From assembly GCA_050330955.1 (NCBI GenBank), contig JBHJHJ010000084.1:323-64322 (forward strand): a DNA stretch of 64,000 bases, given 5' to 3'. The translations under genes were made by a program, and so were the position numbers. Position 1 is the first letter of the stretch. The number at the start of each line of letters is the position of its first letter. Under the pieces are notes generated by a model. It saw only the letters and a list, made by a program, of their open reading frames with translations. It was not told the DNA's origin and did no database searches. Origin of the DNA: Elainellaceae cyanobacterium (GTDB lineage: Bacteria > Cyanobacteriota > Cyanobacteriia > CAKZMO01). Of this stretch, positions 1 through 64,000 are shown one piece after another.

Positions 1-203
1 CTCACCGGTCAGGCTGAAGGCTGCTTAATAGCGTATTACGCTTTAGCAGGGTTGAATGTGCGCTTGATCATATTTTTTGCGCTGGTTCAGCTACTTAGGT
101 CACTTCAATTGAAATTTTTGGCTTTTAGTCGTTAAAATTTATGAACAGGGGTAATCTTGGCGACTAATCTGTGACTGGGCCAGTGATAAGCCAAAACCAT
201 ATT

Positions 204-242
204 GGGAACTAAAGCTTTCCATGAGGGAAAACTTTAGTTCCC
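204..242. repeat. Imperfect inverted repeat / stem-loop (16-nt arms, one mismatch, 7-nt loop)
   Basis: gggaactaaagctttc (204-219) pairs with gaaaactttagttccc (227-242). It lies 54 nt upstream of the start codon at 296. Confidence 0.6.
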
Positions 243-295
243 GACCTAAGTGGGGTTCTAAGACGGCCCGTAACGGTTGAGGATTAAACTAAAAT

Positions 296-2746
296 ATGGA
301 AGTCAAAGCTGCAGACGCCTCTTCCGGGGTACAGCCCGTAGTCCCTGATTCAAATGGACTCTCCCAGCTGGTTTCGCGATCGCTAGAAGTCATGGCCTGC
401 TATGGGCGCGATCGCCGCTACCGTGCTGTGAGTCCGGCCCTAGCCGAAGTCTTGGGATATAGCGCTAGCGCCCTGCTCGACCAGACCAATGCTGGGTTGG
501 CGGACTTGGCGGAGCACTCTGATGAGCCTGTGGCGATTCAAAGCTACTGGCGGCAAGTGGACGATGTCATCGCCACTGTCCTGCGGCAAGGGGAAGCCGA
601 GCGACGAATCCACCCTTTTCCAACGGCGGCGGGGGTCCAAATTTATGACACCACCTACACCCCGATCAAGAATGCGGATGGGCAGGTCATCCAGATTTTG
701 AGCATTAGCCGCGAAGCGCTGCCAGAGGTAAAAATGCGATCGCAGCTGGTAGCGCGTTCCGCGGCGGCCCCACCGTCCCAGGCCATCGTATCCGCTGAAA
801 TGCCTGACTTGGAGGTCCCCTCGCTCTCTAGGGTCTCTGTCACGCTGGAGCAAACTGCGTGGGGTCGGACTGAGCCTGCCGAATCAGAGCAGCGCGTCTC
901 CGCAGAGGCTGAATCTATTCATCAGACGGCTGAATTTTTGCAGCTCGTGCTGGACAACATTCTTCAACACATTTTTTGGAAAGATCGAAACTCGGTCTAC
1001 TTGGGCTGCAATCGCCGATGGGCAGAAATGACGGGCATTGGCGATCCGAGTAATGTGGTGGGATTGACAGACAACGACCTGCCCTGGACCAGAGCCCAGC
1101 GAGACTGGTACTTAGAGTGCGATCGCCGGGTGATGGAGACCGACACCCCAATGCTGCGCATCAAGCAGTCCCAGCGGGAAGCTGACGGGCGCATTAGCTG
1201 GCGGGAGACCAGTAAGCTGCCCCTGCATGACGCGGAGGGCAACGTTATCGGCCTGCTGGGCACCATTGAAGACGTCACCGAGCGCAAGATTGCCGAGGAT
1301 CTGCTGAACCAGTCTCGGGAGACCTTTCAAAAGCTGGCGAAGCAAAAGGGCCTGCTGAACCAAATCTCAGCCCAAATTCGCAAGTCCCTGAAGCCAGAGG
1401 TCATCCAGAAAACGATGGTCCACGAAATTCGTCAGCTCCTCAACGCTGACCGCGTGGTGATCTATCGGTTTGAAGCCGACTGGCGGGGTCTGGTGGTGGT
1501 GGAATCTGTGGTTCAGCCCTGGTGCTCCACCCTGGGCAATATTGGCGCCGACGATTGTTTTGCTGAGGAATATGCTGAGCTGTACCGTCAGGGGCGGGTG
1601 GAGGCCATCCCTGACGTTGAAGCAGCGGATATCGAAGCCTGCCACAAAGATTTTCTCAGGCAGCTTGGCGTGCGCGCCAACCTGATTGTGCCGATTTTAG
1701 ACCAGAGGAAACTGTGGGGCTTACTGATTACCCACCAGTGCTCAGGGCCGCGGCAGTGGAAAGAGAGCGAAATTGAGCTGCTGCAGGCCCTTGCGGGGCA
1801 GTTTGGCGTTGCAATTCAGCAAGCTGAGCTTCACACCCAGACGAAACGCAGCGCAGCCCTGGCCGAAGAGAGGGCCCAACAGCTTGAGGTGGCGCTTCAA
1901 GAGCTTAAGCAGGCCCAGTCTCAGCTCATCCAAACGGAGAAGATGTCGGTCCTGGGCAAGATGGTGGCCGGCATTGCCCACGAAATCAACAATCCAGTCA
2001 CCTTCATTCACGGCAATATCACCCATCTCAAAGGTTACTGCAGGGGCTTGGTTCAGCTGGTCGAGCTATATCAACAGCATTACCCCACCCCGCCGGTGGC
2101 GATCGCTCAACGGATTGAGGCCATAGAGCTAGACTACCTGCTGGAGGATTTGGGTAAGGTGCTTCAGTCCATCGAGATTGGCAGCATACGCATTCATCAG
2201 ATTGTGACATCGCTGCGGACGTTCTCCCGCTTAGATGAAGCCGAAAAGAAGGCCATCGACATCCACGCTGGCTTAGACAGTACGCTGCTGATTCTGCAGC
2301 ATCACATCCGGGCCCAGCCTAATCGCGCCGAGATTCAGATTTTTAAGGAGTATGGCGACCTGCCGCTGGTGGAATGCTATCCCAGCCAGCTCAATCAGGT
2401 GTTCATGAATTTAATCAGCAACGCCCTCGATGCCCTCGACCAGCAGATTGCGGACAGCGGACGGGCAGATATCGACGAGGCGCCCTACATCAAAATTGCG
2501 ACTCAAGTCCGTGACAATAAGGCCGTGATTACAATCTGCGACAACGGACCCGGCGTTGCAGCAGAGGATCAGCACCGGCTGTTCGAGCCTTTCTTTACCA
2601 CTAAGCCTGCGGGTAAAGGGACGGGACTGGGGCTTTCCATCAGCCATCAAATTGTAGTCAACAAGCACGGCGGGCAGCTGCGCCACACCTCTGAAGGGGT
2701 GAAAGGGTCGCAGTTTGAGGTCGTCATTCCCCTGCGCCAGCGCTAG
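296..2746 (+). CDS. Sensor histidine kinase with PAS, PAS and GAF input domains
   Basis: 816-aa ORF. PAS-like segments (SLEVMACYGRD.., LDNILQHIFWKDRNSVYLGCNRRWAEMTG). GAF-like segment (LLNADRVVIYRFEADWRGLVVVESV). H-box AGIAHEINNP, N-box VFMNLISNALDAL, G-boxes DNGPGV and GKGTGLGLSIS. No adjacent response regulator. Confidence 0.9.
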   Translation: MEVKAADASSGVQPVVPDSNGLSQLVSRSLEVMACYGRDRRYRAVSPALAEVLGYSASALLDQTNAGLADLAEHSDEPVAIQSYWRQVDDVIATVLRQGEAERRIHPFPTAAGVQIYDTTYTPIKNADGQVIQILSISREALPEVKMRSQLVARSAAAPPSQAIVSAEMPDLEVPSLSRVSVTLEQTAWGRTEPAESEQRVSAEAESIHQTAEFLQLVLDNILQHIFWKDRNSVYLGCNRRWAEMTGIGDPSNVVGLTDNDLPWTRAQRDWYLECDRRVMETDTPMLRIKQSQREADGRISWRETSKLPLHDAEGNVIGLLGTIEDVTERKIAEDLLNQSRETFQKLAKQKGLLNQISAQIRKSLKPEVIQKTMVHEIRQLLNADRVVIYRFEADWRGLVVVESVVQPWCSTLGNIGADDCFAEEYAELYRQGRVEAIPDVEAADIEACHKDFLRQLGVRANLIVPILDQRKLWGLLITHQCSGPRQWKESEIELLQALAGQFGVAIQQAELHTQTKRSAALAEERAQQLEVALQELKQAQSQLIQTEKMSVLGKMVAGIAHEINNPVTFIHGNITHLKGYCRGLVQLVELYQQHYPTPPVAIAQRIEAIELDYLLEDLGKVLQSIEIGSIRIHQIVTSLRTFSRLDEAEKKAIDIHAGLDSTLLILQHHIRAQPNRAEIQIFKEYGDLPLVECYPSQLNQVFMNLISNALDALDQQIADSGRADIDEAPYIKIATQVRDNKAVITICDNGPGVAAEDQHRLFEPFFTTKPAGKGTGLGLSISHQIVVNKHGGQLRHTSEGVKGSQFEVVIPLRQR

Positions 2747-2747
2747 C

Positions 2748-3692
2748 TCAGGGCACCGTTCCCTCAGGCAAGGAATAGATGTGCTGCGCAATCTCACCGG
2801 GATGGGTTACCCAAACCAAATCGCTGCTGCGTGCGGCGTCTTTCGCGATGTGCTCTAGCGATCGCCGCAGGTGACGCAGCCGAAACGGCTGACCGACAAT
2901 GTAGGGATGGAGCGCGATGCCGTAGACCAGAGGCTGCTGCTGGGACTGCTGCTTCATCTCTTCATACTGGTCAATGATCATGTCGGCAAAGTCCACGGCT
3001 GAGGTGCGGCGCACCGCGATCGCCGGGATGTCGTTGACCTCTTGGGAGTAGGGCACCGCCAGAATGCGGCCTTGGCGGGTGTTGAACCAGATTGGCTGGT
3101 CGTCGCAGCACCAGTCCAGCAAGTAGGGATACTTCGCCTCCTGCAGCAGGTCGGGGGTGAGGTGGCTTTGGGCAATCCAGGGGCCAAGCCAGCCCTGGGG
3201 CGCTTTGCCCTCGTGCTGGGTCAATACTTCAGTTGTCTCCGCAATGAGCGCCGCTTCAGCGGCTTCAGAGAGGACGCTTTGTCGTTCAGAGTTGGTGCGT
3301 CCGTGGGCCACCACCTCATCGCCGCGGCTGCGAAACGCCGCCATCACCTCGGGGCAGTAGTCGTATAGGCTGGCATTGGCCAGCACTGCCACGGGCAGAC
3401 CCAAAGTCTCAAACAGGTCCAAAAGCCGCCATACGCCGACTCGGTTGCCGTAGTCTCGCCAGGCATAGTTCAGCACGTCAGGTTCAGGGCCACCGGGGGC
3501 GAGCTGTGCGCCTAAGCCCTCTCCAAAGGCAAAGTGCTCTAAGTTCAACGCCACATAGACTGCAAGGCGCTGCCCCTGGGGCCAGCTGTAGTCGGGTCTA
3601 TGGATGATGGCGGAGTAGCCGTAGCGTCCGTGGGTGGATAAGTCCAACAAAAACTCCCGAAAAGCGCAATCTGTGAGCTGGCTCACAGACAA
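2748..3692 (-). CDS. Polysaccharide deacetylase family protein (PuuE-like)
   Basis: 314-aa ORF. The N-terminal pattern YSWPQGQRLAVYVALNLEHFAFGEG and the VAHGRTNSE segment resemble the PuuE / polysaccharide deacetylase fold. Called from memory of the family, not from a search. Confidence 0.6.
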   Translation of the reverse strand: MSVSQLTDCAFREFLLDLSTHGRYGYSAIIHRPDYSWPQGQRLAVYVALNLEHFAFGEGLGAQLAPGGPEPDVLNYAWRDYGNRVGVWRLLDLFETLGLPVAVLANASLYDYCPEVMAAFRSRGDEVVAHGRTNSERQSVLSEAAEAALIAETTEVLTQHEGKAPQGWLGPWIAQSHLTPDLLQEAKYPYLLDWCCDDQPIWFNTRQGRILAVPYSQEVNDIPAIAVRRTSAVDFADMIIDQYEEMKQQSQQQPLVYGIALHPYIVGQPFRLRHLRRSLEHIAKDAARSSDLVWVTHPGEIAQHIYSLPEGTVP

Positions 3693-3726
3693 ATGACAGC
3701 ATAAGTTTCCGCCAAGACTTTGTCAT

Positions 3727-3777
3727 TGTCAAATAAAACCAGATGTCAAATAAAACTAGATGTTAAATAAAAACCCA
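3727..3777. promoter_or_regulatory. Three tandem 17-nt direct repeats in a divergent promoter region
   Basis: tgtcaaataaaaccaga (3727-3743), tgtcaaataaaactaga (3744-3760), tgttaaataaaaaccca (3761-3777). They lie between the divergent starts at 3692 (-) and 3828 (+). Confidence 0.6.
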
Positions 3778-3827
3778 AAGCCCTCAGCCTGTTAAGGTGA
3801 CGACAGATTCGCTAGCGATGTCCATAT

Positions 3828-5426
3828 ATGTCCCGACACCTGTTTGCAGCTGAAGCCCTGGCCCACATCCCCAAAATTTTGACGCTGCAGGACCGCAACC
3901 CCCACAGCCCGACATACGGCTGCTTCGATCGCAACTTTTGGCAATATAAAATTATTGATTTTCCCAGCGGCATGGCCCAAGAATTTGTGCTGCCGCTGGC
4001 CTTGGTCTACGCGCTGCCCCTCCCCGACAATCCTTACTACCAGCAGCTTGCCCTACGCCACTGGATCGTGGCGGGCATGCACTACGCCGCCCGCAGTGCC
4101 CACCCCGACGGCTCCTGTGACGACTATTTCCCGTTTGAGCGCGCCAGCGGAGCTGCGGCCTTTTCCCTGCTGGCCTGCCTTGACAGCTACCAACTGCTGG
4201 CCACAGAAGACCCGGCGCTGCTGCAGTTCTTTCAGCGGCGCGCCGATTGGCTGGCCCATCACCAAGAGAGCGGCAGGCTTACAAATCACCAGGCTTTGAT
4301 TGCCCTTTGTCTGAGGCTGGCGGGAGATCTGCTGCACACCGATCGCTGGCAGGGGGCGAGTCGCGATCGCCTGGCCCAGGTGCTGAGCTGGCAAAATCCT
4401 GAGGGCTGGTTTCAAGAGTACGAAGGCTGCGACACCGGCTACCAGACCCTGACTATTGGCTGCCTAGCGCGGCTGTATGACCTGCAGCCCACCAGCGAAC
4501 TGAAGGACGCGATCGCCAAAGCCGTGCTGCTGACGGCCCACTTTATCCACCCCGATGGCTCCTACGGCGGGGAATACACCAGCCGCAACACCTACAACTA
4601 CTTTCCCCACGGGTTTGAGCGGGTGGGCCGCTGGCTGCCGGAGGCCCTCAGCATCAATGATCAGTTTTTGAGCGGTCTCGGTCAGGGGCGCGGGGCTTGC
4701 TACGCCGATGACCATATTGTGGGGCACCACACCTGGAGCTATTTGCTGGCCTGGCGCAATTTTGTAGAGACGCGGTCAGGGGCACCACTGCCCCAAGAGC
4801 GGCTGTGGCTCCCCGAGGCCCGCATCCTCGTGGAGCGCCGTGGGGACACCACCCTCTATGTGGCACTTAATAAGGGCGGCGTGTTTAAGCTGTTTCGGGG
4901 CGATCGCCTCGTGGTCTCCGACACCCAGATCTCCCTGCAGGTGAGGGCAGACGGCGGTGTGAAAAATGCCGTAGGCCACCTGGTAGGCCAGTATCCGGTT
5001 GAGGTGGGGGAGAATCAGATTACCATCAGCGGTGCCCTAGGCTGGGCGAAACAGACCCAAATGACGCCCCCAAAGCTGATGGTGCTGCGCATCGTCATGC
5101 TGACGGTGGGTCGGTTCTTCCCTAACCTGGTGCGTCGCCTGCTGCAAAAAGTGCTGATTACTGGAAAAACTGCCGCTCCCTTTCAATTTGAGCGGCAGTT
5201 TCAGTGGCGAGAGGGCAAGTGGCACGTGCGCGACGCCATCACCCCTACCCAGCCAGAGGGCTGGAGCCGGGTCACGGCGGCTGGCATCGCCCCCGCTCAG
5301 ACCTCGATCTACGTCGTCATGAGCCGCACATACCAGCCGGGGCAGCTACAGCCCTGGCTGAATTTGGCGGCTCATGTGCGCAAGCTCGAACCCAATGAAC
5401 CGTTAATTCTGGATCGATCGCTCTAA
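3828..5426 (+). CDS. Conserved hypothetical protein, 532 aa, no motif recognised
   Basis: Long ORF with native-looking codon usage and several HIP1 sites. The repeated hydrophobic/aromatic helical pattern (NHQALIALCLRLAGDLL, GYQTLTIGCLARLYD) hints at an alpha/alpha toroid, but this is only an impression. Confidence 0.7.
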   Translation: MSRHLFAAEALAHIPKILTLQDRNPHSPTYGCFDRNFWQYKIIDFPSGMAQEFVLPLALVYALPLPDNPYYQQLALRHWIVAGMHYAARSAHPDGSCDDYFPFERASGAAAFSLLACLDSYQLLATEDPALLQFFQRRADWLAHHQESGRLTNHQALIALCLRLAGDLLHTDRWQGASRDRLAQVLSWQNPEGWFQEYEGCDTGYQTLTIGCLARLYDLQPTSELKDAIAKAVLLTAHFIHPDGSYGGEYTSRNTYNYFPHGFERVGRWLPEALSINDQFLSGLGQGRGACYADDHIVGHHTWSYLLAWRNFVETRSGAPLPQERLWLPEARILVERRGDTTLYVALNKGGVFKLFRGDRLVVSDTQISLQVRADGGVKNAVGHLVGQYPVEVGENQITISGALGWAKQTQMTPPKLMVLRIVMLTVGRFFPNLVRRLLQKVLITGKTAAPFQFERQFQWREGKWHVRDAITPTQPEGWSRVTAAGIAPAQTSIYVVMSRTYQPGQLQPWLNLAAHVRKLEPNEPLILDRSL

Positions 5427-6683
5427 AGCGGGGGTTGGAACTTGATCAAAGGCGATCGCCTCTCGGTCGAGTCCCCCGTCTTGGCTTTGGCCCAGTTCTG
5501 ACCTATCCGGCTCCATATAAGTCGCCAGCTCACCCTGGTAGTTCTGCAGCAGCACCTTGCCATTAGGCTCGCGGGCAAGCAAGTATTGGGGCATTACAGG
5601 CACCTTGCCGCCGCCGCCAGGGCTATCGATCACATAGGTCGGCACCGCATAGCCGCTGGTGTAGCCCTGCAGCCCTCGAATAATCTCAAGCCCTTTGTCG
5701 ATTGAGGTGCGGAAATGGCCTGCCCCCTTGACCAAATCGCACTGGTATAGATAGTAAGGCCGTACTCTATTTCTGACCAGCTTGTGAACCAGCTGCCGCT
5801 GAACCTCAAGGGAGTCATTGATCCCTGCCAACAAGACGCTTTGATTGCCCAGAGGAATACCCGCATCAGCCAGCCGAGAGAGGGCCTGGCTTACTTCAGG
5901 GGTAATTTCCTTGGGGTGGTTGATGTGGACGTTCATCCACAGCGGATGGTGCTTTCGAAGCACCGCACAGAGCTCAGGGGTAATGCGCTGGGGCAAAAAG
6001 CTCGGAACCCGGCTTCCAATGCGAACGATTTCGATGTGCTCTATCGCCCGTAGGGAAGACAGAAGATGGTCTAAAAGCGATTCAGATAGGGTCAACGGGT
6101 CCCCGCCACTCAGCAAAACGTCCCTCACCTGGGGTGTTTTTCTTAAGTAGTCGAGCTGGGCTTCAAACGTGCTGACCCCCATGGTTTTGTCGAAATCGCC
6201 CACCATTCTGCTGCGGGTACAGTACCGGCAGTAGCTGGCACAGTGGGTCGTGACCAGCATCAGGACTCTATCGGGATAGCGATGGACGATGCCTGGTACA
6301 GGGCTGTCCTCATCCTCCCCTAGGCTATCGGTCATCATGCCCTTAAAGTCTTTTAGCTCTCGGCCTAAAGGCACTACCTGGCGCCGAATAGGACAGTTGG
6401 GGTCATCTGAAGCAATCAGACCTGCAAAGTAGGGCGTGATGTCTACGCGAAAGCGATTTTGGGCCTGCAGACCCTCCAACTCTTCAGGGGTCAGGTTAAG
6501 GATTTCGCCAAGTTCGTCTACAGCGCTGATGCGGTGCTTGAGTTGCCACTGCCAGCTATTCCAGTCTTTGTCTGGAACATGGGTAAATTTAGAAGGGCGT
6601 TTGCTCGTCGCTGGTCTTCCCAAGGTAGACATAATCAATACTCCATTAGTCAAATGTTCAGGACGGGTGGTCTGATGTATCAA
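5403..6683 (-). CDS. KamA-family radical SAM protein (lysine 2,3-aminomutase-like)
   Basis: CASYCRYCTRS (CxxxCxxC cluster), LLSGGDPL, and an N-terminal WQWQLKHRI motif typical of KamA. The start could instead be the internal Met at 6632. The 3' end overlaps the convergent ORF 3828..5426 by 24 nt. Confidence 0.85.
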   Translation of the reverse strand: MIHQTTRPEHLTNGVLIMSTLGRPATSKRPSKFTHVPDKDWNSWQWQLKHRISAVDELGEILNLTPEELEGLQAQNRFRVDITPYFAGLIASDDPNCPIRRQVVPLGRELKDFKGMMTDSLGEDEDSPVPGIVHRYPDRVLMLVTTHCASYCRYCTRSRMVGDFDKTMGVSTFEAQLDYLRKTPQVRDVLLSGGDPLTLSESLLDHLLSSLRAIEHIEIVRIGSRVPSFLPQRITPELCAVLRKHHPLWMNVHINHPKEITPEVSQALSRLADAGIPLGNQSVLLAGINDSLEVQRQLVHKLVRNRVRPYYLYQCDLVKGAGHFRTSIDKGLEIIRGLQGYTSGYAVPTYVIDSPGGGGKVPVMPQYLLAREPNGKVLLQNYQGELATYMEPDRSELGQSQDGGLDREAIAFDQVPTPALERSIQN

Positions 6684-6810
6684 AATGTAATCAAAACACT
6701 TTGGCCACAGCGCTTCTCACGCCAGGGGGCCCTGGGTAGTGGCGGTGCACTGCACCACTACTACCCAGGTCGGGATCTGTCGTGATTGAAAGCTAATATG
6801 GGAGCAGACC

Positions 6811-6852
6811 TGAACGATTTGGAATAGCTTTGATACTGTGCCAAATCGTTCA
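6811..6852. repeat. Perfect 12-bp inverted repeat with an 18-nt loop
   Basis: tgaacgatttgg (6811-6822) and ccaaatcgttca (6841-6852). It lies in the 576-nt gap between the divergent kamA-like gene and the kinase gene. Confidence 0.6.
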
Positions 6853-7259
6853 AATTGAACTCTTTCCTCGTCTCATGCTGAAGTATCGCCCACCCCGTCT
6901 AGGCTGCCATCAGTGACGATGCACAAAGCAGAACAATAAATATTACAATCGCACTAGCGAATATTACGACCATTTCAATATACTGATGTGTAGGCGGCGA
7001 TCGCTCGCTACGTGCCTCTTACGAGTCGGTAGTCCCATTTGCCTGCAGCGGGCATTGGTCTGTGCAGGTTGCACGCCGCGCCAGGTTTGCTAGATTATGA
7101 GTTGAGGTGCGTTAATACGTGGTGGTATTCCGGGCATCTTCTACGATTAATACCGTGTGTAGAGGCGCTAGTGTTAAGCAGCACCCCTATGTTCAAGCTC
7201 GAGACAGGGATTGATTCTGCAACTCCAGTTGCTCTACACGGCCTGAAAGCAAGATACGA

Positions 7260-9449
7260 GTGAGCAGAAAATTGCCAGATCGTCCCTCTATTCCGCTAAA
7301 TATAGTTTTAGTGGTTCCCTTTTTACTAGAAATTTTTGCGGCAGTAGGGTTGACTGGATTCTTTTCCCTCCGAAATGGGGAACGGGCTGTGCAAGAGCTA
7401 GCCGTTCAGCTTCAGCAGGAAATTGGCAACCGCATTGAACTGCATCTGATGAGCCATCTGGAAGACTCTCAGCAGGTAAATCTTATCAATGCTGAGGCAA
7501 TCCGGTTCGGAATTCTAGATATCGGTGACGCAGATTCACTCGAGCAGCAGTTTTGGCGACAGATTAGAACATTTCCGTCCCTAGACTATATTTATTTTGG
7601 CCACGAGGAAAGAGGAGGATATGCCGGAGTCGGACGCTCGAATACCCAATGGCCCAACATTGAAGAGACAGAAGACTATGTTGCCGGAGACTTTTTAATC
7701 TACGAAACGGATAGTCAAGGTAACCGGCAAGCTCTACTCAGCCAAGATCCAGGATACGATCCGCGTAGACGAGGCTGGTATAGAGATGCTGTAGCCGATA
7801 GGGGCATGGGCTGGAGTGAGATTTACAGCTTTTTCCCTGATCCAATTCTGGGTATCTCAGCAACATTACCAATTTATGGAGAAGATGGAGAGCTGCTAGG
7901 AGTTTTGAGCAATGACGTCGTTTTAAGCGATATTCAAGACTTTCTCGAAAACCTCAATATTCTCCAAACGGGACAGGCCTTTTTAATTGAACGCAATGGT
8001 CGCTTGATTGCAAGCTCACATCTTGAGGATGTCTTTGTTGCGTCTGGAGCTGAGGGCGAGGAACCAGAGCGGTCTGTATTAGTCGATGTTAAAGAACCTA
8101 CACTGCAGCTCACGGGGAAGACGCTCAAATCGAAAGTATCTGACTTGAACGAGATTCAGCAGCCGGTAGAACTATCCTTTTCCTTTGAAGAGGAACGGTA
8201 CTTTGTTCGAATCATCCCAGTTCAAGATGAACTAGGGTTAGATTGGCTCATGGGCGTGATTTTACCAGAGTCTGCTTTTACAGAGCGAATCAATGCCAAT
8301 ACTCGCACCACAGTAGGTCTGTGCGCCCTAGCGCTTTTAGGCGCAATATTGCTGGGGATTGCGACATCCTACTGGATTAAACGCCGTCTGACCAAGCTTA
8401 CTGAGGCAGCTCATGCGATGTCACGGGGCGAGCTAGATCAAAAAATCGACCCCACTCAACTCCGTGAGCTTGACGACCTGGGACAGTCTTTTAACATCAT
8501 GGCTGAACAACTAAAGCGGGTAATTGGAGACTTAGAAGAGAGTAATTTAACTTTAGAAAATCGCGTCGATGAGAGAACTGCGGAGCTTTCCAGCACGTTG
8601 ACGAATTTGAAGCGCACCCAGTCTCAACTTGTTCAGACCGAGAAAATGTCAAGCTTAGGCCAGCTCGTAGCGGGTATTGCCCACGAAATTAACAATCCGC
8701 TGAATTTTGTTTCGGGCAACCTGACCTATACAAGGCAATATGCTGAAGAGTTATTGTCACTCTTAAGCCTGTATCAAGAGTTTTACTCCCAGCCTGATCC
8801 AGTTCTTTCCGACTACATTTCCAAAATAGATCTTGACTTTCTTAAAAGCGACTTCCCAAATGTAATTCGATCTATGAAGTTGGGGACAGAGCGCATTCTC
8901 AATATCGTCTCTTCCCTGAAAGGGTTTTCCCACTTGAATGAAGCAGAGCAGAAATCGGTCGATATCCATAAAGGACTCGACAGCACCTTGATCATTTTAC
9001 AAAGTGAGTTCAAAGCCAACGATGCGCTTGCCGAAATCGAAATTGTCAGAGACTACGGTGACTTACCGCTGGTTAGGTGCTACCCCGATCGGCTCTGTCA
9101 GGTGTTCATGAATCTGCTTACCAACGCGAAAGACGCCCTGAATGAAGTAAGCCTTCAGCCCTCAGAGTTCCAGCCTCAAATTAGAATCCAGACTGGCTTG
9201 ACTAGCGACGGTCAGATTGAAATCAGTATTATGGACAATGGCCCTGGTATTCCCAACGAAATTCAATCTCGGCTGTATGATCCATTCTTTACCACCAAAC
9301 CAGTGGGGAAAGGGACGGGATTAGGCCTGGCCATCAGTTTTCAAATTGTGGTCGAGCAACACGGCGGCGCTCTAAGGTGTATCTCAAATCCAGGCGAAGG
9401 AACCCAATTCGTCATTTCGCTGCCTAAATACCGCTATGGTGAGGATTGA
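7260..9449 (+). CDS. Membrane sensor histidine kinase (Cache-like periplasmic domain, HAMP, HisKA, HATPase)
   Basis: GTG start. Two TM helices (IPLNIVLVVPFLLEIFAAVGLTGFF and TTVGLCALALLGAILLGIATSYWI) bracket a roughly 300-aa ectodomain. HAMP segment (LTKLTEAAHAMSRGELDQKI), H-box AGIAHEINNP, DNGPGI, GKGTGLGLAIS. Confidence 0.9.
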   Translation: MSRKLPDRPSIPLNIVLVVPFLLEIFAAVGLTGFFSLRNGERAVQELAVQLQQEIGNRIELHLMSHLEDSQQVNLINAEAIRFGILDIGDADSLEQQFWRQIRTFPSLDYIYFGHEERGGYAGVGRSNTQWPNIEETEDYVAGDFLIYETDSQGNRQALLSQDPGYDPRRRGWYRDAVADRGMGWSEIYSFFPDPILGISATLPIYGEDGELLGVLSNDVVLSDIQDFLENLNILQTGQAFLIERNGRLIASSHLEDVFVASGAEGEEPERSVLVDVKEPTLQLTGKTLKSKVSDLNEIQQPVELSFSFEEERYFVRIIPVQDELGLDWLMGVILPESAFTERINANTRTTVGLCALALLGAILLGIATSYWIKRRLTKLTEAAHAMSRGELDQKIDPTQLRELDDLGQSFNIMAEQLKRVIGDLEESNLTLENRVDERTAELSSTLTNLKRTQSQLVQTEKMSSLGQLVAGIAHEINNPLNFVSGNLTYTRQYAEELLSLLSLYQEFYSQPDPVLSDYISKIDLDFLKSDFPNVIRSMKLGTERILNIVSSLKGFSHLNEAEQKSVDIHKGLDSTLIILQSEFKANDALAEIEIVRDYGDLPLVRCYPDRLCQVFMNLLTNAKDALNEVSLQPSEFQPQIRIQTGLTSDGQIEISIMDNGPGIPNEIQSRLYDPFFTTKPVGKGTGLGLAISFQIVVEQHGGALRCISNPGEGTQFVISLPKYRYGED

Positions 9450-9562
9450 CTTTAATCCTGCTCGGCACTGACACGTCACTTCGCAGTTCATGAGTGATCT
9501 AGGATTGCCATATGATTAGGCGATAAAATTAGGTCGTAAGCAATGCGATCGCCCCAGCCTGA

Positions 9563-10255
9563 ATGACCTTCGTACTGACTAACGACGACGGAATTGACGC
9601 CCCCGGTCTTCAATCCCTGAGGCAAGCGCTTGCCCTCTCCGGCATCGGCCAATCCGTCACAGTGGCCCCTAAGCACCCCCATTCTGGCTGCAGTCACCAG
9701 CTCACGCGGGGCCGCCCTATGGCCATCGAGCGCCGCTCAGAGAGCGAGATCGCCATAGACGGAACGCCAGCCGACTGCGCCCGTGTCGCCATCAGCGCCC
9801 TCGTGCCCAAGGCCCAATGGATTCTCTCTGGCATTAACGCGGGGGGAAACTTGGGGGCGGATGTGCATGTGTCGGGCACTGTGGCTGCCGTGCGGGAGGG
9901 CCTGCTGCACCGAGTTCCCGGCATCGCAGTTTCCCACTACATTAAGAATAGGCAGCCCATTGACTGGGATGCGGCTACGCGGCTGACGGCAGCGGTGCTC
10001 TCGCGACTCTTGAGCCAGCCCCAAGAGCCTGGCACATTTTGGAACGTGAACCTGCCCCACGTCAGCGCCGACATGCCCGAGCCAGACATTGTGTTTTGTA
10101 CCCTCTGCAGTCAACCGTTGCCGACCGCCTATAAAATTGAGGGCGGCAAAATCGCTTACGTGGGGAACTACAGCGATCGCCCCCGCGACAAGGGCTCCGA
10201 TGTGGACACCTGCTTTTCAGGTGCGATCGCCATCTCCCAGGTGCGGGTCTACTGA
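9563..10255 (+). CDS. surE: 5'/3'-nucleotidase SurE
   Basis: N-terminal FVLTNDDGIDAPGL hallmark, 230 aa, and the GINAGGNLG motif. Confidence 0.9.
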   Translation: MTFVLTNDDGIDAPGLQSLRQALALSGIGQSVTVAPKHPHSGCSHQLTRGRPMAIERRSESEIAIDGTPADCARVAISALVPKAQWILSGINAGGNLGADVHVSGTVAAVREGLLHRVPGIAVSHYIKNRQPIDWDAATRLTAAVLSRLLSQPQEPGTFWNVNLPHVSADMPEPDIVFCTLCSQPLPTAYKIEGGKIAYVGNYSDRPRDKGSDVDTCFSGAIAISQVRVY

Positions 10256-10264
10256 GGGATACCG

Positions 10265-12172
10265 ATGGCGCCTGGTTTGGCAGCACCCGACTCAGCGTCA
10301 GACAACCCGATGAACGAGACCTGCTACTGCCTGAACCGCACCTGCCCCCGTCCTGAGAACCCATTCAGCGCGACGCGGTGCGGCGGCTGTGGATCGCTGC
10401 TGCTGCTGGGCGATCGCTACCGAGCGCTAAAGCTTTTGGGCCAGGGGGCCACGGGGCGAACGCTGCTTGGGATAGATACCCGGCCCGACGGTGCGCTGGA
10501 CCAGCCGCAGAAACGCTGCGTGATTCAGCAGAGCTGGGCCGAAAATCACTTTAACCGCCGCCAATTCTCGCGATATGTCCGGCGCCTCAGCCAAATCAGC
10601 CAGCATCCCCAGGTACCCCAACTGCTCGACGTACTGATAGAGGGCGATCGCAGGTCTCTGATCTGGGAGTTCGCTGACGGCGTTTCTCTAGCGGCTCATC
10701 GAGCTGAAGCAGTCTCGTTCAGTGAGGTGCAGGTGCGCCATCTGCTCTGCAACCTCCTACCGGTGCTGGCAGTGGTCCATGAGGGCGGCCTGATCCACCG
10801 AGACGTGAAGCCCGAGAATATTATCCATGTCTTTCCCCAATGCCCCTGGCTGGTGGACTTTGGCGCTGCCGTCTCTATTGGGCACAGCACCGCGCCAGCG
10901 GGAGACGCCCGCTACGCCGCGCCGGAGCAACTATCTGGCGAGCCCGTATTTTCGAGCGATTTGTACAGCATAGGGATGATTGGCGCCGAGCTGTTGACGA
11001 TGGCGTCGCCCTTCGACCTCTATGCGGCAGCGCAAACCGATGGCGGGTGGCAGCAGTATTTAGCCACGCCGGTTAGCTCAGGTCTGGCGCAGATTTTGAC
11101 TCAACTGCTGCGACCGGCCCCCCAGCGCTACCGCACGGCTGCCGCAGTGCTGGCGGATTTACGGGCTTTGCCGGACCTTGAGCTTGCCCAACCGCCTCCA
11201 TCGTCAGTAACTATAAAATCAGCGACTGTGGAACAGGGAGTGCCCAGCAATGAGTGGACCTGCCGCCACAGATTAAAAGGTCACCGTGGACCTGTTACGG
11301 CGATCGCCGCCAGCGAGAGCTACGTGGTCAGCGGCGGCAGCGATGGCGCGATTCGCGTCTGGTCCTGGGCGGGGGAGTGTCGTCAGGTGATTCAAACCCC
11401 CTGGTTTGGCAAAGGCCACCGCGATCGCATCAGCACCCTCAGCATCAGCGGCGATGAGCTGACGCTTTTGAGTGGCAGCGATGACGGCACCTTGTGCGCC
11501 TGGTCTTTGGTGGACTACGGGCAGCAGACCTGCCTGCAGAGCCCCGCCTGGGGCGTGAGTGCGATCGCCGTTATGCCCCAGGTCTGGATTAGTGGTGACG
11601 CCAGCGGCGCCCTGCAGCTCTGGGACGAGGAGACTGGCCGAGCCATTGAGCGCTGGCAGTCGCACCAGGCTAAGGTCAGCGGTCTTGCCATTAGCCCCAA
11701 CCTCAAGATTCTGTTGAGCGGCAGCGCCGACGGCACCGTTGGCCTTTGGGACTTGGGTACAGCTCAGCGGCGCCATCAGCTTCAGGTCGGCGCCGCCGTT
11801 ACCGCTATGGCGGTGCTGCCCCGCTGGAACGTGCTCACTTTGGGAGATGACCAGGGACAGCTCCAGATTTGGGATTTGATTGAGATGAGGCGGCTGCGCA
11901 GCTTGGCGGCCCACCAAGGCCCCATCACTAGCGTGAGCGCCTCACCCCGTCAGCTTGCCAGCGGCGGCGACGACGGCCAGATTCACTTTTGGCAAATCCC
12001 CGGCGTTTCAGAGGGTTCGTTTGAGCAGCAGCTTTTGACGCACCCCCAGAGCCTGACGCGGCAGATTACCCGCTCCCACGACTGGTCCGTGAACGCGATC
12101 GCCTTTAAGCCAGCCGGAGATTGGCTCGCCAGCGGCAGCGCCGACGAGACGCTGTGCCTTTGGCGGCGATAA
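10265..12172 (+). CDS. Ser/Thr protein kinase with an N-terminal 4-Cys ribbon and C-terminal WD40 repeats
   Basis: CYCLNRTCP..RCGGCGS prefix. Kinase motifs HRDVKPENI, VDFGAA and YAAPEQ. At least seven WD-like repeats (GHRGPVTAIAAS..GSDGAIRVWS and others). Confidence 0.9.
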   Translation: MAPGLAAPDSASDNPMNETCYCLNRTCPRPENPFSATRCGGCGSLLLLGDRYRALKLLGQGATGRTLLGIDTRPDGALDQPQKRCVIQQSWAENHFNRRQFSRYVRRLSQISQHPQVPQLLDVLIEGDRRSLIWEFADGVSLAAHRAEAVSFSEVQVRHLLCNLLPVLAVVHEGGLIHRDVKPENIIHVFPQCPWLVDFGAAVSIGHSTAPAGDARYAAPEQLSGEPVFSSDLYSIGMIGAELLTMASPFDLYAAAQTDGGWQQYLATPVSSGLAQILTQLLRPAPQRYRTAAAVLADLRALPDLELAQPPPSSVTIKSATVEQGVPSNEWTCRHRLKGHRGPVTAIAASESYVVSGGSDGAIRVWSWAGECRQVIQTPWFGKGHRDRISTLSISGDELTLLSGSDDGTLCAWSLVDYGQQTCLQSPAWGVSAIAVMPQVWISGDASGALQLWDEETGRAIERWQSHQAKVSGLAISPNLKILLSGSADGTVGLWDLGTAQRRHQLQVGAAVTAMAVLPRWNVLTLGDDQGQLQIWDLIEMRRLRSLAAHQGPITSVSASPRQLASGGDDGQIHFWQIPGVSEGSFEQQLLTHPQSLTRQITRSHDWSVNAIAFKPAGDWLASGSADETLCLWRR

Positions 12173-12198
12173 ATCTAACCCCTTACGAGAACGCCGAG

Positions 12199-13371
12199 CT
12201 ACTTCGCGCCAAACCCGAGGCCGCGATTTTTAGACGGCATACACACGCAGGCTTCGATCTGCGATCGCAGGGTCTCGTGGTCGAGGTCTTGGCCGATGAG
12301 GACGAGCTGCAGCTTGGGCTCGCCTTTCCACTGCTCGTCATCTAGGGTAAAGCGCTTGCCGCTGAGGTGGAAGATGTGACGCTTAGGGCTTTCGTCAAAC
12401 CACAGGATGCCCTTTGCCCGAAAGACGTTTTCCGGAAGCTGGTTGTCTAAGAAATTCTGGAACTTGCGAATAGCGAAAGGCTTGTCGCTCTGGAAAGAGA
12501 GCGACGTAAAGCCATCGTTTTCTAGGTGGTGGGAGTGGTGGTCGTGGTTGTGATGGTCATGATCGTGGTGGTCGTGATCGCAGTCATGGTGGGCCTCGTG
12601 GTCGTGGGCGTCGTGATCATGGGCCTTATGTCCATGAGCGCCGTGATCATGAGCATCATGATCGTGGCTGGCTTCCTTAGAGTCTTTGAAATACTGCTCC
12701 GATTCAAACAGGCCCACGCTCAGAATGAGCGGCAGCGGTACCTTACACTGGCTAGTTTTCAAAATGCGGGCGTCTGCCTTCACCTTGCGCAGGCTGTCTT
12801 CCAGATAGGCTAGCCGCGCCTCGTCAACCAGGTCGGTTTTGTTGAGCAGAATCGTGTCGCCGTAGGCCACCTGATTTTGTGCCGCCTCGCTGTTGAACAG
12901 GTCGAGACTATAGTTCTCGGCGTCGACCACGGTCACGATAGAATCCAGCCGGGTCATATCCCGCAGCTCAGTGCCCAAGAAGGTCAGCGCCACCGGCAGC
13001 GGATCTGCTAGCCCCGTGGTCTCTACCACGAGGTAGTCCACATTATCTTGACGCTCCAGCACCCGATGGACGGCCTCCATCAGGTCATTGTTGATGGTGC
13101 AGCAAATACAGCCGTTGCTCAGCTCTACCATGCCGCTGTCGTCACCCGCCTCGACAATCAAATCATTGTCAATGCCAATTTCCCCAAATTCATTAACCAA
13201 AACCGCCGTCTTCAGGTTTTCCTGGTTGGTCAAGATGTGATTGAGCAACGTCGTCTTACCGCTGCCTAGAAAGCCTGTGATGATGGTGACCGGCAAACCG
13301 CGCTTTTCAATCTGCATCGCGGGTCCCGGTGCTGGCGTCTGGCTATTTTGGGGCGTTGCCATAGATGTCAT
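12199..13371 (-). CDS. COG0523-family GTPase metallochaperone (CobW/ZigA-like) with a His-rich insert
   Basis: Walker A GFLGSGKTTLLNHIL, the CxCC motif GCICCT, and a His-rich tract at aa 236-282. Confidence 0.9.
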   Translation of the reverse strand: MTSMATPQNSQTPAPGPAMQIEKRGLPVTIITGFLGSGKTTLLNHILTNQENLKTAVLVNEFGEIGIDNDLIVEAGDDSGMVELSNGCICCTINNDLMEAVHRVLERQDNVDYLVVETTGLADPLPVALTFLGTELRDMTRLDSIVTVVDAENYSLDLFNSEAAQNQVAYGDTILLNKTDLVDEARLAYLEDSLRKVKADARILKTSQCKVPLPLILSVGLFESEQYFKDSKEASHDHDAHDHGAHGHKAHDHDAHDHEAHHDCDHDHHDHDHHNHDHHSHHLENDGFTSLSFQSDKPFAIRKFQNFLDNQLPENVFRAKGILWFDESPKRHIFHLSGKRFTLDDEQWKGEPKLQLVLIGQDLDHETLRSQIEACVCMPSKNRGLGFGAK

Positions 13372-13663
13372 ATCGTTTTACCAATGTGCAGGTCTTTTTT
13401 TACAGGTCTTCGCTGGGATAGATCTTTGGGGAAATAACTTAACGCAGTTCGCCAGCTCATTGACTAGCTCATTGTAGATTGTAGCGATTTAAGTCGCTGC
13501 CGGTTGGCTCGGCGGGCATGGGGCAGATGGACCGACGTAATCACAGCTTAGGGGCTTATTCCCTTCCTGAGCTGATAAGTCCCTCTAGAGACAGGTGGTG
13601 CTAGACGGCGATCGCCTATAGTGTATTTGCGTAAACCTGAAGACGAGTTTTCGTGAGGCTATT

Positions 13664-13999
13664 ATGGGATTTCTGGGTAAGCTGTTCGGCAAGAAAGAAG
13701 AAGAGAAGGCGGCCAAGACGCCCAACGTTGACGTTAAGCAGAAAGCTAGCGAGAAGTCGATTCCCCCTGAGAAGGTTGGGCTCGACGGCGAATTTGACGA
13801 AAGCGGTCTAGCGAAGCGCGTTGCCAAGGCGCTCGACGATGCGGGCATTTCAGATAACGTTGGCCTTTGGGTCGCTCAAAGCGGGAGCACCGTCGTCCTC
13901 AAGTACAACTCCGATGCAGAAGCGGCCCTAAGCCGTGCGCAAGAAGTTGCCCGGGGCGTTGAGGGCGCGACCTACGTCAAGACTGAGCCCAATACCTAA
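13664..13999 (+). CDS. Hypothetical protein, 111 aa
   Basis: ORF followed by a strong hairpin terminator. No recognisable motif. Confidence 0.55.
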   Translation: MGFLGKLFGKKEEEKAAKTPNVDVKQKASEKSIPPEKVGLDGEFDESGLAKRVAKALDDAGISDNVGLWVAQSGSTVVLKYNSDAEAALSRAQEVARGVEGATYVKTEPNT

Positions 14000-14037
14000 T
14001 CGCGGGTTTTAGGGTCACGTTTTTTAGAATCAAGAAA

Positions 14038-14075
14038 GCAAGGCGCCGCCGTGAATATTTACGGCGGCGCCTTGC
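14038..14075. terminator. Bidirectional intrinsic-terminator-like hairpin (14-bp perfect stem, 10-nt loop)
   Basis: gcaaggcgccgccg (14038-14051) and cggcggcgccttgc (14062-14075). It lies between the convergent ORFs ending at 13999 (+) and 14102 (-). Confidence 0.75.
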
Positions 14076-14101
14076 TGCATCTAGTTTTCTAAACCGTCAG
14101 G

Positions 14102-14443
14102 CTATCGCCACTCTCGATTGCCTTCGTCATCGGTTCGCGCCTCACGAATAACATCAGAAATTTCCTCCGCGTCCTTGACGTGGTGCAACGCCTCCTTGTC
14201 GCCTTCTTCGCCCTCTACGACGAAGTACGTCGGCACGGTGATGTGGTCTCCTGTCACATCGGGGGCGTTGACCGCCACCTGCTTCGCCTTCTCTTCCAAG
14301 GACTGGGAGCCATCGACGCGATCGCCAGGGTTTAGGGCCGAGTTGGGGTTCTGCGCCAGCTTTTTCTGTTGAGCTTCGTGCTGCTCCGGAGACACGTCCT
14401 CGGGCTGAGTCGGCTGGTTAAGCGTGTTTTCAGAATTACTCAT
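14102..14443 (-). CDS. Hypothetical acidic protein (about 113 aa)
   Basis: I prefer the start at the ATG at 14443 (MSNSENTLNQ). The longer ORF to 14545 adds an unlikely leader. Confidence 0.5.
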   Translation of the reverse strand: MSNSENTLNQPTQPEDVSPEQHEAQQKKLAQNPNSALNPGDRVDGSQSLEEKAKQVAVNAPDVTGDHITVPTYFVVEGEEGDKEALHHVKDAEEISDVIREARTDDEGNREWR

Positions 14444-14628
14444 CGTTAAGATAATACTTAATTTTTCACCACCCCCTACAATATGAGGTGCGGTTGTCAC
14501 CTCTCGTCTTTCCAGCGAAATAGTTATGGGTGTGCTAGCCCCCAATTGCGCCGAGCGATCGCCTGCGCTGGTCGTCCGCCCGCCTTACCCTGCTTAATAG
14601 TGCTGAGCTTGGTCTGAAAGAGTCAGCT

Positions 14629-17600
14629 ATGGATTTTACCGACGTATTTATCTCCTACGGGCGCGCTGACAGCAAGGCCTTTGCTGCCAAACTTGAGCAA
14701 TATCTGCTTGCTGCAGGACTGAGAGTTTGGGTCGATTTCAACGATATTCCCTCAGGCGTTGACTACCAGAAGCAAATCGACGCCGGCATCGACCGAGCCG
14801 ATAACTTTATTTTTGTGATTTCGCCCCACTCGGTCAATTCAGTCTACTGCCTCAAGGAGATTGAGCACGCCCTCAAACGCAATAAGCGCATCGTGCCCCT
14901 GCTCCATGTTGAGGCGATTACCCGAGAGACTTGGAATCAGCGCCACCCCGAAGGTACTGCTGCTGAGTGGGAAGCCTACCAGGCCGCAGGTAAGCACTCT
15001 AGCCACGGGAACCTTCACCCGGACATCAGCAAAATTAACTGGGTTTGCTTTCGAGACGGCCTGGATGACTTTGAGCAAGCCTGCCAAAACTTGCTTCATG
15101 CGCTGGATCGCCACAAAGACTACATTCGCCAGCACACCGTTCTGCTGGTCCATGCGCTCACCTGGGCCAAAAATCAGAGGCAAACGCGCTACTTGCTCGT
15201 AGCCGAGGCCCGAGAGCAGGCAGAAGCCTGGCTCCTCCAGCGCTTTAAGGAACAAGCGCCCTGTACTCCGACAGACCTCCACTGCGAGTTCATCGCCGAG
15301 AGCATTAAAAACGCCAACAATCTGCTGACGCAGGTGTTTGTCGCCCACGCCGAGCAGGACGTTGAGGTGATGGAGACCATTCGGCGATCGCTCTGGCGAC
15401 AGGGATTCACGGTTTGGACTCGCCAAACGGATATTCAGACTGGAGAAGACTTCCAGAGCGCCGTTGACCGCGGCATTGAACAGGCAGACAACGTTGTCTG
15501 TTTACTCTCTCCTGCCGCCCTGCAGTCCGCCAACTGTCAGCGCGAGCTGAACTATGCCTTGGCATTCCACAAGCGGGTCATTCCTGTGCTCGTTGAAGCT
15601 ACTGACGCCACCGTTATCCCATCAGTTTTGCGGGATCTGCAGTACATCGATTTGACGGACAACGTGCTAGAAGCTGACTACCTGCTGGACGAAAGCCAGC
15701 TTCTGAGGGTGCTGCAACAAGACGCGACTTATTATCAAGAGCATAAGATCCTTCTGACTAAAGCTCTGAGGTGGACCCGTCAGGACCGTAATCCCAGCAT
15801 GCTATTGCGCGGGTATAATCTGCGCCATGCCGAGGCCTGGTTAAAGACCGCTGAAAGCCGGACTCAGCATCGGCCCACAGCAATTCAAGCCGAGTTTGTT
15901 CGGGCCAGTTTAAACCATACGCAGCCCGACTCTTTAGACGTTTTTATATCCTATTCCCGGGCCGATGCTGATCTAGCGCGGCGCTTGAATGAGGCCCTGC
16001 AAATTCAAAATAAGACCACCTGGTTTGACCAAGAGAGTATTGCCTCCGGCGCTGACTTTCAGCAAGAGATCAACCGGGGCATTGAAATCTCAGACCATTT
16101 CCTGTTTATCCTCTCTCCCCGTGCAGTGCGATCGCCCTACTGCATCGAGGAGGTATCCTACGCCGCTAAGCTCAACAAGCGCATCGTTACGGTGCTGCAC
16201 CACTCAGTGGATAGCGACGAGCTACCTCCCCAGTTGGCGAAGATACAGTGGATAGACTTTAGGTCCAGCAGTAGCTTTACCGCCAGCTTTAAAGAGCTCA
16301 TCCGCACCCTGGACACGGATGTAGCCCACCTGCGAATGCACACCCGCCTGCTGACGCGAGCCATTGAGTGGAAGCAGGAAAATTTTGACCGTAGCCTGCT
16401 GCTGCGGGGCAAACCCCTGGCCCGGGCCCATCAGTGGCTGACGCAGGCAGAAGATAAATATCCGCCCCCTACGGAGCTGCACGTTGATTTCATCATTACC
16501 AGCCTTGGTCCGTCCTACTATCTGAGGGCTCAAGGTCCCAAAATCAAGTTTCGCTGGGTGGTTTTAATTGGCGTTATTGTCGCCCTTCTCGTAGAAGTGA
16601 CTCGCCTGCTGGGATGGACTCAGGGGCTAGAACTCGCGGCGTATGACCAGCTTTTGCGCATGCGCCTCAGCGAGCCGCAGGATGATCGCCTTCTCATTGT
16701 TCAGGTCGATCAGAACAGCGTCCGCTGGCTGAAGGAGAGCATGATTGCGGGAAAATATCAGCCCGGGATTGGCACTATCCCCGACCGGGCGCTGGCCGAT
16801 GCCATCGAGTACCTCAATGACAACGGGGCCCGGCTCATTGGCCTCCACGTTCACCGAGACTTTCCGGCAGGGCCCAACCTAACGCGGCAGTTTCAGCAAC
16901 TCGATAACCTAATTGCTATCTGCTGGCACGGGGGCAATTCAGACAGCGGAATCACTCCTCCCGATGAGGTGCCCATAGCGCGGGTCGGCTTTGACGATCT
17001 GCTGAGTGATGAGAGCGGCGAAATTCGCCGGTACCTGCTGAAACGGGCCGCCAATCGGGACTTTTGCGAGACCCAAGACAGCTTTAGCCTGGCGCTGGCC
17101 CGGCGATACCTTGCCCAAGCGGGACTGAGCTATACCGACCCACAGGAGGAAAATCCCGATTTAAAGTTAGGTCAAGTCACAGTTCCTCAGCTCTATCGAG
17201 GCAACAGCGGCGGCTACCGGCGGCAGGTTGAAGGCCCTGATGGGACCGGCGGAACCTTCGGCGGGTACCAGGTTCTGATTAACTTTCGCCAGCATGAGGG
17301 GGATCCAAACCGATTCGCTCCCATTGTCACCTTAGAGGCCGTGTTAGAAGGCGAGGTTTCTCCTAGGCAGATTGCCGATCGCATTATCGTCATCGGTCTT
17401 TCAAACCAAAATGCGAGCTATTTTGATACGCCCTATGGCCGCATGCCCGCCATCGTCCTGCAGGGGCAGATGATTAGCCAGCTGATCAGCGCAGCGCTAG
17501 AGGGGCGATCGCTGATTTGGTCCTGGTCACCGGGGGGAGAGTGGCTGTGGATTTTAGGCTGGTCTTTAATGGGGGGACAGGCTCTATGGGGCTGCCGGCG

Positions 17601-17868
17601 GCTACGAGCGGGCTGTGCCGTGGCGGTAGGTAGCGCGCTGCTGCTGTTTGGCGTTTGCTATTTTGTGCTGGTTCAGTTCGGAGGCTGGATTCCGCTGGTG
17701 CCACCGGCGCTGGCGATGCTGGGCACTGGGCTGTGGGTCGGGCATCTGACGTCTCGCCTACGCCTGCGCAAGCTGGCTGAGACGAACCAAAGGCTACTGA
17801 GGATCAATCACAAAAGCGATCGCAATTCTATCCAAGATAACCTGACGCGACGTAAAGATTTTGCGTAA
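14629..17868 (+). CDS. Membrane protein with three tandem N-terminal TIR modules fused to a CHASE2 ectodomain
   Basis: TIR starts DVFISYGRAD (aa 5), QVFVAHAEQD (aa 235) and LDVFISYSRAD (aa 436). TM helix at about aa 642-662. CHASE2-like start LELAAYDQLLRMRLSEPQDDRLLIVQVD. Three C-terminal TM helices (about aa 965-1050). No kinase or cyclase output. Confidence 0.85.
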   Translation: MDFTDVFISYGRADSKAFAAKLEQYLLAAGLRVWVDFNDIPSGVDYQKQIDAGIDRADNFIFVISPHSVNSVYCLKEIEHALKRNKRIVPLLHVEAITRETWNQRHPEGTAAEWEAYQAAGKHSSHGNLHPDISKINWVCFRDGLDDFEQACQNLLHALDRHKDYIRQHTVLLVHALTWAKNQRQTRYLLVAEAREQAEAWLLQRFKEQAPCTPTDLHCEFIAESIKNANNLLTQVFVAHAEQDVEVMETIRRSLWRQGFTVWTRQTDIQTGEDFQSAVDRGIEQADNVVCLLSPAALQSANCQRELNYALAFHKRVIPVLVEATDATVIPSVLRDLQYIDLTDNVLEADYLLDESQLLRVLQQDATYYQEHKILLTKALRWTRQDRNPSMLLRGYNLRHAEAWLKTAESRTQHRPTAIQAEFVRASLNHTQPDSLDVFISYSRADADLARRLNEALQIQNKTTWFDQESIASGADFQQEINRGIEISDHFLFILSPRAVRSPYCIEEVSYAAKLNKRIVTVLHHSVDSDELPPQLAKIQWIDFRSSSSFTASFKELIRTLDTDVAHLRMHTRLLTRAIEWKQENFDRSLLLRGKPLARAHQWLTQAEDKYPPPTELHVDFIITSLGPSYYLRAQGPKIKFRWVVLIGVIVALLVEVTRLLGWTQGLELAAYDQLLRMRLSEPQDDRLLIVQVDQNSVRWLKESMIAGKYQPGIGTIPDRALADAIEYLNDNGARLIGLHVHRDFPAGPNLTRQFQQLDNLIAICWHGGNSDSGITPPDEVPIARVGFDDLLSDESGEIRRYLLKRAANRDFCETQDSFSLALARRYLAQAGLSYTDPQEENPDLKLGQVTVPQLYRGNSGGYRRQVEGPDGTGGTFGGYQVLINFRQHEGDPNRFAPIVTLEAVLEGEVSPRQIADRIIVIGLSNQNASYFDTPYGRMPAIVLQGQMISQLISAALEGRSLIWSWSPGGEWLWILGWSLMGGQALWGCRRLRAGCAVAVGSALLLFGVCYFVLVQFGGWIPLVPPALAMLGTGLWVGHLTSRLRLRKLAETNQRLLRINHKSDRNSIQDNLTRRKDFA
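14638..15108 (+). other. TIR module 1 (domain-level annotation)
   Basis: DVFISYGRAD..FIFVISPHSVNSVYCLKEIEHAL. The C-x-x-E Glu is at aa 77. Confidence 0.7.
15331..15723 (+). other. TIR module 2 (domain-level annotation)
   Basis: QVFVAHAEQD..VVCLLSPAALQSANCQRELNYAL. The C-x-x-E Glu is at aa 306. Confidence 0.65.
15934..16314 (+). other. TIR module 3 (domain-level annotation)
   Basis: LDVFISYSRAD..FLFILSPRAVRSPYCIEEVSYAA. The C-x-x-E Glu is at aa 508. Confidence 0.7.
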
Positions 17869-17907
17869 ACCGATGCAGTCCCGATTCATTACGACTTAAA
17901 TAAAGCT

Positions 17908-20442
17908 ATGAAATGCTCTCTAATGCTTATAGTGGCGCTATGTTTTAGCGCTGTCCCTAGGGTTGCTACAGCGCAGACCGTGCTTCCAGACGAAGCTGAT
18001 GCGGCCCGCTGCGCTAGGGCTTCGGCTTCGGAGAGTGCATCCCTCAATGGCTCGCCGGCCCGCGAGCTGGTGGAGAGCGCCAACCGGCATCTTGCCGCCG
18101 GGCGACTGGATCAGGCTCGCCGGGGGTTCAAAGCAGCAATCGACAGGGACGGGGCCTTAGCTGAGGCCCATTTTGGGCTGGGGCTGACCCTCACCCAGCT
18201 CGTCAATCGCGAGCAAATCCGCACCCAAGCGCCTCAGGACCAGCTTGCTCAGCGCGCAGCAGCGGCCTACGAGCGGGCGATCGCCCTCAGCCCCAGCGCC
18301 AGGGCATATCTAAACCTCGGGCAGATTTTGGCCTACCTGGGGCAGGACCAAAACGCCCGCCGCGCTTACACCTGCGCCAACGCCCTCCACCCACTAATCC
18401 GCAGGGTGGCTCAAGAGCCAGACGCCGTGGGCACCCGGGATCTAATCGACGCCGGGCGGTGGCTCCGGCGCCAAGGGCTGCGTGAAGAGGCGCTAGAGCT
18501 TTATAGTCTGGCCATTGAGAGCCCCCGCGACGACCAGGAGGTCAATCTGGCAGCAGCCTACAACGGCCGCGGCGTGGTTCTCTCGGAGCTAGACCGCGTT
18601 GATGCGGCGATCGCAGACTACGAGCGAGCGATCGCCCTCAGCCCGGCTCCGACGCCCTACGTGAATCTAGTCAACCTGCTCCAGTACGCCAACCGCCGCG
18701 ACCAGCTTACCCAGGTCTACGCCGACCTAAAAGCCTTCCTATTGGAACAGCTCAACACCGTAGAACAGCCGCCCCAGCGCGAATATGGCGCAGACGGTGT
18801 TGTAGACTTTTTCCTCAACCGCGCCACGTTCTTATCGGAAAATCAGCCCTACTACGCCCTCTACATCGATCTGTTGATGAACTGGCACAACGACGAGCCC
18901 GAGGCCGGTTTCGATCAGATTGCGCTCCAGGTGAGCGAGCGGGCAAGGGCTCGGTCGCTGCTGGAAGTGCTGACAAAATCCAGCTACCAGCAGAGCCAAA
19001 ACGATGCTGCCGTCGCGCCGGAGCTTATTCGGCGGGAGCGATCGCTGCAGGCGGAGATTTCGCGCAGCGAAGCTCGGTTTCAGCGCAGCACGCGGGCGCT
19101 AGAGGGGCTGCTGGTGGGGGCTGCGGCTGACCTAGAGCGCCAGCGGCAGCAGCTTTTGGATGAGGCCTCGGCAGCGGAGTCGGAGTACTTTGACCTCACG
19201 CAGCAGCGCAGCGCGGTGCTGGCCGATATTCGCAAAGTTGACCCAGACTATGCCAACATTCTCCAGCCTAAAGCGCTATCCGTTGAGGCAATTCAGCAAC
19301 TGCTGCCTGAAGATGACGAGACTCTGGTGCTCCAGTACTGGCTGGGGGAAAATCGCAGCTACCTATGGGCCATCTCTCGCGACAGCTTCAGCAGCTACGA
19401 ACTGCCCGATCGTCAAGCAATCGAAAGCCTGGCTCAGCAGGTCCACAGTTACCTCCAGGTTCCCAATCAGACGAGACGGGCCCTAAATCCAGCCGACCAG
19501 CTCAGCCGCTGGCTAATTGGCCCCATCGCCAATCAGCTCGATGACCAGCGCTTGGTGATTGTCGCTGACGGCGCCCTCCATTACCTGCCCTTCGGCGCCC
19601 TGCCAAACGAGCCCGTTCCTGAAGACGAGCGGGACGATTGGCCCGACCCGCTGCTCGCCAATCATGAGGTGGTCAACCTACCGTCGATGTCTGCCCTTTC
19701 CGCCCTACTCGGGCGTCAGCCTCAGCAGGGCGCAGATCTGAAGCTGGCGGCGATCGCCGATCCGGTCTTTGCTCGTGGCGATCGCCGCCTAAGCCGTCAA
19801 GCCTCCGGCGCTGAGGGACCGGCCCGCAGCCGAGATACCGTCAGCCGCCTGCTTGGCGCCCGGCAGGAGGCGGAGGAGATTATAGCAGAGGCAAAAGAAG
19901 CAGAGTTAGACACACTGGCTTGGATAGACTTCGACGCTAGCCGCGAAAACGTCCTCAGCGGCGCCCTGCAAAACTATGACATCATCCACTTTGCGACTCA
20001 CGGGGTCCTCAACGACCAAGACCCCACCCAATCTGGCCTAGAACTCTCTCGGTTTAACCCAAACCAAGAGCCGCAAACTGGACTGCTGAGCTTCTCTGAT
20101 ATTTTCGGTATGAATCTCGCTGCGGATTTAGTCGTGCTCAGCGCCTGTGATACAGGGCGGGGACCGGTGCTCCAAGGGGAAGGCATTGTAGGGCTGACCC
20201 AAGCGTTTATGTACGCTGGGGCAGATAGCGTCATCGTTAGCCTTTGGCCCGTGGAAGACCAGGCCACGCGAGATCTGATGGTGCGCTTTTATGATGAGCT
20301 GCTAGACGATGGCCACGCCCCAGCGGAGGCGCTGCGTGCGGCTCAAATGGCTATGTTTAAGCGACAAGACAACGGCAATCCCTACTTCTGGGCCGCTTTC
20401 ACCCTGCAGGGCCGCTGGGATCAGGTGTTTGAAGTTGATTGA
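17908..20442 (+). CDS. Secreted TPR-repeat CHAT-domain (caspase-fold) protein
   Basis: N-terminal signal-like MKCSLMLIVALCFSAVPRVATAQ. TPR-like AYERAIALSP / DYERAIALSP repeats. CHAT dyad context IIHFATHG (H698) and LVVLSACDTG (C747). It starts 39 nt after the TIR-CHASE2 stop. Confidence 0.85.
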   Translation: MKCSLMLIVALCFSAVPRVATAQTVLPDEADAARCARASASESASLNGSPARELVESANRHLAAGRLDQARRGFKAAIDRDGALAEAHFGLGLTLTQLVNREQIRTQAPQDQLAQRAAAAYERAIALSPSARAYLNLGQILAYLGQDQNARRAYTCANALHPLIRRVAQEPDAVGTRDLIDAGRWLRRQGLREEALELYSLAIESPRDDQEVNLAAAYNGRGVVLSELDRVDAAIADYERAIALSPAPTPYVNLVNLLQYANRRDQLTQVYADLKAFLLEQLNTVEQPPQREYGADGVVDFFLNRATFLSENQPYYALYIDLLMNWHNDEPEAGFDQIALQVSERARARSLLEVLTKSSYQQSQNDAAVAPELIRRERSLQAEISRSEARFQRSTRALEGLLVGAAADLERQRQQLLDEASAAESEYFDLTQQRSAVLADIRKVDPDYANILQPKALSVEAIQQLLPEDDETLVLQYWLGENRSYLWAISRDSFSSYELPDRQAIESLAQQVHSYLQVPNQTRRALNPADQLSRWLIGPIANQLDDQRLVIVADGALHYLPFGALPNEPVPEDERDDWPDPLLANHEVVNLPSMSALSALLGRQPQQGADLKLAAIADPVFARGDRRLSRQASGAEGPARSRDTVSRLLGARQEAEEIIAEAKEAELDTLAWIDFDASRENVLSGALQNYDIIHFATHGVLNDQDPTQSGLELSRFNPNQEPQTGLLSFSDIFGMNLAADLVVLSACDTGRGPVLQGEGIVGLTQAFMYAGADSVIVSLWPVEDQATRDLMVRFYDELLDDGHAPAEALRAAQMAMFKRQDNGNPYFWAAFTLQGRWDQVFEVD
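19525..20412 (+). other. CHAT protease domain (domain-level annotation)
   Basis: LVIVADGALHYLPFGAL .. HFATHG .. LSACDTG .. PYFWAAFTLQG. Confidence 0.7.
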
Positions 20443-20463
20443 AACCCGCTGAATATGATGCTA

Positions 20464-21366
20464 TCAAAGTGAGGCCTCATCGCGGCTGCAGTACGAGGCT
20501 AGAGGGGCTTGGGCGATCGCCATCAGCGCCTCCTCCGCCGTAATCGTCTCCCCGGTCTCAGTCTGCAGACGGTCCTCATCTTCCAAATCTTCTAGAGCGT
20601 CGTCCACCTCAACATCGCCCTGAGTCAATAGGGGCGTCCAGTCTAAGGAGTCTTCGCTGCAGCTCAGTTCAGCGATGCCCGTCACCATGTCGTACCATAG
20701 GTCCGCCCGCGCGTAGCATTCAACGGCGCTGACCTTGGCGGCTTCGCCCCCGTTCGCTTCCCCCGCAGCAAGACATTCCGTTAGATCTTCATCAGGCAAA
20801 ATCCGACGAACTGTGCTGTCGACCGAGCCTAGGACAGCGCTTGAGTCATTGCCCTCAACCTGGCAAACCACCTCTACATACCAGCGGTATTCTTCGCCTG
20901 CGGCTAAGGACACTGGCGCAGAAACGTGACTTATGCTGGGCTCCTCAGGAATTGAAAAGCTGCCCCGGTAAATTTCGTTGGCATCAGTAATATCTGTGAG
21001 GGTCAGGCTGATATAGAGATCACGTCCCTCCGCCACAATCGCTTGGCTGTAGGGTGAGTAGAACCAAAAAATGGGCTGATCTGAGAGAGTCAGAGCTTCT
21101 CGACTGCCCTTTGGGACCAGCGCCACAATGGGGAGGACAGGGCGCTGGATCAAACAGCCCCGCGCAGCGCCACCGGCAATCCGATTTCCAGGAGGACGGC
21201 TGTCTGGTCTAGGGGGATCGAAATAGTCCCTAACCCGCCCGACCAAGTCAGATAGAGGGTTAGCTTGAACTGGGGCAGCCCAGAATAGGGAGAACATGCT
21301 TAGCGCAGTCAATCCACACAGGATTGAGAGCAATCGCAGAGGGCGCTGCTTGGTTTGGGTTGCCAT
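20464..21366 (-). CDS. DUF928-like secreted protein
   Basis: I prefer the ATG at 21366 (MATQTKQRPLRLLSILCGLTALSMFSLFWAAPVQA signal). DUF928-type motif PPRPDSRPPGNRIAGGAARGC, then PIFWFYSP and EEYRWYVEVVC. The longer GTG ORF runs to 21420. Confidence 0.75.
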   Translation of the reverse strand: MATQTKQRPLRLLSILCGLTALSMFSLFWAAPVQANPLSDLVGRVRDYFDPPRPDSRPPGNRIAGGAARGCLIQRPVLPIVALVPKGSREALTLSDQPIFWFYSPYSQAIVAEGRDLYISLTLTDITDANEIYRGSFSIPEEPSISHVSAPVSLAAGEEYRWYVEVVCQVEGNDSSAVLGSVDSTVRRILPDEDLTECLAAGEANGGEAAKVSAVECYARADLWYDMVTGIAELSCSEDSLDWTPLLTQGDVEVDDALEDLEDEDRLQTETGETITAEEALMAIAQAPLASYCSRDEASL

Positions 21367-21514
21367 AGAGGAAATTACGTTAGGGGAGCAGGGTTTCTCC
21401 CCTATTATCTGCGAGTCCACTCAAATCCTCCACTTCAGACGTTACACTGCCTTCTGACACTAGCAAGCTCGCAGTTTGGAGCCCTAAATAGATAGATTGC
21501 TTCACCACGCTGAC

Positions 21515-21811
21515 CTAGTTTCGCAGGGCTGGAGAGAGCCAGGCCGTCTCAGCGTCCAGATCATCGCTCCCACTAGGGACTAAGACATTGTCATCTGCTC
21601 GAACGGTCATTTCTCCCTCTCGCAAGGCCCGACGCCACGTTCGTCCTACTCGCCAGGCTTGAAACTTCGTCACCGTCCAGCGCGGGTTAGCGGTGTATCC
21701 GGCAAAGCCCGCCCGGAGGGCCGCGTGATGGGATATGGGAATTGACGTCTTGACAAAGGTGTTTTCATCAAGCTCGACTAGCTGAAATCTTGATTTCGCA
21801 GCGTCCGCCAT
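21515..21811 (-). CDS. Hypothetical protein, 98 aa
   Basis: ORF on the same strand as, and upstream of, the DUF928 gene. No motif recognised. Confidence 0.45.
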   Translation of the reverse strand: MADAAKSRFQLVELDENTFVKTSIPISHHAALRAGFAGYTANPRWTVTKFQAWRVGRTWRRALREGEMTVRADDNVLVPSGSDDLDAETAWLSPALRN

Positions 21812-22004
21812 GATTCACCTCACTGTGGCTGTATGGAGTTGATGGATGAGCTATCGTTTCGCGCTTCTCCGGTTTACGTGTATCTTACTAGGACTGGTTG
21901 AGAGACCGAGACAGCGTAAGCAGGGCGGTAATGGGCGCCCTAACAGTTACGTGTTCAGCCTTAGCAGCGGTCTATCCGTATCTTTTTCAGGGGAATTGAG
22001 CGGG

Positions 22005-22727
22005 CTAGGACTGGAGAATTTGATACGCGAAGTAGGTGGCCATGGGAATCACCGTTGCAGCGACCAAAAAGCCGACAACTAGAACGGTCGCATTCCCCTG
22101 ATCGGTATCCTCTGCGGCTGTAAAGGTGCCTTCCACCTGAATCGAAGACTCGATTTCCGGTGGACCAGGATCAGGATTGCCCGACAGCACAGCCACTAGG
22201 CGATCGCTGGCGTCGAGCAGCGCTTGATTATACTTGTTGCCGTTCCGCAAGGGAGCCTGCATGGTCTCTTGGACGACGCTGTTGGCCATATCGGTCGGCA
22301 ACAGGGTTTCAATGCCGGAGCCTGTGGCGATCGCAGTATTATTGGTCAGGCTATCCACCACCACCAGCGTTTGGTTTGCCTTAGCCTCAGGCGTAGGAAA
22401 CCATTGATCAAATAGAGCCTCGGCAAAGCTGTCGACCGTTTCGCCGTAGTCAAGGCGACGAAGGGTGACAAATCTCACTTCATTTCCGGTCTGTTCGGCT
22501 AGCTCACCCAAGTCACGACTCAGCCGATTTTCGTTGATCCGGCTGATAATATCGGCGGTATCAATGACCCAGGTGGGCTGGCCAGAGGAGAGCGCTGGCA
22601 TTTCGTAAACGCCAGTGGCCCGCGCCGGCAGCGCCCAGCAGTAAATCATTAGCGCTAAGAGGGCTGCAAAACAGGCAGGCAGGGGTGGAAGCCAGTGGCG
22701 TCTGGCAGGGATATGGAGCCTTAGCAT
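22005..22727 (-). CDS. psb32: TPM-domain protein (Psb32 / TLP18.3-like)
   Basis: Signal/TM segment, then GVYEMP..PTWVIDTADIISRINENRLSRDLGELAEQTGNEVRFVTLRRLDYGETVDSFAEALFDQWFP, plus a C-terminal TM helix. This architecture is typical of cyanobacterial Psb32. Confidence 0.7.
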   Translation of the reverse strand: MLRLHIPARRHWLPPLPACFAALLALMIYCWALPARATGVYEMPALSSGQPTWVIDTADIISRINENRLSRDLGELAEQTGNEVRFVTLRRLDYGETVDSFAEALFDQWFPTPEAKANQTLVVVDSLTNNTAIATGSGIETLLPTDMANSVVQETMQAPLRNGNKYNQALLDASDRLVAVLSGNPDPGPPEIESSIQVEGTFTAAEDTDQGNATVLVVGFLVAATVIPMATYFAYQILQS

Positions 22728-22806
22728 AGGGAAAAGGAATTGGATCGCGTCGACAGTTTGCTGATATTATACGGCGTCCGTAGACTTACTTTTGACTGGC
22801 ATAGTG

Positions 22807-23865
22807 CTAGAGCGTCCAGAGAAGGCGATGTACGCGCTCTATCACCAGCTGCACTGCCGAGCGGTAGAAGGCCGTATCAATCGTGCTCACCTCGTCAGAG
22901 GGCTGGTGGTAGTGTGGGTTACGAAACTCAGCCGTGTCCGTCAACATCACTGCGCCGATACCCGCTCGCCAGAACGGAACGTGGTCACTGCGCAGCAGAT
23001 CTGGGGCTAAGGGGCCTAGGGTAGGAACCGTTAAAGTGAACACGGGCAAAGGCCCTGAAATATAGGTGCTGGGTTGGCGGGGATCTGGGGCAAATCCTTC
23101 AACGAGCAAAGGATGAGCGCGATCGCCCACTGCAGCCAGAAAGGTGCCGGTGGTCTGGGGCGGTGCTGGGATCCCTGCTGGGTAGCGCTGACAGCCCGGT
23201 TGCGTGCAGCGAAAGCCCAGCATCTCTAGAATGACGGCGCCGGCCACGTCGGGATAGGCCGCGACAAAGGCCTGACTGCCCCACAGTCCAGCCTCCTCTA
23301 AATCAAAGAAAACCAAGGTTAAGGGCTGGGGCAACGACAAGGGGCCCAGGATGCGGGCCGTTTCTATGGCGGCAATCACCCCAGTGGCGTTGTCATCTAC
23401 ACCGGGAGAATATTGGACCGTGTCGTAATGCGCCCCCAGAACGAGGGAGCCTGCCACTGGAGCGTCGGGTTGGGTCGCAATTAGGTTGACGCCTTGGGCG
23501 CCTGACTCTGCGGTGAACGGCTGCGGCGTCACAACCCAGCCGGAGTCTTCTAGGGATTGCGTGATGTCGCGCCTGGCCTGGGCCCGATCCCTCTGCTGGA
23601 ATCGCTCGGTGCTCAAGCGCTGAAGCGCAAGCTGCAGGGCAGATTCATCTAGAACCGGCTCTAAGCTGGACTGGGCAGGCGGTGCAGTGGCCTCTAGTTC
23701 CCTTGGCCTATCGGCCTGGGTGACGAAATGCTCATTAGCAAAACGGGATAGCCCATCGAAGCGCTGCAGCAGTGCCATTCTATCGGTAAGGGCAACCCCA
23801 TGGGCAATGACGGCGATGAAGCATACAAGCCCCAGCAAGAGCAAAACTGCACGGGTCGATCTCAT
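22807..23865 (-). CDS. M28-family zinc aminopeptidase
   Basis: LGAHYDTV, GVDDNATGV, FFDLEEAGLWGS and SDHVPFW metal-ligand motifs. N-terminal signal/TM segment. Confidence 0.85.
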   Translation of the reverse strand: MRSTRAVLLLLGLVCFIAVIAHGVALTDRMALLQRFDGLSRFANEHFVTQADRPRELEATAPPAQSSLEPVLDESALQLALQRLSTERFQQRDRAQARRDITQSLEDSGWVVTPQPFTAESGAQGVNLIATQPDAPVAGSLVLGAHYDTVQYSPGVDDNATGVIAAIETARILGPLSLPQPLTLVFFDLEEAGLWGSQAFVAAYPDVAGAVILEMLGFRCTQPGCQRYPAGIPAPPQTTGTFLAAVGDRAHPLLVEGFAPDPRQPSTYISGPLPVFTLTVPTLGPLAPDLLRSDHVPFWRAGIGAVMLTDTAEFRNPHYHQPSDEVSTIDTAFYRSAVQLVIERVHRLLWTL

Positions 23866-23883
23866 TATTTTCGTCCAGCCGTC

Positions 23884-24474
23884 CTAAGGCTTGTGGCCGC
23901 TGAGGGAGTGAGCGCTATCTGGAGAGTCAGAGGCTATGTTAATTGCGGTATCACTCTCCGCTTCTGCCGATCTCAGGCTATTTCGAGCGGTTTCGCCGGG
24001 GGACGCTGAGCGCAGCCGCTCAGAAATCGCCTTGAAAGATTCACCAATTTGCTGCCGCAGCCACCAGCGGCGAAAGGCGCGATTATAGCTCTCTTCAGAG
24101 GATCGGTAGGTCTGCCAAGCTTGAATGCTGAGGACAATTGCCCAGCCCAGGGCAATGTAAAGCGCCCAGCTCAGTTGACGGGTCGCCAACAGATTGGACA
24201 TCATCAGAAGGCTGCTGGCGATGGCGAATCGGCGCAGTCCTTTGATCCACTGCTGATGGCGATAGTGATCAAACGCCGCGCGAGCGTCCTGCTCCTCTTT
24301 CCAAACCAGCCACTCCTCTTCAGCAGCCAAAAAATTGGCGGGAGATATGTTGAGCTCCCGCGATATATCAATGAGCTGCGATCGCTCTAGGGGATCATTC
24401 TGCCCCTGACGCGCGCGGGCTCTCGCTAAAATCTGCTGAACCGCCACTTCGTCGTAGGTATTTGCCATGCCCAT
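23884..24474 (-). CDS. Hypothetical membrane protein (two TM helices)
   Basis: 196-aa ORF with the hydrophobic pair FAIASSLLMMSNLLA / ALYIALGWAIVLSIQAW. It sits 18 nt from the M28 gene on the same strand. Confidence 0.6.
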   Translation of the reverse strand: MGMANTYDEVAVQQILARARARQGQNDPLERSQLIDISRELNISPANFLAAEEEWLVWKEEQDARAAFDHYRHQQWIKGLRRFAIASSLLMMSNLLATRQLSWALYIALGWAIVLSIQAWQTYRSSEESYNRAFRRWWLRQQIGESFKAISERLRSASPGETARNSLRSAEAESDTAINIASDSPDSAHSLSGHKP

Positions 24475-24840
24475 CTTCGCTAGAGTTAGCAGAACGCTGG
24501 TCTTATCGTAAACTTAGACGCTATGATTCCGTAGCACGATGAGCACTTACACCGTGACTGTACGCCGGTGTAAACCCATCACTGGCAGCTCAGCATTGGG
24601 CATACATTGAGGGCCACTCGTTGGCGTATGCTCCAAAACCAGTGAAATCAAGGGTCTGACTCTAATATAGCTCTATCCTAGTCAGGTATCATTCAGCAGT
24701 CTGTCGGCAGGACAACTTACACCTCACCATTTAAGCGCCTGATACGGCATTTTCTGCAGCGAACACCCTGCTTTCCAAAGTGGTTTTTGGTTTAAGATAT
24801 GGGAGCTGAGGTTCAAAGTGGCAGTAGCTGAGAGAAGCGA

Positions 24841-24885
24841 TGGCTGAAAGATATGTTGGCTGAAAGATATGTTGGCTAAAAGATG
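24841..24885. repeat. 16-nt tandem repeat, 2.8 copies
   Basis: tggctgaaagatatgt (24841-24856), tggctgaaagatatgt (24857-24872), tggctaaaagatg (24873-24885). It lies just upstream of the 24946 start. Confidence 0.8.
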
Positions 24886-24945
24886 CAGCAGCCAGAGCTG
24901 CAGTCTGTTCATTCCCGTAGCAGGTTTAGGTCGCAAGCCAATTTT

Positions 24946-25416
24946 ATGACTTCTGATTATGCCGCTTCTCGGGGCACTCGTTTCCGCGATCTGGCGGATT
25001 TAGCCATTGAAAGCGTTGAACAGGCACTAGGCGCTGAGGACTACGACTGTCTCACCGTGGAAGCAGTACAAGACGCCTTGGGGCGGTCGCGGGCGTCAAT
25101 TTACCGCTACGCCAACACGACCACTGAAACGCTCAATCCACCCTTTGACCAGAAGCGGCTTAATCCGGAATTACGAAAGCACAAAGACGATCCGCTCCTG
25201 TTCCACCCGTCTGAGGTGGAGCGGTTCGCCAGAGATATTCTAGGCATCCAACAGGTCACTATCGAAGTCCAGGTGTCTGAGCCAACCGTTAACCAAAGTT
25301 TACTGCGGGAAATTCTTCAGGAACTCAAAGGCATCCGCCTCCTTCTAGAGGAGGATACGGCCTCCCCAACTTCACCTCAAAGCATCGTCGATGGCCAGCC
25401 CAATGGGTCGCCCTGA
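24946..25416 (+). CDS. Hypothetical protein with an HTH-like segment
   Basis: I prefer the ATG at 24946 (MTSDYAASRG). LTVEAVQDALGRSRASIYRYAN resembles a short helix-turn-helix. The longer ORF starts at 24883 inside the tandem repeat. Confidence 0.5.
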   Translation: MTSDYAASRGTRFRDLADLAIESVEQALGAEDYDCLTVEAVQDALGRSRASIYRYANTTTETLNPPFDQKRLNPELRKHKDDPLLFHPSEVERFARDILGIQQVTIEVQVSEPTVNQSLLREILQELKGIRLLLEEDTASPTSPQSIVDGQPNGSP

Positions 25417-25497
25417 ATCATCTATTACATCGTCCACCGAAGGAATCATCTACAGTTTCTTTGCTGTCTTTGAACCCATATTTAACCCCTAGCTAGC

Positions 25498-25671
25498 ATG
25501 AATGCCCAGAATCAGTCAGACAAGCCTCCGCAACGAGGCTGCTGTGTTGGTAATTTTATCGGTGTCGCGATCGCCTTACTGACATGGGTCGTGCCCCTCA
25601 CCGCAATAACCCTTACGTCTGCTGCAGGGGAAGCCTGGCAGCCTTCACAGAATTCAGTCTCTAGCGAATGA
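25498..25671 (+). CDS. Possible small membrane protein, 57 aa (below the ORF-track cutoff)
   Basis: My own translation: MNAQNQSDKPPQRGCCVGNFIGVAIALLTWVVPLTAITLTSAAGEAWQPSQNSVSSE, with one clear TM helix. No other support. Confidence 0.3.
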   Translation: MNAQNQSDKPPQRGCCVGNFIGVAIALLTWVVPLTAITLTSAAGEAWQPSQNSVSSE

Positions 25672-25785
25672 GCTGTGTGAGTTTTTTGTGAGGCTATGGA
25701 AAAATGGATGCGAGGACGCCACCGTCATCTCCTACAATGCTATCGAGGCTAAAGCCCTCAAGCACGATGACATTTGGAGATTATT

Positions 25786-26298
25786 GTGGATTTATCGCGT
25801 ATTCCTCCGCAACCCAAGCCTGGGATCGTTAACGTTCTAATCGAAATTCCGGCAGGTAGCAAGAATAAGTACGAGTACGATAAGGATTTAGAAGCGCTAG
25901 CGCTAGACCGCGTTCTCTACGCATCTGTCCAGTACCCTTTTGATTACGGCTTTATTCCTAATACGCTGGCTGATGACGGCGATCCGTTAGACGGCCTCGT
26001 GATTATGGATCAGCCAACTTTTCCCGGCTGCGTCATCGCAGCGCGTCCGATTGGCATGCTAGAGATGATCGACGGGGGCGATCGCGACGAGAAGCTACTG
26101 TGTGTCCCCGACAAAGATCCACGCTACAGCCACGTTACCTCACTGCAGGATATCGCAGCGCATCGTCTCGCCGAGGTCTCTGAGTTTTTTGGCACCTATA
26201 AAAACCTAGAAAAAAAGGTGACTGAAATTTTGGGATGGAAAGACGTGGATGCGGTCAGCCAGTTGATTGATACTTGTATCAAAGCCCATCAAGCCTAG
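25786..26298 (+). CDS. ppa: Inorganic pyrophosphatase
   Basis: [19 protein letters not shown] and DGDPLD motifs. I prefer the GTG at 25786 (DLSRIP..), which matches the usual family N-terminus. The TTG ORF starts at 25774. Confidence 0.9.
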
Positions 26299-26330
26299 CT
26301 CAATTATTGGCGTCAACCTAGAAAAACTAT

Positions 26331-26366
26331 GCCTAGTGCAAACTGCTGAGCCAGTCTGCGCTAGGC
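26331..26366 (+). terminator. Terminator-like hairpin after ppa (10-bp stem with one G-U pair, 16-nt loop)
   Basis: gcctagtgca (26331-26340) pairs with tgcgctaggc (26357-26366). There is no clear U-tract. Confidence 0.4.
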
Positions 26367-26842
26367 CTCTAATAGGCGGCGTGTAAAACGCATTGCAATG
26401 TGTAATTTGCTAGCCTTCTATTTCTGCATCAGCCTTACAGCCTATCTATTTTAACAAAGCTTAGACATTGATTTTAGGAATCGCCTAGAATACGATAGGG
26501 CGTATCAGTGGTATTAAGGGACATCTATTCTGCTAGCCTGAAGAGTCGATGGCGATCAGCAATTAGTTTCTTAGGGGTGCACTAGCGCATACGATTTTGT
26601 GAGCAGAGAAACCTCCGGACACGGTGGGTTCGTTAGGGAAGTTGTTTGAGAAGGCTAATGGAATGAGGCCCGTGGGCCACACTGTAGTAGTCCATCGTAA
26701 CTCGCTCTTAGAATACGCTTTCCATCGAAGCTTCTCTGTTTACTACGTGCGTATCCTAGCTTCATCATGTAGGCTCCGGCGTTTAGGGTCACTGACCTAC
26801 GTTATGGGCTAAGCATTCCCCTAAACTTTTAAAATACGCAAC

Positions 26843-27742
26843 ATGTTAGGTTCTGACGCGATCGTCAATCGTCTTCAAGTAAGCAGTGGCCGACAAAGTA
26901 AAGCTGTGGTTCAAGAGTTTACCGTTACTTTCTGGGGTGTGAGAGGCAGTATCCCCACACCAGGAATGAATACTGTTCGCTACGGTGGCAACACCGCCTG
27001 CGTCGAACTGAACGTAGCGGGAGAGAAACTGATCTTTGATGGTGGAACAGGTTTACGGGTGCTCGGCAAGCATCTGCAGCACGTAGATCCAGTCAACGCG
27101 CACATCTTTTTTACCCACACCCACTGGGATAGAATTCAAGGCTTTCCATTCTTTATCCCTGCGTTTCGCGACTCCAACTGTTTTCACATCTATGGTGCCA
27201 CTGGCTTGACCGGAGCGTCTATCAAGCAGCGTCTGATGGACCAGATGATTCTGCCTCATTTTCCCGTCTCCCTACGGGCAATGGGAGCAGAGCTACACTT
27301 TCACAATATTGAAGCTGGCGCCACTATTCCCATTAAGGATATTTGTGTAGAAACGCTTCCGCTGAACCAGATGAACGGCGCTCTAGGCTATCGGATCAGT
27401 TGGCAAGACCTTTCCGTGGTCTACGCCACAGATACAGCCCAAATTCTTCAGCAGAAAGATAGCTTAGCCTACCTGGCTCATGATGCCGACCTACTGATCA
27501 TTGACGCGGTATACCTCGATCATGCGTACTTTGACCCGATGCAGTCTGCAGCCTCCCGGACATTCGCCCAGTGGCAGGTCTGTGTTGAGGCAGCCCTAAG
27601 TGCAGGAGCCGGGCAAATTCTTGTGTTTCACCACGACCCGACCCACGAAGACGATTTCTTGGACTGTGTGGAAACCGAAATGCGGTCGACCTACTCGAAT
27701 GTAAAGCTTGCTAGGGAGGGAATGAGCCTCAGCCTGCTCTAG
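26843..27742 (+). CDS. MBL-fold metallo-hydrolase
   Basis: HxHxD motif FFTHTHWDRIQGFPFF and a C-terminal VFHHDP segment. 299 aa. Confidence 0.8.
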   Translation: MLGSDAIVNRLQVSSGRQSKAVVQEFTVTFWGVRGSIPTPGMNTVRYGGNTACVELNVAGEKLIFDGGTGLRVLGKHLQHVDPVNAHIFFTHTHWDRIQGFPFFIPAFRDSNCFHIYGATGLTGASIKQRLMDQMILPHFPVSLRAMGAELHFHNIEAGATIPIKDICVETLPLNQMNGALGYRISWQDLSVVYATDTAQILQQKDSLAYLAHDADLLIIDAVYLDHAYFDPMQSAASRTFAQWQVCVEAALSAGAGQILVFHHDPTHEDDFLDCVETEMRSTYSNVKLAREGMSLSLL

Positions 27743-27844
27743 CCGATGGGGATGGATCCGCCAATCTATTTGGGACGTCTCACAGACTAGCGCGAAATTG
27801 ATCTACCATAGGCGCTGTGACTGCAGTCTCGGCGGGAAATTGAA

Positions 27845-28723
27845 TTGGACAATCAGGATGGCTTGACGCTTTTCGGCGGCGCTCTATCGCACCTTAAGCA
27901 GCGTTTGGAGGGTGCAGTTCAGGACATTGGTCAAGATTTGACCGCAGTGTCCGATGGCGTCTCTTCTACCGTTGCCGATGCGGTAGCGGCAACCACTGAG
28001 CGAGCAATGCAATCTCTGGACTATACCGTCACTCAAGCAGAGGGCGTCACGAGCAGTATCGCTCAGGAGCTGTGGCGCACCATTGAAGCTGATTTTGAGG
28101 GGTGGCTTCAAGGCCATCCGCTACTGCTATGGCTCTTAATGCATCCGCTGATTACCCTTGGCCTTTCCTTTACGGTGGTTGTGCTGGTGTGGGGCCTCGT
28201 TCAGGCCATGGCGCAGCTTGCGCAGCGGGCTTGGATAGTGCTATTGAATGTTCCACTCTACCTAGCGCGACTAGCGCTGATGGGCCTAAACCGTTTTAGA
28301 CACTGGACTACAGTTCAGATCGCCAATTGGTACCGGGCAGCGATCGCATCTCGCCCAAGTTCCCAGCTTGATGGGGCTGACGATGGCCAAGCTCAAGGGC
28401 GTCAGTCTCCTCAAGACTGCGATGCTGGAGCTGCCCGCGACGTCAGTCCTCACCCAGCTGAGCTAATGGCCGCTTTGGTAGCCGCTTCTAACGGCTCGGA
28501 CCCTAGAACTGCTGCGGACTGGGCTGTCACGATAGAGTCCGCTTACGCAGGCCACCTATCCGCTCCCCTCGATTTGATTGAGATTCGGAAGACGCAGCCG
28601 CTTCAAGGGAGTAGCGATCGCGAATTAATTGAGGCGCTAAGGCGGTTGGAGCACTTGACACAGGCGCAGACTCGAACGCTTCAGCACTTGATCCAGCTGC
28701 TGGAAGCGCGGACGGCCTCGTAA
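27845..28723 (+). CDS. Hypothetical membrane protein, 292 aa
   Basis: TTG start, uncertain. Two hydrophobic helices (LLLWLLMHPLITLGLSFTVVVLVWGLV, WIVLLNVPLYLARLALMGL). Confidence 0.55.
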   Translation: MDNQDGLTLFGGALSHLKQRLEGAVQDIGQDLTAVSDGVSSTVADAVAATTERAMQSLDYTVTQAEGVTSSIAQELWRTIEADFEGWLQGHPLLLWLLMHPLITLGLSFTVVVLVWGLVQAMAQLAQRAWIVLLNVPLYLARLALMGLNRFRHWTTVQIANWYRAAIASRPSSQLDGADDGQAQGRQSPQDCDAGAARDVSPHPAELMAALVAASNGSDPRTAADWAVTIESAYAGHLSAPLDLIEIRKTQPLQGSSDRELIEALRRLEHLTQAQTRTLQHLIQLLEARTAS

Positions 28724-28867
28724 ACTACGTGACTTGGCTCCAGGATGCTTCGTTCAAGCTCCAAAAAGGTTCTAAGCAAAGTGGCCGACACTATATACTT
28801 GGAGACCTGAACCTAACCCACAGCTCAAATCTACATTTACAGAGCGACGCGCTCTGTCTAGTCCGTC

Positions 28868-29071
28868 ATGTCTCCAATCTTGCTGATTGCAGCGCTTGTC
28901 ATTTCCTTTTTCATTTTCACTTGGCTCATTCGCGTTGTGCGGGCAACCGTTAGCACAGCGATTACAATTGCCCTCATCGCTCTTGCCTTACAGCTTCTGT
29001 TTGGCATCGGCCCGCAGGATCTTTGGCGTCAGTTTGTCGCGCTTTGGCAGAGCCTACTAGGTCCGAGCTAA
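28868..29071 (+). CDS. Small membrane protein, 67 aa
   Basis: Two predicted TM helices (ILLIAALVISFFIFTWLI, AITIALIALALQLLFGI). Confidence 0.5.
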   Translation: MSPILLIAALVISFFIFTWLIRVVRATVSTAITIALIALALQLLFGIGPQDLWRQFVALWQSLLGPS

Positions 29072-29098
29072 TCGACCTGCGCTCTGAAATCAGAAACT

Positions 29099-29602
29099 TT
29101 ACAATGAGGCATCACCTGCCAGCCGCTTGAGCACCTGCGCTATCTCCGGCGGAATCTGGCGCATAATTTTCCCTTTTTCTCGGTCGACGACTGCCAAAGA
29201 AACTTGGGCTGTGGCGTAAGCCTCCACGGCGATCATACCGGGGTCGAGGGGCTGAATCTTATAATCCCAGTTGAGCCGCACCCCGTCTAGGTTCTTCATC
29301 TGGGTTCTGACCAGGGCCGCTGCTCCTAAGGGGAGCGAGCAGTGGTAGCGAATTGACAGGTCAACCACCGGCAGATCGCACCCCAGGGCAACCAAATTAG
29401 TAAAATCGACCCCCAGCGATCGCAGATATTCCACCCGAGCCTCCTCCATCCAGGCGATGTAGCTCCCGTGCCAGGCAATTCCAGCGTAGTCTGTGTGGTG
29501 CGGCTGGACACGAATCGGATAGTCGAACCAGGCCTGTTCTGCCGCAGTGGACGCGGGTTGGATCGCATGGGCCGAGTGTTCGTTAGGAAGCTGGGGTCGC
29601 AT
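29099..29602 (-). CDS. 4HBT-fold acyl-CoA thioesterase (YbgC / DHNA-CoA thioesterase-like)
   Basis: FDYPIRVQPHHTDYAGIAWHGSYIAWMEEARVEYLRSLG, the hot-dog thioesterase N-terminal motif. Confidence 0.8.
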   Translation of the reverse strand: MRPQLPNEHSAHAIQPASTAAEQAWFDYPIRVQPHHTDYAGIAWHGSYIAWMEEARVEYLRSLGVDFTNLVALGCDLPVVDLSIRYHCSLPLGAAALVRTQMKNLDGVRLNWDYKIQPLDPGMIAVEAYATAQVSLAVVDREKGKIMRQIPPEIAQVLKRLAGDASL

Positions 29603-29840
29603 AGCCGAAAATCCTTTTTGGTTCTAGGGGTTAAGTTCCCGATACAATGACGAATGCCGTATGATCGATTGAACATGTTCGACTGAACCTAATCGATCGA
29701 ACGGAGAACACGCCTCTGTAGGTCCACCACGTTTGATGATGCAGGTTCTCCTGACCTATGATAGCTCTACGCTATGGCAGAGCTATGGCCGGCCACTAGC
29801 CATTGGCCACTAATTGAACTTCACGTAGGATGCGCTCACT

Positions 29841-32066
29841 GTGACTTCTAATCGAGCCAAGCTACAGGTGCTGATTGATACGCTTGATTCAGCGCTCGAA
29901 GATCCGTCAACGCCTGAGGCGAAGGCGCAGCTGCAGTCGGCGATCGCCCAAACCCGGCGCTACTTGGCCGATTTACAGCGCGAGGGAGCCGATTCACCCG
30001 AGGCCAGCGCTCAGGAAGTTCTGCAGGCGGTGGTCCAAGAGATGGGCTACCTGCGAACCAACATGATTCAGCCGCTGCGCGAGGAGATCACCCAGCTTCA
30101 CGACGAGCGGAAGACCCTAGCGAACAGCGTTCGCCAGCTGCAGCAACAGCAGCAGCACATCAGAGAGTCTCAACAGCAGCAGATGCTCCGGGACTTTATG
30201 CAGTCCCTAATGGGTCGACTGCAGGATCAAATGACGACCCAGGTGGTGCAAGCGATTTCACTCATGCAGCCCCAGCTACCCACCGGCGGCGTGAATGGCG
30301 AGGAGTTCTCACAGCTGAGTCCAGCGGAGCAGGCCGAGCAGCTGCGGCTGCTCCAGGCAACCTCAAACGAGCTTATGCTCAAAATGGACGCCACGATGCG
30401 GGTTGTGTTCGACTCACTACAAACCACCGTCGACAGCTATCGAGACTCCCTAGGCCAGGGCCTTGAAAAAATGCATAGCCTCGGACAGCAGGGCGAAGCG
30501 CTGTTCACGGCCCTAGTAAACCGTCTAGCCAGTCAGCTCGGGCGCGAAGCCTCCCAATATCTGAGCCAATCGCTCCACGATGGGGAGTCGTTTCAGCTTG
30601 GGGGTACGGGGATCGGGGGAGACCGACTGCTGCCTACCGTTGGACCAGCCGCTTTTTCTGAGACGGGCAACGCGGCTAATGACACGCCTGGCGCTGGGAC
30701 AGCGGCCGAGCTTCCCGAAGAAGCCCTATCCGCTGAGCAAATTGACCAGCTTCTGCGTCAAAACCTATCCCAGTCGTTGACAGAACCGAGTGTTGAGGCC
30801 GGCCCTGCGCCATCCCCACAGGAGGCCCCGCCCAGCCAGCAGACAGATAGCCCAGAAACAGACGAGCTGATTGACCAAATACTGCACGAGCTAGAGGCTG
30901 ACATCGACGCCATTGGCAACAACCTCAATCTCAACCTAGACGAGGTTGACTTGGCCCCGCCCTCGCCTGAAGCCGATGAGGTCACGGCCGATGAGGTCAC
31001 AGCCGATGACGATTTGGAGGCGATCGCCCTGTTTGAGCTGGCGGAAGATGGGGTGATAGTCCACGAGTCCGCCAATCTGAAAGCCCAGCCCCACGCGCAG
31101 ACTGGGCCAGAGCCAGAGCCAGATAGCCCCGCCGAGGATGAGCGCAATAGGCCCACTCCAGAAGGCAGCGCCAGTCCAACCTCCAGCGCTGAAATCGCCG
31201 CATTCTACGCGGAGTTTCGGGCCGCAACCGAAATGGATTCTGACCAGACCGCTGATAGCCCCGCGGCAGAACCTGCGGCGGAGCCCACCGCGAAGAGAGC
31301 CATTGACGAGGAGAGCCGTAATCTAGCCCCTTCTACCGTAAAGGCTTCAGACGATTCGGGCGATTCGGGCAATTCGGGCAATTCAGACGCTCAGATAGAC
31401 ACCATCAGCCGCCTGTCCGATCTTATCGATCCGAACCTGCTGATTCAGATGGGGACTGAGGGTATTTCCGGCACAAATAGCTCATTTACCATGGCCTCTC
31501 TCGGAGAAGATCTGTTGGCCACCGGCAGAGATAGCGCCAAGCCATCCGTTGACCTCGACATCGACCTCGACCAGCTCACAGCCGATCTATCCCGCATTGA
31601 GGCCCGCGATGGAGGGATTTGGGAGGAATCTCTGACGGCCTCCGAACCCTTCGAGCCGCCGTTTCAATTGCCCCCTGATTCAGAAGCCCAGCAAGACAAT
31701 CCTGACTTGGAGACCGTCGTACCCCCGCAAGCCTCTGCTCCCAGTGAAGCTCTTTTAGAAGATACGTCCCCAAAAGACGCGCTGCCAGAAGACGCCCTGC
31801 CAGAAGACGCCCTGCCAGAAGATTTAGCACGCCATGACGAGCTAGAGCCATTCCCCGATGAGGACTCGACAATCGACGAAATTGCGGCCCTATTTGCGGC
31901 CCTTGAGAACACTGAGGATGGCCCATCGGAGCGAGCTACCATCGCTCAGCAAACCCTCGCAGATTTGCTAAAGCCGGCCAGTGGGGGGAGCTTCTCAACC
32001 CCGCCAGACGACAGCGCCGATAGGGACGTGAACACCGAGCCAGAAGATGACGAAAAAAAAAAGTAG
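29841..32066 (+). CDS. Acidic coiled-coil / low-complexity protein, 741 aa
   Basis: GTG start. Gln/Leu-rich N-terminal coiled coil followed by a Glu/Asp/Pro/Ala-rich tail with short tandem repeats (DEVTA x2, GDSGNSGNS, DALPE x3). It ends EDDEKKK inside an A10 run. Confidence 0.75.
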   Translation: MTSNRAKLQVLIDTLDSALEDPSTPEAKAQLQSAIAQTRRYLADLQREGADSPEASAQEVLQAVVQEMGYLRTNMIQPLREEITQLHDERKTLANSVRQLQQQQQHIRESQQQQMLRDFMQSLMGRLQDQMTTQVVQAISLMQPQLPTGGVNGEEFSQLSPAEQAEQLRLLQATSNELMLKMDATMRVVFDSLQTTVDSYRDSLGQGLEKMHSLGQQGEALFTALVNRLASQLGREASQYLSQSLHDGESFQLGGTGIGGDRLLPTVGPAAFSETGNAANDTPGAGTAAELPEEALSAEQIDQLLRQNLSQSLTEPSVEAGPAPSPQEAPPSQQTDSPETDELIDQILHELEADIDAIGNNLNLNLDEVDLAPPSPEADEVTADEVTADDDLEAIALFELAEDGVIVHESANLKAQPHAQTGPEPEPDSPAEDERNRPTPEGSASPTSSAEIAAFYAEFRAATEMDSDQTADSPAAEPAAEPTAKRAIDEESRNLAPSTVKASDDSGDSGNSGNSDAQIDTISRLSDLIDPNLLIQMGTEGISGTNSSFTMASLGEDLLATGRDSAKPSVDLDIDLDQLTADLSRIEARDGGIWEESLTASEPFEPPFQLPPDSEAQQDNPDLETVVPPQASAPSEALLEDTSPKDALPEDALPEDALPEDLARHDELEPFPDEDSTIDEIAALFAALENTEDGPSERATIAQQTLADLLKPASGGSFSTPPDDSADRDVNTEPEDDEKKK
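31776..31820 (+). repeat. 15-nt tandem repeat x3 inside the CDS (encodes DALPE x3)
   Basis: gacgcgctgccagaa, gacgccctgccagaa, gacgccctgccagaa. Confidence 0.85.
32053..32062 (+). other. A10 homopolymer containing a dnaX-type A AAA AAG slippery heptamer (32057-32063), immediately before the TAG stop at 32064-32066
   Basis: Read directly: gac gaa aaa aaa aag tag. The -1 frame (cga aaa aaa aaa gta ggt ..) is open from 32051 into the next ORF. Confidence 0.9.
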
Positions 32067-32299
32067 GTCCCATTAGCTGGACGATTCGAGGGGCAAACGA
32101 TGCCAGCAGCAAGCGGGATGGGCTGCTGCTCCCTCCGGGACGACCGCTCTTTCCTGGGCTATCCAGCCTGTCCCAGCAGACCAGTCAAGCGGAGGCGCAG
32201 TCTTCTGAAAGGCCGTCTGGCCCGCCATCGCCCCCGGCTGAGGGCAGGCCCCAGTCGTGGTTCCTAGGGTTAGATATCGGCACGGTAGGCCTGTCCGCC

Positions 32300-33640
32300 G
32301 TGCTGCTCAACCCGCAAACCGGCCAGAGGGTGCCGCTGTTCTGGCAGCAGTCAGACGGAGGACCGCGCTGGCTGCGCTGGCCCATCGACATTGCTATTGA
32401 TCCAAGCTGGCCCCAGACAACCGATGGTGCGCCGGCCCCTTCGGCAGAAGCCGCCATCTTGTGTCAGCTCAAGCCAGCCCTAGCGCTCCCGCTGCGGCGT
32501 GGTTTAGCCGGGACGCGAGACCACTCTCCCCTACTCGAACCGGTTTACAAGCCGCTGACCCAGATTCTAAGCACGCTCAAGCCGGAGGTCCCCGAAGCGG
32601 ATCAACCGGACCCGTCAGACCTGCTTTGGCGCTGCTGCGGACTCGGTCTTGCGGCGGACCAATTTGAAAGGGCAATGGCAAACCTGCTGGGCGTTGGGGT
32701 CAGCTATCCAGGGGGATGGTCCAGTCAGTATCAGACCAATCTTCAGAACGCCATTTTGGGCGGTGGGCTAGTGTCAGAGCCCAGCAAAATTCACTTTATT
32801 GAAGAAACGACCGCCGCCGTTCTCGCTTGTCTGCGGTCTGGCGATGACGACGATAGACCGGAGCAATTTAGCTCCCCTACCGATGGCCTGCCCCGTCCGC
32901 CGCTGCACGCCGTTGACCCCGAGGGCCTAGCCTTTGCAATTAGCGCTGGCGCCAGCACTACCGAGGTGGCCTTGGTAGACTTAGCGGCCTTAGTCCGTAA
33001 TCCTCGGGCGGCAGCCTCATCTCAAAGCTTTGCCTACGGCGGACAAGGCCTCGACCAGGATATTCTCTACTACATCCTCTACCCCCAGCTTCAGGCCTCC
33101 CCCCTGGCGGAAATTGAGCAGCTATTGGGGATTCTGCAGCTTGACAGCTTGGCTCAACCGCAGCTGGGTCAGCCCGACAGCGACAAGCGACGGCGACTCC
33201 ACCTGCGGCTGTGCAGCTCAGCGCCAGGCCGGCAGCTGCTAGCGATCGCTCAGCGGATTAAACACGAGCTGCAGGTGCAGCCCCGCGTGACCTATACCCT
33301 CGCCCAGCACCGAGGCCAAGTGACCCAGGACGAACTGGGCCACCAAATTCTGCTGCCCTACATCCGCACCCTCAACCACCAGACTCAGTCCTTATTCCGT
33401 TCGACGGCTGTTTCGCCGCGAGCCGTCTCCCACGTGATTTGCTCCGGCGGAATTGCCTCAATGCGGGTGGTAGAGCTGTGGGCGCGGCGCTGCTTTACGG
33501 AGGCCGAGCTGCTGCGATCGCCTACCGTGGCGGCCCTGGATGCGGAGGTCGACCTGCCCGCGTCGGCTTGGTTGGGCAGTCAGGTGGGCTATGGCCTCGC
33601 CAGCTTGCCCCTCGTCATCCCAGACTTAGGGTCACCGTGA
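32300..33640 (+). CDS. Hsp70/actin-fold ATPase-like protein (5' end unresolved)
   Basis: 32300 is the first canonical start (GTG). The same frame is open from 32051 and encodes WFLGLDIGTVGLSAV (phosphate-1-like) upstream of 32300. Later segments are AISAGASTTEVALVDL (phosphate-2-like) and VICSGGIASMRV (adenosine-motif-like). Confidence 0.7.
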   Translation: MLLNPQTGQRVPLFWQQSDGGPRWLRWPIDIAIDPSWPQTTDGAPAPSAEAAILCQLKPALALPLRRGLAGTRDHSPLLEPVYKPLTQILSTLKPEVPEADQPDPSDLLWRCCGLGLAADQFERAMANLLGVGVSYPGGWSSQYQTNLQNAILGGGLVSEPSKIHFIEETTAAVLACLRSGDDDDRPEQFSSPTDGLPRPPLHAVDPEGLAFAISAGASTTEVALVDLAALVRNPRAAASSQSFAYGGQGLDQDILYYILYPQLQASPLAEIEQLLGILQLDSLAQPQLGQPDSDKRRRLHLRLCSSAPGRQLLAIAQRIKHELQVQPRVTYTLAQHRGQVTQDELGHQILLPYIRTLNHQTQSLFRSTAVSPRAVSHVICSGGIASMRVVELWARRCFTEAELLRSPTVAALDAEVDLPASAWLGSQVGYGLASLPLVIPDLGSP

Positions 33641-35783
33641 CGGTGGTCCCCCGCTCCGCTGCGGATTGAATCTTGAGGGTGCCGCCGTGGGCTTCGATGA
33701 TGCGCTTCGTGATGGCCAGGCCTAACCCATTGCCTGAGGACTTGGTGGTGAAGAAGGGCTGGGTAAGCTTTGGCAGCACATCGGGGGGAATGGGATCGCC
33801 GCTGTTGTGCACCTGAACCACGGCTTGCCCCAAGGTGACCTCAATCCGCCAGGTCACGGTCGAGCCGGAAGGGCTGGCCTCACAGGCGTTGGTCACCAGG
33901 TTAATAAACACTTGCTTGAGCTTATCGCGATCGCCCGGTACAACAGCGGAAGTCTCTAAGGTGGTGACCAGGTCAATACGCCGGTCCTGGGCCGCAGGCT
34001 GGGGCTGTAGGCTGTCCCGAATCTCCTGGCACAGCGCCACCAAGTCCACAGGCACTGCCTCAAGCTGGGGCTCCTTGGCGTACATCAGAATCTCATTAAG
34101 CAACCGCTGCAGCCGCTCAGACTCCTCCAGCGCCAAGTCCAGCCGGAGCTGCGCCCGCTCGGGCAGGTCCAGCCGCTTAAAGGAGCCGAGCCCCATCATT
34201 ACCGTGGTCAAGGGGTTACGCACTTCATGCACAATCATGGAAGAGAGTTCACCAATTTCCGCCAGCCGAGCGATCGCCGCCTCGGCCTGCTTTCGCTCCG
34301 TCACGTCCCGCGCCAGCGCCAGAATGAGCTGCCGCCCCCCAAACTGAATCAGACCCAGCCGCACCTCAACCGGAAATAGGGTCCCATCCCGCCGTCGATG
34401 CGCGCCCTCTAAGGTTATGGGCCGCCCCGGAGAGAGACGCTGCCACAGCTGAGCCACATCCTCTGCCGTCAGGTTCATCTGCACGTCCGGGACTGACAGC
34501 TGCAGCAATTCCTGACGGGCGTACCCCAAATTGAAGCAGGCCTGCTGGTTGACATCGACGAAGTGCCCGTTGTGGTCAACAACGAACAGGGCATCCACCG
34601 CCTGGGCAATCAGGGCCCGGAATCGATTCTCACTTTCCCGCAGCGCCTCCTCGGCCTGCTTCCGCTCGGTGATATCGTTGATCACAGACAACATGCAGAC
34701 CTGGCCATCAAGGGTAATTTGCTCTGCCGAGTAGAGCGCCGTGCGAATTTGCCCCTCCGCGGTCCGAAACTGACATTCCCGGTTGCGCAACATCCCGTCC
34801 CGCTGCAGTGCTGTCGTCATGGCAACGCGATCGCTAGGGCTGAGCCAAAACCCCAGCTCTTCCGTCGTGCGGCCAATGGCCTCCTCGTGGGTCAGCCCTA
34901 CCACCCGCAAGAATGTCTCATTCACCTCCAGCAGCCGTCCGTCTGAAAGCGTGCTGATTACAACGGCGTCTGGGCTAGAGCAAAAGGCCTTGGAAAACTT
35001 CTCCTCAGAAATTCGCAGCTCGTCTTCCATTTGCTGACGATGGGCGATCGCTTCGGCAATTTGGTTCACCATCTGCACAAACGCCGCCATTACTTCCCCC
35101 AGCTCGTCCCGGCGCTGGGGATTGACGGAAGGGAGCGGCGGCACCACCACGGCTTTTTGATCCTGGCTGAGGGCCTGCCCCACCCGCCGCAGATCTCGCC
35201 GTAGTCCAATAATGGGATGAATTAAGAGCCGGTTGAGCACAAACATCGTTGCGATGGTGACAAAAATGGAAATGATGACAACTAAACCAGCAATGCGAGC
35301 AATGAATTCTAGAAACTCGCTGCGAATGTCAGCGTCATGGCGAATCACCACAAGATAGCTGTCGTCTAGCGGCGGCATCTCCCAAACCGCGTCGTAGCGC
35401 CCCAGACGCCGGTTCAATTGCTCGGTGCGCCCTCGGTCAATCTGCGCAAAGGTCAAGCGGGGGGGCTCCCCAAAATCGTCTACCAGTTCACCCGTCGTGC
35501 GATATAGCGCCCCGCCTAAGATCACGTCATCTTGGGCCTCGCGGAGCACCTTCAGAATAGCGGCATCCTCCTCAGCCGACGTTGCCTCCAGCAAGCCCGA
35601 CACCCGCGCCGCCGATATCATTGTCAAGTAATGCAGCAGCTCTCGCTCTCGCCGAAAGACGGAGGGGATAAGGATAATAACCTCAATCACAACAATACTG
35701 GCGAATACCCACAGCACGATTCGCCGTGACAGTCGGGCGTTGAAGAGCGCTGACAAGCGACGCGCCATGCAGACACCTCCCAA
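33615..35783 (-). CDS. Membrane sensor histidine kinase (HAMP, two PAS domains, HisKA, HATPase)
   Basis: Two TM helices. PAS segments SEEKFSKAFCSSPDAVVIS and SENRFRALIAQAVDALFVVD. H-box MIVHEVRNPLTTV, N-box VFINLVTNACEAS, GNGLGLAITKRIIEAHGG. The 3' end overlaps the convergent ORF by 26 nt. Confidence 0.9.
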   Translation of the reverse strand: MGGVCMARRLSALFNARLSRRIVLWVFASIVVIEVIILIPSVFRRERELLHYLTMISAARVSGLLEATSAEEDAAILKVLREAQDDVILGGALYRTTGELVDDFGEPPRLTFAQIDRGRTEQLNRRLGRYDAVWEMPPLDDSYLVVIRHDADIRSEFLEFIARIAGLVVIISIFVTIATMFVLNRLLIHPIIGLRRDLRRVGQALSQDQKAVVVPPLPSVNPQRRDELGEVMAAFVQMVNQIAEAIAHRQQMEDELRISEEKFSKAFCSSPDAVVISTLSDGRLLEVNETFLRVVGLTHEEAIGRTTEELGFWLSPSDRVAMTTALQRDGMLRNRECQFRTAEGQIRTALYSAEQITLDGQVCMLSVINDITERKQAEEALRESENRFRALIAQAVDALFVVDHNGHFVDVNQQACFNLGYARQELLQLSVPDVQMNLTAEDVAQLWQRLSPGRPITLEGAHRRRDGTLFPVEVRLGLIQFGGRQLILALARDVTERKQAEAAIARLAEIGELSSMIVHEVRNPLTTVMMGLGSFKRLDLPERAQLRLDLALEESERLQRLLNEILMYAKEPQLEAVPVDLVALCQEIRDSLQPQPAAQDRRIDLVTTLETSAVVPGDRDKLKQVFINLVTNACEASPSGSTVTWRIEVTLGQAVVQVHNSGDPIPPDVLPKLTQPFFTTKSSGNGLGLAITKRIIEAHGGTLKIQSAAERGTTVTVTLSLG

Positions 35784-35892
35784 AGAGCTTTTCCCTAGAA
35801 TAGCGCCAGCGCGCCCACAGCCAGTACATATGGCCAGTACATAGGACTAATGCAGTAGTATGATTTGGGCTAAATGCGGGAGGACGACAGGT

Positions 35893-36108
35893 ATGACATT
35901 GTCTAGAGCTGAGGCGAAACGGCTGCTGGAGCGGCTCATTTTCGACGAGGGCACGCCCCAGCAGTGGGCTGAGGACGTGTGGGGGCTAAGCCCGCTGCTA
36001 GGGGACAGCGCCGCCAAGCTTTTAGAGGTGTATGACGCCTTGATTGAATGCTGCCCCGAGGAGAAGCTCGAAAATCTGCTGCAGTCGTTCTACCGAGAAC
36101 AGGTTTAG
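35893..36108 (+). CDS. Small hypothetical protein (about 71 aa)
   Basis: I prefer the ATG at 35893, which is preceded by gggagga (SD-like). The longer ORF starts at 35860. Confidence 0.45.
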   Translation: MTLSRAEAKRLLERLIFDEGTPQQWAEDVWGLSPLLGDSAAKLLEVYDALIECCPEEKLENLLQSFYREQV

Positions 36109-36234
36109 CGGTGCGATCGCTCTACGATAAGGTAGCCTCCGGAGATATTGAGTCTGTTACCGTGAATACGTAATATTCCTGTAGAGTGATAGGCAGCTCA
36201 AAACTCCCCCAGCAATAAGGAAAGATAATTTCAG

Positions 36235-37092
36235 ATGGCAAATTCCCAATCCGGCCTCGATCAGCGGCAAGCGGTCAAGGCCATGCGAGCAAGCGCAAAG
36301 CAGGTCCTCTCTGACGGTGGCCTTCAAGTTTCGACCCGTCGCGGCAACCGGGAACTTGACTACGTGCTGAAGCGTATCTCTCAACAGGCGAGCCAGACCC
36401 GAGAGCAGGCCGATGCCACCGGAAAGCAGTTGGGTGAGCTCATCCTAGAGGCGTCTAAATCACGGGGTAGGACCCATCTCGACGCAGGCGTAATTCAGCA
36501 GCTTGTGGTTCAAAAGAAGATTCCGTCCCTAGCCAGCGCTGCTGAGGCCCCTCCCAGCCCATCGCCAGAGCCGCCTACTGCCGCTGCTTCGCAGGCAGCC
36601 CCTCCCGCTGCTCCCGGCTCGGCCTCCGCTCCTGAGGATGCCGTGACGACCCTAGCGGCTGACGCTGAACCGGCGGTGGTTGAAACCGAGTCCGAAGCAG
36701 CGGTTGATTCTGCCACTGAGGCCGAGGCGGCGGCAGATGTTTCAGAGGCCGCCGCTGAAGCGGATGAGCCTGAAGTAGATGAACCCGAAGCAGCGGCTGA
36801 ACCGAAAGCCGACGAGCCTGAAGCCAACGAGCCCGAAGCCGACGAGCCTGAACCGGAAGCGGCTGAACCAGACGAGCCTGAAGCAGCTAAACCGGAAGCC
36901 GACGAGCCCGAGCCGGCGGTAGCCGAAGCTGACTCAGCGGAATCTGAAGCTTCTGCAGAGGTACCGGATGAGCCTGAGGTTGCCGAACCCGTCGCTGAGG
37001 CTGAACCTGAAGCAGCTGAGCCCGAAGCAGCCGAAGAGGCTGATGAGCCTGAAGACGCAAATAAACCAGAAGACGCTGACGACGAAACCTAG
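36235..37092 (+). CDS. Acidic Pro/Glu/Ala-rich low-complexity protein, 285 aa
   Basis: Basic, structured N-terminal region of about 100 aa, then (A/E)-D-E-P-E-A type repeats encoded by reiterated gccgacgagcctgaa units. Confidence 0.6.
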   Translation: MANSQSGLDQRQAVKAMRASAKQVLSDGGLQVSTRRGNRELDYVLKRISQQASQTREQADATGKQLGELILEASKSRGRTHLDAGVIQQLVVQKKIPSLASAAEAPPSPSPEPPTAAASQAAPPAAPGSASAPEDAVTTLAADAEPAVVETESEAAVDSATEAEAAADVSEAAAEADEPEVDEPEAAAEPKADEPEANEPEADEPEPEAAEPDEPEAAKPEADEPEPAVAEADSAESEASAEVPDEPEVAEPVAEAEPEAAEPEAAEEADEPEDANKPEDADDET

Positions 37093-37220
37093 TTGCGGTA
37101 GGTTGGGGTTAGCATCAGCGTAACCCCACGCTAGCAAGGGTTTTGTTGGGTTTCCTAACGTCCTAGCGCAGCCTTAGCGTAGCCATACCCATAGGATTAT
37201 TGCCCGCAGGGCTTGGCATC

Positions 37221-37472
37221 TCAGGAGTCATCGGTGTCGCTTGAGGTGCCATTGGTGAGACTTCAGATGTCGCTGGTCTCGTTTAAAGCGTCAGCGATCG
37301 CACTTTAGGTGTCGCTGGTGTCGTATTTTGTGTCAGCGATGAGACTTTGAGTGTTGTCGATGGCGTCTGAAGTGCCATTTGCGACATCTGAAGTGCGGTT
37401 GGTCGTACTTGAAGTGCCATAGATGAAGCGTGAGGCGTTACCGATAGTACATCAGGTGCGATTGGTGGAAGT
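37221..37472. repeat. Array of 12 degenerate 21-nt tandem repeats
   Basis: Units phase exactly at 21 nt, for example tgaggtgccattggtgagact (37242), tgaagtgccatttgcgacatc (37368), tgaagtgcggttggtcgtact (37389), tgaagtgccatagatgaagcg (37410). It fills the gap between convergent genes. Confidence 0.8.
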
Positions 37473-37479
37473 CGTAGGG

Positions 37480-39270
37480 TCATTCTTGGCGCGACTCAAG
37501 ATCCCATATTTGAATTATCCCTATTTGAATTATCCCTTCCTCTTGATCATCAGTGGTACTGTAGGTCGCCAGATAGCGGCCGTCGGGGCTAAAGCGTATG
37601 TCTTCGACCCGATCTTCGTAGGAGATACGGGCTACCTCTTGGTTGGCTTCGATATCCAATACCCGCGCCGTCGTCTCCAATGTATTGGATGCCCTGTAGG
37701 TAGGCCACTGATCTATACCAGCCGTTGCCACATAGCGGTTATTGGGGCCGAAGCGCACATCTAGGACATGCTCCCCATGGGTAATGTGTGCCACTGCTTG
37801 ATTCGCTTCAAGGTCCCAGACCTGTGCTGTTGCATCGCTGCTAACGGTAACCAGGTAGCGACTGTTGGGGCTAAAGCGTGCCGCCGCCTGGTATGGCTCG
37901 TGGGCAATGCGAGCAGCCTCTCGGTTAGCCTCAAGATCCCAGACCTGCGCTGTTCCTCCGTTTCGGACTGTTGCCATCACGTAGCGGCCATTGGGGCTAA
38001 AGCGCACGTCAAAGCTCCATCCCCTAGAAATAGATTCCTCATCCCCATGGACAAAGTGGACCATCGCTTGGCCGGTCTCGATATTCCATACCTGTGGGAT
38101 AGTCTCGTTAGCGCTAATTGCCAAGTGGCGGCCGTCGGGGTTAAAGCGCGCATCGCGCATTAGCACTGTCTCATTACCAAAGCGGGCTACTTCCTGGGCG
38201 GTCTCGATATCCCACACTCGCGCGGTTGCATTCTCACTAGTGGTTGCCAAATAGCGACCGTCAGGGCTGAATCGCGCACTATTCATATATTCACCGTGTG
38301 TAAAGTGTACGACTTCTTGGTTGGTCTCGATGTTCCATACCCGTGCCGCATTGTCGCTACCCGCGGTCGCTAGATAGAGGCTATCAGGGCTGAATTGCAC
38401 GTCATAAATCTCCCATCCATGGGCGAAGCGGGCCACCTCTTGGTTAGCCTCAATATCCCACACCTGCACTGTCTCGTCATCACTGGCGGCTGCCAAGTAG
38501 CGACCATTTGGGCTGAAGCTAAAGTGCCTACTGGATCTCCACGGTTCCAGAGTAATGCGTTGTCTTTCTTGGTTGGCCTCGATTTCCCATAACGCTGCAC
38601 CCTCCCTACTGAGCATTACGAGATAGCGGCTGTCAGGGCTAAAGCGCAGGTCATATAAATCGTTATGGTCAATGCGCGCTATTTCGAGCGGTGTTGCCGG
38701 CTGAGTATCGCCTTGAACGTCCCTGATGGTGGGTGACTCTGGCTCGCCCTGCTCACTTGGCGGCAGCGTCCCCGTCTGCATATCCAGCTCTTCAAACCAG
38801 GTTTCGTTGTCCTCACAGCTTTCAAAGACATCAACAGACGCGTTTTCGTCATCGCTAGACGCGTCTTCGCCATCAATCGTGATGCTAATACGGTCAGAAG
38901 TACTAGAGTCTTCCGAGCGGTCCCTAGACTGTGCCGCCTCAGACATCGCTAACAACCGCTCTATCGCCTCAGGCGGGTAGGCGCACAGTAAGTATGACGC
39001 TTCTACGTCAGGCTCCTGAGGCGTCGCAAAAGTATAGTCAACGATGCAGTTTTCGCCTTCATAGCCTCGAATATTCACTCGGTTGATGAGGTCAATGCCA
39101 AACGCTGCCGGCAGAGAGGGTATGCGATGCGTACTCGGGGTACAGGTTTCCAGCGCTGAATTTAAGGCTTCAGCAATAGCTTGATCGTCTTGAGCGTTAA
39201 CCTGCGGAAAGCTGAGCAGGAACGCGGCGATTGACGTCGCGCTAGCGATGAATTTGACTCGTCGACGCAC
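37480..39270 (-). CDS. Signal-peptide-bearing WD40/beta-propeller repeat protein
   Basis: Signal-like MRRRVKFIASATSIAAFLLSFPQVNAQ. About 10 repeats of the form RFSPDGRYLAT..ARVWDIETNQEV. A perfect 15-nt tandem duplication at 37507-37536 encodes GIIQIGIIQI. Confidence 0.85.
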   Translation of the reverse strand: MRRRVKFIASATSIAAFLLSFPQVNAQDDQAIAEALNSALETCTPSTHRIPSLPAAFGIDLINRVNIRGYEGENCIVDYTFATPQEPDVEASYLLCAYPPEAIERLLAMSEAAQSRDRSEDSSTSDRISITIDGEDASSDDENASVDVFESCEDNETWFEELDMQTGTLPPSEQGEPESPTIRDVQGDTQPATPLEIARIDHNDLYDLRFSPDSRYLVMLSREGAALWEIEANQERQRITLEPWRSSRHFSFSPNGRYLAAASDDETVQVWDIEANQEVARFAHGWEIYDVQFSPDSLYLATAGSDNAARVWNIETNQEVVHFTHGEYMNSARFSPDGRYLATTSENATARVWDIETAQEVARFGNETVLMRDARFNPDGRHLAISANETIPQVWNIETGQAMVHFVHGDEESISRGWSFDVRFSPNGRYVMATVRNGGTAQVWDLEANREAARIAHEPYQAAARFSPNSRYLVTVSSDATAQVWDLEANQAVAHITHGEHVLDVRFGPNNRYVATAGIDQWPTYRASNTLETTARVLDIEANQEVARISYEDRVEDIRFSPDGRYLATYSTTDDQEEGIIQIGIIQIWDLESRQE

Positions 39271-39410
39271 TGTACCTCCTTACATTTCAGGTCAAAGATT
39301 GACCCAATTATTAAACCTCTAATGCATATTAATACAGACCGTCGATAAAAAACCGTCTGGGATTTCACTTGGCTGCAATGGTTCAACAATAGGAAGCGAT
39401 CGCTCCGCTA

Positions 39411-39557
39411 TCGAATGCGATGCCCTAACTTTGTGATGCGGCGGCGCTACTCTCGAATGCGGCAGCCCCGCTATCGAATGCGATGCCCCAACTTCGCAAT
39501 GCGACGTCGCCACTGTCGAATGCGATGCCCCAATTTTGTGATGCGACGGTGCCAGTT
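39411..39557. repeat. Array of 7 degenerate 21-nt tandem repeats
   Basis: tcgaatgcgatgccctaactt (39411), tgtgatgcggcggcgctactc (39432), tcgaatgcggcagccccgcta (39453), tcgaatgcgatgccccaactt (39474), cgcaatgcgacgtcgccactg (39495), tcgaatgcgatgccccaattt (39516), tgtgatgcgacggtgccagtt (39537). An inverted copy of the core, gtcgcattcga, lies at 39591-39601. Confidence 0.8.
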
Positions 39558-40064
39558 TAAATATCACAGCGCTACTTTAGATTTGAAGCTGTCGCATTCG
39601 AGATGTCCTGCGTCAGGGTCAAGTGCCTACTGGCTACGTCGCTACAGCTCAAAAGGACACAGATCTAGAATCGTGCAGCGATAGAGGTAGAACTAAAGGT
39701 CAAATCACTCAAACAATCTAGCGGTAGCGAGCCGCCATATCCCCTCAGAAAGGTAAAGTGGCAAGGCAGGGATAGTGGGATCTGGCCATGATGTTAGAAG
39801 CCGCTATTTTTGGACATCAAGCCAGGTTTGGCTCAAGCGTCTGAGGCGGCGTTCAAAATCCCATCGTCCATAATAACCCCATCGCTGACCACTGTTCCCA
39901 TGACCTTCAGCACCCCGGGCCATACCCCTTGAACGATCCGTTTTCTCCTAACCCCAATGCTTGGCTCGACTGGCTGGCCGTCTGCGGCTATATCGGCTTC
40001 ATGCTGTTTGTCGGGTGGCAGGTGCTAACGCGACGTTGACGCTCTGATGCTACTTGAATCGCCC

Positions 40065-42152
40065 TTAGAGCAGCCCCAACAGCTTACGCAGTCGTTTTTG
40101 CAGGGGTGGGGTAATAATGCGATCGCCCCGCTCTAGCTTCCCAACGTAGTCGGCGCTCACCCCCAGGAAGCCGCCTAGCTCTTTGCGGCTCCAGCCCCGG
40201 TTTAATCGGCCTTCCCGCACCTCATCTGCGGTGATCTCGCGCGAGGGGAGGGCAGGCTGGGGACGCCGCGATCGCAGCTTCTGCGGGGATTTGACTTGGG
40301 CGAGCAGCTGCGGAATGGGCTGCGGGGGACGAATAACCAAATGGGCCTGTAGCAGCCGCTCGATGATCTTGACGCGCCGCCAATCTGAAGGACGCCGGGC
40401 CTTGCTGTTGGGCTGCAGCCACTCGGGATAGGTTTGGTCGTCGTACTCAATTTGCCAGCCGAGGCTCACCAGCAGCGTTAAGGCCCGGTTCCAGCGATTC
40501 TTCAGGTCCCGGGCTTTATACTTGTCATCTAAAGCCCGGCTGATCTCCGCAGCGGGCATCACCTCTTTGAGCAGGTTCACCACCTGGTACTCATAGGGAT
40601 TCTGGTTGTGGACCCTTACCCGCGCATCGAGGGTGAGCTGAATCGCCAGCCGCAGAGCCATCTCGTGATGGTAAGGGTCAATTTGCAGGATATCCCGCGC
40701 TAGATAGCCGAACTGATGCAAGGCGGCCTTCGCTTTTTGACCCGCTCGGTTGAGGAAGTGCTTGGTCCACAGCCCCGGCGTCACGGTAATGTAAACCTCC
40801 TCTGGCCGTTCGATCTTCCCCGTTACCCAGTCAATCTGTCCGTGGGGGTCCACCAGCACGTCCCACATGCGGCCCACTGGAGTGCTGGCGTCAACGCGCC
40901 GCTTGCCCCGTCCTTCAATCCACACCGACTTCACGAGAAGGCAAGACAGCGCATGGGCAGCGCTGGCGATGGTATTGCGCTTCTCGGGCAGGCTTGTGTT
41001 GTGGTTGCGGTCCCAGCCTAAGAGCTGCACAATATCGGTGGCCTTAAGGCGAAAGGTGCTGTTCCACGGCTCGTCCTGGTCCATGGCCCGAGCGGCAAAA
41101 ATCATCTGCAGCTTGACGGTGTCGAAGCCAAATTTATTGATGATTTGCTCTGCCGCCTCCCAAGGCAGCAGAGCAATATCTCCGGGGTTGGTAATGTAGT
41201 GCTCAATGGTGTTAGCAGGGTTAGACTTGCTGCGATACTGGAACACCGCTAAATCATCGTTCCGTTGCCAAAGGTCGGGGCGGAGCTGGGCCTGGATGCT
41301 GCTGGCGATGGGAATTGATGTGGGGATGGGGGCAGCGCGGGGCAGGTCGAGCAGGTCATCTAGGGTCGCCTCCGGTCGTAGCTTTAGACCCATCAGCGCC
41401 TCAAGCCGCGTTAGGGAACAGTTGGGCAGATTGAGGCTGTCAATAATCATCTGAATGATGTCTCTGGCATAAATCTGCCCTAGGAGATCAATCTTGGCGG
41501 ACAGGCGATCGCCATTGTGCTGTAGGTAGGGCCGAATCACCGCTGCTGAGTCTGCGTCGAGTTGGGCAAGGCCTAAATCATCCATAGCCCAAGCCACCAA
41601 GTGGGCTCCAAAAAATTGGGCAAAGGCCCGCTTAAATCGGGGATGCTCAAAGAAGCTGGTAAGGGATTCGCCAAGATAGGCCTGCACAGCCTCATCGTCG
41701 ATGACAATATCGAGCTGTGGGCTGCCCTGGGACTTGGCGGACTGCAGGTTAAAGTGGGGCTGGTCGAGGTTGACGGCACTGACGCCTTCAGCGGCGATCG
41801 CCTCTGCAACCTTTTGCCTGTAGAGCGCAACCACGTGCTGAAAGAGCTGCTGGGTGATGGCCTGGGCAAATAGCGGGCTGCGCTGTAGCCGGTTAATGAG
41901 CTGGTCAAGGTCTGCGGATGTGATGACCTGGTTAACAACCGTATCCCACGACTGACCTGGGGTAGGGCTATTGATACCGCCAATACCCGTCGCAGCGGTT
42001 TGAGGGTTTGTATTGGCCTCAGCATCAGACTGCAGCTGCAGCTGAATCACTGTCTCAGACGAGGATTGGGAGCTATCCTCTGGGCGATCGCAAGGGTTTC
42101 TCCGGCACTTGCTCCCGACTATCCTTTGCTGCTGCAGCGCCGCACGTCCCAT
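40065..42152 (-). CDS. Large hypothetical protein with a C-terminal XRE-type helix-turn-helix
   Basis: 695 aa. The last 60 aa or so, EGRLNRGWSRKELGGFLGVSADYVGKLERGDRIITPPLQKRL, match the XRE/Cro HTH pattern. The N-terminal 620 aa have no motif I recognise. Confidence 0.75.
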   Translation of the reverse strand: MGRAALQQQRIVGSKCRRNPCDRPEDSSQSSSETVIQLQLQSDAEANTNPQTAATGIGGINSPTPGQSWDTVVNQVITSADLDQLINRLQRSPLFAQAITQQLFQHVVALYRQKVAEAIAAEGVSAVNLDQPHFNLQSAKSQGSPQLDIVIDDEAVQAYLGESLTSFFEHPRFKRAFAQFFGAHLVAWAMDDLGLAQLDADSAAVIRPYLQHNGDRLSAKIDLLGQIYARDIIQMIIDSLNLPNCSLTRLEALMGLKLRPEATLDDLLDLPRAAPIPTSIPIASSIQAQLRPDLWQRNDDLAVFQYRSKSNPANTIEHYITNPGDIALLPWEAAEQIINKFGFDTVKLQMIFAARAMDQDEPWNSTFRLKATDIVQLLGWDRNHNTSLPEKRNTIASAAHALSCLLVKSVWIEGRGKRRVDASTPVGRMWDVLVDPHGQIDWVTGKIERPEEVYITVTPGLWTKHFLNRAGQKAKAALHQFGYLARDILQIDPYHHEMALRLAIQLTLDARVRVHNQNPYEYQVVNLLKEVMPAAEISRALDDKYKARDLKNRWNRALTLLVSLGWQIEYDDQTYPEWLQPNSKARRPSDWRRVKIIERLLQAHLVIRPPQPIPQLLAQVKSPQKLRSRRPQPALPSREITADEVREGRLNRGWSRKELGGFLGVSADYVGKLERGDRIITPPLQKRLRKLLGLL

Positions 42153-42254
42153 GGCCTTACCTCTATCCGTAGACCAATTCTAGCGGAAATAGGCCCGGGC
42201 CGCGCTACCGGTAGCGTAAATCTGCTTGCTGATATTTTTAGCTATGGGGACCAA

Positions 42255-43202
42255 TCAGTTGTACAGGCCTTGAATCCAATTCCACTCGGCAGCTAGCCCC
42301 TCTCGCAGAGAAACCTTGGGCTGATAACCTAAAATCTGCTGAGCCTTCGTAATATCTGCCGCAGTGTGACGGGCGTCTCCCCGGGCCTGCTCGATGTGCT
42401 CCCGCTTAATAGTGCGACCGCTTACCGCTTCCATCGTGTCAATTACTTCCATCAGCCCAACGCGGCTGCCGCCGCCGATGTTAAACACCTGACCAGCCGC
42501 GTCGGCCACCTGACCAGCCGCAAGATTGGCGGCGATCGCATCTTCAATAAAAGTGTAATCCCGCGTTTGCTGACCGTCACCGTAAATAGTGATGGGCTGG
42601 TCTGTCAGGGCCGCCTTAAAGAATTTGTGGAAGGCCATATCGGGGCGCTGGCGAGGGCCGTAGACGGTGAAGTAGCGCAGGGCAACGGTTGGAACCTGAA
42701 AATTTTGGTGGTAAAGCTGACAAAGCTGTTCGCCAGCAAGTTTGGTAATGCCGTAGGGCGAAACGGGCTGAGGGCAGATGGTCTCTTGAGTCGGGAGCGT
42801 TGCTGCGTTCCCGTAAATTGACGAAGATGACGCATAAACGAATTGCTGGAGACGAGCGCTTTTAGCAGCTTCTAGTAGGATTTGCGTCGCGTTGATGTTT
42901 TGCTCAGTGTAATTGCGAAATCCCTCGCCCCAGCTTGACCGGACGCCGGCCTGGGCCGCTTGGTGATAGACCACATCGACATCGGCCAGCAGCTCTGGCC
43001 AGTTGAGCGCCTGAATATCGCTCTCGATCAGCTTAAAGCTGCTGGCTTTTTCTAGGTCCAGGACGTTTTGGCGTTTCAACTGAGGATTGTAGTAGGCGTT
43101 GAATTGATCGACCCCGATTACGCTGTGCCCTTGCTCTAGTAAGGCTTGGGCTAGGTGAGAGCCAATGAAGCCAGCGACTCCGGTTACAACAACGGTTACC
43201 AT
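42255..43202 (-). CDS. NAD-dependent epimerase/dehydratase (UDP-sugar 4-epimerase-like)
   Basis: I prefer the start at 43202 (MVTVVVTGVAGFIGSHL Rossmann motif). YGITK catalytic YxxxK. RYFTVYGPRQRPDMA. Confidence 0.85.
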   Translation of the reverse strand: MVTVVVTGVAGFIGSHLAQALLEQGHSVIGVDQFNAYYNPQLKRQNVLDLEKASSFKLIESDIQALNWPELLADVDVVYHQAAQAGVRSSWGEGFRNYTEQNINATQILLEAAKSARLQQFVYASSSSIYGNAATLPTQETICPQPVSPYGITKLAGEQLCQLYHQNFQVPTVALRYFTVYGPRQRPDMAFHKFFKAALTDQPITIYGDGQQTRDYTFIEDAIAANLAAGQVADAAGQVFNIGGGSRVGLMEVIDTMEAVSGRTIKREHIEQARGDARHTAADITKAQQILGYQPKVSLREGLAAEWNWIQGLYN

Positions 43203-43298
43203 AACAATCCTCGTTACTCTAAAAACCAAAAGTATAAAATGCCGAGCACGCCTACGGCTAAACCCGAAGGGGCGATCGGCGTGACCTAATCCGCTGAA

Positions 43299-44384
43299 TC
43301 AGGCACTGACGTAGACTTTATCGTAGTAAGCCCGATACTCCTCTGAGAGCAGGGGTTTCCACCAGCTCTCGTGGCTCAGGTACCACTCGATGGTGCGGCG
43401 CAAGCCGTTGTCTACCGTTTCCTGAGGCGTCCAGCCTAGCTCGGTTTTGATCTTTGTGGCGTCGATGGCGTAGCGGCGATCGTGACCAGGGCGATCTTTA
43501 ACAAAGGTAATCAGGTCTTGAGAAGGATGCACCGGCAGATCGGGGGCCAGCTCATCCATAAGCTGACAGAGCTTATGGACTAAGTCGATATTCTTGACCT
43601 CATTGTTGCCGCCGACGTTGTAAGTTTCCCCGGGGGTGCCCTTGTGGATTACCGTGTCCAAGGCGCTGCAGTGATCACCCACGTAGAGCCAGTCCCGCAC
43701 ATTTTGCCCGTCGCCGTAAACCGGCAGGGGTTTGCCCAAGAGAATGTTGATGCACATCAGGGGAATCAGCTTTTCGGGATAGTGGTAGGGCCCATAGTTG
43801 TTGGAGCAGTTCGTAATCAGGGTGGGCATGTGGTAGGTGTGGAAGTAAGCCCGCACCAGGTGATCGCTGCCTGCTTTAGAAGCCGAATAGGGGCTGTTGG
43901 GCGTGTAGGGGGTGGTCTCGGTGAAGGCGGGATCATTGGGGCCGAGGGAGCCGTAGACCTCGTCGGTGGAGACGTGCAAGAAGCGGTAGTCCTGAGGTTT
44001 GCCCTGATTCATCCAGTATTGGCGAAAGGCCTCTAGCAGGGTGAAGGTGCCAACGACGTTGGTCTGTACAAACGCACCGGGCCCCAGAATAGAGCGGTCC
44101 ACGTGGGACTCTGCGGCAAAGTGGGCAACGGTGTCAATCGCCTCTTCAGTGAGCAGCGCATCGACAAGGGCGCGATCGCAAATGTCGCCTTGAACAAAGC
44201 GCAGGTTGGGGTTATCTTCCAGGTCGGATAGGTTGGCGCGGTTACCGGCGTAGGTGAGGGCGTCAAGCACGACAACGCGATCGCTGGGGTACTGGGCGCA
44301 CCAGTGATGAACAAAGTTAGAGCCGATGAAGCCTGCACCGCCCGTGATGATGATGCGGCGGGATTTGCGTGTGGATTGTGTCAT
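43299..44384 (-). CDS. rfbB: dTDP-glucose 4,6-dehydratase
   Basis: [32 protein letters not shown] prefer the start at 44384 (MTQSTRK), which avoids overlap with rfbA. Confidence 0.9.
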
Positions 44385-44394
44385 TGATAGTCCT

Positions 44395-45468
44395 CTACAC
44401 CAGCTCAACTTGGGAGTCGTCACCAATCATGAAGCGCAGGGCGCGGGGTCTCTGGGGCGCTTCTGTCAGCTTCGCGCGCTGGCCAATGAGGCTATCTACA
44501 ATGCGCTGATGAATGCCAGCTACCTTAGCGCCGTGAAGCAGAACGCTGTGCTCTAAGTCCGCCTCGATCAGGCAGCTTTCGTCGGCAATGCTGCTGTAGG
44601 GGCCGATGAAGCAATTTTCTAGATGGCAGTTCTCGCCGATGACCACGGGGCCGCGCACCGTGCAATTAATCAGCTTAGAGTTTTGACCGATTTTAACGCG
44701 GCCAATCACCTGGCTGGCTTCGTCCACGTCGCCCAGGTTGTCCGCCACTAGGCAGGTATCCAGGATAATGCGGTTGGCCTCCAGGAGATCGTCTTTCTTT
44801 CCAGTATCCAACCACCAGCCGTGAAGCTCCACGGATTCCACAGACTGCTGCCGCTCAATCAAATTTTGAATGGCGTCGGTAATTTCTAGCTCGCCCCGCG
44901 CCGAGGGCTGGATCTGGCTGATGGAGTTGTGTACCTCGGGGGAGAATAGGTATACGCCCACTAGCGCTAGGTCAGAGGGGGGAACTTTGGGCTTCTCCAC
45001 CAAGCGAAGAATGCGTCCGTTTTCGTCTACCTCAGCCACACCAAATGCGGTGGGGTTGGGGACGCGGCGCAGCAGGGTTAGGGCGTCGAGCTGGCGCTCC
45101 TTAAACTTGGCGCAGAAGTCGTGTAGGCTACCCTCAATCAGGTTGTCGCCTAGGTACATGACGAAGGGGGTGTCACCCAAAAATGGCTGCGAGATTTTGA
45201 CGGCGTGGGCCAGGCCAGCGGGCTCATCCTGCAGGATGTAGGTGATCTTAGCGCCAAAGCGATCGCCGTTGCCGGTTTTTGCCTTGATCTCGCCGCCAGT
45301 TTCAGGACTGATGACGATGCCGATATCGGTAATGCCTGCGGCAACGATGGACTCGATACCGTACCAGAGGATAGGCTTGTTGGCTACAGGGACGAGCTGC
45401 TTAGCGCCAGTGTAGGTCAGAGGACGCAGACGAGTTCCCCGACCTCCTGAGAGGATGAGTGCTTTCAT
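44395..45468 (-). CDS. rfbA: Glucose-1-phosphate thymidylyltransferase, long form with a C-terminal left-handed beta-helix
   Basis: [25 protein letters not shown] nucleotidyltransferase motif. 357 aa, with hexapeptide-like C-terminal repeats. Confidence 0.8.
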
Positions 45469-45482
45469 AGTAGTAGCGATAG

Positions 45483-46367
45483 TTATGAGGTATAGAATTC
45501 TACGAGCATTTGCCGAAGACTGTGCCGCCAGTGGGGCGGCGTGCCAATGAGACCAGCAATCTTCTGTCCAGATAACACCGAGTAGGCGGGCCTTTCAGTG
45601 GGTGTGGGCCACTCCGCTGTCGTAATGGGGACAACTCGCTTGATTTGTAGTGGTGCCCCCTGGGTCTTGGCCTCCTCAAAAATAGCAACGGCAAAGTCAT
45701 ACCAGCTTGCCACGCCGCTGTTGGTGAAATGGTAAATACCAGGACTAACCGGCTGATCGGAGGCATTGCGCTGGAGCAGTTGGGCGATCGCGGCAGCGAT
45801 ATCCCCGGCCCAGGTTGGCGTTCCGACCTGATCGGCCACAACTTTCACCTCATCGCGCTCTGCTCCCAGTCTCAGCATAGTTTTGGCGAAGTTGCCTTTG
45901 CCTTTGGCGCCGTAGACCCAGGCGGTACGCAGAATGATGTGATTGTCGCAGGATTGGCGAACTCCGTCTTCCCCAAGCAGCTTAGACCTACCGTATGCGC
46001 CCAGGGGCTGGGGCAAATCATTTTCCCGGTAGGGTGAGCTAGTTTTGCCGTTGAAGACGTAGTCCGTTGAGATGTGCACTAAGGTGCTGCCCAAACGCTG
46101 GCTCTCTTCTGCCATCACCGCTGGGGCAATGGCGTTCACCGCGTTGGCAAGCTCCACTTCCGATTCCGCTTTGTCCACTGCGGTGTAGGCAGCGGCGTTG
46201 ACGAGGATATTAGGCTGGGCGGCTCGAATGGCCTCGCGCAACGCGTCGACGTTAGTGAGATCGAGTTCCTGGCGTCCCAGGGCGGTGATATCGCCAACCC
46301 CGGCTAGCGATCGCCACAGCTCTTGGCCGACCTGGCCGTTACACCCAATCAGTAAAACATTGGTCAT
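45483..46367 (-). CDS. rfbD: dTDP-4-dehydrorhamnose reductase
   Basis: LLIGCNGQVGQEL, ISTDYVF, YGRSKLLGE. It has a 4-nt overlap with rfbC. Confidence 0.9.
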   Translation of the reverse strand: MTNVLLIGCNGQVGQELWRSLAGVGDITALGRQELDLTNVDALREAIRAAQPNILVNAAAYTAVDKAESEVELANAVNAIAPAVMAEESQRLGSTLVHISTDYVFNGKTSSPYRENDLPQPLGAYGRSKLLGEDGVRQSCDNHIILRTAWVYGAKGKGNFAKTMLRLGAERDEVKVVADQVGTPTWAGDIAAAIAQLLQRNASDQPVSPGIYHFTNSGVASWYDFAVAIFEEAKTQGAPLQIKRVVPITTAEWPTPTERPAYSVLSGQKIAGLIGTPPHWRHSLRQMLVEFYTS

Positions 46368-46909
46368 GGGTATACCTCAGCACTTTTAAAGGATTGACCG
46401 GCCATGTCCTTTTTCGATAAAACTGGGTCTTCCGATAGAGGCCAGCGAATGTCTACATCAGGATCGTTCCATAGTATGGAGCGCTCGTGCTGAGGGGCAT
46501 AGAAGTCGGTTGCTTTGTACAGCACCTCGGCCACGTCTGACACCACGAGAAAACCGTGGGCAAAGCCAGGTGGAATCCACAATTGATGCTTGTTTTCAGC
46601 CGAAAGCAGTCTCCCGACCCATTGACCATAGGTCGGTGAGCTTCGGCGAATGTCTACGGCTACGTCATAAATTGAGCCCACGACGGCGCGGACAAGCTTA
46701 CCTTGAGGCTGCTCAATTTGGTAGTGGAGTCCCCGCAGCACGTGCTTAGCAGAGCGCGAGTGGTTGTCTTGAACAAAAGATAAATTGATGCCTATTTTAT
46801 CGACAAAGGCCCGCTCGTTATAGCTCTCAAAGAAGAAACCGCGATCGTCTCCAAAGACTCTAGGCTCGATTAAAATAACCTCTGGAATCTCGGTTGGCGT
46901 AACATCCAT
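46364..46909 (-). CDS. rfbC: dTDP-4-dehydrorhamnose 3,5-epimerase
   Basis: FGDDRGFFFESY, LRGLHYQ, IPPGFAHGF. Confidence 0.9.
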   Translation of the reverse strand: MDVTPTEIPEVILIEPRVFGDDRGFFFESYNERAFVDKIGINLSFVQDNHSRSAKHVLRGLHYQIEQPQGKLVRAVVGSIYDVAVDIRRSSPTYGQWVGRLLSAENKHQLWIPPGFAHGFLVVSDVAEVLYKATDFYAPQHERSILWNDPDVDIRWPLSEDPVLSKKDMAGQSFKSAEVYP

Positions 46910-47359
46910 TATTCTTTTAGCTTTAGAAATTAATATCCCTGTTAATCCACCCTATTTTAAATAGTAAATCCTTTTCAGGGAAAAAACTTTCTAAAATAGT
47001 TCAGCTTATTGCTGCAGCTCGCTCAGCAAATTTCAGGCGAACTGCTTACTATCTATCGGTATGAATTAGAAGATAGGATTTGTTTAACGTCGCGCTGTTG
47101 AACCTATTATTAAGGTTCCCAACACTTCTGCATGAATTATCAGCGATTTAGGATAACTTGCAGCTGTTTCAGCACAACCTTTATCCATGCTTTACAGGGA
47201 AATTGGGGCATTTATAGCCCCGATGAAGGTCTATTGCGTCAGGCCGGCTGCTGAGGACGATAGGTACAGCGGTCAGTCAGCAAGCTCAGCCTGAGCTGCT
47301 GGTTCGGGGAGACTTCTGATAGTACCTGCTCAACCCATGCCGGTTGTTGCGCAGAGCAG

Positions 47360-48109
47360 CTACTGCAAGTATTGCCTAGAGCTCAGCGGCATGGTGGTTC
47401 GGCTCGCTGCGGCTGACTGTCCGAGTTGGCCAGCTAGATCCTGGCTGGGGACAATGGACGGAGGGCTTTCGCGATCGCCGACATAGCGAGCGATGTTCGC
47501 ACGCTTGAGCTCTTCTGCCGCAATTTGGGCTGGAGCAGGGATTGTAAGCACGCTGCGCGCCGCTAGATACTTATCTCCCGCTGCGGTCTGTTGGGCTATG
47601 TCTGGAGTACCTCCTTGAGCAAGCCTGTTTTCAGGATCGCGGGCACCCACTGGATCTAGAGTGGCGATGAATGCGACTTCTGACGAGGGAGTGAATGTGG
47701 TCTCTAACAGGGCTTGGTCAATCTGCCAGAGCTCCTGAGGCGATGCGAGTCCATCCCACTGCCAAATCTGAAGCGTCGCTCGCCACTCCCCGTTGGCAAC
47801 GGGAGCAAATTGCCGGTCAAGCAGAGAATAAATAGGTGTAGGGGCGGAGTCTTCCGATGTGAGATTGCGAACGGCAGTAATGGTCAAAGTTGCATCATTG
47901 AGAAGTGTGGCCTCACCCGAAACGAGATAATGTCCGGGCTGACCTGAGGGCTCAACGCTGCGAATTGCAATATTGGATGCACTTTCAGAGGTCAATACTG
48001 TCGGCCTAAAGGAGCATCCTACCAGGGACACTGATGCTAAAAAGGTAAGGACAAAGACGATAAAAATACGGCCAAAAAGCACTCTCTTGATGTGACTTAT
48101 TATACTCAT
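47360..48109 (-). CDS. Hypothetical lipoprotein
   Basis: Signal peptide with lipobox-like SLVGCS. No other motif recognised. Confidence 0.6.
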   Translation of the reverse strand: MSIISHIKRVLFGRIFIVFVLTFLASVSLVGCSFRPTVLTSESASNIAIRSVEPSGQPGHYLVSGEATLLNDATLTITAVRNLTSEDSAPTPIYSLLDRQFAPVANGEWRATLQIWQWDGLASPQELWQIDQALLETTFTPSSEVAFIATLDPVGARDPENRLAQGGTPDIAQQTAAGDKYLAARSVLTIPAPAQIAAEELKRANIARYVGDRESPPSIVPSQDLAGQLGQSAAASRTTMPLSSRQYLQ

Positions 48110-48566
48110 TCTTTTTGCCTGCGTTTAATGTTGAGAGAGCAGTGTAATTCTGTATTCTCTAAAATTGATGATGACTGCGTTGAGATAACCGCGTTGAATA
48201 AACCCCTTGAGACAATATCTAGAGCTTGAAGAACTTTGCTGCGCACACAGTATGCAAAGCCCCCGATGTATTAGCACCCTTGCTATATACTCTCAAGTTA
48301 TTCAGAATTTCAGGATGTCTCCAGGACTGTTGGAAAGTTTCTGTGGCGCTAGTTGATAAGACATATACAGCACTTAAAGCAGACTGTCATCTACTGCTGA
48401 TCAGGTTCAGTATCGTTGCTAAAAGCTTTCAACAAAGCTAGGACTTTAGACCATAAATTTCGAGAAAATCCATATTAGGTTTTCATAAACCGCTGCTGAT
48501 TGTGCGGACGCGATCGCTTTCTAGCGTTATTAGAGAGTGAATACTTAGCCTGAATTAGCAAATCCG

Positions 48567-50591
48567 ATGTCTAGCCCCTCTAATACCAGTGATTCGATTG
48601 CTTATTTAACCTGTGTGGGATTAGGAATTTTTGCGGCTTTGGGTCAAAAGCCCGCGTACGCTGACATGGTCAACCTAGAGGATTTGGGTTACCCGTACCC
48701 AGACACCAGTCAGTCTCAGCCGCTTGACCTGCCGACAGCGACGGCCTTTTGGGAACAGCACAACGGTCTGACAGACGCATCAGTTCCCGCGAGCGAACAA
48801 AGCGCGACCCTACCGAGGCTTGAACCGCTAGACACGCTGGCGTCTAGTCAGTCCACGTCAGAATTAGCCTATTCTCCAGAGAATCTTTTCAACCGCCCTG
48901 ATTTTGACGAGGACAGCAGCCCTGGTCGGGACAGGGATGGCGTTCTAGCACGAGCGGTCGAGCCCCAGCACTTCAACGCGACTGACTCATTTGCTTTTCT
49001 ACCCTCTAGCGCTGCCCCACTAGCTCAGCCGGAGATTACACCGCCGGATTTACCGATAGCAATATCTGAGCTAGCGCAGTCGGTTGACGTGCTTCAGGAG
49101 GAAGTCGATGCGCTCGGGCACCAGCTTGCCGTATTCGATCACAGCGCCTTGAGCAGTGCGCCCAATAATGCGGCTAGTCGTGAGCCCAATAGTGTGCCCA
49201 GTAATGCACCCAGCGGTGAGTCCAGCGGCTACCCTGCGTACATGGCGATCGCGACCCCGCCTTCAATTCCAGTGGTTACCGTCCCAGCTCATCAGCAAGC
49301 TATCCCCGAGTTGCAAGCAGAGCCGCTGGTCAATCCGACGGTAGAGCCACAGCCCACCCAGAGAGACTTTAACGCGGCTGACAACTTTACATATCTACAA
49401 GCTGCCCTGCCTGAAAGATCTGAACTCGGCGGGATTGAGGTCATCGAAACGGTTCCGACTGGGGCAATCGAGATTGCCCAGTCACCAGCACTGCTCCCAC
49501 CTGTCGCGACTCCGCCTGCGGTGGACATAACCGAATCGCCTGTTGTGCAAGAATCTGACGTCTTAGCGCAAGCCGTCGAGCCGGCTCCTCCCTCAAGCCG
49601 GGCTGCTGACTTGGTCGATCCGAATCGGGCCATCACCGACCCCATCGTCAATTTCCAGGCCGCTTTTCTTTTCCAAGATGACGACCTCTCTGCCCGGGGA
49701 AGGCTGACCGGAATTTATCCAATTACGTCTTACTTGCTGGTGGGGGGCTCAATTGACTTAACCGAGGGAGATGCCTTTGTCGACTCTGAGCTAGAGGGCG
49801 TCAACATTAACGAACTCTATGTGACTGTCGCACCGCCTAGCGTTCCCAACCTACGCTTCACCCTAGGCCAAATTGACCTCACCTCATATTTTGACCGCAA
49901 CAGCTTTGCAAAGGATGCGGTCACCCACTTCTTTAACCCTATTTTCCAGACGAATCCAGCCCTAGCCACTAGCGGCCTGGGATCTCGTCAAGGGATTTTG
50001 GCCAACTGGGCGGTGACGGATGACATTAGGCTGGCGGTGAGTGGATTTTCATCTGACCGCAGCATCAGTGATTTTGAGCTAGACGCTGTCGCTGCTGAAG
50101 TGGGCGTCCGGGTCGGCAACGGCATCATTCGCGCCACCTACGTCAACGGTGAGGAATCTGGCGCCAACGACGGACCCGCCGACATCTTTAGTCTCGATCG
50201 GGGAGAGGGTGATTTTGGGGTTGAGGAGGGCGATCGCGAAGAGGCATTTGGCCTTAACGCAGAGTACTTCATTCCTGAAATTAACCTTGGCCTGTTTGCG
50301 CGCTACGGCCACTACAGCAATTCAGACGCCGACTTTGACGCCGATACCATCAGCGGCGGCCTCAACTTCCTGGACGTGTTTATCGAGCGCGATCGCCTCG
50401 GTCTGGCCTACGGCCAAAATTTGGTAGGCGGCGATGGCGACGACGTTGACAACTCCGATGCCTTAGAGCTGTTCTACGACTTTCCCATTCAGCGCAACCT
50501 GCGGGCGGGCTTTACGCTGCAGCAGCGAGATGACTTCAGCGAGACCGTGGTCGGATTCCGGATCAGAAGCGACTTCAACATTTTGCCCTAG
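48567..50591 (+). CDS. OprB-like outer-membrane porin with a long N-terminal extension
   Basis: Signal-like N-terminus, a short coiled coil (LAQSVDVLQEEVDALGHQLAVF), and a C-terminal region of about 300 aa with alternating beta-strand pattern that ends ALELFYDFPIQRNLRAGFTLQQR .. GFRIRSDFNILP. I did not recognise an SLH motif. Confidence 0.6.
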   Translation: MSSPSNTSDSIAYLTCVGLGIFAALGQKPAYADMVNLEDLGYPYPDTSQSQPLDLPTATAFWEQHNGLTDASVPASEQSATLPRLEPLDTLASSQSTSELAYSPENLFNRPDFDEDSSPGRDRDGVLARAVEPQHFNATDSFAFLPSSAAPLAQPEITPPDLPIAISELAQSVDVLQEEVDALGHQLAVFDHSALSSAPNNAASREPNSVPSNAPSGESSGYPAYMAIATPPSIPVVTVPAHQQAIPELQAEPLVNPTVEPQPTQRDFNAADNFTYLQAALPERSELGGIEVIETVPTGAIEIAQSPALLPPVATPPAVDITESPVVQESDVLAQAVEPAPPSSRAADLVDPNRAITDPIVNFQAAFLFQDDDLSARGRLTGIYPITSYLLVGGSIDLTEGDAFVDSELEGVNINELYVTVAPPSVPNLRFTLGQIDLTSYFDRNSFAKDAVTHFFNPIFQTNPALATSGLGSRQGILANWAVTDDIRLAVSGFSSDRSISDFELDAVAAEVGVRVGNGIIRATYVNGEESGANDGPADIFSLDRGEGDFGVEEGDREEAFGLNAEYFIPEINLGLFARYGHYSNSDADFDADTISGGLNFLDVFIERDRLGLAYGQNLVGGDGDDVDNSDALELFYDFPIQRNLRAGFTLQQRDDFSETVVGFRIRSDFNILP

Positions 50592-50682
50592 CCAAATTTA
50601 CTAATGCCCTGAGTGCCCTAGGGCTCTTGGTATATAGCCTTATCAACGCATTTTTATACACCGTAACTCAGTCATTTGCCCT

Positions 50683-52998
50683 ATGAAATGGACAGTACCT
50701 GTGACGCGTCGGCGACGATCGTCCCTTCTTGGAACACTGCTTAGCATTGGTCTGCTCAGCCACGGGCTGGCGATCATTCCCATGGCCCTGCAAGCGCAGG
50801 TCCGCGCCCAAAGCGCCTCTGCCTCCGTGGCTCAGGGCTACACCTATTTGAACCGAGGCTGGGTCGACGGGGCCATTGAGATTTTTCAGCGGGCGCTGCA
50901 GGCCAACCCCCAGTCGGTGAACGCTCAGCTGGGTCTGGCGATCGCCTATCGCCGCGCAGGCCGCGATGCGGAGGCGTTTCAGGCCTACCAGAACGTGGTC
51001 GCCCTAGATCCGAATAATCAGCTCGCGCTGTATGCCTTGGGAGTTTTGGGCGGCTATCGCCCCGAATGGCAAGTGCGCGGCATCGAGGCGCTGACCCAGC
51101 TCCTGCGCCTAGACCCCAGCAGCGCCCAGGCCCGGCAGCAGCGCGGGCTACTCTATCTCTATCAGGGCCAGTTTGAAGCAGCCGTCGCGGACTATGAAGC
51201 TGTACTGCAGACCAGTCCTTCGCCAGAAGCCCTCGCTGGTGCAGCCCAGGCCTTGACCTACAGCGGCAGACACAGCGACAGCGTTGCCCTATTCGAGCGC
51301 TACCGAGCCACTGGCGCTTCACTCAGTGCGGGAGAAGCGATCGCCTATGGTTTGGCGCTGCGGGAGACGGGGCAAAGTGCCCAGGCTGTGACCATGCTGG
51401 AGCAGGTGCTCCGGACACAGCCCAGCCAGACCAGTGCCAGCCTACAGCTCCGGGGGGCGTTAGCTTCGGCCTATGCCGCCAATGGCCAGCTTAACGAGGC
51501 GACGACAACGCTAGCACCACTGCGAGGCCGGGGCGATACGCGATTGATTTTGTCCCGTGCCTACATGGACCTGGCCCGCTATAGCGGTAACACCGCCTAC
51601 GAGCAGGCCGCTGCCGCCCTCTATCGCAGCGTGCTCGACGATCCGACCAACCTCAATGCAGGTCGGGCACGGGAGATCGCAGATGCCCTCAGCGGCATCT
51701 CCGGCCAGCAAACGGTAGCGCTAGATGTGTACCGTCAGCTGAGCCAGCAGTATCCCAACGACGTCGAGATCCAGGTGCGACAGGCGCTGCTAGAGCAGCA
51801 GACCCAGCAGGCCTCAGGAGAAGCCGTCGCCTCTCGGCTGCTGCAGCTGATTGCGTCAGCGCCGCCTGCTGAACAGGCGGCGATCGCCCGCAGCCTGGTG
51901 CAGACCACCTCCCCTGACCCCGCGCTGCTGCCGGTCTACACCCGCCTAGCCCAAGCTGGGATAAATGAACCTTTCCTCTACTACCGCACGGCGCAGATTT
52001 TAGCCGACCAGGGCAACTACGATGCCGCTCGCAATGCAGTGGCCGCATTCGACAGTGCCCGCCCCAGCCAGAGTGAACCTCTAGGCCTGCTTCTGCTGGC
52101 TGATATCGACCGGCGAGAGGGCGACCTGCAGGCTAGCGCCCAGCGTTACGAAGCGGTAATTGCCCGTCGGCCCCAGCGCGCCGTGCTCACGGGGGCACTT
52201 CAGGGCCTAGCCACCGTGCGAGCGGAGCAGCGACAGTTCGATGAGGCGATCGCCCTTTACGACCAGATTGTGGCCCTTAATCCCCAAGATGAGTCCAAGC
52301 AGTTAGGACGAGCCAGCCTGGCCTATGGCGCCGACCGAATCAGCCAAGCAGAGGCGGAAGCCGTCCTGACCCAGTGGCTGTCTCGCCATACGGCATCGGA
52401 AGCGCCCCCCGAGCTATTTAGCTTGGTGGGCGTGCTGCCTGCCTCAGCCACTCGGGAAGCCCTCTATGACCAGTTGCTTAGAGTCGATGGGGATAACGTT
52501 CCTGTGCAAATCCGCAAGATTCAGCTTGTGGCGAGCCGTGACCCTGACGCAGCGCGAGCCCAGGTGGATCAGCTTGTGGCCGAGAACCCAGACGATCTCA
52601 ACGCCTACTTTGTGCGGGGTCAGATTGCCCAAGACTTAGGGGATTTGGGCGACGCCAGCGATGCCTACGCGGCCATCCTCAATCGCAGCCCGGACAACAT
52701 TGGGGCGCTGCTGGCCTTGGGTGGGGTCGAATTTGAGCGGCGACGGTTTGCGACAGCAGAGCGAGCCTACAACCAAGCGTTAGACCTCGACCCCGGCAAC
52801 CCTACCGCTCGGCGATCGCTGGCGGGACTTAACGCCTCCCAAGGGCGGCGACTCGCGGCGCTGGACCAGCTTGAAGAGTTGCAGTCGGAGCAGGCCGCTC
52901 AGGGCATCACAGACATCGATGTGGCCATCGAGATGCAGCGTATCCGCGAAGGATATTTGCTGCAGCGCGGCCTTGAGCCTTACTGGGAGCGGTTCTAG
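50683..52998 (+). CDS. Secreted TPR-repeat protein (resembles the BcsC N-terminal region)
   Basis: Signal peptide, then TPR units along the whole 771 aa (AIEIFQRALQANPQS, AFQAYQNVVALDPNN, AERAYNQALDLDPGN). No C-terminal barrel. Confidence 0.75.
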   Translation: MKWTVPVTRRRRSSLLGTLLSIGLLSHGLAIIPMALQAQVRAQSASASVAQGYTYLNRGWVDGAIEIFQRALQANPQSVNAQLGLAIAYRRAGRDAEAFQAYQNVVALDPNNQLALYALGVLGGYRPEWQVRGIEALTQLLRLDPSSAQARQQRGLLYLYQGQFEAAVADYEAVLQTSPSPEALAGAAQALTYSGRHSDSVALFERYRATGASLSAGEAIAYGLALRETGQSAQAVTMLEQVLRTQPSQTSASLQLRGALASAYAANGQLNEATTTLAPLRGRGDTRLILSRAYMDLARYSGNTAYEQAAAALYRSVLDDPTNLNAGRAREIADALSGISGQQTVALDVYRQLSQQYPNDVEIQVRQALLEQQTQQASGEAVASRLLQLIASAPPAEQAAIARSLVQTTSPDPALLPVYTRLAQAGINEPFLYYRTAQILADQGNYDAARNAVAAFDSARPSQSEPLGLLLLADIDRREGDLQASAQRYEAVIARRPQRAVLTGALQGLATVRAEQRQFDEAIALYDQIVALNPQDESKQLGRASLAYGADRISQAEAEAVLTQWLSRHTASEAPPELFSLVGVLPASATREALYDQLLRVDGDNVPVQIRKIQLVASRDPDAARAQVDQLVAENPDDLNAYFVRGQIAQDLGDLGDASDAYAAILNRSPDNIGALLALGGVEFERRRFATAERAYNQALDLDPGNPTARRSLAGLNASQGRRLAALDQLEELQSEQAAQGITDIDVAIEMQRIREGYLLQRGLEPYWERF

Positions 52999-53069
52999 CT
53001 CCTGTTCTCCCTTCGCCCGCTTGCACAAACCTGTCTGTATAAATCTGTCTGTGTAAGCCCGTCCGCTGT

Positions 53070-54416
53070 ATGTACTGTGTTGAGGTGATCGAGATGGCTA
53101 TCGCTCGACGACTGCTCTTGGGTTTCGCTGTTGCTCTAGTGAGCTGCAGCGGCCCAGAACCCCCCGAACCCCCAGAGCCGGCACCCGTGCCCTCTGTTAA
53201 CCCTGCGCCTGCTGCTGTCGACCCTGCTGCCGGTGACCCAAGCCAGCAGCAGCTTGACGAAAGCTGGCGGGCTTATAAGCGGCGGTTCATCCAAGCGGAT
53301 GGCCGGGTAATTGACCGGGAGGCCAGCGATCGCACCGTGTCCGAGGGGCAGGCCTATGCGCTCTTGAGGGCGGTAATGGCCGACGACCCAGTGACCTTTT
53401 CCATGGTGCTCACCTGGGCTGAAAATAACCTGGCGGTGCAGACCGAATCGGGCCAGGCTCATCAGCTTTGGGCTTGGCAGTGGGGCGTAGATGAGGCTGA
53501 CCAGTGGGGCATTTTGGATGCCAATTTCGCCAGTGATGCCGATCTCGATGCTGCCACAGCCCTGATTCTAGCGGCTCGGCAGTGGGATCAGCCCCAATAC
53601 CTCGACTTGGCAAAGGCAAAGCTGGCCGACCTATGGTCTCTCTCAACCATCGCAGTTCCAATTTACGCCGCTGACGAGGAAAGTGGTGAAGGGAGACGTG
53701 ACGCGGCTGGCGCGACAGTGTCAGACGTTGGCGATCGCTACTTCCTACCCGGACCCAAAGAAGCGTTTCAGCCTGCGCCCAACCAGGTGTATCTCAATCC
53801 CTCATACCTCGCCCCCTATGCGTTTCGGCTATTTGCCCAGGTTGATCCCGCCCACGACTGGCTGACGCTGGTAGACAGCAGCTACAGTATCCTGACGCAG
53901 TCTGCCGAGGTGTCAGCGGTTAGACTGCCCAGCGATTGGGTCGCTTTGAATCTGGCCACAGGCCGCTACACTCCGATTGATCCTGATACAGGGTTGAGCA
54001 GTCGCTATGGGTTTGACGCCTATCGGGTGTGGTGGCGCGTGGCGCTGGATGCGGCCCTAACTGAAGAGCCCAGAGCGCTGGCCTATCTCAATCAGCATTT
54101 GACACCGCTGGTTGAGTTTTGGCAAACGACGGGCCAGATTCCAGCAGAGATCGGCTTGCAGGGAGAGCCGCTCGTAGACTACGACTCGCCGGCCCAATAC
54201 GGTATGGTTTATCCCGCCCTGCAACAGACTTCTCCCGAGGTCGCAGCGCAGATTCTCAACCAGGAACTGTCGTCCATCTATAGCAGCGGTATTTGGGGGT
54301 CGGATACGGCCTATTACACCCAAAACCTGATTTGGCTAGGCCTGTATCCCGTGCCGCAGCTCAATACCCTGGACTGGCAGATGGCCCCCGATCGCCAAAG
54401 TTCAGCCCAGTCTTGA
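53070..54416 (+). CDS. bcsZ: Glycoside hydrolase family 8 endoglucanase (BcsZ-like), probable lipoprotein
   Basis: SEGQAYALLRAV and ASDADLDAATALILAAR GH8 motifs. Lipobox-like ALVSCSG. The start could instead be the Met at 53094. Confidence 0.75.
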   Translation: MYCVEVIEMAIARRLLLGFAVALVSCSGPEPPEPPEPAPVPSVNPAPAAVDPAAGDPSQQQLDESWRAYKRRFIQADGRVIDREASDRTVSEGQAYALLRAVMADDPVTFSMVLTWAENNLAVQTESGQAHQLWAWQWGVDEADQWGILDANFASDADLDAATALILAARQWDQPQYLDLAKAKLADLWSLSTIAVPIYAADEESGEGRRDAAGATVSDVGDRYFLPGPKEAFQPAPNQVYLNPSYLAPYAFRLFAQVDPAHDWLTLVDSSYSILTQSAEVSAVRLPSDWVALNLATGRYTPIDPDTGLSSRYGFDAYRVWWRVALDAALTEEPRALAYLNQHLTPLVEFWQTTGQIPAEIGLQGEPLVDYDSPAQYGMVYPALQQTSPEVAAQILNQELSSIYSSGIWGSDTAYYTQNLIWLGLYPVPQLNTLDWQMAPDRQSSAQS

Positions 54417-54495
54417 TTGTTCTATCAGTTAGCCCGCTAGGTCACGTCTAAGACATATCGCTCATCGGTGCATCTTGCTTCTGAGTTTGTCGCCC

Positions 54496-54525
54496 ATGTC
54501 CTCTAATGTCCTGTAATGTCCTGTG
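54496..54525. repeat. 10-nt tandem repeat x3 overlapping the bcsB start
   Basis: atgtcctcta, atgtcctgta, atgtcctgtg. The GTG at 54523 or the ATG at 54529 would be the bcsB start. Confidence 0.8.
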
Positions 54526-57096
54526 TTTATGTTGCGCCTGTTTTCCCAGCGGCCCAAGAGTCGCCGTCATCCACAATCTAGTGCCATCCCGGCACCGCTT
54601 CGCCGTCCTTGGTTTCTCCTAATCTTCAGTCTTGTTCTGATTGCGATCGCTTGCCTGACGCTGTGGCCAACGCCAACTGTTGCCCAAAACGGTGGGCTAG
54701 AGCAGCAGGAGAATCAGGTGATTCAGCAGTTCAAGCTGCCTGAAACGCCCCGTCAGCGCCCCGTCTACAGGCCCCGTCCGGCGCCTTCTCGCCCAGCGCC
54801 GTCTCGTCCGGCCTCTAGACCGGCCCCCCGTCCTGCAGCGCCGTCGCGGCCCTCGTCGCCGACTGCCTCACCCAGCGCAGCCCCAGCAAAACCTAAGCCG
54901 CCTGCGCCATCGCAATCTGAACCGTCGCAATCTGAACCGTCGAGCCCTGCGAGTGAGACGGCTACCTCAGAAACGCCGTCCCCCGAGGAGGACCGTTTCA
55001 CCCACATCCAGCCATTCAACTCCAGCCCCGTTGTGGGCAACCGGCTGCGGCTGCAGGGGGTCTATCCAGAGACTCGATTGGGCTTCACCCGCCCCCGAAA
55101 CTGGGATCTGCAGTCGGCCAAGGCGATGATCCACTACCAGCATTCTCCTACCCTGTTGGGCGATCGCTCCCACCTGACGCTGCGGCTGAACAACACGAGC
55201 CTGGGCAGCGTTCCCTTAGATCAGCCCAACAGCCGGGTCGCCATGGCAGTATTCGATATCCCGCCCAGTCTGATTCAAGACTATAACGACCTGTCGATGG
55301 TGGCCGTGCAGCACACCTCTGAAACCTGCACCAACCCTGCCAATCCGTCCCTTTGGACAGAGATTCTGCCGGACTCCAAACTGGAGTTTGACTACAAGTC
55401 CCTGCCGGTGGTGCTTGACCTGAGCCAGTTTCCCTATCCTTTTATTGATCCCCTCCGTCTGGGCCCCAACAAAATTGCTTACCTGGCCCCTGAAAACGAT
55501 ACCGATAGCTGGTATACGGCGGTGAGCCGTTTCCAGGTTGCTGCCGCTCGCATGGCCGAGCGTCATCTGCTAGAAACCGAAGTGGTTGAGGGTATCGACG
55601 GCCTCACTTGGAATGACCATCTGCTCATCATTGGTACGCCCAAAGATCAGCCTCTGATGGCAGATTTGTCCCTCCCCTTTAACCTAGAGGATGACCAGAT
55701 TTTGGACCAGGAAGGAACCCCACTGCCTGCGGGCACTGGCCTTCTGGTTTTGACCAGCGTTCAAGACGATTCAGTTCCGGCGCTAGTGGTGACGGGAAAT
55801 GACGCGTCGGGCGTGGAAAAGGCTATTCAGATGCTCACCCAGCCTGGCGATCGCCAGATCATGACCGGACAGACCATGCTGGTATCGAATGTAACCAACC
55901 CCGCCAGCAATGAGGGGGATTGGCCAGGTTTTCTGCCGCGCAACGCGACCTTTCAGCTCGCCGATCTGAAGCTGGAGAGTGGGGACGCGTTTCAGGACAT
56001 TACGGTGCAAGGGGCGACGCCGCCCGTCATTCGTCTACCGTTCAAGGCGCCCCCCAATGAGCAGTATCTTCGGGGCAGCACCATGACCCTGAACTATAGC
56101 TATAGCCGCCAGGTCAACCCGCGCACCTCCGCCATTGAGGTCAAGCTCAACGATGTGTCTATCGGCTCGCGTCGGCTGGATGACTGGCAAGGGGGCCGTA
56201 AGCAATTCACCCTAGAGCTTCCCCCATCCCTCATTCGCCCCGACTCAGTCCTTACCGTCAACTTTATCCTTGACCCAAGGGATTCGGAGCTTTGCGGGCC
56301 ACCTACGGACGAGCAGCTTTGGGGTACCCTGCACGGGGACACCACATTTGACCTCAAGCACGACACCGTATTCGAGTTGCCCAACCTCAGACTGTTGACG
56401 GCGGGTTTCCCGCTGGCAGAGCCCCAAGACCTATCTAATCTGGCGATCGCCCTGCCAGAGTCTCCGTCCGCTGCGGAAGTTAACATGCTGATGGCGCTCT
56501 CAAAGCGCCTGGGCGAAATCAGCAGCGCGGACGCCGTCAAGCTCGTCGTCTCTACGGGGCAGCCCTCGGCTGACATCAGCAACCGCCACGCCGTGGGTAT
56601 TGGCCTGCGCGATCGCTTTCCGCTGCCCCAGGTGCTTCAAGACGGCAGCTTTGGCCTCAACGGACCAACGCGATTTTTGCAGGACACCCAGGCCCAGAGT
56701 GCACCCAACTACGACGGGGTGATTAAGGCGATCGCCCCAGGGCCAGATACCCGCACGGTGCTTGCCCTCACCGCTGAAAGCGAAGCAGGGCTTGAGGTGC
56801 TGGAGGATGTCCTCGCGTTTGACAATCTCTTTTTCCAGCTTGAAAAAGACACCGTCCTCGTGAACCGCACCGCAGAGGAATCCCAGCCCTATGACCCCGG
56901 AGCCTACCAGCTCACGGCCCTTGACTTGAGTCCGTCTCAGAAGACGCAAAACGTGAGCTCCATGCGGGGAGCAACCCTCTTCCTACAGCAGAACTGGTTC
57001 CTCATCCCGACGGGCATTATTTTGGTGGCCCTGCTGCTGTACGCCTTTTCGCAACTTTACGTCAACCGGGTTAGCCGGTCTCAGGAGGCAAGATGA
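54523..57096 (+). CDS. bcsB: Cellulose synthase regulatory subunit BcsB-like
   Basis: 857 aa. N-terminal TM helix, a Pro-rich linker, a large periplasmic body and a C-terminal TM anchor (FLIPTGIILVALLLYAF). Its stop overlaps the bcsA start (ATGA). Confidence 0.7.
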   Translation: MFMLRLFSQRPKSRRHPQSSAIPAPLRRPWFLLIFSLVLIAIACLTLWPTPTVAQNGGLEQQENQVIQQFKLPETPRQRPVYRPRPAPSRPAPSRPASRPAPRPAAPSRPSSPTASPSAAPAKPKPPAPSQSEPSQSEPSSPASETATSETPSPEEDRFTHIQPFNSSPVVGNRLRLQGVYPETRLGFTRPRNWDLQSAKAMIHYQHSPTLLGDRSHLTLRLNNTSLGSVPLDQPNSRVAMAVFDIPPSLIQDYNDLSMVAVQHTSETCTNPANPSLWTEILPDSKLEFDYKSLPVVLDLSQFPYPFIDPLRLGPNKIAYLAPENDTDSWYTAVSRFQVAAARMAERHLLETEVVEGIDGLTWNDHLLIIGTPKDQPLMADLSLPFNLEDDQILDQEGTPLPAGTGLLVLTSVQDDSVPALVVTGNDASGVEKAIQMLTQPGDRQIMTGQTMLVSNVTNPASNEGDWPGFLPRNATFQLADLKLESGDAFQDITVQGATPPVIRLPFKAPPNEQYLRGSTMTLNYSYSRQVNPRTSAIEVKLNDVSIGSRRLDDWQGGRKQFTLELPPSLIRPDSVLTVNFILDPRDSELCGPPTDEQLWGTLHGDTTFDLKHDTVFELPNLRLLTAGFPLAEPQDLSNLAIALPESPSAAEVNMLMALSKRLGEISSADAVKLVVSTGQPSADISNRHAVGIGLRDRFPLPQVLQDGSFGLNGPTRFLQDTQAQSAPNYDGVIKAIAPGPDTRTVLALTAESEAGLEVLEDVLAFDNLFFQLEKDTVLVNRTAEESQPYDPGAYQLTALDLSPSQKTQNVSSMRGATLFLQQNWFLIPTGIILVALLLYAFSQLYVNRVSRSQEAR

Positions 57097-59630
57097 CACT
57101 CTCTCAACCCCCCGTCAATTCACGGCAGTCGTGGTTGACCCGCGGGCTGGTCAAGCTGCCCAGCTGGTTTGATGCACTCCTACCCCGGCGATCGCAAGGG
57201 CTCCTAGTCCTGCTTGGCCTATTGGTCATGCTGGTTTCGGTGCCGCTGATTGTGACATCGCTCGAGGTATGGCAGCAGGGTATTGTTGCTCTCGTCTTCA
57301 TCGTGATGGGCTGGGGAATTGTCATCCTGGAGCAGCGCCAGGGTGACTGGCGTGCCAGCGAGTATCTGCACCTGTTTCTGGTGTGGCTCAGCGTAATCAC
57401 CACCTTGAGGTATCTATTCTACCGGGCGAGCTATACGCTCAACTTCTCGACTGTGCTGAGCAGCATCTTTACCCTACTGCTGTTTTCCGCTGAGCTATAT
57501 GCCATCCTCACGCTGCTGCTCACCTACTTCCAAACCATTCGCATACGCGATCGCGAGCCGGTCTCCCTGGCCCACGTCCCAGAGCAGCAGCTCCCCTCGG
57601 TCGACATCTACATCCCCACCTACAACGAAGACATTGCCATCGTCCGCAAGACGGCTCTGGCGGCCCTCGCTGTGGACTATCCCGCCTATAAGCGGCAGGT
57701 GTTCGTGCTTGACGATGGCCGTAAAGATCCCGAGCGCCGCCGCCTGCTGCAGCACATGTGCCAGCAAATCGGCTGCACCATGCTGACGCGCCCCAACAAT
57801 GACCACGCCAAAGCCGGCAACATCAACACCGCACTGCCCCGCACGCCGGGGGAGCTGGTCTTGATTCTCGACTGCGACCATATTCCCAGTAAACAAATTC
57901 TGCAGCACACGGTGGGCTTTTTTCAAAACCCCAAGGTCTCCCTAGTGCAGACGCCCCACTGGTTCTATAACCCCGACCCCTTCGAGCGCAACCTCCTCAC
58001 CCAGGGCCGGATTCCCGTGGGCAATGAGCTGTTTTACAAGCTTGTACAGAAGAGCAACGACTTTTGGAATGCTACATTTTTCTGTGGATCGGCGGCGGTC
58101 ATTCGTAAATCTCACCTGATGGAGGTGGGCGGCATCGCGGTAGAAACCGTGACAGAAGACTGCCACACTTCGCTACGGCTGCATAAGCTGGGCTACGAGA
58201 CGGTCTACTACGACAAAATCATGGTAGCGGGTTTGGCGCCAGATACTTTTTCAGCCTACGTGGGACAACAAATCCGCTGGGCACGAGGCATGGCGCAAAT
58301 TTTGCGCCTAGAGAAGCCTCTGTTTAACTGGAAGCTGACGCTGTCCCAGCGCCTATGCTATACGTCGGCCACATCTCACTTTTTCTACGGGTTCCCTCGA
58401 CTGATGTACGCGATCGCCCCTGTGCTCTATCTCTTGGGCGGAATTAATCCTATCCGGGGCCTCGGTGTAGAAACCCTAGCCTATGCTCTGCCCCACATCA
58501 TCTTGTCGATGAACGCCAACTTTATTGCCCAAAAGGGCATTCGGTTTTCGTTCTGGAACGAAATTTTCGAGTACGCGATGGCGTACCGCACAGGGATTGT
58601 GACGCTGATGGCACTGCTTAACCCAAAACTGGGGAGCTTCAACGTTACGGCCAAAGGGGTATCGGTCACCAAGCGGGTGTTTGACCTCCAGTCGGCGTGG
58701 GTCACGGTCGGGCTCGTTGGGCTACTGGTGTGTTCGCTGCTGGCGGTACCCTTTTGGCTGATTGTACGCCCAGAGTCTCAGCAGGCGGTGCTCATCAACG
58801 CCCTGTGGTGTGTGTTCAACTTAGTGATGGTTTCAGCTGCCGCGGTGGTCGCTTTTGAGCAGCCACAGATGCGCCGAGCCCACCGTCTGCAGCGCCATCT
58901 GCCAGTGACTGTGGCTGGTATTGACCAGCCCCTACAGGGTCAAACCATAGACATCAGCGAGAGCGGAGCGCGCATTCAGCTTGAAAGCTGGCCCAACTTG
59001 CCCGATATCATCGAACTCGATATCCAGGGAGATTTCGGGGCGAGGGTGCAGCTTGAGGCTGAGATCCTGAGGGTGCAGCCCATAGACGGCGGCGTTGTGC
59101 TGGGCGTCGACTTTGTGGACCTCACGCCAGAGCAGTCTGACGCGCTGGTGCTGGTCCTCTATTCCGATGTTGAAGAGTGGTACAGCCAGCGGCGGACAGA
59201 CGTTGATCGCCCCTTCTCATCCCTCAGGTTTATGGCGACAAGCTTAGCGCGGGCGTTCAAAGACCCAAAGCCGTCCCAAAAGACCCCCGTATTCAGGCAG
59301 GTTCAGGGCCCAGCTCAAATTTACTGGAACGGTCAGCACTACCCAGCAATGGGCACTGAAATGAACTCTCGCTGCATCCGGCTTGAGATTGACCTGGCTC
59401 AAGCGCCTGATCTGATGTCGCTGTCGGCGTCAAAGCCAGCGGTGGGACTTTTGATGGGGAGGCCTCATCAGGCCGAACCGGTACGCCTTGTCGCTCAACT
59501 GGCGAGCATTGTGCCAACTGAAGACTCTGGCCTCCCTCGGGGGAAAGCAATAGTCGAGCTAAAGTTTCCCAAGGCTCTCAACCCCCGTCAGGGTTACAAG
59601 ATCAGGCAGCTCTTGCGGGAGCTAACGTGA
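57093..59630 (+). CDS. bcsA: Cellulose synthase catalytic subunit (UDP-forming) with a PilZ domain
   Basis: GT2 motifs VLDDG, LDCDH, TEDCHTS and QQIRWARG (QxxRW). PilZ motifs RRAHR (RxxxR, aa 594-598) and DISESG (aa 620-625). Multiple TM helices. Confidence 0.92.
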   Translation: MTLSQPPVNSRQSWLTRGLVKLPSWFDALLPRRSQGLLVLLGLLVMLVSVPLIVTSLEVWQQGIVALVFIVMGWGIVILEQRQGDWRASEYLHLFLVWLSVITTLRYLFYRASYTLNFSTVLSSIFTLLLFSAELYAILTLLLTYFQTIRIRDREPVSLAHVPEQQLPSVDIYIPTYNEDIAIVRKTALAALAVDYPAYKRQVFVLDDGRKDPERRRLLQHMCQQIGCTMLTRPNNDHAKAGNINTALPRTPGELVLILDCDHIPSKQILQHTVGFFQNPKVSLVQTPHWFYNPDPFERNLLTQGRIPVGNELFYKLVQKSNDFWNATFFCGSAAVIRKSHLMEVGGIAVETVTEDCHTSLRLHKLGYETVYYDKIMVAGLAPDTFSAYVGQQIRWARGMAQILRLEKPLFNWKLTLSQRLCYTSATSHFFYGFPRLMYAIAPVLYLLGGINPIRGLGVETLAYALPHIILSMNANFIAQKGIRFSFWNEIFEYAMAYRTGIVTLMALLNPKLGSFNVTAKGVSVTKRVFDLQSAWVTVGLVGLLVCSLLAVPFWLIVRPESQQAVLINALWCVFNLVMVSAAAVVAFEQPQMRRAHRLQRHLPVTVAGIDQPLQGQTIDISESGARIQLESWPNLPDIIELDIQGDFGARVQLEAEILRVQPIDGGVVLGVDFVDLTPEQSDALVLVLYSDVEEWYSQRRTDVDRPFSSLRFMATSLARAFKDPKPSQKTPVFRQVQGPAQIYWNGQHYPAMGTEMNSRCIRLEIDLAQAPDLMSLSASKPAVGLLMGRPHQAEPVRLVAQLASIVPTEDSGLPRGKAIVELKFPKALNPRQGYKIRQLLRELT

Positions 59631-59638
59631 GCTGTCAG

Positions 59639-59673
59639 GTGGGATGGGAGGAGGTCTCATCCTCTCATCCCAC
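59639..59673. terminator. Hairpin between convergent genes (14-bp stem with one G-U pair, 7-nt loop)
   Basis: gtgggatgggagga (59639-59652) pairs with tcctctcatcccac (59660-59673). No U-tract on either strand. Confidence 0.5.
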
Positions 59674-59689
59674 AAATCAAACGAGGCCG

Positions 59690-60022
59690 CTATAGTGGCG
59701 TAAAGGTGCGGAGTAGCTTCAGTACCCGCAGCTGAAAGAGCAAATCCTGCAGTTCAGAGCTGACTTCTGGGGGGTACTCGCGCTCTGCCAACTCTGCCAG
59801 CAGTTCCGCATATTCGACTGCCGTTAGGGGTTCTCCATCTACGGGCGATCGCGCCTCCAGGATGATTTCGGTGCGGGCCACCTCTTCTGGCACATCTTCT
59901 GGCGGCGGCAGCGCCACAGCGGGAAGTAGAGTAACCCCAGGCCCGCCCACGGCCAGCAACAAAGTCATCCACTGTAGAGGTGTACGGCGGTACCCCCTCT
60001 CCAACCAGCCAAAATCCTGCAT
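59690..60022 (-). CDS. Hypothetical protein, 110 aa, one TM helix
   Basis: ORF 5 nt downstream of ispD on the same strand. Hydrophobic segment WMTLLLAVGGPGVTLLPAVAL. Confidence 0.55.
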   Translation of the reverse strand: MQDFGWLERGYRRTPLQWMTLLLAVGGPGVTLLPAVALPPPEDVPEEVARTEIILEARSPVDGEPLTAVEYAELLAELAEREYPPEVSSELQDLLFQLRVLKLLRTFTPL

Positions 60023-60027
60023 TTTCC

Positions 60028-60795
60028 CTACGGGGTATACCCGTCCCGATTCTGCAAAATAAATGTCGCGATCGCCAAGTCCATCGGCGTCGTAATTTTC
60101 AGGTTTGTCTCTTCGCCTTCCACAATTTGAACCGGCAGTCCGCAGCGCTCAAACAGCGCCGCATCATCCGTTACCGCCCAGTTTAGCTCGCGGCCCTGGC
60201 TGTGGCACTGCCGCAGCTTTTCCACCTCAAAGCCCTGGGGCGTTTGCGCGGCCCACAGGTTCTTCCGGTCGGGGGTACGCTCAACCTGCGCCGTACCGGG
60301 AGCGACGACTTTAATCGTGTCTTTCACCGGCACCGCTGCAATCAAGCCGGCACAGGTCTGCAGTGCCTGGACGCAGCGGGTAAACAGATCAGGCGTAGCC
60401 AAACACCGCGCCCCGTCGTGAATCAGCACATGGGTGGCGCCCTCAGGCAGCGACTCCAGCCCGTTATACACGGACTCTTGCCGCGTCTCCCCCCCCTGAA
60501 TTAGCTCGACGGGCGTCTGTAGCGAGAGCGCCGCCAGAATTTGCTTGACGTCGGGCCAATCGTAAGACTGCCCTAGGATGCCAATCCAGTTAATTTCTGG
60601 GCAGCGGTCTGCCGCCTGCAGGGTCCAGGCGAGCACCGGCTGCGCCATCAGCGGCAGCAGCAGCTTGTTGCGATCGCTGCCCATGCGTCGACCTCGGCCC
60701 GCTGCAGGAATGAGTAAATGCACGGTTTGCTCTGTAGAAAATTTATCTATAGAAGGTCTAGTCCTTGGCTCAGAGCGTGGTCCGATTAAAGGCAC
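60028..60795 (-). CDS. ispD: 2-C-methyl-D-erythritol 4-phosphate cytidylyltransferase
   Basis: LLIPAAGRGRRMGSDRNKLLL motif. The start may be the GTG at 60723, giving a family-typical length. Confidence 0.88.
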   Translation of the reverse strand: MPLIGPRSEPRTRPSIDKFSTEQTVHLLIPAAGRGRRMGSDRNKLLLPLMAQPVLAWTLQAADRCPEINWIGILGQSYDWPDVKQILAALSLQTPVELIQGGETRQESVYNGLESLPEGATHVLIHDGARCLATPDLFTRCVQALQTCAGLIAAVPVKDTIKVVAPGTAQVERTPDRKNLWAAQTPQGFEVEKLRQCHSQGRELNWAVTDDAALFERCGLPVQIVEGEETNLKITTPMDLAIATFILQNRDGYTP

Positions 60796-60941
60796 AACCC
60801 AGAGCTGTGAGTATCCTACCTCGGTTAACCGCCAAAGCTAAACTCTAGGTCTGAGGCCACACGTCACAGATTCATGCCTCTGCTCTTTTGATTCCGGAGT
60901 CCTTCCTCTACAATTAAGAGCGGATTCTTCCGGTGAACACC

Positions 60942-61907
60942 ATGCGCATATTGGCTCTTGTCCCTGGTGGGATTGGCGACCAAGTTCTCTTTTTTCCAAC
61001 GCTGAGCGACCTAAAGCAGACCTATCCCAACGCTGAGATTGACGTTGTCGTTGAACCTCGGGCCAAGGGAGCCTACCGCGTCTGTCCGTCCGTCAGCGAC
61101 GTGATTGCATTTGACTTCAAGAACCGCAATAGCCCAGCCGACTGGGCTAACCTGCTGGGGGTGATTCGGGAGCGCTACTACGACGTAGCCCTTTCATTAG
61201 GAAGCCGCTGGAGCGTCGGGCTCCTGCTGTGGCTGACCGGAACGCCGAACCGGGTGGGCTATGCCAGCAGCATCGGCAGTTGGTTTCTCACTAACCCTGT
61301 ACCCCTCAAGCCTGAGCAGTACGCCGCCTGCATGTACCACGACCTACTGCAGGGATTAAGTATTGACACATCCTGCCCCCTGCCCAGCATCAGCGTCCCT
61401 AAAAGCGACATCGATTGGGCAGATGGTGAGCGATCGCGCCTAGAGGTGGGCGATCGCGGCTATGTGCTCATCCACGGCGGCTCTAGCCAGCTTGCCAAAG
61501 ACAAGGGCATCGACAAGCTCTACCCGGTGGAGTCTTGGGTCACCATTGTTCAAGACTTTCAAAAGCGGCAGCCCGACCTACCTGTTGTTGTGGTACAAGG
61601 GCCGGAAGATGAGGACTTTGTCGCCCAGCTCAAGCATTCGGCAAATATTAAGGTGACGCAGCCCGGCGACATCGGTAAGCTGGCGGCGATGATTGCTGGG
61701 GCAAACCTGATGCTCTGTACCGACAGCGCCCCCATGCACCTAGCGGTTGCCCTTAAGGTCTACACTTTGGCCCTATTTGGCCCCACGGACCCGGCGCGGT
61801 TACTGCCCCAGGACGACAAGTTCATTGGCATCAAGTCTGATACGGGAAACATGGCGGACATCCCGCCTGAAAAGGTCCTAAATCAGGTGTGGGGCGGCGC
61901 GTCGTAG
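60942..61907 (+). CDS. Glycosyltransferase family 9 (heptosyltransferase-like)
   Basis: MRILALVPGGIGDQVLFFPTL and LMLCTDSAPMHLAVAL motifs. I prefer the ATG at 60942 over the GTG at 60933. Confidence 0.85.
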   Translation: MRILALVPGGIGDQVLFFPTLSDLKQTYPNAEIDVVVEPRAKGAYRVCPSVSDVIAFDFKNRNSPADWANLLGVIRERYYDVALSLGSRWSVGLLLWLTGTPNRVGYASSIGSWFLTNPVPLKPEQYAACMYHDLLQGLSIDTSCPLPSISVPKSDIDWADGERSRLEVGDRGYVLIHGGSSQLAKDKGIDKLYPVESWVTIVQDFQKRQPDLPVVVVQGPEDEDFVAQLKHSANIKVTQPGDIGKLAAMIAGANLMLCTDSAPMHLAVALKVYTLALFGPTDPARLLPQDDKFIGIKSDTGNMADIPPEKVLNQVWGGAS

Positions 61908-61965
61908 GGATCGCCCGGCAATGGCTATTCGCCCCTGCCTACCCTGCCCGACGCGCCCCGACATA

Positions 61966-62820
61966 TTACAACCGCGACGCCGCAAACGTATCGCACTGCG
62001 CCACATCCCCCGTCTCTAGCCCCTGGGTAAACCACCGCACCCGCTGCTCAGAGCTGCCATGGGTAAAGGCGTCCGGCACCACATACCCCTGGGAGCGGCG
62101 CTGGAGGCGATCGTCTCCAATGGCACTGGCGGCGTTGAGGCCTTCCTGGATGTCGCCTCGCTCTAGCGCTACGTTCTCAGACCGACTGGTGTAATTGGCC
62201 CAAATGCCTGCCAAGCAGTCCGCCTGTAGTTCAAGCCGCACGGAGAGCTGATTGGCCTCAGTGCGGCTCGCCCGCTGCTGCGCCTGCCGCACCTGATCCG
62301 AGATACCGAGCTGATTTTGTACGTGGTGCGCCACCTCGTGGGCCACGACGTAGGCCTGGGCGAAGTCTCCTGGTGCTCCAAGCTGGGAGTCCATCGCTTG
62401 GAAGAAACTCAGGTCGATGTATATCTTCTCGTCCGCTGGACAATAGAAGGGGCCTACTGCCGCCTGAGCATAGCCACAGGCTGACTCTACAGCATTTGAG
62501 AACAGCACCAGATTGGGCTCCTGGTAGTCTCGCCCGATCTCAGCAAATAGCTCATTCCAGGTATCTTCAGTGTCTGCAAGCACCACCGACACAAACTCAG
62601 CGAGCTGATCTTGCTCTGGGGAGGTAGCGGTGGGCGGCGCTGATGGCCCTGGACCAGACGATGTGCCCTGGAAAATGACGGACGGGTCACCCCCAAGCAG
62701 CAAAACAATAACCGCTAAGATGATTGCACCGATGCCGCCGCCACCCACAAGCACAGGCCCTGCGCCTTGACCCCGTCTATCTTCTACGTTCTCACTTCGT
62801 CGTCCAAACTGCCAGCGCAT
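61966..62820 (-). CDS. YpfJ-family neutral zinc metallopeptidase
   Basis: MRWQFGRRSENVEDRRG N-terminus, a TM helix, and the HEVAHHVQ zinc motif. Confidence 0.85.
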   Translation of the reverse strand: MRWQFGRRSENVEDRRGQGAGPVLVGGGGIGAIILAVIVLLLGGDPSVIFQGTSSGPGPSAPPTATSPEQDQLAEFVSVVLADTEDTWNELFAEIGRDYQEPNLVLFSNAVESACGYAQAAVGPFYCPADEKIYIDLSFFQAMDSQLGAPGDFAQAYVVAHEVAHHVQNQLGISDQVRQAQQRASRTEANQLSVRLELQADCLAGIWANYTSRSENVALERGDIQEGLNAASAIGDDRLQRRSQGYVVPDAFTHGSSEQRVRWFTQGLETGDVAQCDTFAASRL

Positions 62821-62926
62821 AGTGCTCTCTCGGTGGGTTCGTGGTCTTCAATGTCAAGACGATGGTAGATCAAAACTTAACCTGAGCCATAACCCCTACG
62901 AAATAATTGCGCTGCAGCAGAATTGA

Positions 62927-63556
62927 TTACTGACGACCCATCACCTGCACAAGCCAAAGCGAGATAGCAATGCCAAAAAAGTGGGCTAGGGCAATATTGA
63001 TATTGGCCTGCACCACCCAAATATCTAAGGGCTGAATCGCCTGGGTGATGCGCTCAAAAATTGCGGCACCGCCCTGGGGCTGCGAAAGGGCTTTGCTCAC
63101 CAGCGCGCCGATGAGGGCTTCCCCACCCAGCAATGTCAGCAGCATACCCGCCATATTGACCAGTAGCCCAATTCTTAGCGATCGCACCACCTCACTGGGT
63201 CTGGGTCTCGCCTCGCTGTTGGGCGATCGCAGCTTACGGGACACTCGGGTATATCGAAAGGCCCAGTACGCCCCGCCATATAGGGCCAGTAACCCAAGCC
63301 CAGCTAGGGCCAAGCCGATCCCTGCGCCTGGGTTATCTCGCGGGACGTCGCTGCTGCTCTGAAAGTTAATCAGCACCGTGGAAAACAGCAGCGTCAGGGA
63401 AGAAACTACTGCCAAGATGAACTGAATCCAAAAGCTCGTCCAGCCGTACCAGCGAAATGATCGCGTAATGCGCTGCAGGTAGGAATCTTTGTCTAGCATT
63501 GAGGGGAGCTGACTGAGGAAGAGACGTCGTAGAGCAATATGATTAAACCATAGCAC
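62927..63556 (-). CDS. DUF3611-like membrane protein
   Basis: FRWYGWTSFWIQFILAVVSSLTLLFS and three further TM helices. The start may be the Met at 63499. Confidence 0.65.
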   Translation of the reverse strand: MLWFNHIALRRLFLSQLPSMLDKDSYLQRITRSFRWYGWTSFWIQFILAVVSSLTLLFSTVLINFQSSSDVPRDNPGAGIGLALAGLGLLALYGGAYWAFRYTRVSRKLRSPNSEARPRPSEVVRSLRIGLLVNMAGMLLTLLGGEALIGALVSKALSQPQGGAAIFERITQAIQPLDIWVVQANINIALAHFFGIAISLWLVQVMGRQ

Positions 63557-63592
63557 TTGGCCGTCTGTAGCTGCGGCGCGATCGTATCTGGC

Positions 63593-64000
63593 CTAGCTAC
63601 GGCGCGATCGCACCCACAGCGAGAGCCCCCCTAAACCCAGCAGTCCCAGCCCCCCCGACAGTGGATTTTGGTCAACGCCAGACAGCCACTGGGGCACCCC
63701 GTCCGCGTAGGTGACTAAATTCCCGACGGCGATCAAATAGTAGCCCCACACGAGCCCCCCGTGCAGACCAATGGCCATGCCCAACCGTCCCCGACAGCCG
63801 CGCCGCGCCCACACAAGTATCAGCCCCAGCAGCACCAGACCTGGAAACTGAGGCGCAGTACGAACAATTTCGCCCACCGGCTTGATAAAGTGCAGGGCGG
63901 CAAAGGTCAGGCTGCTGCCCCACAGCGCCGTTCGGCGGGAGTAGTCTTCCTCCAGCTCCCCCAGCAGCCAGCCGCGAAACACCAGCTCCTCTCCTAAGGC
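63593..64000 (-). CDS. CPBP-family intramembrane protease (CAAX protease-like), 5'-truncated by the window edge
   Basis: The frame is open to the window end and encodes GEELVFRGWLLG (EExxxR motif) and LTFAALH. Confidence 0.75.
   Translation of the reverse strand, partial: ALGEELVFRGWLLGELEEDYSRRTALWGSSLTFAALHFIKPVGEIVRTAPQFPGLVLLGLILVWARRGCRGRLGMAIGLHGGLVWGYYLIAVGNLVTYADGVPQWLSGVDQNPLSGGLGLLGLGGLSLWVRSRRS

Follow-up and report, generated by a model that had tools for sequence, protein, structure and literature searches.

The three genes of the locus

Three intact open reading frames stand together in the 64-kb window, by which we mean the whole stretch of DNA analysed. The first encodes a receptor of 1079 aa (14629..17868, plus strand) that matches Pfam TIR_2 and CHASE2. 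It is followed after 39 nt by the gene for an 844-aa TPR-CHAT protease (17908..20442, plus strand), and the gene for a 300-aa DUF928 protein (20464..21366, minus strand) converges on the latter with the stop codons 21 nt apart. The first-pass annotation had described this arrangement, and the ORF listing of the window reproduces it with both gaps; Pfam profile searches also uphold its calls of TIR, CHASE2, CHAT, TPR and DUF928. One detail changes. It had taken the longest DUF928 frame, 20464-21420 on the minus strand, which reaches a GTG at 21420. That frame is present, but the ATG at 21366 is the more likely start, and the database gene call, P0121, is the 300-aa form.

The receptor

Pfam recognizes TIR_2 in three stretches of the receptor (E 6e-84). 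Module 1 covers about aa 4-130 (14638..15018, plus strand; Pfam and PDB alignments), with Glu E77 at 14857-14859. Module 2 covers about aa 234-360 (15328..15708, plus strand; aligned to the TIR structure 7uxr), with E306 at 15544-15546. Module 3, which holds the best TIR_2 stretch (aa 438-558), covers about aa 436-560 (15934..16308, plus strand; aligned to the Cat1 TIR 9mud), with E508 at 16150-16152. Repeated segments of about 100 residues separate the three tandem TIRs. Aligned with enzymatic TIRs, all three modules carry the predicted catalytic Glu. The module 1 context, SVYCLKEIEHA, resembles by eye the WVHKEIVTA stretch around E642 of SARM1. The receptor has 1681 homologues at E<=1e-10, a count that takes in TIR-WD40 proteins without CHASE2.

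The array could instead be a non-enzymatic scaffold that recruits proteins and cleaves no NAD+, as in animal TLR/MyD88. Three tandem TIRs with repeated spacers could form an assembly platform, and at module 3 the residue is Glu in 55/66 homologues and Gln in 9/66. We consider a scaffold very improbable, since E77 is invariant (66/66), E306 is Glu in 61 of the 66, the nearest solved TIR structures (Cat1, TIR-SAVED, SARM1 and AbTIR) are all enzymatic, and relatives link the array to SLOG, a nucleotide-sensing domain.

Membrane topology was checked by hydropathy and AlphaFold2. TM helix 1, about aa 642-664 (16552..16620, plus strand), has a hydropathy peak of 2.39, corresponds to helix 2-21 of the model and has the basic stretch KIKFRW before it. 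The CHASE2 match spans aa 652-983 (16582..17577, plus strand; E 7e-50, 170 bits against a gathering score of 26.3). Two Cys in this ectodomain are invariant across homologues and it is modelled as an alpha/beta fold with pLDDT of about 90; a structural search gave no solved relative. Three C-terminal TM helices follow at about aa 970-1041 (17536..17751, plus strand), seen in the hydropathy profile and as helices 329-348, 353-378 and 385-405 of the modelled fragment. That fragment (pLDDT 90, pTM 0.89) has one TM before CHASE2 and three after, and all that comes after TM4 is a basic, cytoplasmic tail of 38 residues. With basic residues on the cytoplasmic sides, the model supports the earlier placement of CHASE2 outside the cytoplasm. 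The TIR array, N-terminal to the sensor, is the receptor's sole output domain, as the first-pass annotation proposed. Since the output is N-terminal and no domain follows the last TM, the signal must cross via TM1.

The two secreted proteins

The TPR-CHAT protein matches Pfam CHAT at 3e-67 along with TPR families. Its predicted signal peptide, aa 1-22 (17908..17973, plus strand; hydropathy 2.8, AxA motif), is MKCSLMLIVALCFSAVPRVATA/QT with cleavage near ATA/QT, a call made, like our others, by hydropathy and motif heuristics rather than by SignalP or a trained predictor. The caspase-fold CHAT domain occupies aa 528-835 (19489..20412, plus strand; 228 bits). The His/Cys dyad claimed for it is intact: HFATHG lies at aa 694-699 (19987-20004, plus strand) and LSACDT at aa 744-749 (20137-20154, plus strand). 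Nearly all of the neighbouring CHAT genes share these motifs, and the signal peptide is conserved too.

The DUF928 protein matches its family at 4e-27 (PF06051; 96 bits against a gathering score of 26), and its signal peptide probably ends at VQA/NP. Predictions thus support the proposed periplasmic placement of CHASE2, CHAT and DUF928 alike. Alignments show two conserved Cys in DUF928. Immediately before the first, near-invariant one sits an Arg-rich motif, NRIAGGAARGC (aa 61-71; 21154..21186, minus strand), for which the family consensus is GRxRGGxxR..C. AlphaFold2 gives residues 51-61 and 63-66 pLDDT <50, the least confident stretch of the model, which overlaps part of this motif, a putative cleavage or docking site. 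By AlphaFold2 and Foldseek the fold is a beta-sandwich with a helical bundle and is not enzyme-like. It weakly resembles the TLR co-receptors MD-1 and MD-2 (Foldseek ranks 29 and 36), a likeness that goes no further than a generic beta-sandwich.

Conservation of the neighbourhood

The species-representative genomes of GTDB yielded 80 cyanobacterial TIRxN-CHASE2 loci, with two loci in a few of the genomes. DUF928 lies directly downstream of the receptor in 51/72. Among the 37 loci with full flanks, TPS is present in 32, DUF928 in 30 (absent from 7/37), exported CHAT in 27 (absent from 10/37), ShlB in 20, SLATT in 15 and LSDAT in 12. The first-pass annotation had suggested that CHAT, CHASE2 and DUF928 cluster in cyanobacteria; this clustering is real and strong, both here and in loci anchored on DUF928. 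Chance adjacency of three unrelated genes might explain why no other examined locus has the window's order, receptor then CHAT then a convergent rather than co-directional DUF928. That explanation is effectively refuted by the conservation data, since the genes are found linked again in dozens of species-level genomes, as well as in metagenomes, in several orders and with several cytoplasmic domains.

The relatives show that three genes are not the whole account. Many add a two-partner secretion pair, TpsA/TpsB, and about 40% of the full-flank loci carry a SLOG (LSDAT) sensor and a SLATT-lysozyme membrane effector. The modal operon in the Nostocales runs TPS, ShlB, TPR-CHAT, TIRx3-CHASE2, DUF928, LSDAT, SLATT-lysozyme, each gene being confirmed by Pfam on one such locus (L061). 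No open reading frame of the 64-kb window matched TPS or ShlB (iterated HMMs, E<=1e-5), and SLATT and LSDAT gave no match there even at E<10. The window is a reduced form of the larger system, so with SLOG, SLATT, TpsA and TpsB missing from 64 kb the pathway either stops short here or has its remaining genes in another part of the genome. Two TIR-WD40 paralogues have none of these partners beside them, so the TIR array does not depend on them.

In loci anchored on DUF928, a CHASE2 gene lies immediately upstream in 43/50, and the outputs on these DUF928-linked CHASE2 proteins are varied: CHAT/caspase in 21, cyclase in 10, EAD1 in 2 and TIR in 1. DUF928 therefore tracks the sensor domain and is a general CHASE2 partner rather than a TIR-specific one. 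Tandem arrays of DUF928 without CHASE2 also occur. SLATT was found in 22/80 TIR-CHASE2 loci and 0/80 DUF928-anchored loci (p=9e-8), and the SLOG/SLATT pair tracks the TIR.

The exported CHAT gene is distributed differently again. Among the DUF928-anchored loci it occurs in 14/18 with a C-terminal CHASE2 and in 1/9 of the cyclase type (p=0.003); it accompanies receptors with a cytoplasmic domain N-terminal to CHASE2 and almost never those of the cyclase type. The CHAT gene also usually adjoins ShlB/TPS or is fused to a TPS domain. TPS-CHAT fusions in relatives show the CHAT domain to be exported cargo, and exported CHAT belongs with the two-partner secretion module missing from the window.

All this might mean that two modules are merely juxtaposed, CHASE2 and DUF928 forming a receptor pair while CHAT serves two-partner secretion, for example in TpsA maturation, and has nothing to do with a CHASE2 ligand. 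The position and strand of CHAT relative to the receptor vary across loci, and cyclase-type pairs mostly do without it. However, the window keeps CHAT beside the receptor despite lacking TPS and ShlB, the 39-nt spacing between the two genes fits co-transcription, and the presence of CHAT in 14/18 loci with an N-terminal cytoplasmic domain extends across unrelated domains of this kind. We find the two-module explanation quite unlikely.

Comparison with known systems

Canonical CHASE2 sensor proteins, reportedly described by Zhulin et al. in 2003, place the sensor on the N-terminal side of a cyclase, kinase or GGDEF output. Our receptor shares with them a strong Pfam match and the plan of one TM, ectodomain and three TMs, and cyanobacterial CHASE2-cyclases also partner DUF928. 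It differs in that its output, the TIR array, is N-terminal with none C-terminal.

A similar architecture is seen in the EACC2-caspase-[variable C-terminus, e.g. CHASE2] systems of Kaur, Iyer, Burroughs and Aravind 2021 (PMC8195603), in which DUF1822 and an ECF sigma factor are the linked genes. Both place a cytoplasmic death-type domain N-terminal to TM-CHASE2-3TM and both are cyanobacterial. We find that caspase-CHASE2 genes also precede DUF928, often with an exported CHAT and a TPS gene. Our receptor differs in having TIRx3 as its N-terminal module instead of EACC2-caspase, and phmmer with a DUF1822 protein as query found no match in the window or the 80 TIR-CHASE2 loci. The term DUF928 does not occur in that paper, and its passages that mention CHASE2, CHAT, DUF1822, EACC2 or the sigma factor include no secreted CHAT protease or TPS partners.

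On the output side, relatives with SLOG and SLATT are Thoeris-like. In Thoeris types I, III and VII, SLOG and SLATT proteins are known to receive the TIR signal (bioRxiv 10.64898/2025.12.03.692087). Type III combines several TIR proteins with a SLOG effector, and type VII a TIR with the SLATT effector ThsH and a cADPR signal. The TIR modules here likewise keep the catalytic Glu, and relatives encode SLOG (LSDAT_prok) and a SLATT membrane effector beside the TIR gene. Unlike in Thoeris, the TIR protein here spans the membrane several times as a receptor, with CHASE2 as extracytoplasmic sensor and three or, in some cases, five tandem TIRs, and it is linked to secreted DUF928, exported CHAT and the two genes of a two-partner secretion system. 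Relatives encode SLOG and SLATT as separate proteins, SLATT often being fused to lysozyme, and the window has no adjacent gene for a signal-binding effector. NCBIfam ThcB4 matches the receptor at 93 bits, below its cut-off of 220 and at the TIR level only, and PADLOC ThsB gives only generic sub-threshold TIR matches.

A proposed outside-in pathway

We believe, with a probability of roughly 0.55, that these genes specify a membrane receptor pathway which runs from outside in and ends in NAD+ cleavage by the TIRs. The observations it starts from are domain content, topology, conservation of catalytic residues and gene linkage. The periplasmic CHASE2 ectodomain would work with secreted DUF928, a pairing proposed because DUF928 is its near-universal genomic partner; DUF928 would most likely be a co-receptor or a pro-ligand. 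Upstream, TPR-CHAT would cleave the exposed, Arg-rich N-terminal segment of DUF928, or the receptor ectodomain, upon a cue from the envelope or outside the cell, for which phage attack, wall damage and material from lysed neighbours are candidates. The change would be relayed via TM1 and lead to clustering of the cytoplasmic three-TIR array. The array, the sole output in the window, would then cleave NAD+, resulting in NAD+ depletion or in an ADPR-type messenger for a target whose gene lies elsewhere. In many relatives that messenger may be read by the adjoining SLOG (LSDAT) protein with its SLATT-lysozyme effector, leading to lysis. Because so many carry this pair, the data suggest that the TIR is often a signal generator rather than a terminal effector. 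In these steps we infer the identity of the ligand, the substrate of the protease, the direction of signalling and the chemistry of the TIRs.

Instead of defence, the same wiring could serve multicellular cyanobacteria in development or in communication between cells, the receptor sensing a self-made signal from the TPS/CHAT module. Kin recognition via TpsA exoproteins and programmed death of sacrificial cells for filament breakage would be examples. By record titles the TIRxN-CHASE2 system is almost confined to filamentous or mat-forming cyanobacteria, two-partner secretion exoproteins are linked to it, ordinary CHASE2-cyclase signalling proteins have DUF928 as a partner too, and the genes flanking the cluster in the window are of ordinary cellular type with none for defence. 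Passages of Kaur et al. (PMC8195603, PMC7159879) link effector-receptor fusions to a multicellular habit. Yet TIR, SLOG and SLATT together are the signature of anti-phage Thoeris-type systems, the cluster has no linked developmental regulator, and one relative locus, in Trichormus variabilis (L001), where SLATT and LSDAT adjoin the receptor homologue, also adjoins CRISPR-cas genes. We think a purpose in communication or development is unlikely.

The outside-in reading invites comparison with Toll and the TLRs, where a protease cascade, Spaetzle, Toll and TIR act in turn. The resemblance is one of analogy only: both have a TM receptor with cytoplasmic TIR, and here the genes alongside it encode a protease and a small protein, both of them secreted. 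The ectodomain, however, is CHASE2 and not LRR, there are four TM helices and not one, the TIR is N-terminal and not C-terminal, the receptor's TIRs look enzymatic and not adaptor-like, and homology is limited to the TIR domain. A full counterpart of the Toll pathway would have exported CHAT process DUF928 into the CHASE2 ligand, TIR make an NAD-derived messenger, and SLOG/SLATT-lysozyme lyse the cell, so that multicellular cyanobacteria could sacrifice cells when they sense extracellular danger; two-partner secretion would deliver the protease in relatives, and DUF928 would be the cognate ligand or co-receptor of CHASE2 generally. We think this fuller version unlikely.

To our knowledge no ligand has been established for CHASE2, a domain known since 2003, and characterised bacterial TIR systems sense infection intracellularly. 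A survey of TIR systems likewise describes detection inside the cell (bioRxiv 10.64898/2025.12.03.692087). The linkage of a TIR receptor to exported CHAT and DUF928 across many species suggests a route from outside in, as yet undescribed, that leads to a cell-death or immune output, and no description of the pathway was found in the literature searched. If true, bacteria would have outside-in TIR signalling, the logic of animal Toll receptors, and the known range of Thoeris-like immunity, and of programmed cell death among multicellular prokaryotes, would be wider. The near-obligate DUF928 neighbour would be a concrete candidate for a CHASE2 ligand or co-receptor, also for ordinary CHASE2-cyclases. 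Carriers in Trichormus variabilis, Anabaena and Nostoc would be tractable models, and in Anabaena and Nostoc strains CHASE2-DUF928 loci are found on plasmids.

The three genes and their products

The receptor gene (14629-17868, forward strand) encodes 1079 aa, and 39 nt beyond it the TPR-CHAT gene (17908-20442, forward strand) encodes 844 aa. The DUF928 gene lies on the reverse strand (20464-21420 as the longest ORF), its stop codon convergent with that of TPR-CHAT and 21 nt away. Its start is most likely the ATG at 21366, which gives 300 aa and agrees with the database gene call. The ORF positions and both gaps are exactly those of the first-pass annotation, and each of the domains it named is backed by a Pfam profile match. 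The receptor has three TIR_2 stretches (E 6e-84), and its aa 652-983 match CHASE2 (E 7e-50). The second protein has TPR families and a CHAT domain (E 3e-67, aa 528-835), and the third matches DUF928 (E 4e-27). By hydropathy, both the CHAT and the DUF928 protein begin with signal-peptide-like segments.

The receptor is a genuine CHASE2 protein in which the order of domains is inverted. In the hydropathy profile one strong TM segment stands out near aa 644-662 and a hydrophobic block near aa 970-1040, and in the AlphaFold2 model of aa 640-1045 (pLDDT 89.9, pTM 0.89) TM1 leads into an alpha/beta ectodomain, with three TM helices at the C-terminal end. Both lines agree with the earlier proposal of an extracytoplasmic CHASE2 domain. 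They also agree that the TIR array is the sole candidate output, since nothing but a basic 38-residue tail follows the last helix. A Foldseek search of the PDB with the CHASE2 model found no relative (best E 0.45), so the type of ligand cannot be guessed from its fold.

Catalytic residues

This one receptor joins its external CHASE2 domain to cytoplasmic TIR modules that keep a catalytic residue. The Glu of the C-x-x-E motif is retained in every one of the three modules, and the PDB search alignments place those of TIR2 and TIR3 opposite the Glu of the enzymatic TIRs Cat1 and 7uxr; further matches include SARM1, TIR-SAVED and AbTIR. Across 66 three-TIR homologues, module 1 has the Glu in all 66, module 2 in 61 and module 3 in 55, with Gln in its place in 9. 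Weighing the retention together with these replacements, we regard the idea that the array is a scaffold as very improbable. As for the protease, the His/Cys dyad had been described as intact, and the motifs HFATHG and LSACDT are indeed present. Both motifs recur, together with a hydrophobic N-terminal signal, in the products of nearly all CHAT genes adjoining homologous receptors.

After each TIR module comes a repeat segment some 100 residues long (window 14629-16500; aa 130-233, 360-435 and 560-640). It looks helical by eye, has a recurring motif (H-T-x-L-L-x-x-A-x-x-W ... L-L-R-G ... W-L), is conserved across both TIR-CHASE2 and TIR-WD40 proteins and matches no Pfam family.

Homologous receptors and their neighbors

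The receptor homologues that have source names are cyanobacterial, except for one Candidatus Parabeggiatoa TIR-WD40 protein. The best 120 comprise 66 TIRx3-CHASE2 proteins, 39 TIRx5-CHASE2 proteins and 15 TIRx5-7 proteins without CHASE2; those of the last group that were checked have WD40 repeats. With the CHASE2 region as query, a scan that took a single genome from each GTDB species gave 516 relatives, and the best 80 are all cyanobacterial TIRxN-CHASE2 genes. We annotated the flanks of these 80 loci with locally iterated HMMs and checked representative calls against Pfam.

The linkage of receptor, CHAT and DUF928 genes is confirmed and extended by these neighborhoods. The clustering of such genes in cyanobacteria, as suggested in the first-pass annotation, is borne out: of the 72 TIRxN-CHASE2 loci with enough flank, 51 have DUF928 as the next gene downstream in the same orientation, and CHAT is present at 27 of 37 full-flank loci. 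At the same 37 loci we find DUF928 (30), a TPS-domain exoprotein (32), a ShlB-type transporter (20), SLATT (15) and LSDAT_prok, which is a SLOG domain (12). The receptor gene is conserved beside two others, one encoding a secreted DUF928 protein and one an exported caspase-fold protease whose dyad is intact, and that this adjacency arose by chance is hardly credible. In relatives the set is enlarged by two pairs, TpsA/TpsB and SLOG with SLATT-lysozyme. The commonest complete order in the Nostocales is TPS > ShlB > TPR-CHAT > TIRx3-CHASE2 > DUF928 > LSDAT > SLATT, and relatives in Coleofasciculus, Symploca and Leptolyngbya have receptor > DUF928 > <CHAT <ShlB <TPS. The window cluster is a reduced three-gene version of this larger system. 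HMM searches found no TPS, ShlB, SLATT or LSDAT gene in its 64 kb, nor is there a DUF1822 gene, and its order (receptor > CHAT > <DUF928) is seen in the window alone among the 80 loci.

The TPS model also matched 12 CHAT proteins, and the two of these checked against Pfam are TPS-CHAT fusions, from which we take the CHAT domain to be exported cargo. The SLATT proteins beside receptors are mostly long forms; two that were checked against Pfam end in a peptidoglycan hydrolase, Phage_lysozyme at a Nostoc-type operon locus (L061) and Glyco_hydro_19 at another homologous locus (L004). These hydrolase-fused SLATT (DUF4231/SLATT_3) ORFs, L061:13386-14780 and L004:6830-8359, resemble a holin-endolysin pair in one protein, and most other SLATT ORFs adjoining TIR-CHASE2 genes share their length.

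In Trichormus variabilis (L001:1-6880) the SLATT/LSDAT/TIR-CHASE2 group directly adjoins Cas6, Cas4, Cas1 and Cas2 genes, a defense-island context that the window lacks. We rejected such a setting for the window, where the cluster is flanked by ordinary cellular genes (a kinase and a TPM-domain protein). At two further loci (L078:16588-20790 and L082:16500-20720) the TIRx5-CHASE2 and TPS-CHAT genes are followed at once by one for a TIR-WD40 paralogue, which puts a membrane and a cytosolic TIR receptor next to each other. The flanks of two TIR-WD40 paralogues contained no partner genes, which argues neither for nor against the receptor model.

DUF928 follows the sensor domain

As a single query the window DUF928 protein retrieved only itself; homologues were retrieved with a profile of 25 DUF928 sequences, and metagenomes were scanned with an alignment of 10 closer sequences. 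Among 80 metagenomic DUF928 loci, a CHASE2 gene ends within 400 nt in 43 of the 50 with enough upstream sequence. The 39 complete CHASE2 proteins adjacent to DUF928 include 21 CHAT-CHASE2, 10 canonical CHASE2-adenylate/guanylate cyclases, 2 EAD1-CHASE2 and 1 TIR-CHASE2. DUF928 therefore tracks the sensor domain whatever the output, and its pairing with CHASE2 is a result that has value in its own right. SLATT occurs at 22/80 TIR-CHASE2 loci versus 0/80 DUF928-anchored loci (p=9e-8), so SLOG and SLATT go with TIR. At DUF928-anchored loci, an exported CHAT gene accompanies 14/18 with a C-terminal CHASE2 versus 1/9 of cyclase type (p=0.003). That CHAT is part of a secretion module only, its gene lying beside TPS and ShlB genes at many loci, seems unlikely to us.

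CHASE2 > DUF928 pairs also occur on annotated plasmid loci of Nostoc PCC 7120, N. punctiforme, N. flagelliforme, Anabaena cylindrica, Picosynechococcus and Planktothrix. There the CHASE2 proteins have an N-terminal CHAT/caspase or AAA_35 domain, and the neighborhood often includes an exported CHAT, TPS, ShlB, DUF1822 or sigma-factor gene. One locus has Trypsin_2-CHASE2 > DUF928 and a POTRA-TPR-CHAT gene. In three single proteins (L095:10934-14938, L113:6528-11069 and L135:4949-8941, all reverse strand) TPR and CHAT domains are joined to parts of a POTRA/ShlB-type transporter; these are unusual outer-membrane transporter/protease fusions. DUF928 occurs outside receptor pairs too, in tandem arrays of 2-3 genes by a transglutaminase-core protein without a CHASE2 gene (L094:8174-10743 and L097:5667-7291).

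After its signal peptide the DUF928 protein has a conserved motif rich in Arg, with the consensus GRxRGGxxR..C and the window form NRIAGGAARGC; it falls partly in the lowest-confidence stretch of the model. Two Cys are invariant in the 25-sequence alignment and at least 90% conserved in a 40-sequence alignment. The modeled core, with pLDDT above 90, is a seven-strand beta-sandwich followed by a helical bundle. Foldseek gave only generic Ig-like or carbohydrate-binding-module-like beta-sandwich matches (TM 0.2-0.55), including the MtxA C-terminal domain and the RsgI4 sensor domain, and no enzymatic fold among them. The model fits a binding protein, co-receptor or pro-ligand. A likeness to MD-1/MD-2 was set aside because the Foldseek matches are too weak as evidence.

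A possible outside-in pathway

Judging from the sequences, we give a probability of roughly 0.55 to an outside-in pathway in which DUF928 and CHAT would act on CHASE2, and CHASE2 on NAD+ cleavage by the TIRs. DUF928 would bind CHASE2 as co-receptor or pro-ligand, and the protease would turn a cue into the receptor-active state, perhaps through a cut in the Arg-rich segment of DUF928. Relayed through TM1, the signal would cluster the TIRs, which would then cleave NAD+. The specific order protease, DUF928, CHASE2 is a tentative suggestion and rather doubtful. In relatives a SLOG protein may read the TIR product and activate lysis by SLATT-lysozyme; in the window the TIRs might deplete NAD+ directly or signal to a target encoded elsewhere. 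The same wiring could instead serve cell-cell or developmental signaling, which we think possible but not likely.

The window cluster can be likened to Thoeris-type TIR signaling joined to a CHASE2 receptor, but it stands outside every defined Thoeris type, since the window has no effector gene and curated model scores fall below threshold. PADLOC found no system-level match in the window. A 2025 preprint (10.64898/2025.12.03.692087) defines Thoeris type VII as TIR plus SLATT with cADPR and cites type III as several TIRs plus SLOG; a term search of it finds neither "cyanobacteria" nor "CHAT", and the preprint is not among the CHASE2-containing literature matches. The matched passages of Kaur et al. 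2021 (PMC8195603) describe EACC2-caspase proteins with variable C-termini, including CHASE2, encoded with ECF sigma and DUF1822 genes, and no secreted CHAT or TPS partner. The EACC2-caspase-CHASE2 proteins parallel the receptor, but its cytoplasmic module differs. The term "DUF928" is absent from that paper, which names TIR and CHASE2 separately, and open-access papers and bioRxiv yielded no other linking the two. In the same literature DUF928 appears only in PMC5587647, which noted a cluster of CHASE2, DUF928 and WD40 in N. punctiforme. The resemblance to Toll is analogy only.

Other genes in the window

WD40 repeats, carried likewise by the TIRx5-7 paralogues of the receptor, occur in two other window proteins: a 635-aa Ser/Thr protein kinase-WD40 fusion about 2.5 kb upstream of the receptor gene (10265-12172, forward strand) and a second WD40 protein (37480-39270, reverse strand). 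Sensor kinases and cellulose-synthase genes lie elsewhere in the window. For three large forward-strand ORFs (3828-5426, 29841-32066 and 48567-50591; 532, 741 and 674 aa) Pfam gives nothing at E<=1e-5. A 390-aa protein (12199-13371, reverse strand) appears CobW-type GTPase-like by eye and has a long His/Asp-rich insert, HDHDAHDHGAHGHKAHDHDAHDHEAHHDCDHDHHDHDHHNHDHHSHH, which suggests a metal chaperone. The cellulose synthase pair (54523-59630, forward strand), BcsB and a GT2 catalytic subunit with a PilZ domain, is unrelated to the receptor cluster.

What the first reader, a model, noticed from the sequence alone, without database searches (positions are those of the whole stretch)
32048..32300. 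dnaX-type slippery site (A AAA AAG inside an A10 run) at a stop codon, with the -1 frame open into the next gene
Seen: the upstream ORF ends gaa aaa aaa aag TAG, with the A run at 32053-32062. The -1 frame has a TGA at 32048-32050 and then no stop until 33640. Between 32051 and 32300 that frame has no ATG, GTG or TTG. It nevertheless encodes a Pro/Ser/Gln-rich linker and then WFLGLDIGTVGLSAV, the phosphate-1 motif an Hsp70/actin-fold ATPase needs.

Established: A AAA AAG is the E. coli dnaX -1 frameshift heptamer. A-runs of 9 or more also promote transcriptional slippage.

Inference, three possibilities:
(a) Programmed -1 frameshifting or RNA polymerase slippage yields a fusion protein of about 1270 aa alongside the 741-aa product.
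(b) A homopolymer length error or phase-variable tract is present; an A11 allele would fuse the frames.
(c) The ATPase starts at a rare ATT (32072, 32084) or CTG (32123, 32126) codon.

I found no convincing stimulatory hairpin within 10 nt of the site. The nearest 7-bp stem is at 32104-32128.
Basis: partly seen in the sequence, partly recalled or inferred. Interest (0 to 1): 0.65.

Follow-up and report, generated by a model that had tools for sequence, protein, structure and literature searches.

The report
Conserved A10 tract fuses two genes
A run of ten A's at the end of a cyanobacterial gene is kept in thirteen distant relatives whatever the reading-frame relation of the two flanking coding parts, so it is very probably a programmed slippage site that lets one locus make both a short scaffold-like protein and a long fusion carrying an Hsp70-like ATPase domain.

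Summary
The 741-aa ORF (29841-32066) ends gaa aaa aaa aag TAG, with A10 at 32053-32062. The -1 frame is open from 32051 to 33640 and has no ATG, GTG or TTG before the GLDIGT motif.

This is not an error or a chance run. Five other species of the same clade, with saturated synonymous sites, all have A10-GTAG. Right after the run the -1 frame shows a coding pattern (135 synonymous against 38 nonsynonymous codon differences; 7/148 and 12/146 in the other frames).

Seven more distant relatives also carry the tract: A10 in six and A11 in one. The ATPase part lies in the -1 frame in four of them, in +1 in two, and in frame in Anabaena cylindrica. Most of the 150 best of 380 representative homologues are single 1100-2700 aa ORFs with the ATPase part at the C-terminal end; those inspected start with the same N-terminal domain.

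The downstream part folds as an Hsp70 nucleotide-binding domain (pLDDT 86).

Best reading: programmed recoding at the tract gives a 741-aa product and a 1266-aa fusion. RNA polymerase slippage, as in Thermus dnaX, is more likely than E. coli dnaX-type -1 ribosomal frameshifting. No raw RNA reads were available to settle this. It is a new member of a known kind.

The parts
29841..32066 (+). Zero-frame ORF of 741 aa (GTG start). It has a conserved N-terminal helical domain of about 250 aa, then a long acidic low-complexity linker, and ends EDDEKKK*. This is the short isoform.
   Evidence: The N-terminus MTSNRAKLQ aligns with orthologues. There are 58 homologues, most with a KKK or KKN motif at or near the C-terminus. 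No Pfam, NCBIfam or PDB match.
32053..32062 (+). A10 tract, the proposed slippage site.
   Evidence: A10 in 12 of 13 lineages and A11 in one. It is the only A/T run of 8 or more in the window and in each of the 11 related loci checked for it. Given the (E/Q)KKK peptide, P = 0.057 per lineage.
32057..32063 (+). A AAA AAG heptamer in phase with the zero frame. It would be the -1 ribosomal slip site if the shift is translational.
   Evidence: It is identical in the six loci of the window clade.
32064..32066 (+). TAG stop of the zero frame, directly after the heptamer.
   Evidence: It is conserved in all six loci of the window clade.
32048..32050 (+). TGA in the -1 frame two bases before the tract. 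Entry into the -1 frame must therefore occur within the tract.
   Evidence: It has the same position in L002, L003, L004 and L015.
32063..32257 (+). Linker read in the -1 frame, with no canonical start codon. It contains the conserved peptides GPISWTIRG (32066-32092) and LPPGRPLFP (32129-32155).
   Evidence: Variable columns by codon position are 2/2/7 and 2/1/9. Pairwise codon differences are 135 synonymous to 38 nonsynonymous in this frame, against 7/148 and 12/146 in the other two.
32258..33640 (+). Hsp70 nucleotide-binding-domain-like ATPase part in the -1 frame. The phosphate-1 motif WFLGLDIGTVG lies at 32258-32290. There is no substrate-binding domain.
   Evidence: AF2 model pLDDT 86.3, pTM 0.88. 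Foldseek against PDB hits Ssz1, BiP and DnaK NBDs at E about 1e-12, probability 1.0. dN/dS is 0.12-0.22 among six species. 380 representative homologues.
32067..32082 (+). Small hairpin GUCC-N8-GGAC, four bases after the heptamer. It is a possible weak stimulator, or a by-product of the Gly-Pro..Trp-Thr codons.
   Evidence: It appears in the minimum-free-energy fold of 4 of 6 clade loci. There is one compensatory change (L004) and two broken pairs (L001, L002). No consistent counterpart appears in the distant loci.
29733..29762 (+). The only sigma-70-like promoter match near the locus, upstream of the 741-aa ORF. No promoter-like or plus-strand terminator-like site was found between the two coding parts.
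   Evidence: consensus scan only, weak evidence.

Best explanation
The two ORFs are one gene with a programmed frame change at the A10 tract.

Standard decoding gives a 741-aa protein: an N-terminal helical domain plus an acidic linker, ending KKK*. A fraction of products continue in the -1 frame to give a 1266-aa fusion that adds an Hsp70-NBD-like ATPase domain.

The most likely mechanism is RNA polymerase slippage on the tract, with a probability of about 0.55 within this explanation. A11 transcripts encode the fusion. A9 transcripts encode the short form with a 4-5 aa tail. This is the logic of Thermus thermophilus dnaX, with the default product inverted. A ribosomal -1 shift on A AAA AAG, or ribosome sliding on poly(A), may contribute or may even dominate (about 0.3).

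Shown: the tract, the frame arrangement, coding selection in the -1 frame from the first codon after the run, family-wide conservation of the tract, and the existence of single-ORF fusions.

Inferred: that slippage actually occurs, its level, and which enzyme slips.
For: (1) All six species of the clade have exactly A10-GTAG. Their synonymous sites are saturated (pS 0.6-0.8). The chance of an unbroken run given the peptide is 0.057 per lineage.

(2) The -1 frame immediately after the run shows a coding substitution pattern. The window, L003, L011, L013 and L014 have no canonical start between the run and the phosphate-1 motif.

(3) The ATPase ORF is intact and under purifying selection.

(4) An exhaustive HMM search finds 380 representatives. 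Most of the 150 listed are 1100-2700 aa ORFs with the ATPase part at the C-terminal end, and many begin with an MTSQKDQIQxLI-like N-terminus. The two inspected in full (P0066, P0078) carry the same N-domain.

(5) The tract is A10 in L011, L012, L013, L014, L015 and L017, and A11 in L016. The ATPase is in the -1, +1 or 0 frame in these loci.

(6) L013 and L014 are close relatives that differ by a 2-nt indel at the edge of the tract. This reverses the frame relation, yet both keep A10.

(7) No conserved SD-like element or strong downstream structure was found.

(8) The run begins at all three codon phases in different lineages.

(9) Precedents from the literature. A9 in Thermus dnaX gives two products, and Nostoc IS elements have A8-A10 tracts (PMC1088944). 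Two-ORF dnaX genes with A10 are ascribed to transcriptional realignment (PMC3711429). The RNA-DNA hybrid is 9-10 bp long (PMC5009743).

(10) A metatranscriptome contig (X8, 4801 nt) spans both parts of the L001/L010 orthologue.
Against: There is no direct evidence of slippage. No RNA run holds the window. For the L010 orthologue only assembled RNA contigs were available. These show A10 as the major form and cannot show minority A11 or A9 species. DNA carry-over in those libraries cannot be excluded.

The heptamer A AAA AAG followed by a stop is itself a good ribosomal -1 site. A small hairpin follows it in most clade members.

Three clade members have an ATG (MPPGR) 19-23 codons after the run, so they could also make a free ATPase.

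Most single-ORF family members have no KK motif in the 160 residues before the ATPase, so two isoforms are not universal in the family. The function of both parts is unknown.
Confidence: 0.8

Rival explanations
1. This is purely translational, E. coli dnaX-type -1 programmed ribosomal frameshifting. tRNA-Lys slips on A AAA AAG (32057-32063), helped by the adjacent TAG and the small downstream hairpin. The extra A's are incidental or provide a second overlapping slip site. Non-directional ribosome sliding on poly(A) is a variant of this idea.
For: The in-phase heptamer and the adjacent stop are conserved in six of six clade loci. A hairpin GUCC..GGAC lies four bases downstream in 4 of 6, with one compensatory change. 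All -1 lineages end the run with a slippery heptamer: A AAA AAG, A AAA AAA or A AAA AAC. Ribosomes slide on iterated AAA codons in E. coli (PMC4363877).
Against: The same A10 tract is kept where the ATPase is in the +1 frame (L012, L013) and where it is in frame (L017). Run length rather than the heptamer is conserved; the third base of the preceding GAA/CAA codon is A in 6 of 6 against about 33% expected. No conserved SD-like element lies upstream. The hairpin is weak, has a broken pair in two loci, has no consistent counterpart in distant loci, and fold z-scores are unremarkable.
Confidence: 0.25
2. There is no recoding. The locus encodes two separate proteins, and the ATPase starts at a non-canonical codon (ATT 32072 or 32084, CTG 32123 or 32126) or by termination-reinitiation.
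For: Three orthologues have an ATG at the position of Leu 32129 (MPPGR). In another clade the ATPase homologue has a conserved ATG-led N-terminus (MPAHSEQPE..) about 16 residues before the motif, which looks like an independent gene.
Against: Coding-type conservation starts at the first codon after the run (VGPISWTI), upstream of every candidate start. The Met of the three orthologues aligns with Leu in the other three. The proposed ATT and CTG codons lie inside conserved peptide, not at its edge. L011, L013 and L014 also lack any canonical start. Single-ORF fusions show that the covalent link is the family norm.
Confidence: 0.06
3. This is a mutational hot spot. The gene is an ancestrally fused gene broken by replication slippage in the homopolymer. 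It is either a decaying pseudogene or a phase-variable contingency locus switched off in the sampled populations.
For: Homopolymers mutate fast. One relative has A11 (L016). Fused in-frame versions exist.
Against: A replication slip would change the run length, yet out-of-frame and in-frame lineages alike have A10. None of the 12 split lineages has a length that restores the frame. The ATPase ORF is intact in all 13 lineages, with dN/dS 0.12-0.22 within the window clade. Independent assemblies of the same species agree.
Confidence: 0.05
4. This is a sequencing or assembly error in a homopolymer, and the true genome has A11 and a single ORF.
For: Homopolymers are error-prone, especially in long-read assemblies.
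Against: A10 appears in contigs of four runs for this organism. It also appears in 11 other lineages from Illumina, JGI, ENA and NCBI assemblies.
Confidence: 0.01

Closest known systems
Thermus thermophilus dnaX (tau/gamma by transcriptional slippage on A9)
   Same: A poly-A tract of 9-10 lies inside a cellular, non-mobile gene. Heterogeneous mRNAs give a long and a short product that share their N-terminal part. The non-productive frames stop within a few codons of the tract. The in-frame Anabaena form (L017) has exactly this layout.
   Different: In the window the default (templated) product is the short one, and the long one needs slippage. The protein family is unrelated. Slippage has not been demonstrated here.
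Two-ORF dnaX genes with A10 reported by Antonov et al. 2013 (PMC3711429)
   Same: Two adjacent ORFs are joined only after a change at an A10 tract, inferred from comparative genomics. Relatives of the same family have a single ORF.
   Different: It is a different gene. Here three frame relations (0, -1, +1) coexist in one family with the tract length held constant.
E. coli dnaX -1 programmed ribosomal frameshift
   Same: The heptamer A AAA AAG is identical and in phase. Two products share an N-terminus.
   Different: dnaX has an upstream SD-like element and a strong downstream stem-loop, and its shift truncates the protein. Here neither stimulator is conserved, the shift extends the protein, and the tract is 10 A's and is conserved independently of frame.
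Shigella mxiE / spa13 and IS-element orfA-orfB fusions by transcriptional slippage (including Nostoc IS with A8-A10; PMC1088944)
   Same: Slippage on a homopolymer fuses two overlapping or adjacent ORFs. The fusion is the minor, regulated product. There is a cyanobacterial precedent for productive poly-A tracts.
   Different: Those are virulence regulators, secretion components or transposases. This is a chromosomal gene family restricted, as far as named records show, to cyanobacteria, and its function is unknown.
Hsp70 nucleotide-binding domains (DnaK, BiP, Ssz1)
   Same: The predicted fold and the phosphate-1 motif DIGT-G are shared.
   Different: Sequence identity is only 12-15%. No Pfam HSP70 hit was found. 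There is no substrate-binding domain. The domain is attached to a coiled-coil-like N-domain through a long acidic linker.

Membership tests
Programmed transcriptional slippage (realignment) sites | Homopolymeric A or T run of about 9 or more, the length of the RNA-DNA hybrid | tested here: met
   A10 at 32053-32062. It is the only such run in 64 kb.
Programmed transcriptional slippage (realignment) sites | The run is conserved among diverged homologues despite synonymous drift, without indels that restore a single frame | tested here: met
   A10 in 12 of 13 lineages and A11 in one. Synonymous sites are saturated. P = 0.057 per lineage by codon usage.
Programmed transcriptional slippage (realignment) sites | ORF layout in which a change of one nucleotide in the mRNA gives a distinct, meaningful product | tested here: met
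   An A11 mRNA gives a 1266-aa fusion. An A9 mRNA gives the short form with the tail KKSRSH*.
Programmed transcriptional slippage (realignment) sites | Run-length heterogeneity in RNA but not in DNA | not testable with these tools
   No RNA run holds the window. For L010 only assembled RNA contigs exist; they show A10 as the major form and drop minor variants.
E. coli dnaX-type -1 programmed ribosomal frameshift | X XXY YYZ heptamer in phase with the zero frame | tested here: met
   A AAA AAG at 32057-32063.
E. coli dnaX-type -1 programmed ribosomal frameshift | Upstream SD-like stimulator about 10 nt before the heptamer | tested here: not met
   The 30 nt upstream in six orthologues share no GGAG-like element at a fixed distance.
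E. coli dnaX-type -1 programmed ribosomal frameshift | Stable downstream stem-loop or pseudoknot 5-8 nt after the heptamer | tested here: inconclusive
   Only a 4-6 bp hairpin four bases downstream, present in 4 of 6 clade loci. The consensus fold has 6 pairs at -5.45 kcal/mol. z-scores run from -2.1 to +1.7, mostly above -1.2, and distant loci show no consistent counterpart.
E. coli dnaX-type -1 programmed ribosomal frameshift | The same shift direction is needed wherever the signal is conserved | tested here: not met
   The ATPase frame is -1 in 10 lineages, +1 in 2 and 0 in 1, all with the same tract.
Phase-variable contingency locus | Run-length polymorphism between strains or within populations, switching the ORF on and off | tested here: not met
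   The length is the same in four samples of this organism and in duplicate assemblies of three other species. No lineage has a frame-restoring length. Raw reads were not available.
Hsp70/actin-fold ATPase superfamily | Two-lobed NBD fold with the phosphate-1 motif D-x-G-T/S-x-x | tested here: met
   AF2 pLDDT 86.3. Foldseek probability 1.0 to DnaK, BiP and Ssz1 NBDs. Motif GLDIGTVG.
Canonical Hsp70 chaperones (Pfam PF00012) | Score above the Pfam gathering threshold, and a substrate-binding domain | tested here: not met
   No Pfam hit. Only weak HscA matches at E = 1e-3. The 464-aa model consists of the NBD alone.

The most novel reading that the evidence does not exclude
The A10 tract is a frame-independent isoform switch kept across a large cyanobacterial protein family. 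RNA polymerase slippage on it sets the ratio of a scaffold-only protein to a scaffold-plus-ATPase protein. Evolution retunes that ratio by small indels next to the tract. These indels make the long form the default (Anabaena), or make it an A11-dependent product (window clade, L. 'hensonii') or an A9-dependent product (Timaviella), while selection holds the tract at ten.
Probability: 0.45. Interest if true: 0.75.

Novelty: new member of a known kind. Interest (0 to 1): 0.66.

Why it matters
Conserved recoding in cellular, non-mobile bacterial genes is rare. dnaX, prfB, copA and csoS2 are the textbook cases. This would add a widespread cyanobacterial family.

The family offers a natural experiment. 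The same tract is kept while the templated frame relation changes between 0, -1 and +1. That separates selection on the nucleic-acid signal from selection on the protein.

It also corrects annotation. Current gene calls for the ATPase part are N-terminally truncated and lack the phosphate-1 motif. Examples are the window GTG 32300 call of 446 aa, P0002, P0006 and P0267 of Leptolyngbya 'hensonii'. The locus should be annotated as one gene with a slippage exception.

Finally, it defines an uncharacterised protein architecture of up to about 2700 aa: a helical N-domain, an acidic disordered linker and an Hsp70-NBD-like ATPase. This architecture has no Pfam or NCBIfam model.

Tried and rejected
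1. Direct RNA evidence. No RNA run was found for the window or L007. For L010, four metatranscriptomes are held only as contigs. They show A10 and no indel information.

2. Conserved RNA structure downstream. The RNAalifold consensus has six pairs at -5.45 kcal/mol. Single-sequence folds have unremarkable z-scores.

3. A first AF2 model from six sequences was useless (pLDDT 40). It was replaced by a 111-sequence alignment.

4. Pfam, NCBIfam and PDB sequence searches gave nothing for the N-terminal part. For the ATPase part they gave only E = 1e-3 HscA matches and E of about 0.03 Ssz1-type matches.

5. tRNA-Lys complement. There are no tRNA genes in the window, so the single-tRNA-Lys argument for AAG slipperiness could not be tested.

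6. I guessed that proteins ending KKKIAP* would have an A8G tract. That was wrong: L014 has A10 followed by T.

7. Literature. I found no report of this family or of its tract. Sharma et al. 2011 is not held.

8. DNA of the in-frame fused forms with a KKK motif other than Anabaena (for example P0066 and P0077) could not be fetched.


Full report
OBSERVATION

The sequence is exactly as described. Positions 32052-32066 read gaa aaa aaa aag tag. A10 occupies 32053-32062 and closes the 741-aa ORF 29841..32066. In the -1 frame a TGA lies at 32048-32050. That frame is then open from 32051 to 33640. It has no ATG, GTG or TTG before the motif WFLGLDIGTVG. The first canonical start is GTG 32300, which lies after the motif.

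The tract is the only A or T run of 8 or more in the 64 kb window. Only 0.015 A10 runs are expected on one strand from base composition. The window belongs to a stromatolite-mat cyanobacterium. Logan contigs of three independent runs (X1, X2, X4) span the tract with no indel, and a short contig of a fourth (X3) also covers it. A homopolymer error is therefore excluded.

THE WINDOW CLADE

A protein search with the -1 frame product found only five relatives. Their loci (L001-L005), with independent assemblies of some of the same species (L006-L010), all show the same gene pair. These are Elainellaceae or unclassified cyanobacterial MAGs where named. All show exactly A10 followed by GTAG.

These six lineages are far apart. 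ATPase identity is 53-63% and synonymous sites are saturated (pS 0.6-0.8). In these genes AAA is 42% of Lys codons, GAA 39% of Glu and CAA 27% of Gln. Given the peptide (E/Q)KKK, an unbroken run has probability 0.057 per lineage, or about 3e-8 for six. The three lysines stand in a region with 1-5 Lys against 65-80 Asp+Glu in the preceding 300 residues.

Directly after the run, the -1 frame encodes V(A)GPISWTI(R/Q)G and, about 20 codons later, (L/M)PPGR(P/R)LFP. In these two blocks the variable alignment columns fall 2/2/7 and 2/1/9 on codon positions 1/2/3. Pairwise codon differences are 135 synonymous against 38 nonsynonymous. In the other two frames they are 7/148 and 12/146. The -1 frame is therefore translated from the first codon after the tract.

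Three lineages have an ATG at the M of MPPGR. In the window, L002 and L003 the same column is Leu. The ATPase ORF is intact in all six, with dN/dS of 0.12-0.22. It is not a pseudogene.

THE WIDER FAMILY

The 741-aa protein has 58 homologues in Leptolyngbyaceae, Elainellaceae and others. Most have a KKK or KKN motif at or near the C-terminus, for example ..KKK*..KKN*..KKKIAP* and ..KKKRSRxKGExxRGFGR*.

An exhaustive profile search with the ATPase part found 380 representatives at 50% clustering. Most of the 150 listed are single ORFs of 1100-2700 aa with the ATPase near the C-terminus, and many begin with an MTSQKDQIQxLI-like N-terminus. The two inspected in full, P0066 and P0078, carry an N-terminus homologous to the window's 741-aa protein. 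The covalent fusion is thus the common architecture.

Seven further loci were read at the DNA level:
- Leptolyngbya sp. 'hensonii' (L011): gtc-A10-tc taa, ATPase in the -1 frame.
- L014: ctt-A10-tcg, -1 frame.
- L015: g-A10-c tag, -1 frame.
- L016: g-A11-t ag, -1 frame.
- Timaviella obliquedivisa (L013): ctc-A10-g atc, ATPase in the +1 frame.
- L012: gc-A10-ttc, +1 frame.
- Anabaena cylindrica UHCC 0172 (L017): act g-A10-g gaa, inside one continuous ORF (TEKKKEG). The other two frames stop after about 20 codons.

The tract is therefore A10 in 12 of 13 lineages. It begins at all three codon phases. It is kept whether the ATPase part is in frame 0, -1 or +1.

L013 and L014 are close relatives. 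They differ by a 2-nt indel at the 3' edge of the tract, which reverses the frame relation, yet both have ten A's. Five split lineages have no canonical start between the tract and the phosphate-1 motif.

WHAT THE PARTS ARE

The N-terminal protein has a conserved helical domain of about 250 aa, then an acidic, repeat-rich and poorly conserved linker with a few conserved islands. It has no Pfam, NCBIfam or PDB relative.

With a 111-sequence alignment, the ATPase part gives a confident model (pLDDT 86.3, pTM 0.88). The best structural matches are Hsp70 nucleotide-binding domains: Ssz1, BiP and DnaK, at E about 1e-12, probability 1.0 and 12-15% identity. It has no substrate-binding domain and does not reach any Pfam threshold. 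It is an Hsp70-NBD-like ATPase, not a canonical chaperone.

MECHANISM

The comparative data show that this is one gene read in two frames joined at the tract. I put recoding at about 0.8. Which enzyme slips is an inference.

These points favour RNA polymerase slippage:
- The conserved feature is run length, not the heptamer. Ten equals the 9-10 bp RNA-DNA hybrid (PMC5009743).
- The tract is retained where a +1 change is needed and where no change is needed. This fits a signal that produces both A11 and A9 transcripts.
- The tract is independent of codon phase.
- No SD-like element or strong structure is conserved.
- In the window clade, both non-fusion outcomes (A10, and A9 giving ..KKSRSH*) yield essentially the same short protein. 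This matches Thermus dnaX, where stops lie close by in both alternative frames (PMC1088944).
- Cyanobacterial IS elements with A8-A10 tracts suggest that tracts of this length slip productively in a cyanobacterium, Nostoc.
- Antonov et al. drew the same inference for two-ORF dnaX genes with A10.

These points favour a ribosomal contribution:
- A AAA AAG is in phase and is followed by a stop in all six clade members.
- A 4-6 bp hairpin lies four bases downstream in four of six, with one compensatory change.
- Ribosome sliding on iterated AAA codons is documented (PMC4363877).

The two mechanisms are not exclusive. My split is roughly 0.55 polymerase and 0.3 ribosome as the main route. No raw RNA reads were available. 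Assembled metatranscriptome contigs for the L010 species show A10 as the major form and span both parts. This is compatible with co-transcription and with a minority slipped species, but it proves neither.

REJECTED READINGS

- Sequencing error: rejected.
- Phase variation or decay: a replication slip would change the run length, but split and unsplit forms share A10. No split lineage has a restoring length, and the downstream ORF is under purifying selection.
- Non-canonical initiation: coding conservation starts at the tract, and fusions are the family norm.

COMPARISON AND NOVELTY

The locus works like Thermus dnaX, mxiE and IS-type poly-A slippage. It carries the E. coli dnaX heptamer but lacks that system's stimulators and its direction constraint.

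I found no description of this family or tract in the papers searched. It is a new member of a known kind. The unusual feature is one tract conserved across three frame configurations.

It also exposes systematic mis-annotation. The ATPase calls are truncated and lack the phosphate-1 motif (P0001, P0002, P0006, P0267).

Noticed in passing
window 31781-31834: A short tandem repeat encodes DALPEDALPEDALPED in the acidic linker. Logan contigs of all four runs break or pile up here (depth spike and 34-45 nt contigs). The linker is repeat-rich and hard to assemble. The Anabaena orthologue (L017) has a 100-N scaffold gap in its linker between duplicated segments.
   Followed up: partly
window 33615-33640: The ATPase ORF (ends 33640, + strand) and the convergent PAS/HisKA/HATPase sensor kinase gene (33615..35783, - strand) overlap by 26 nt at their 3' ends. 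The same neighbour and a similar overlap occur in L002 and L003. The other clade members have a Bac_transf sugar transferase downstream instead.
   Followed up: partly
window 32048-32050; L002, L003, L004, L015: A TGA in the ATPase frame sits immediately 5' of the tract in five of the ten -1 lineages (gaTGAc or tcTGAa). The only place to enter the open frame is therefore the tract itself. This could simply reflect Asp-Asp codons.
   Followed up: partly
L012 7208-7292; proteins P0031, P0033, P0035, P0037, P0039, P0040, P0051, P0056: In one subfamily the zero frame continues past KKK for 15-25 codons into a basic tail ending in a conserved RGFGR motif. The short isoform there has its own conserved C-terminal peptide. 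In L014 the same tail sits in the +1 frame and is interrupted by a stop.
   Followed up: partly
proteins P0244-P0300: A large clade, including Coleofasciculus, has ATPase homologues of about 620-660 aa. They start with a conserved MPAHSEQPE(V)D about 16 residues before WYLGID, which looks like an independent gene with a real ATG.
   Followed up: no
L003 548-1822: An IS605-type OrfB/TnpB (Cas12f-like) gene lies about 1 kb upstream of the orthologous locus in the 279-kb MAG contig. It is absent from the window.
   Followed up: no
window 26843-29602; L005 101-3091: The upstream neighbourhood is conserved with L005: a Lactamase_B_2 protein, a protein of about 270-290 aa, a small protein of 67-74 aa, and a divergently oriented 4HBT thioesterase (29099..29602, - strand). 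The thioesterase and the small protein also occur in L003 and L004.
   Followed up: no
L016 5300-5315: This is the single A11 lineage. The downstream frame has a GTG overlapping the zero-frame stop (aaa TAGTG). Termination-reinitiation is a possible alternative there. Here the run lies 247 codons before the ATPase motif.
   Followed up: no
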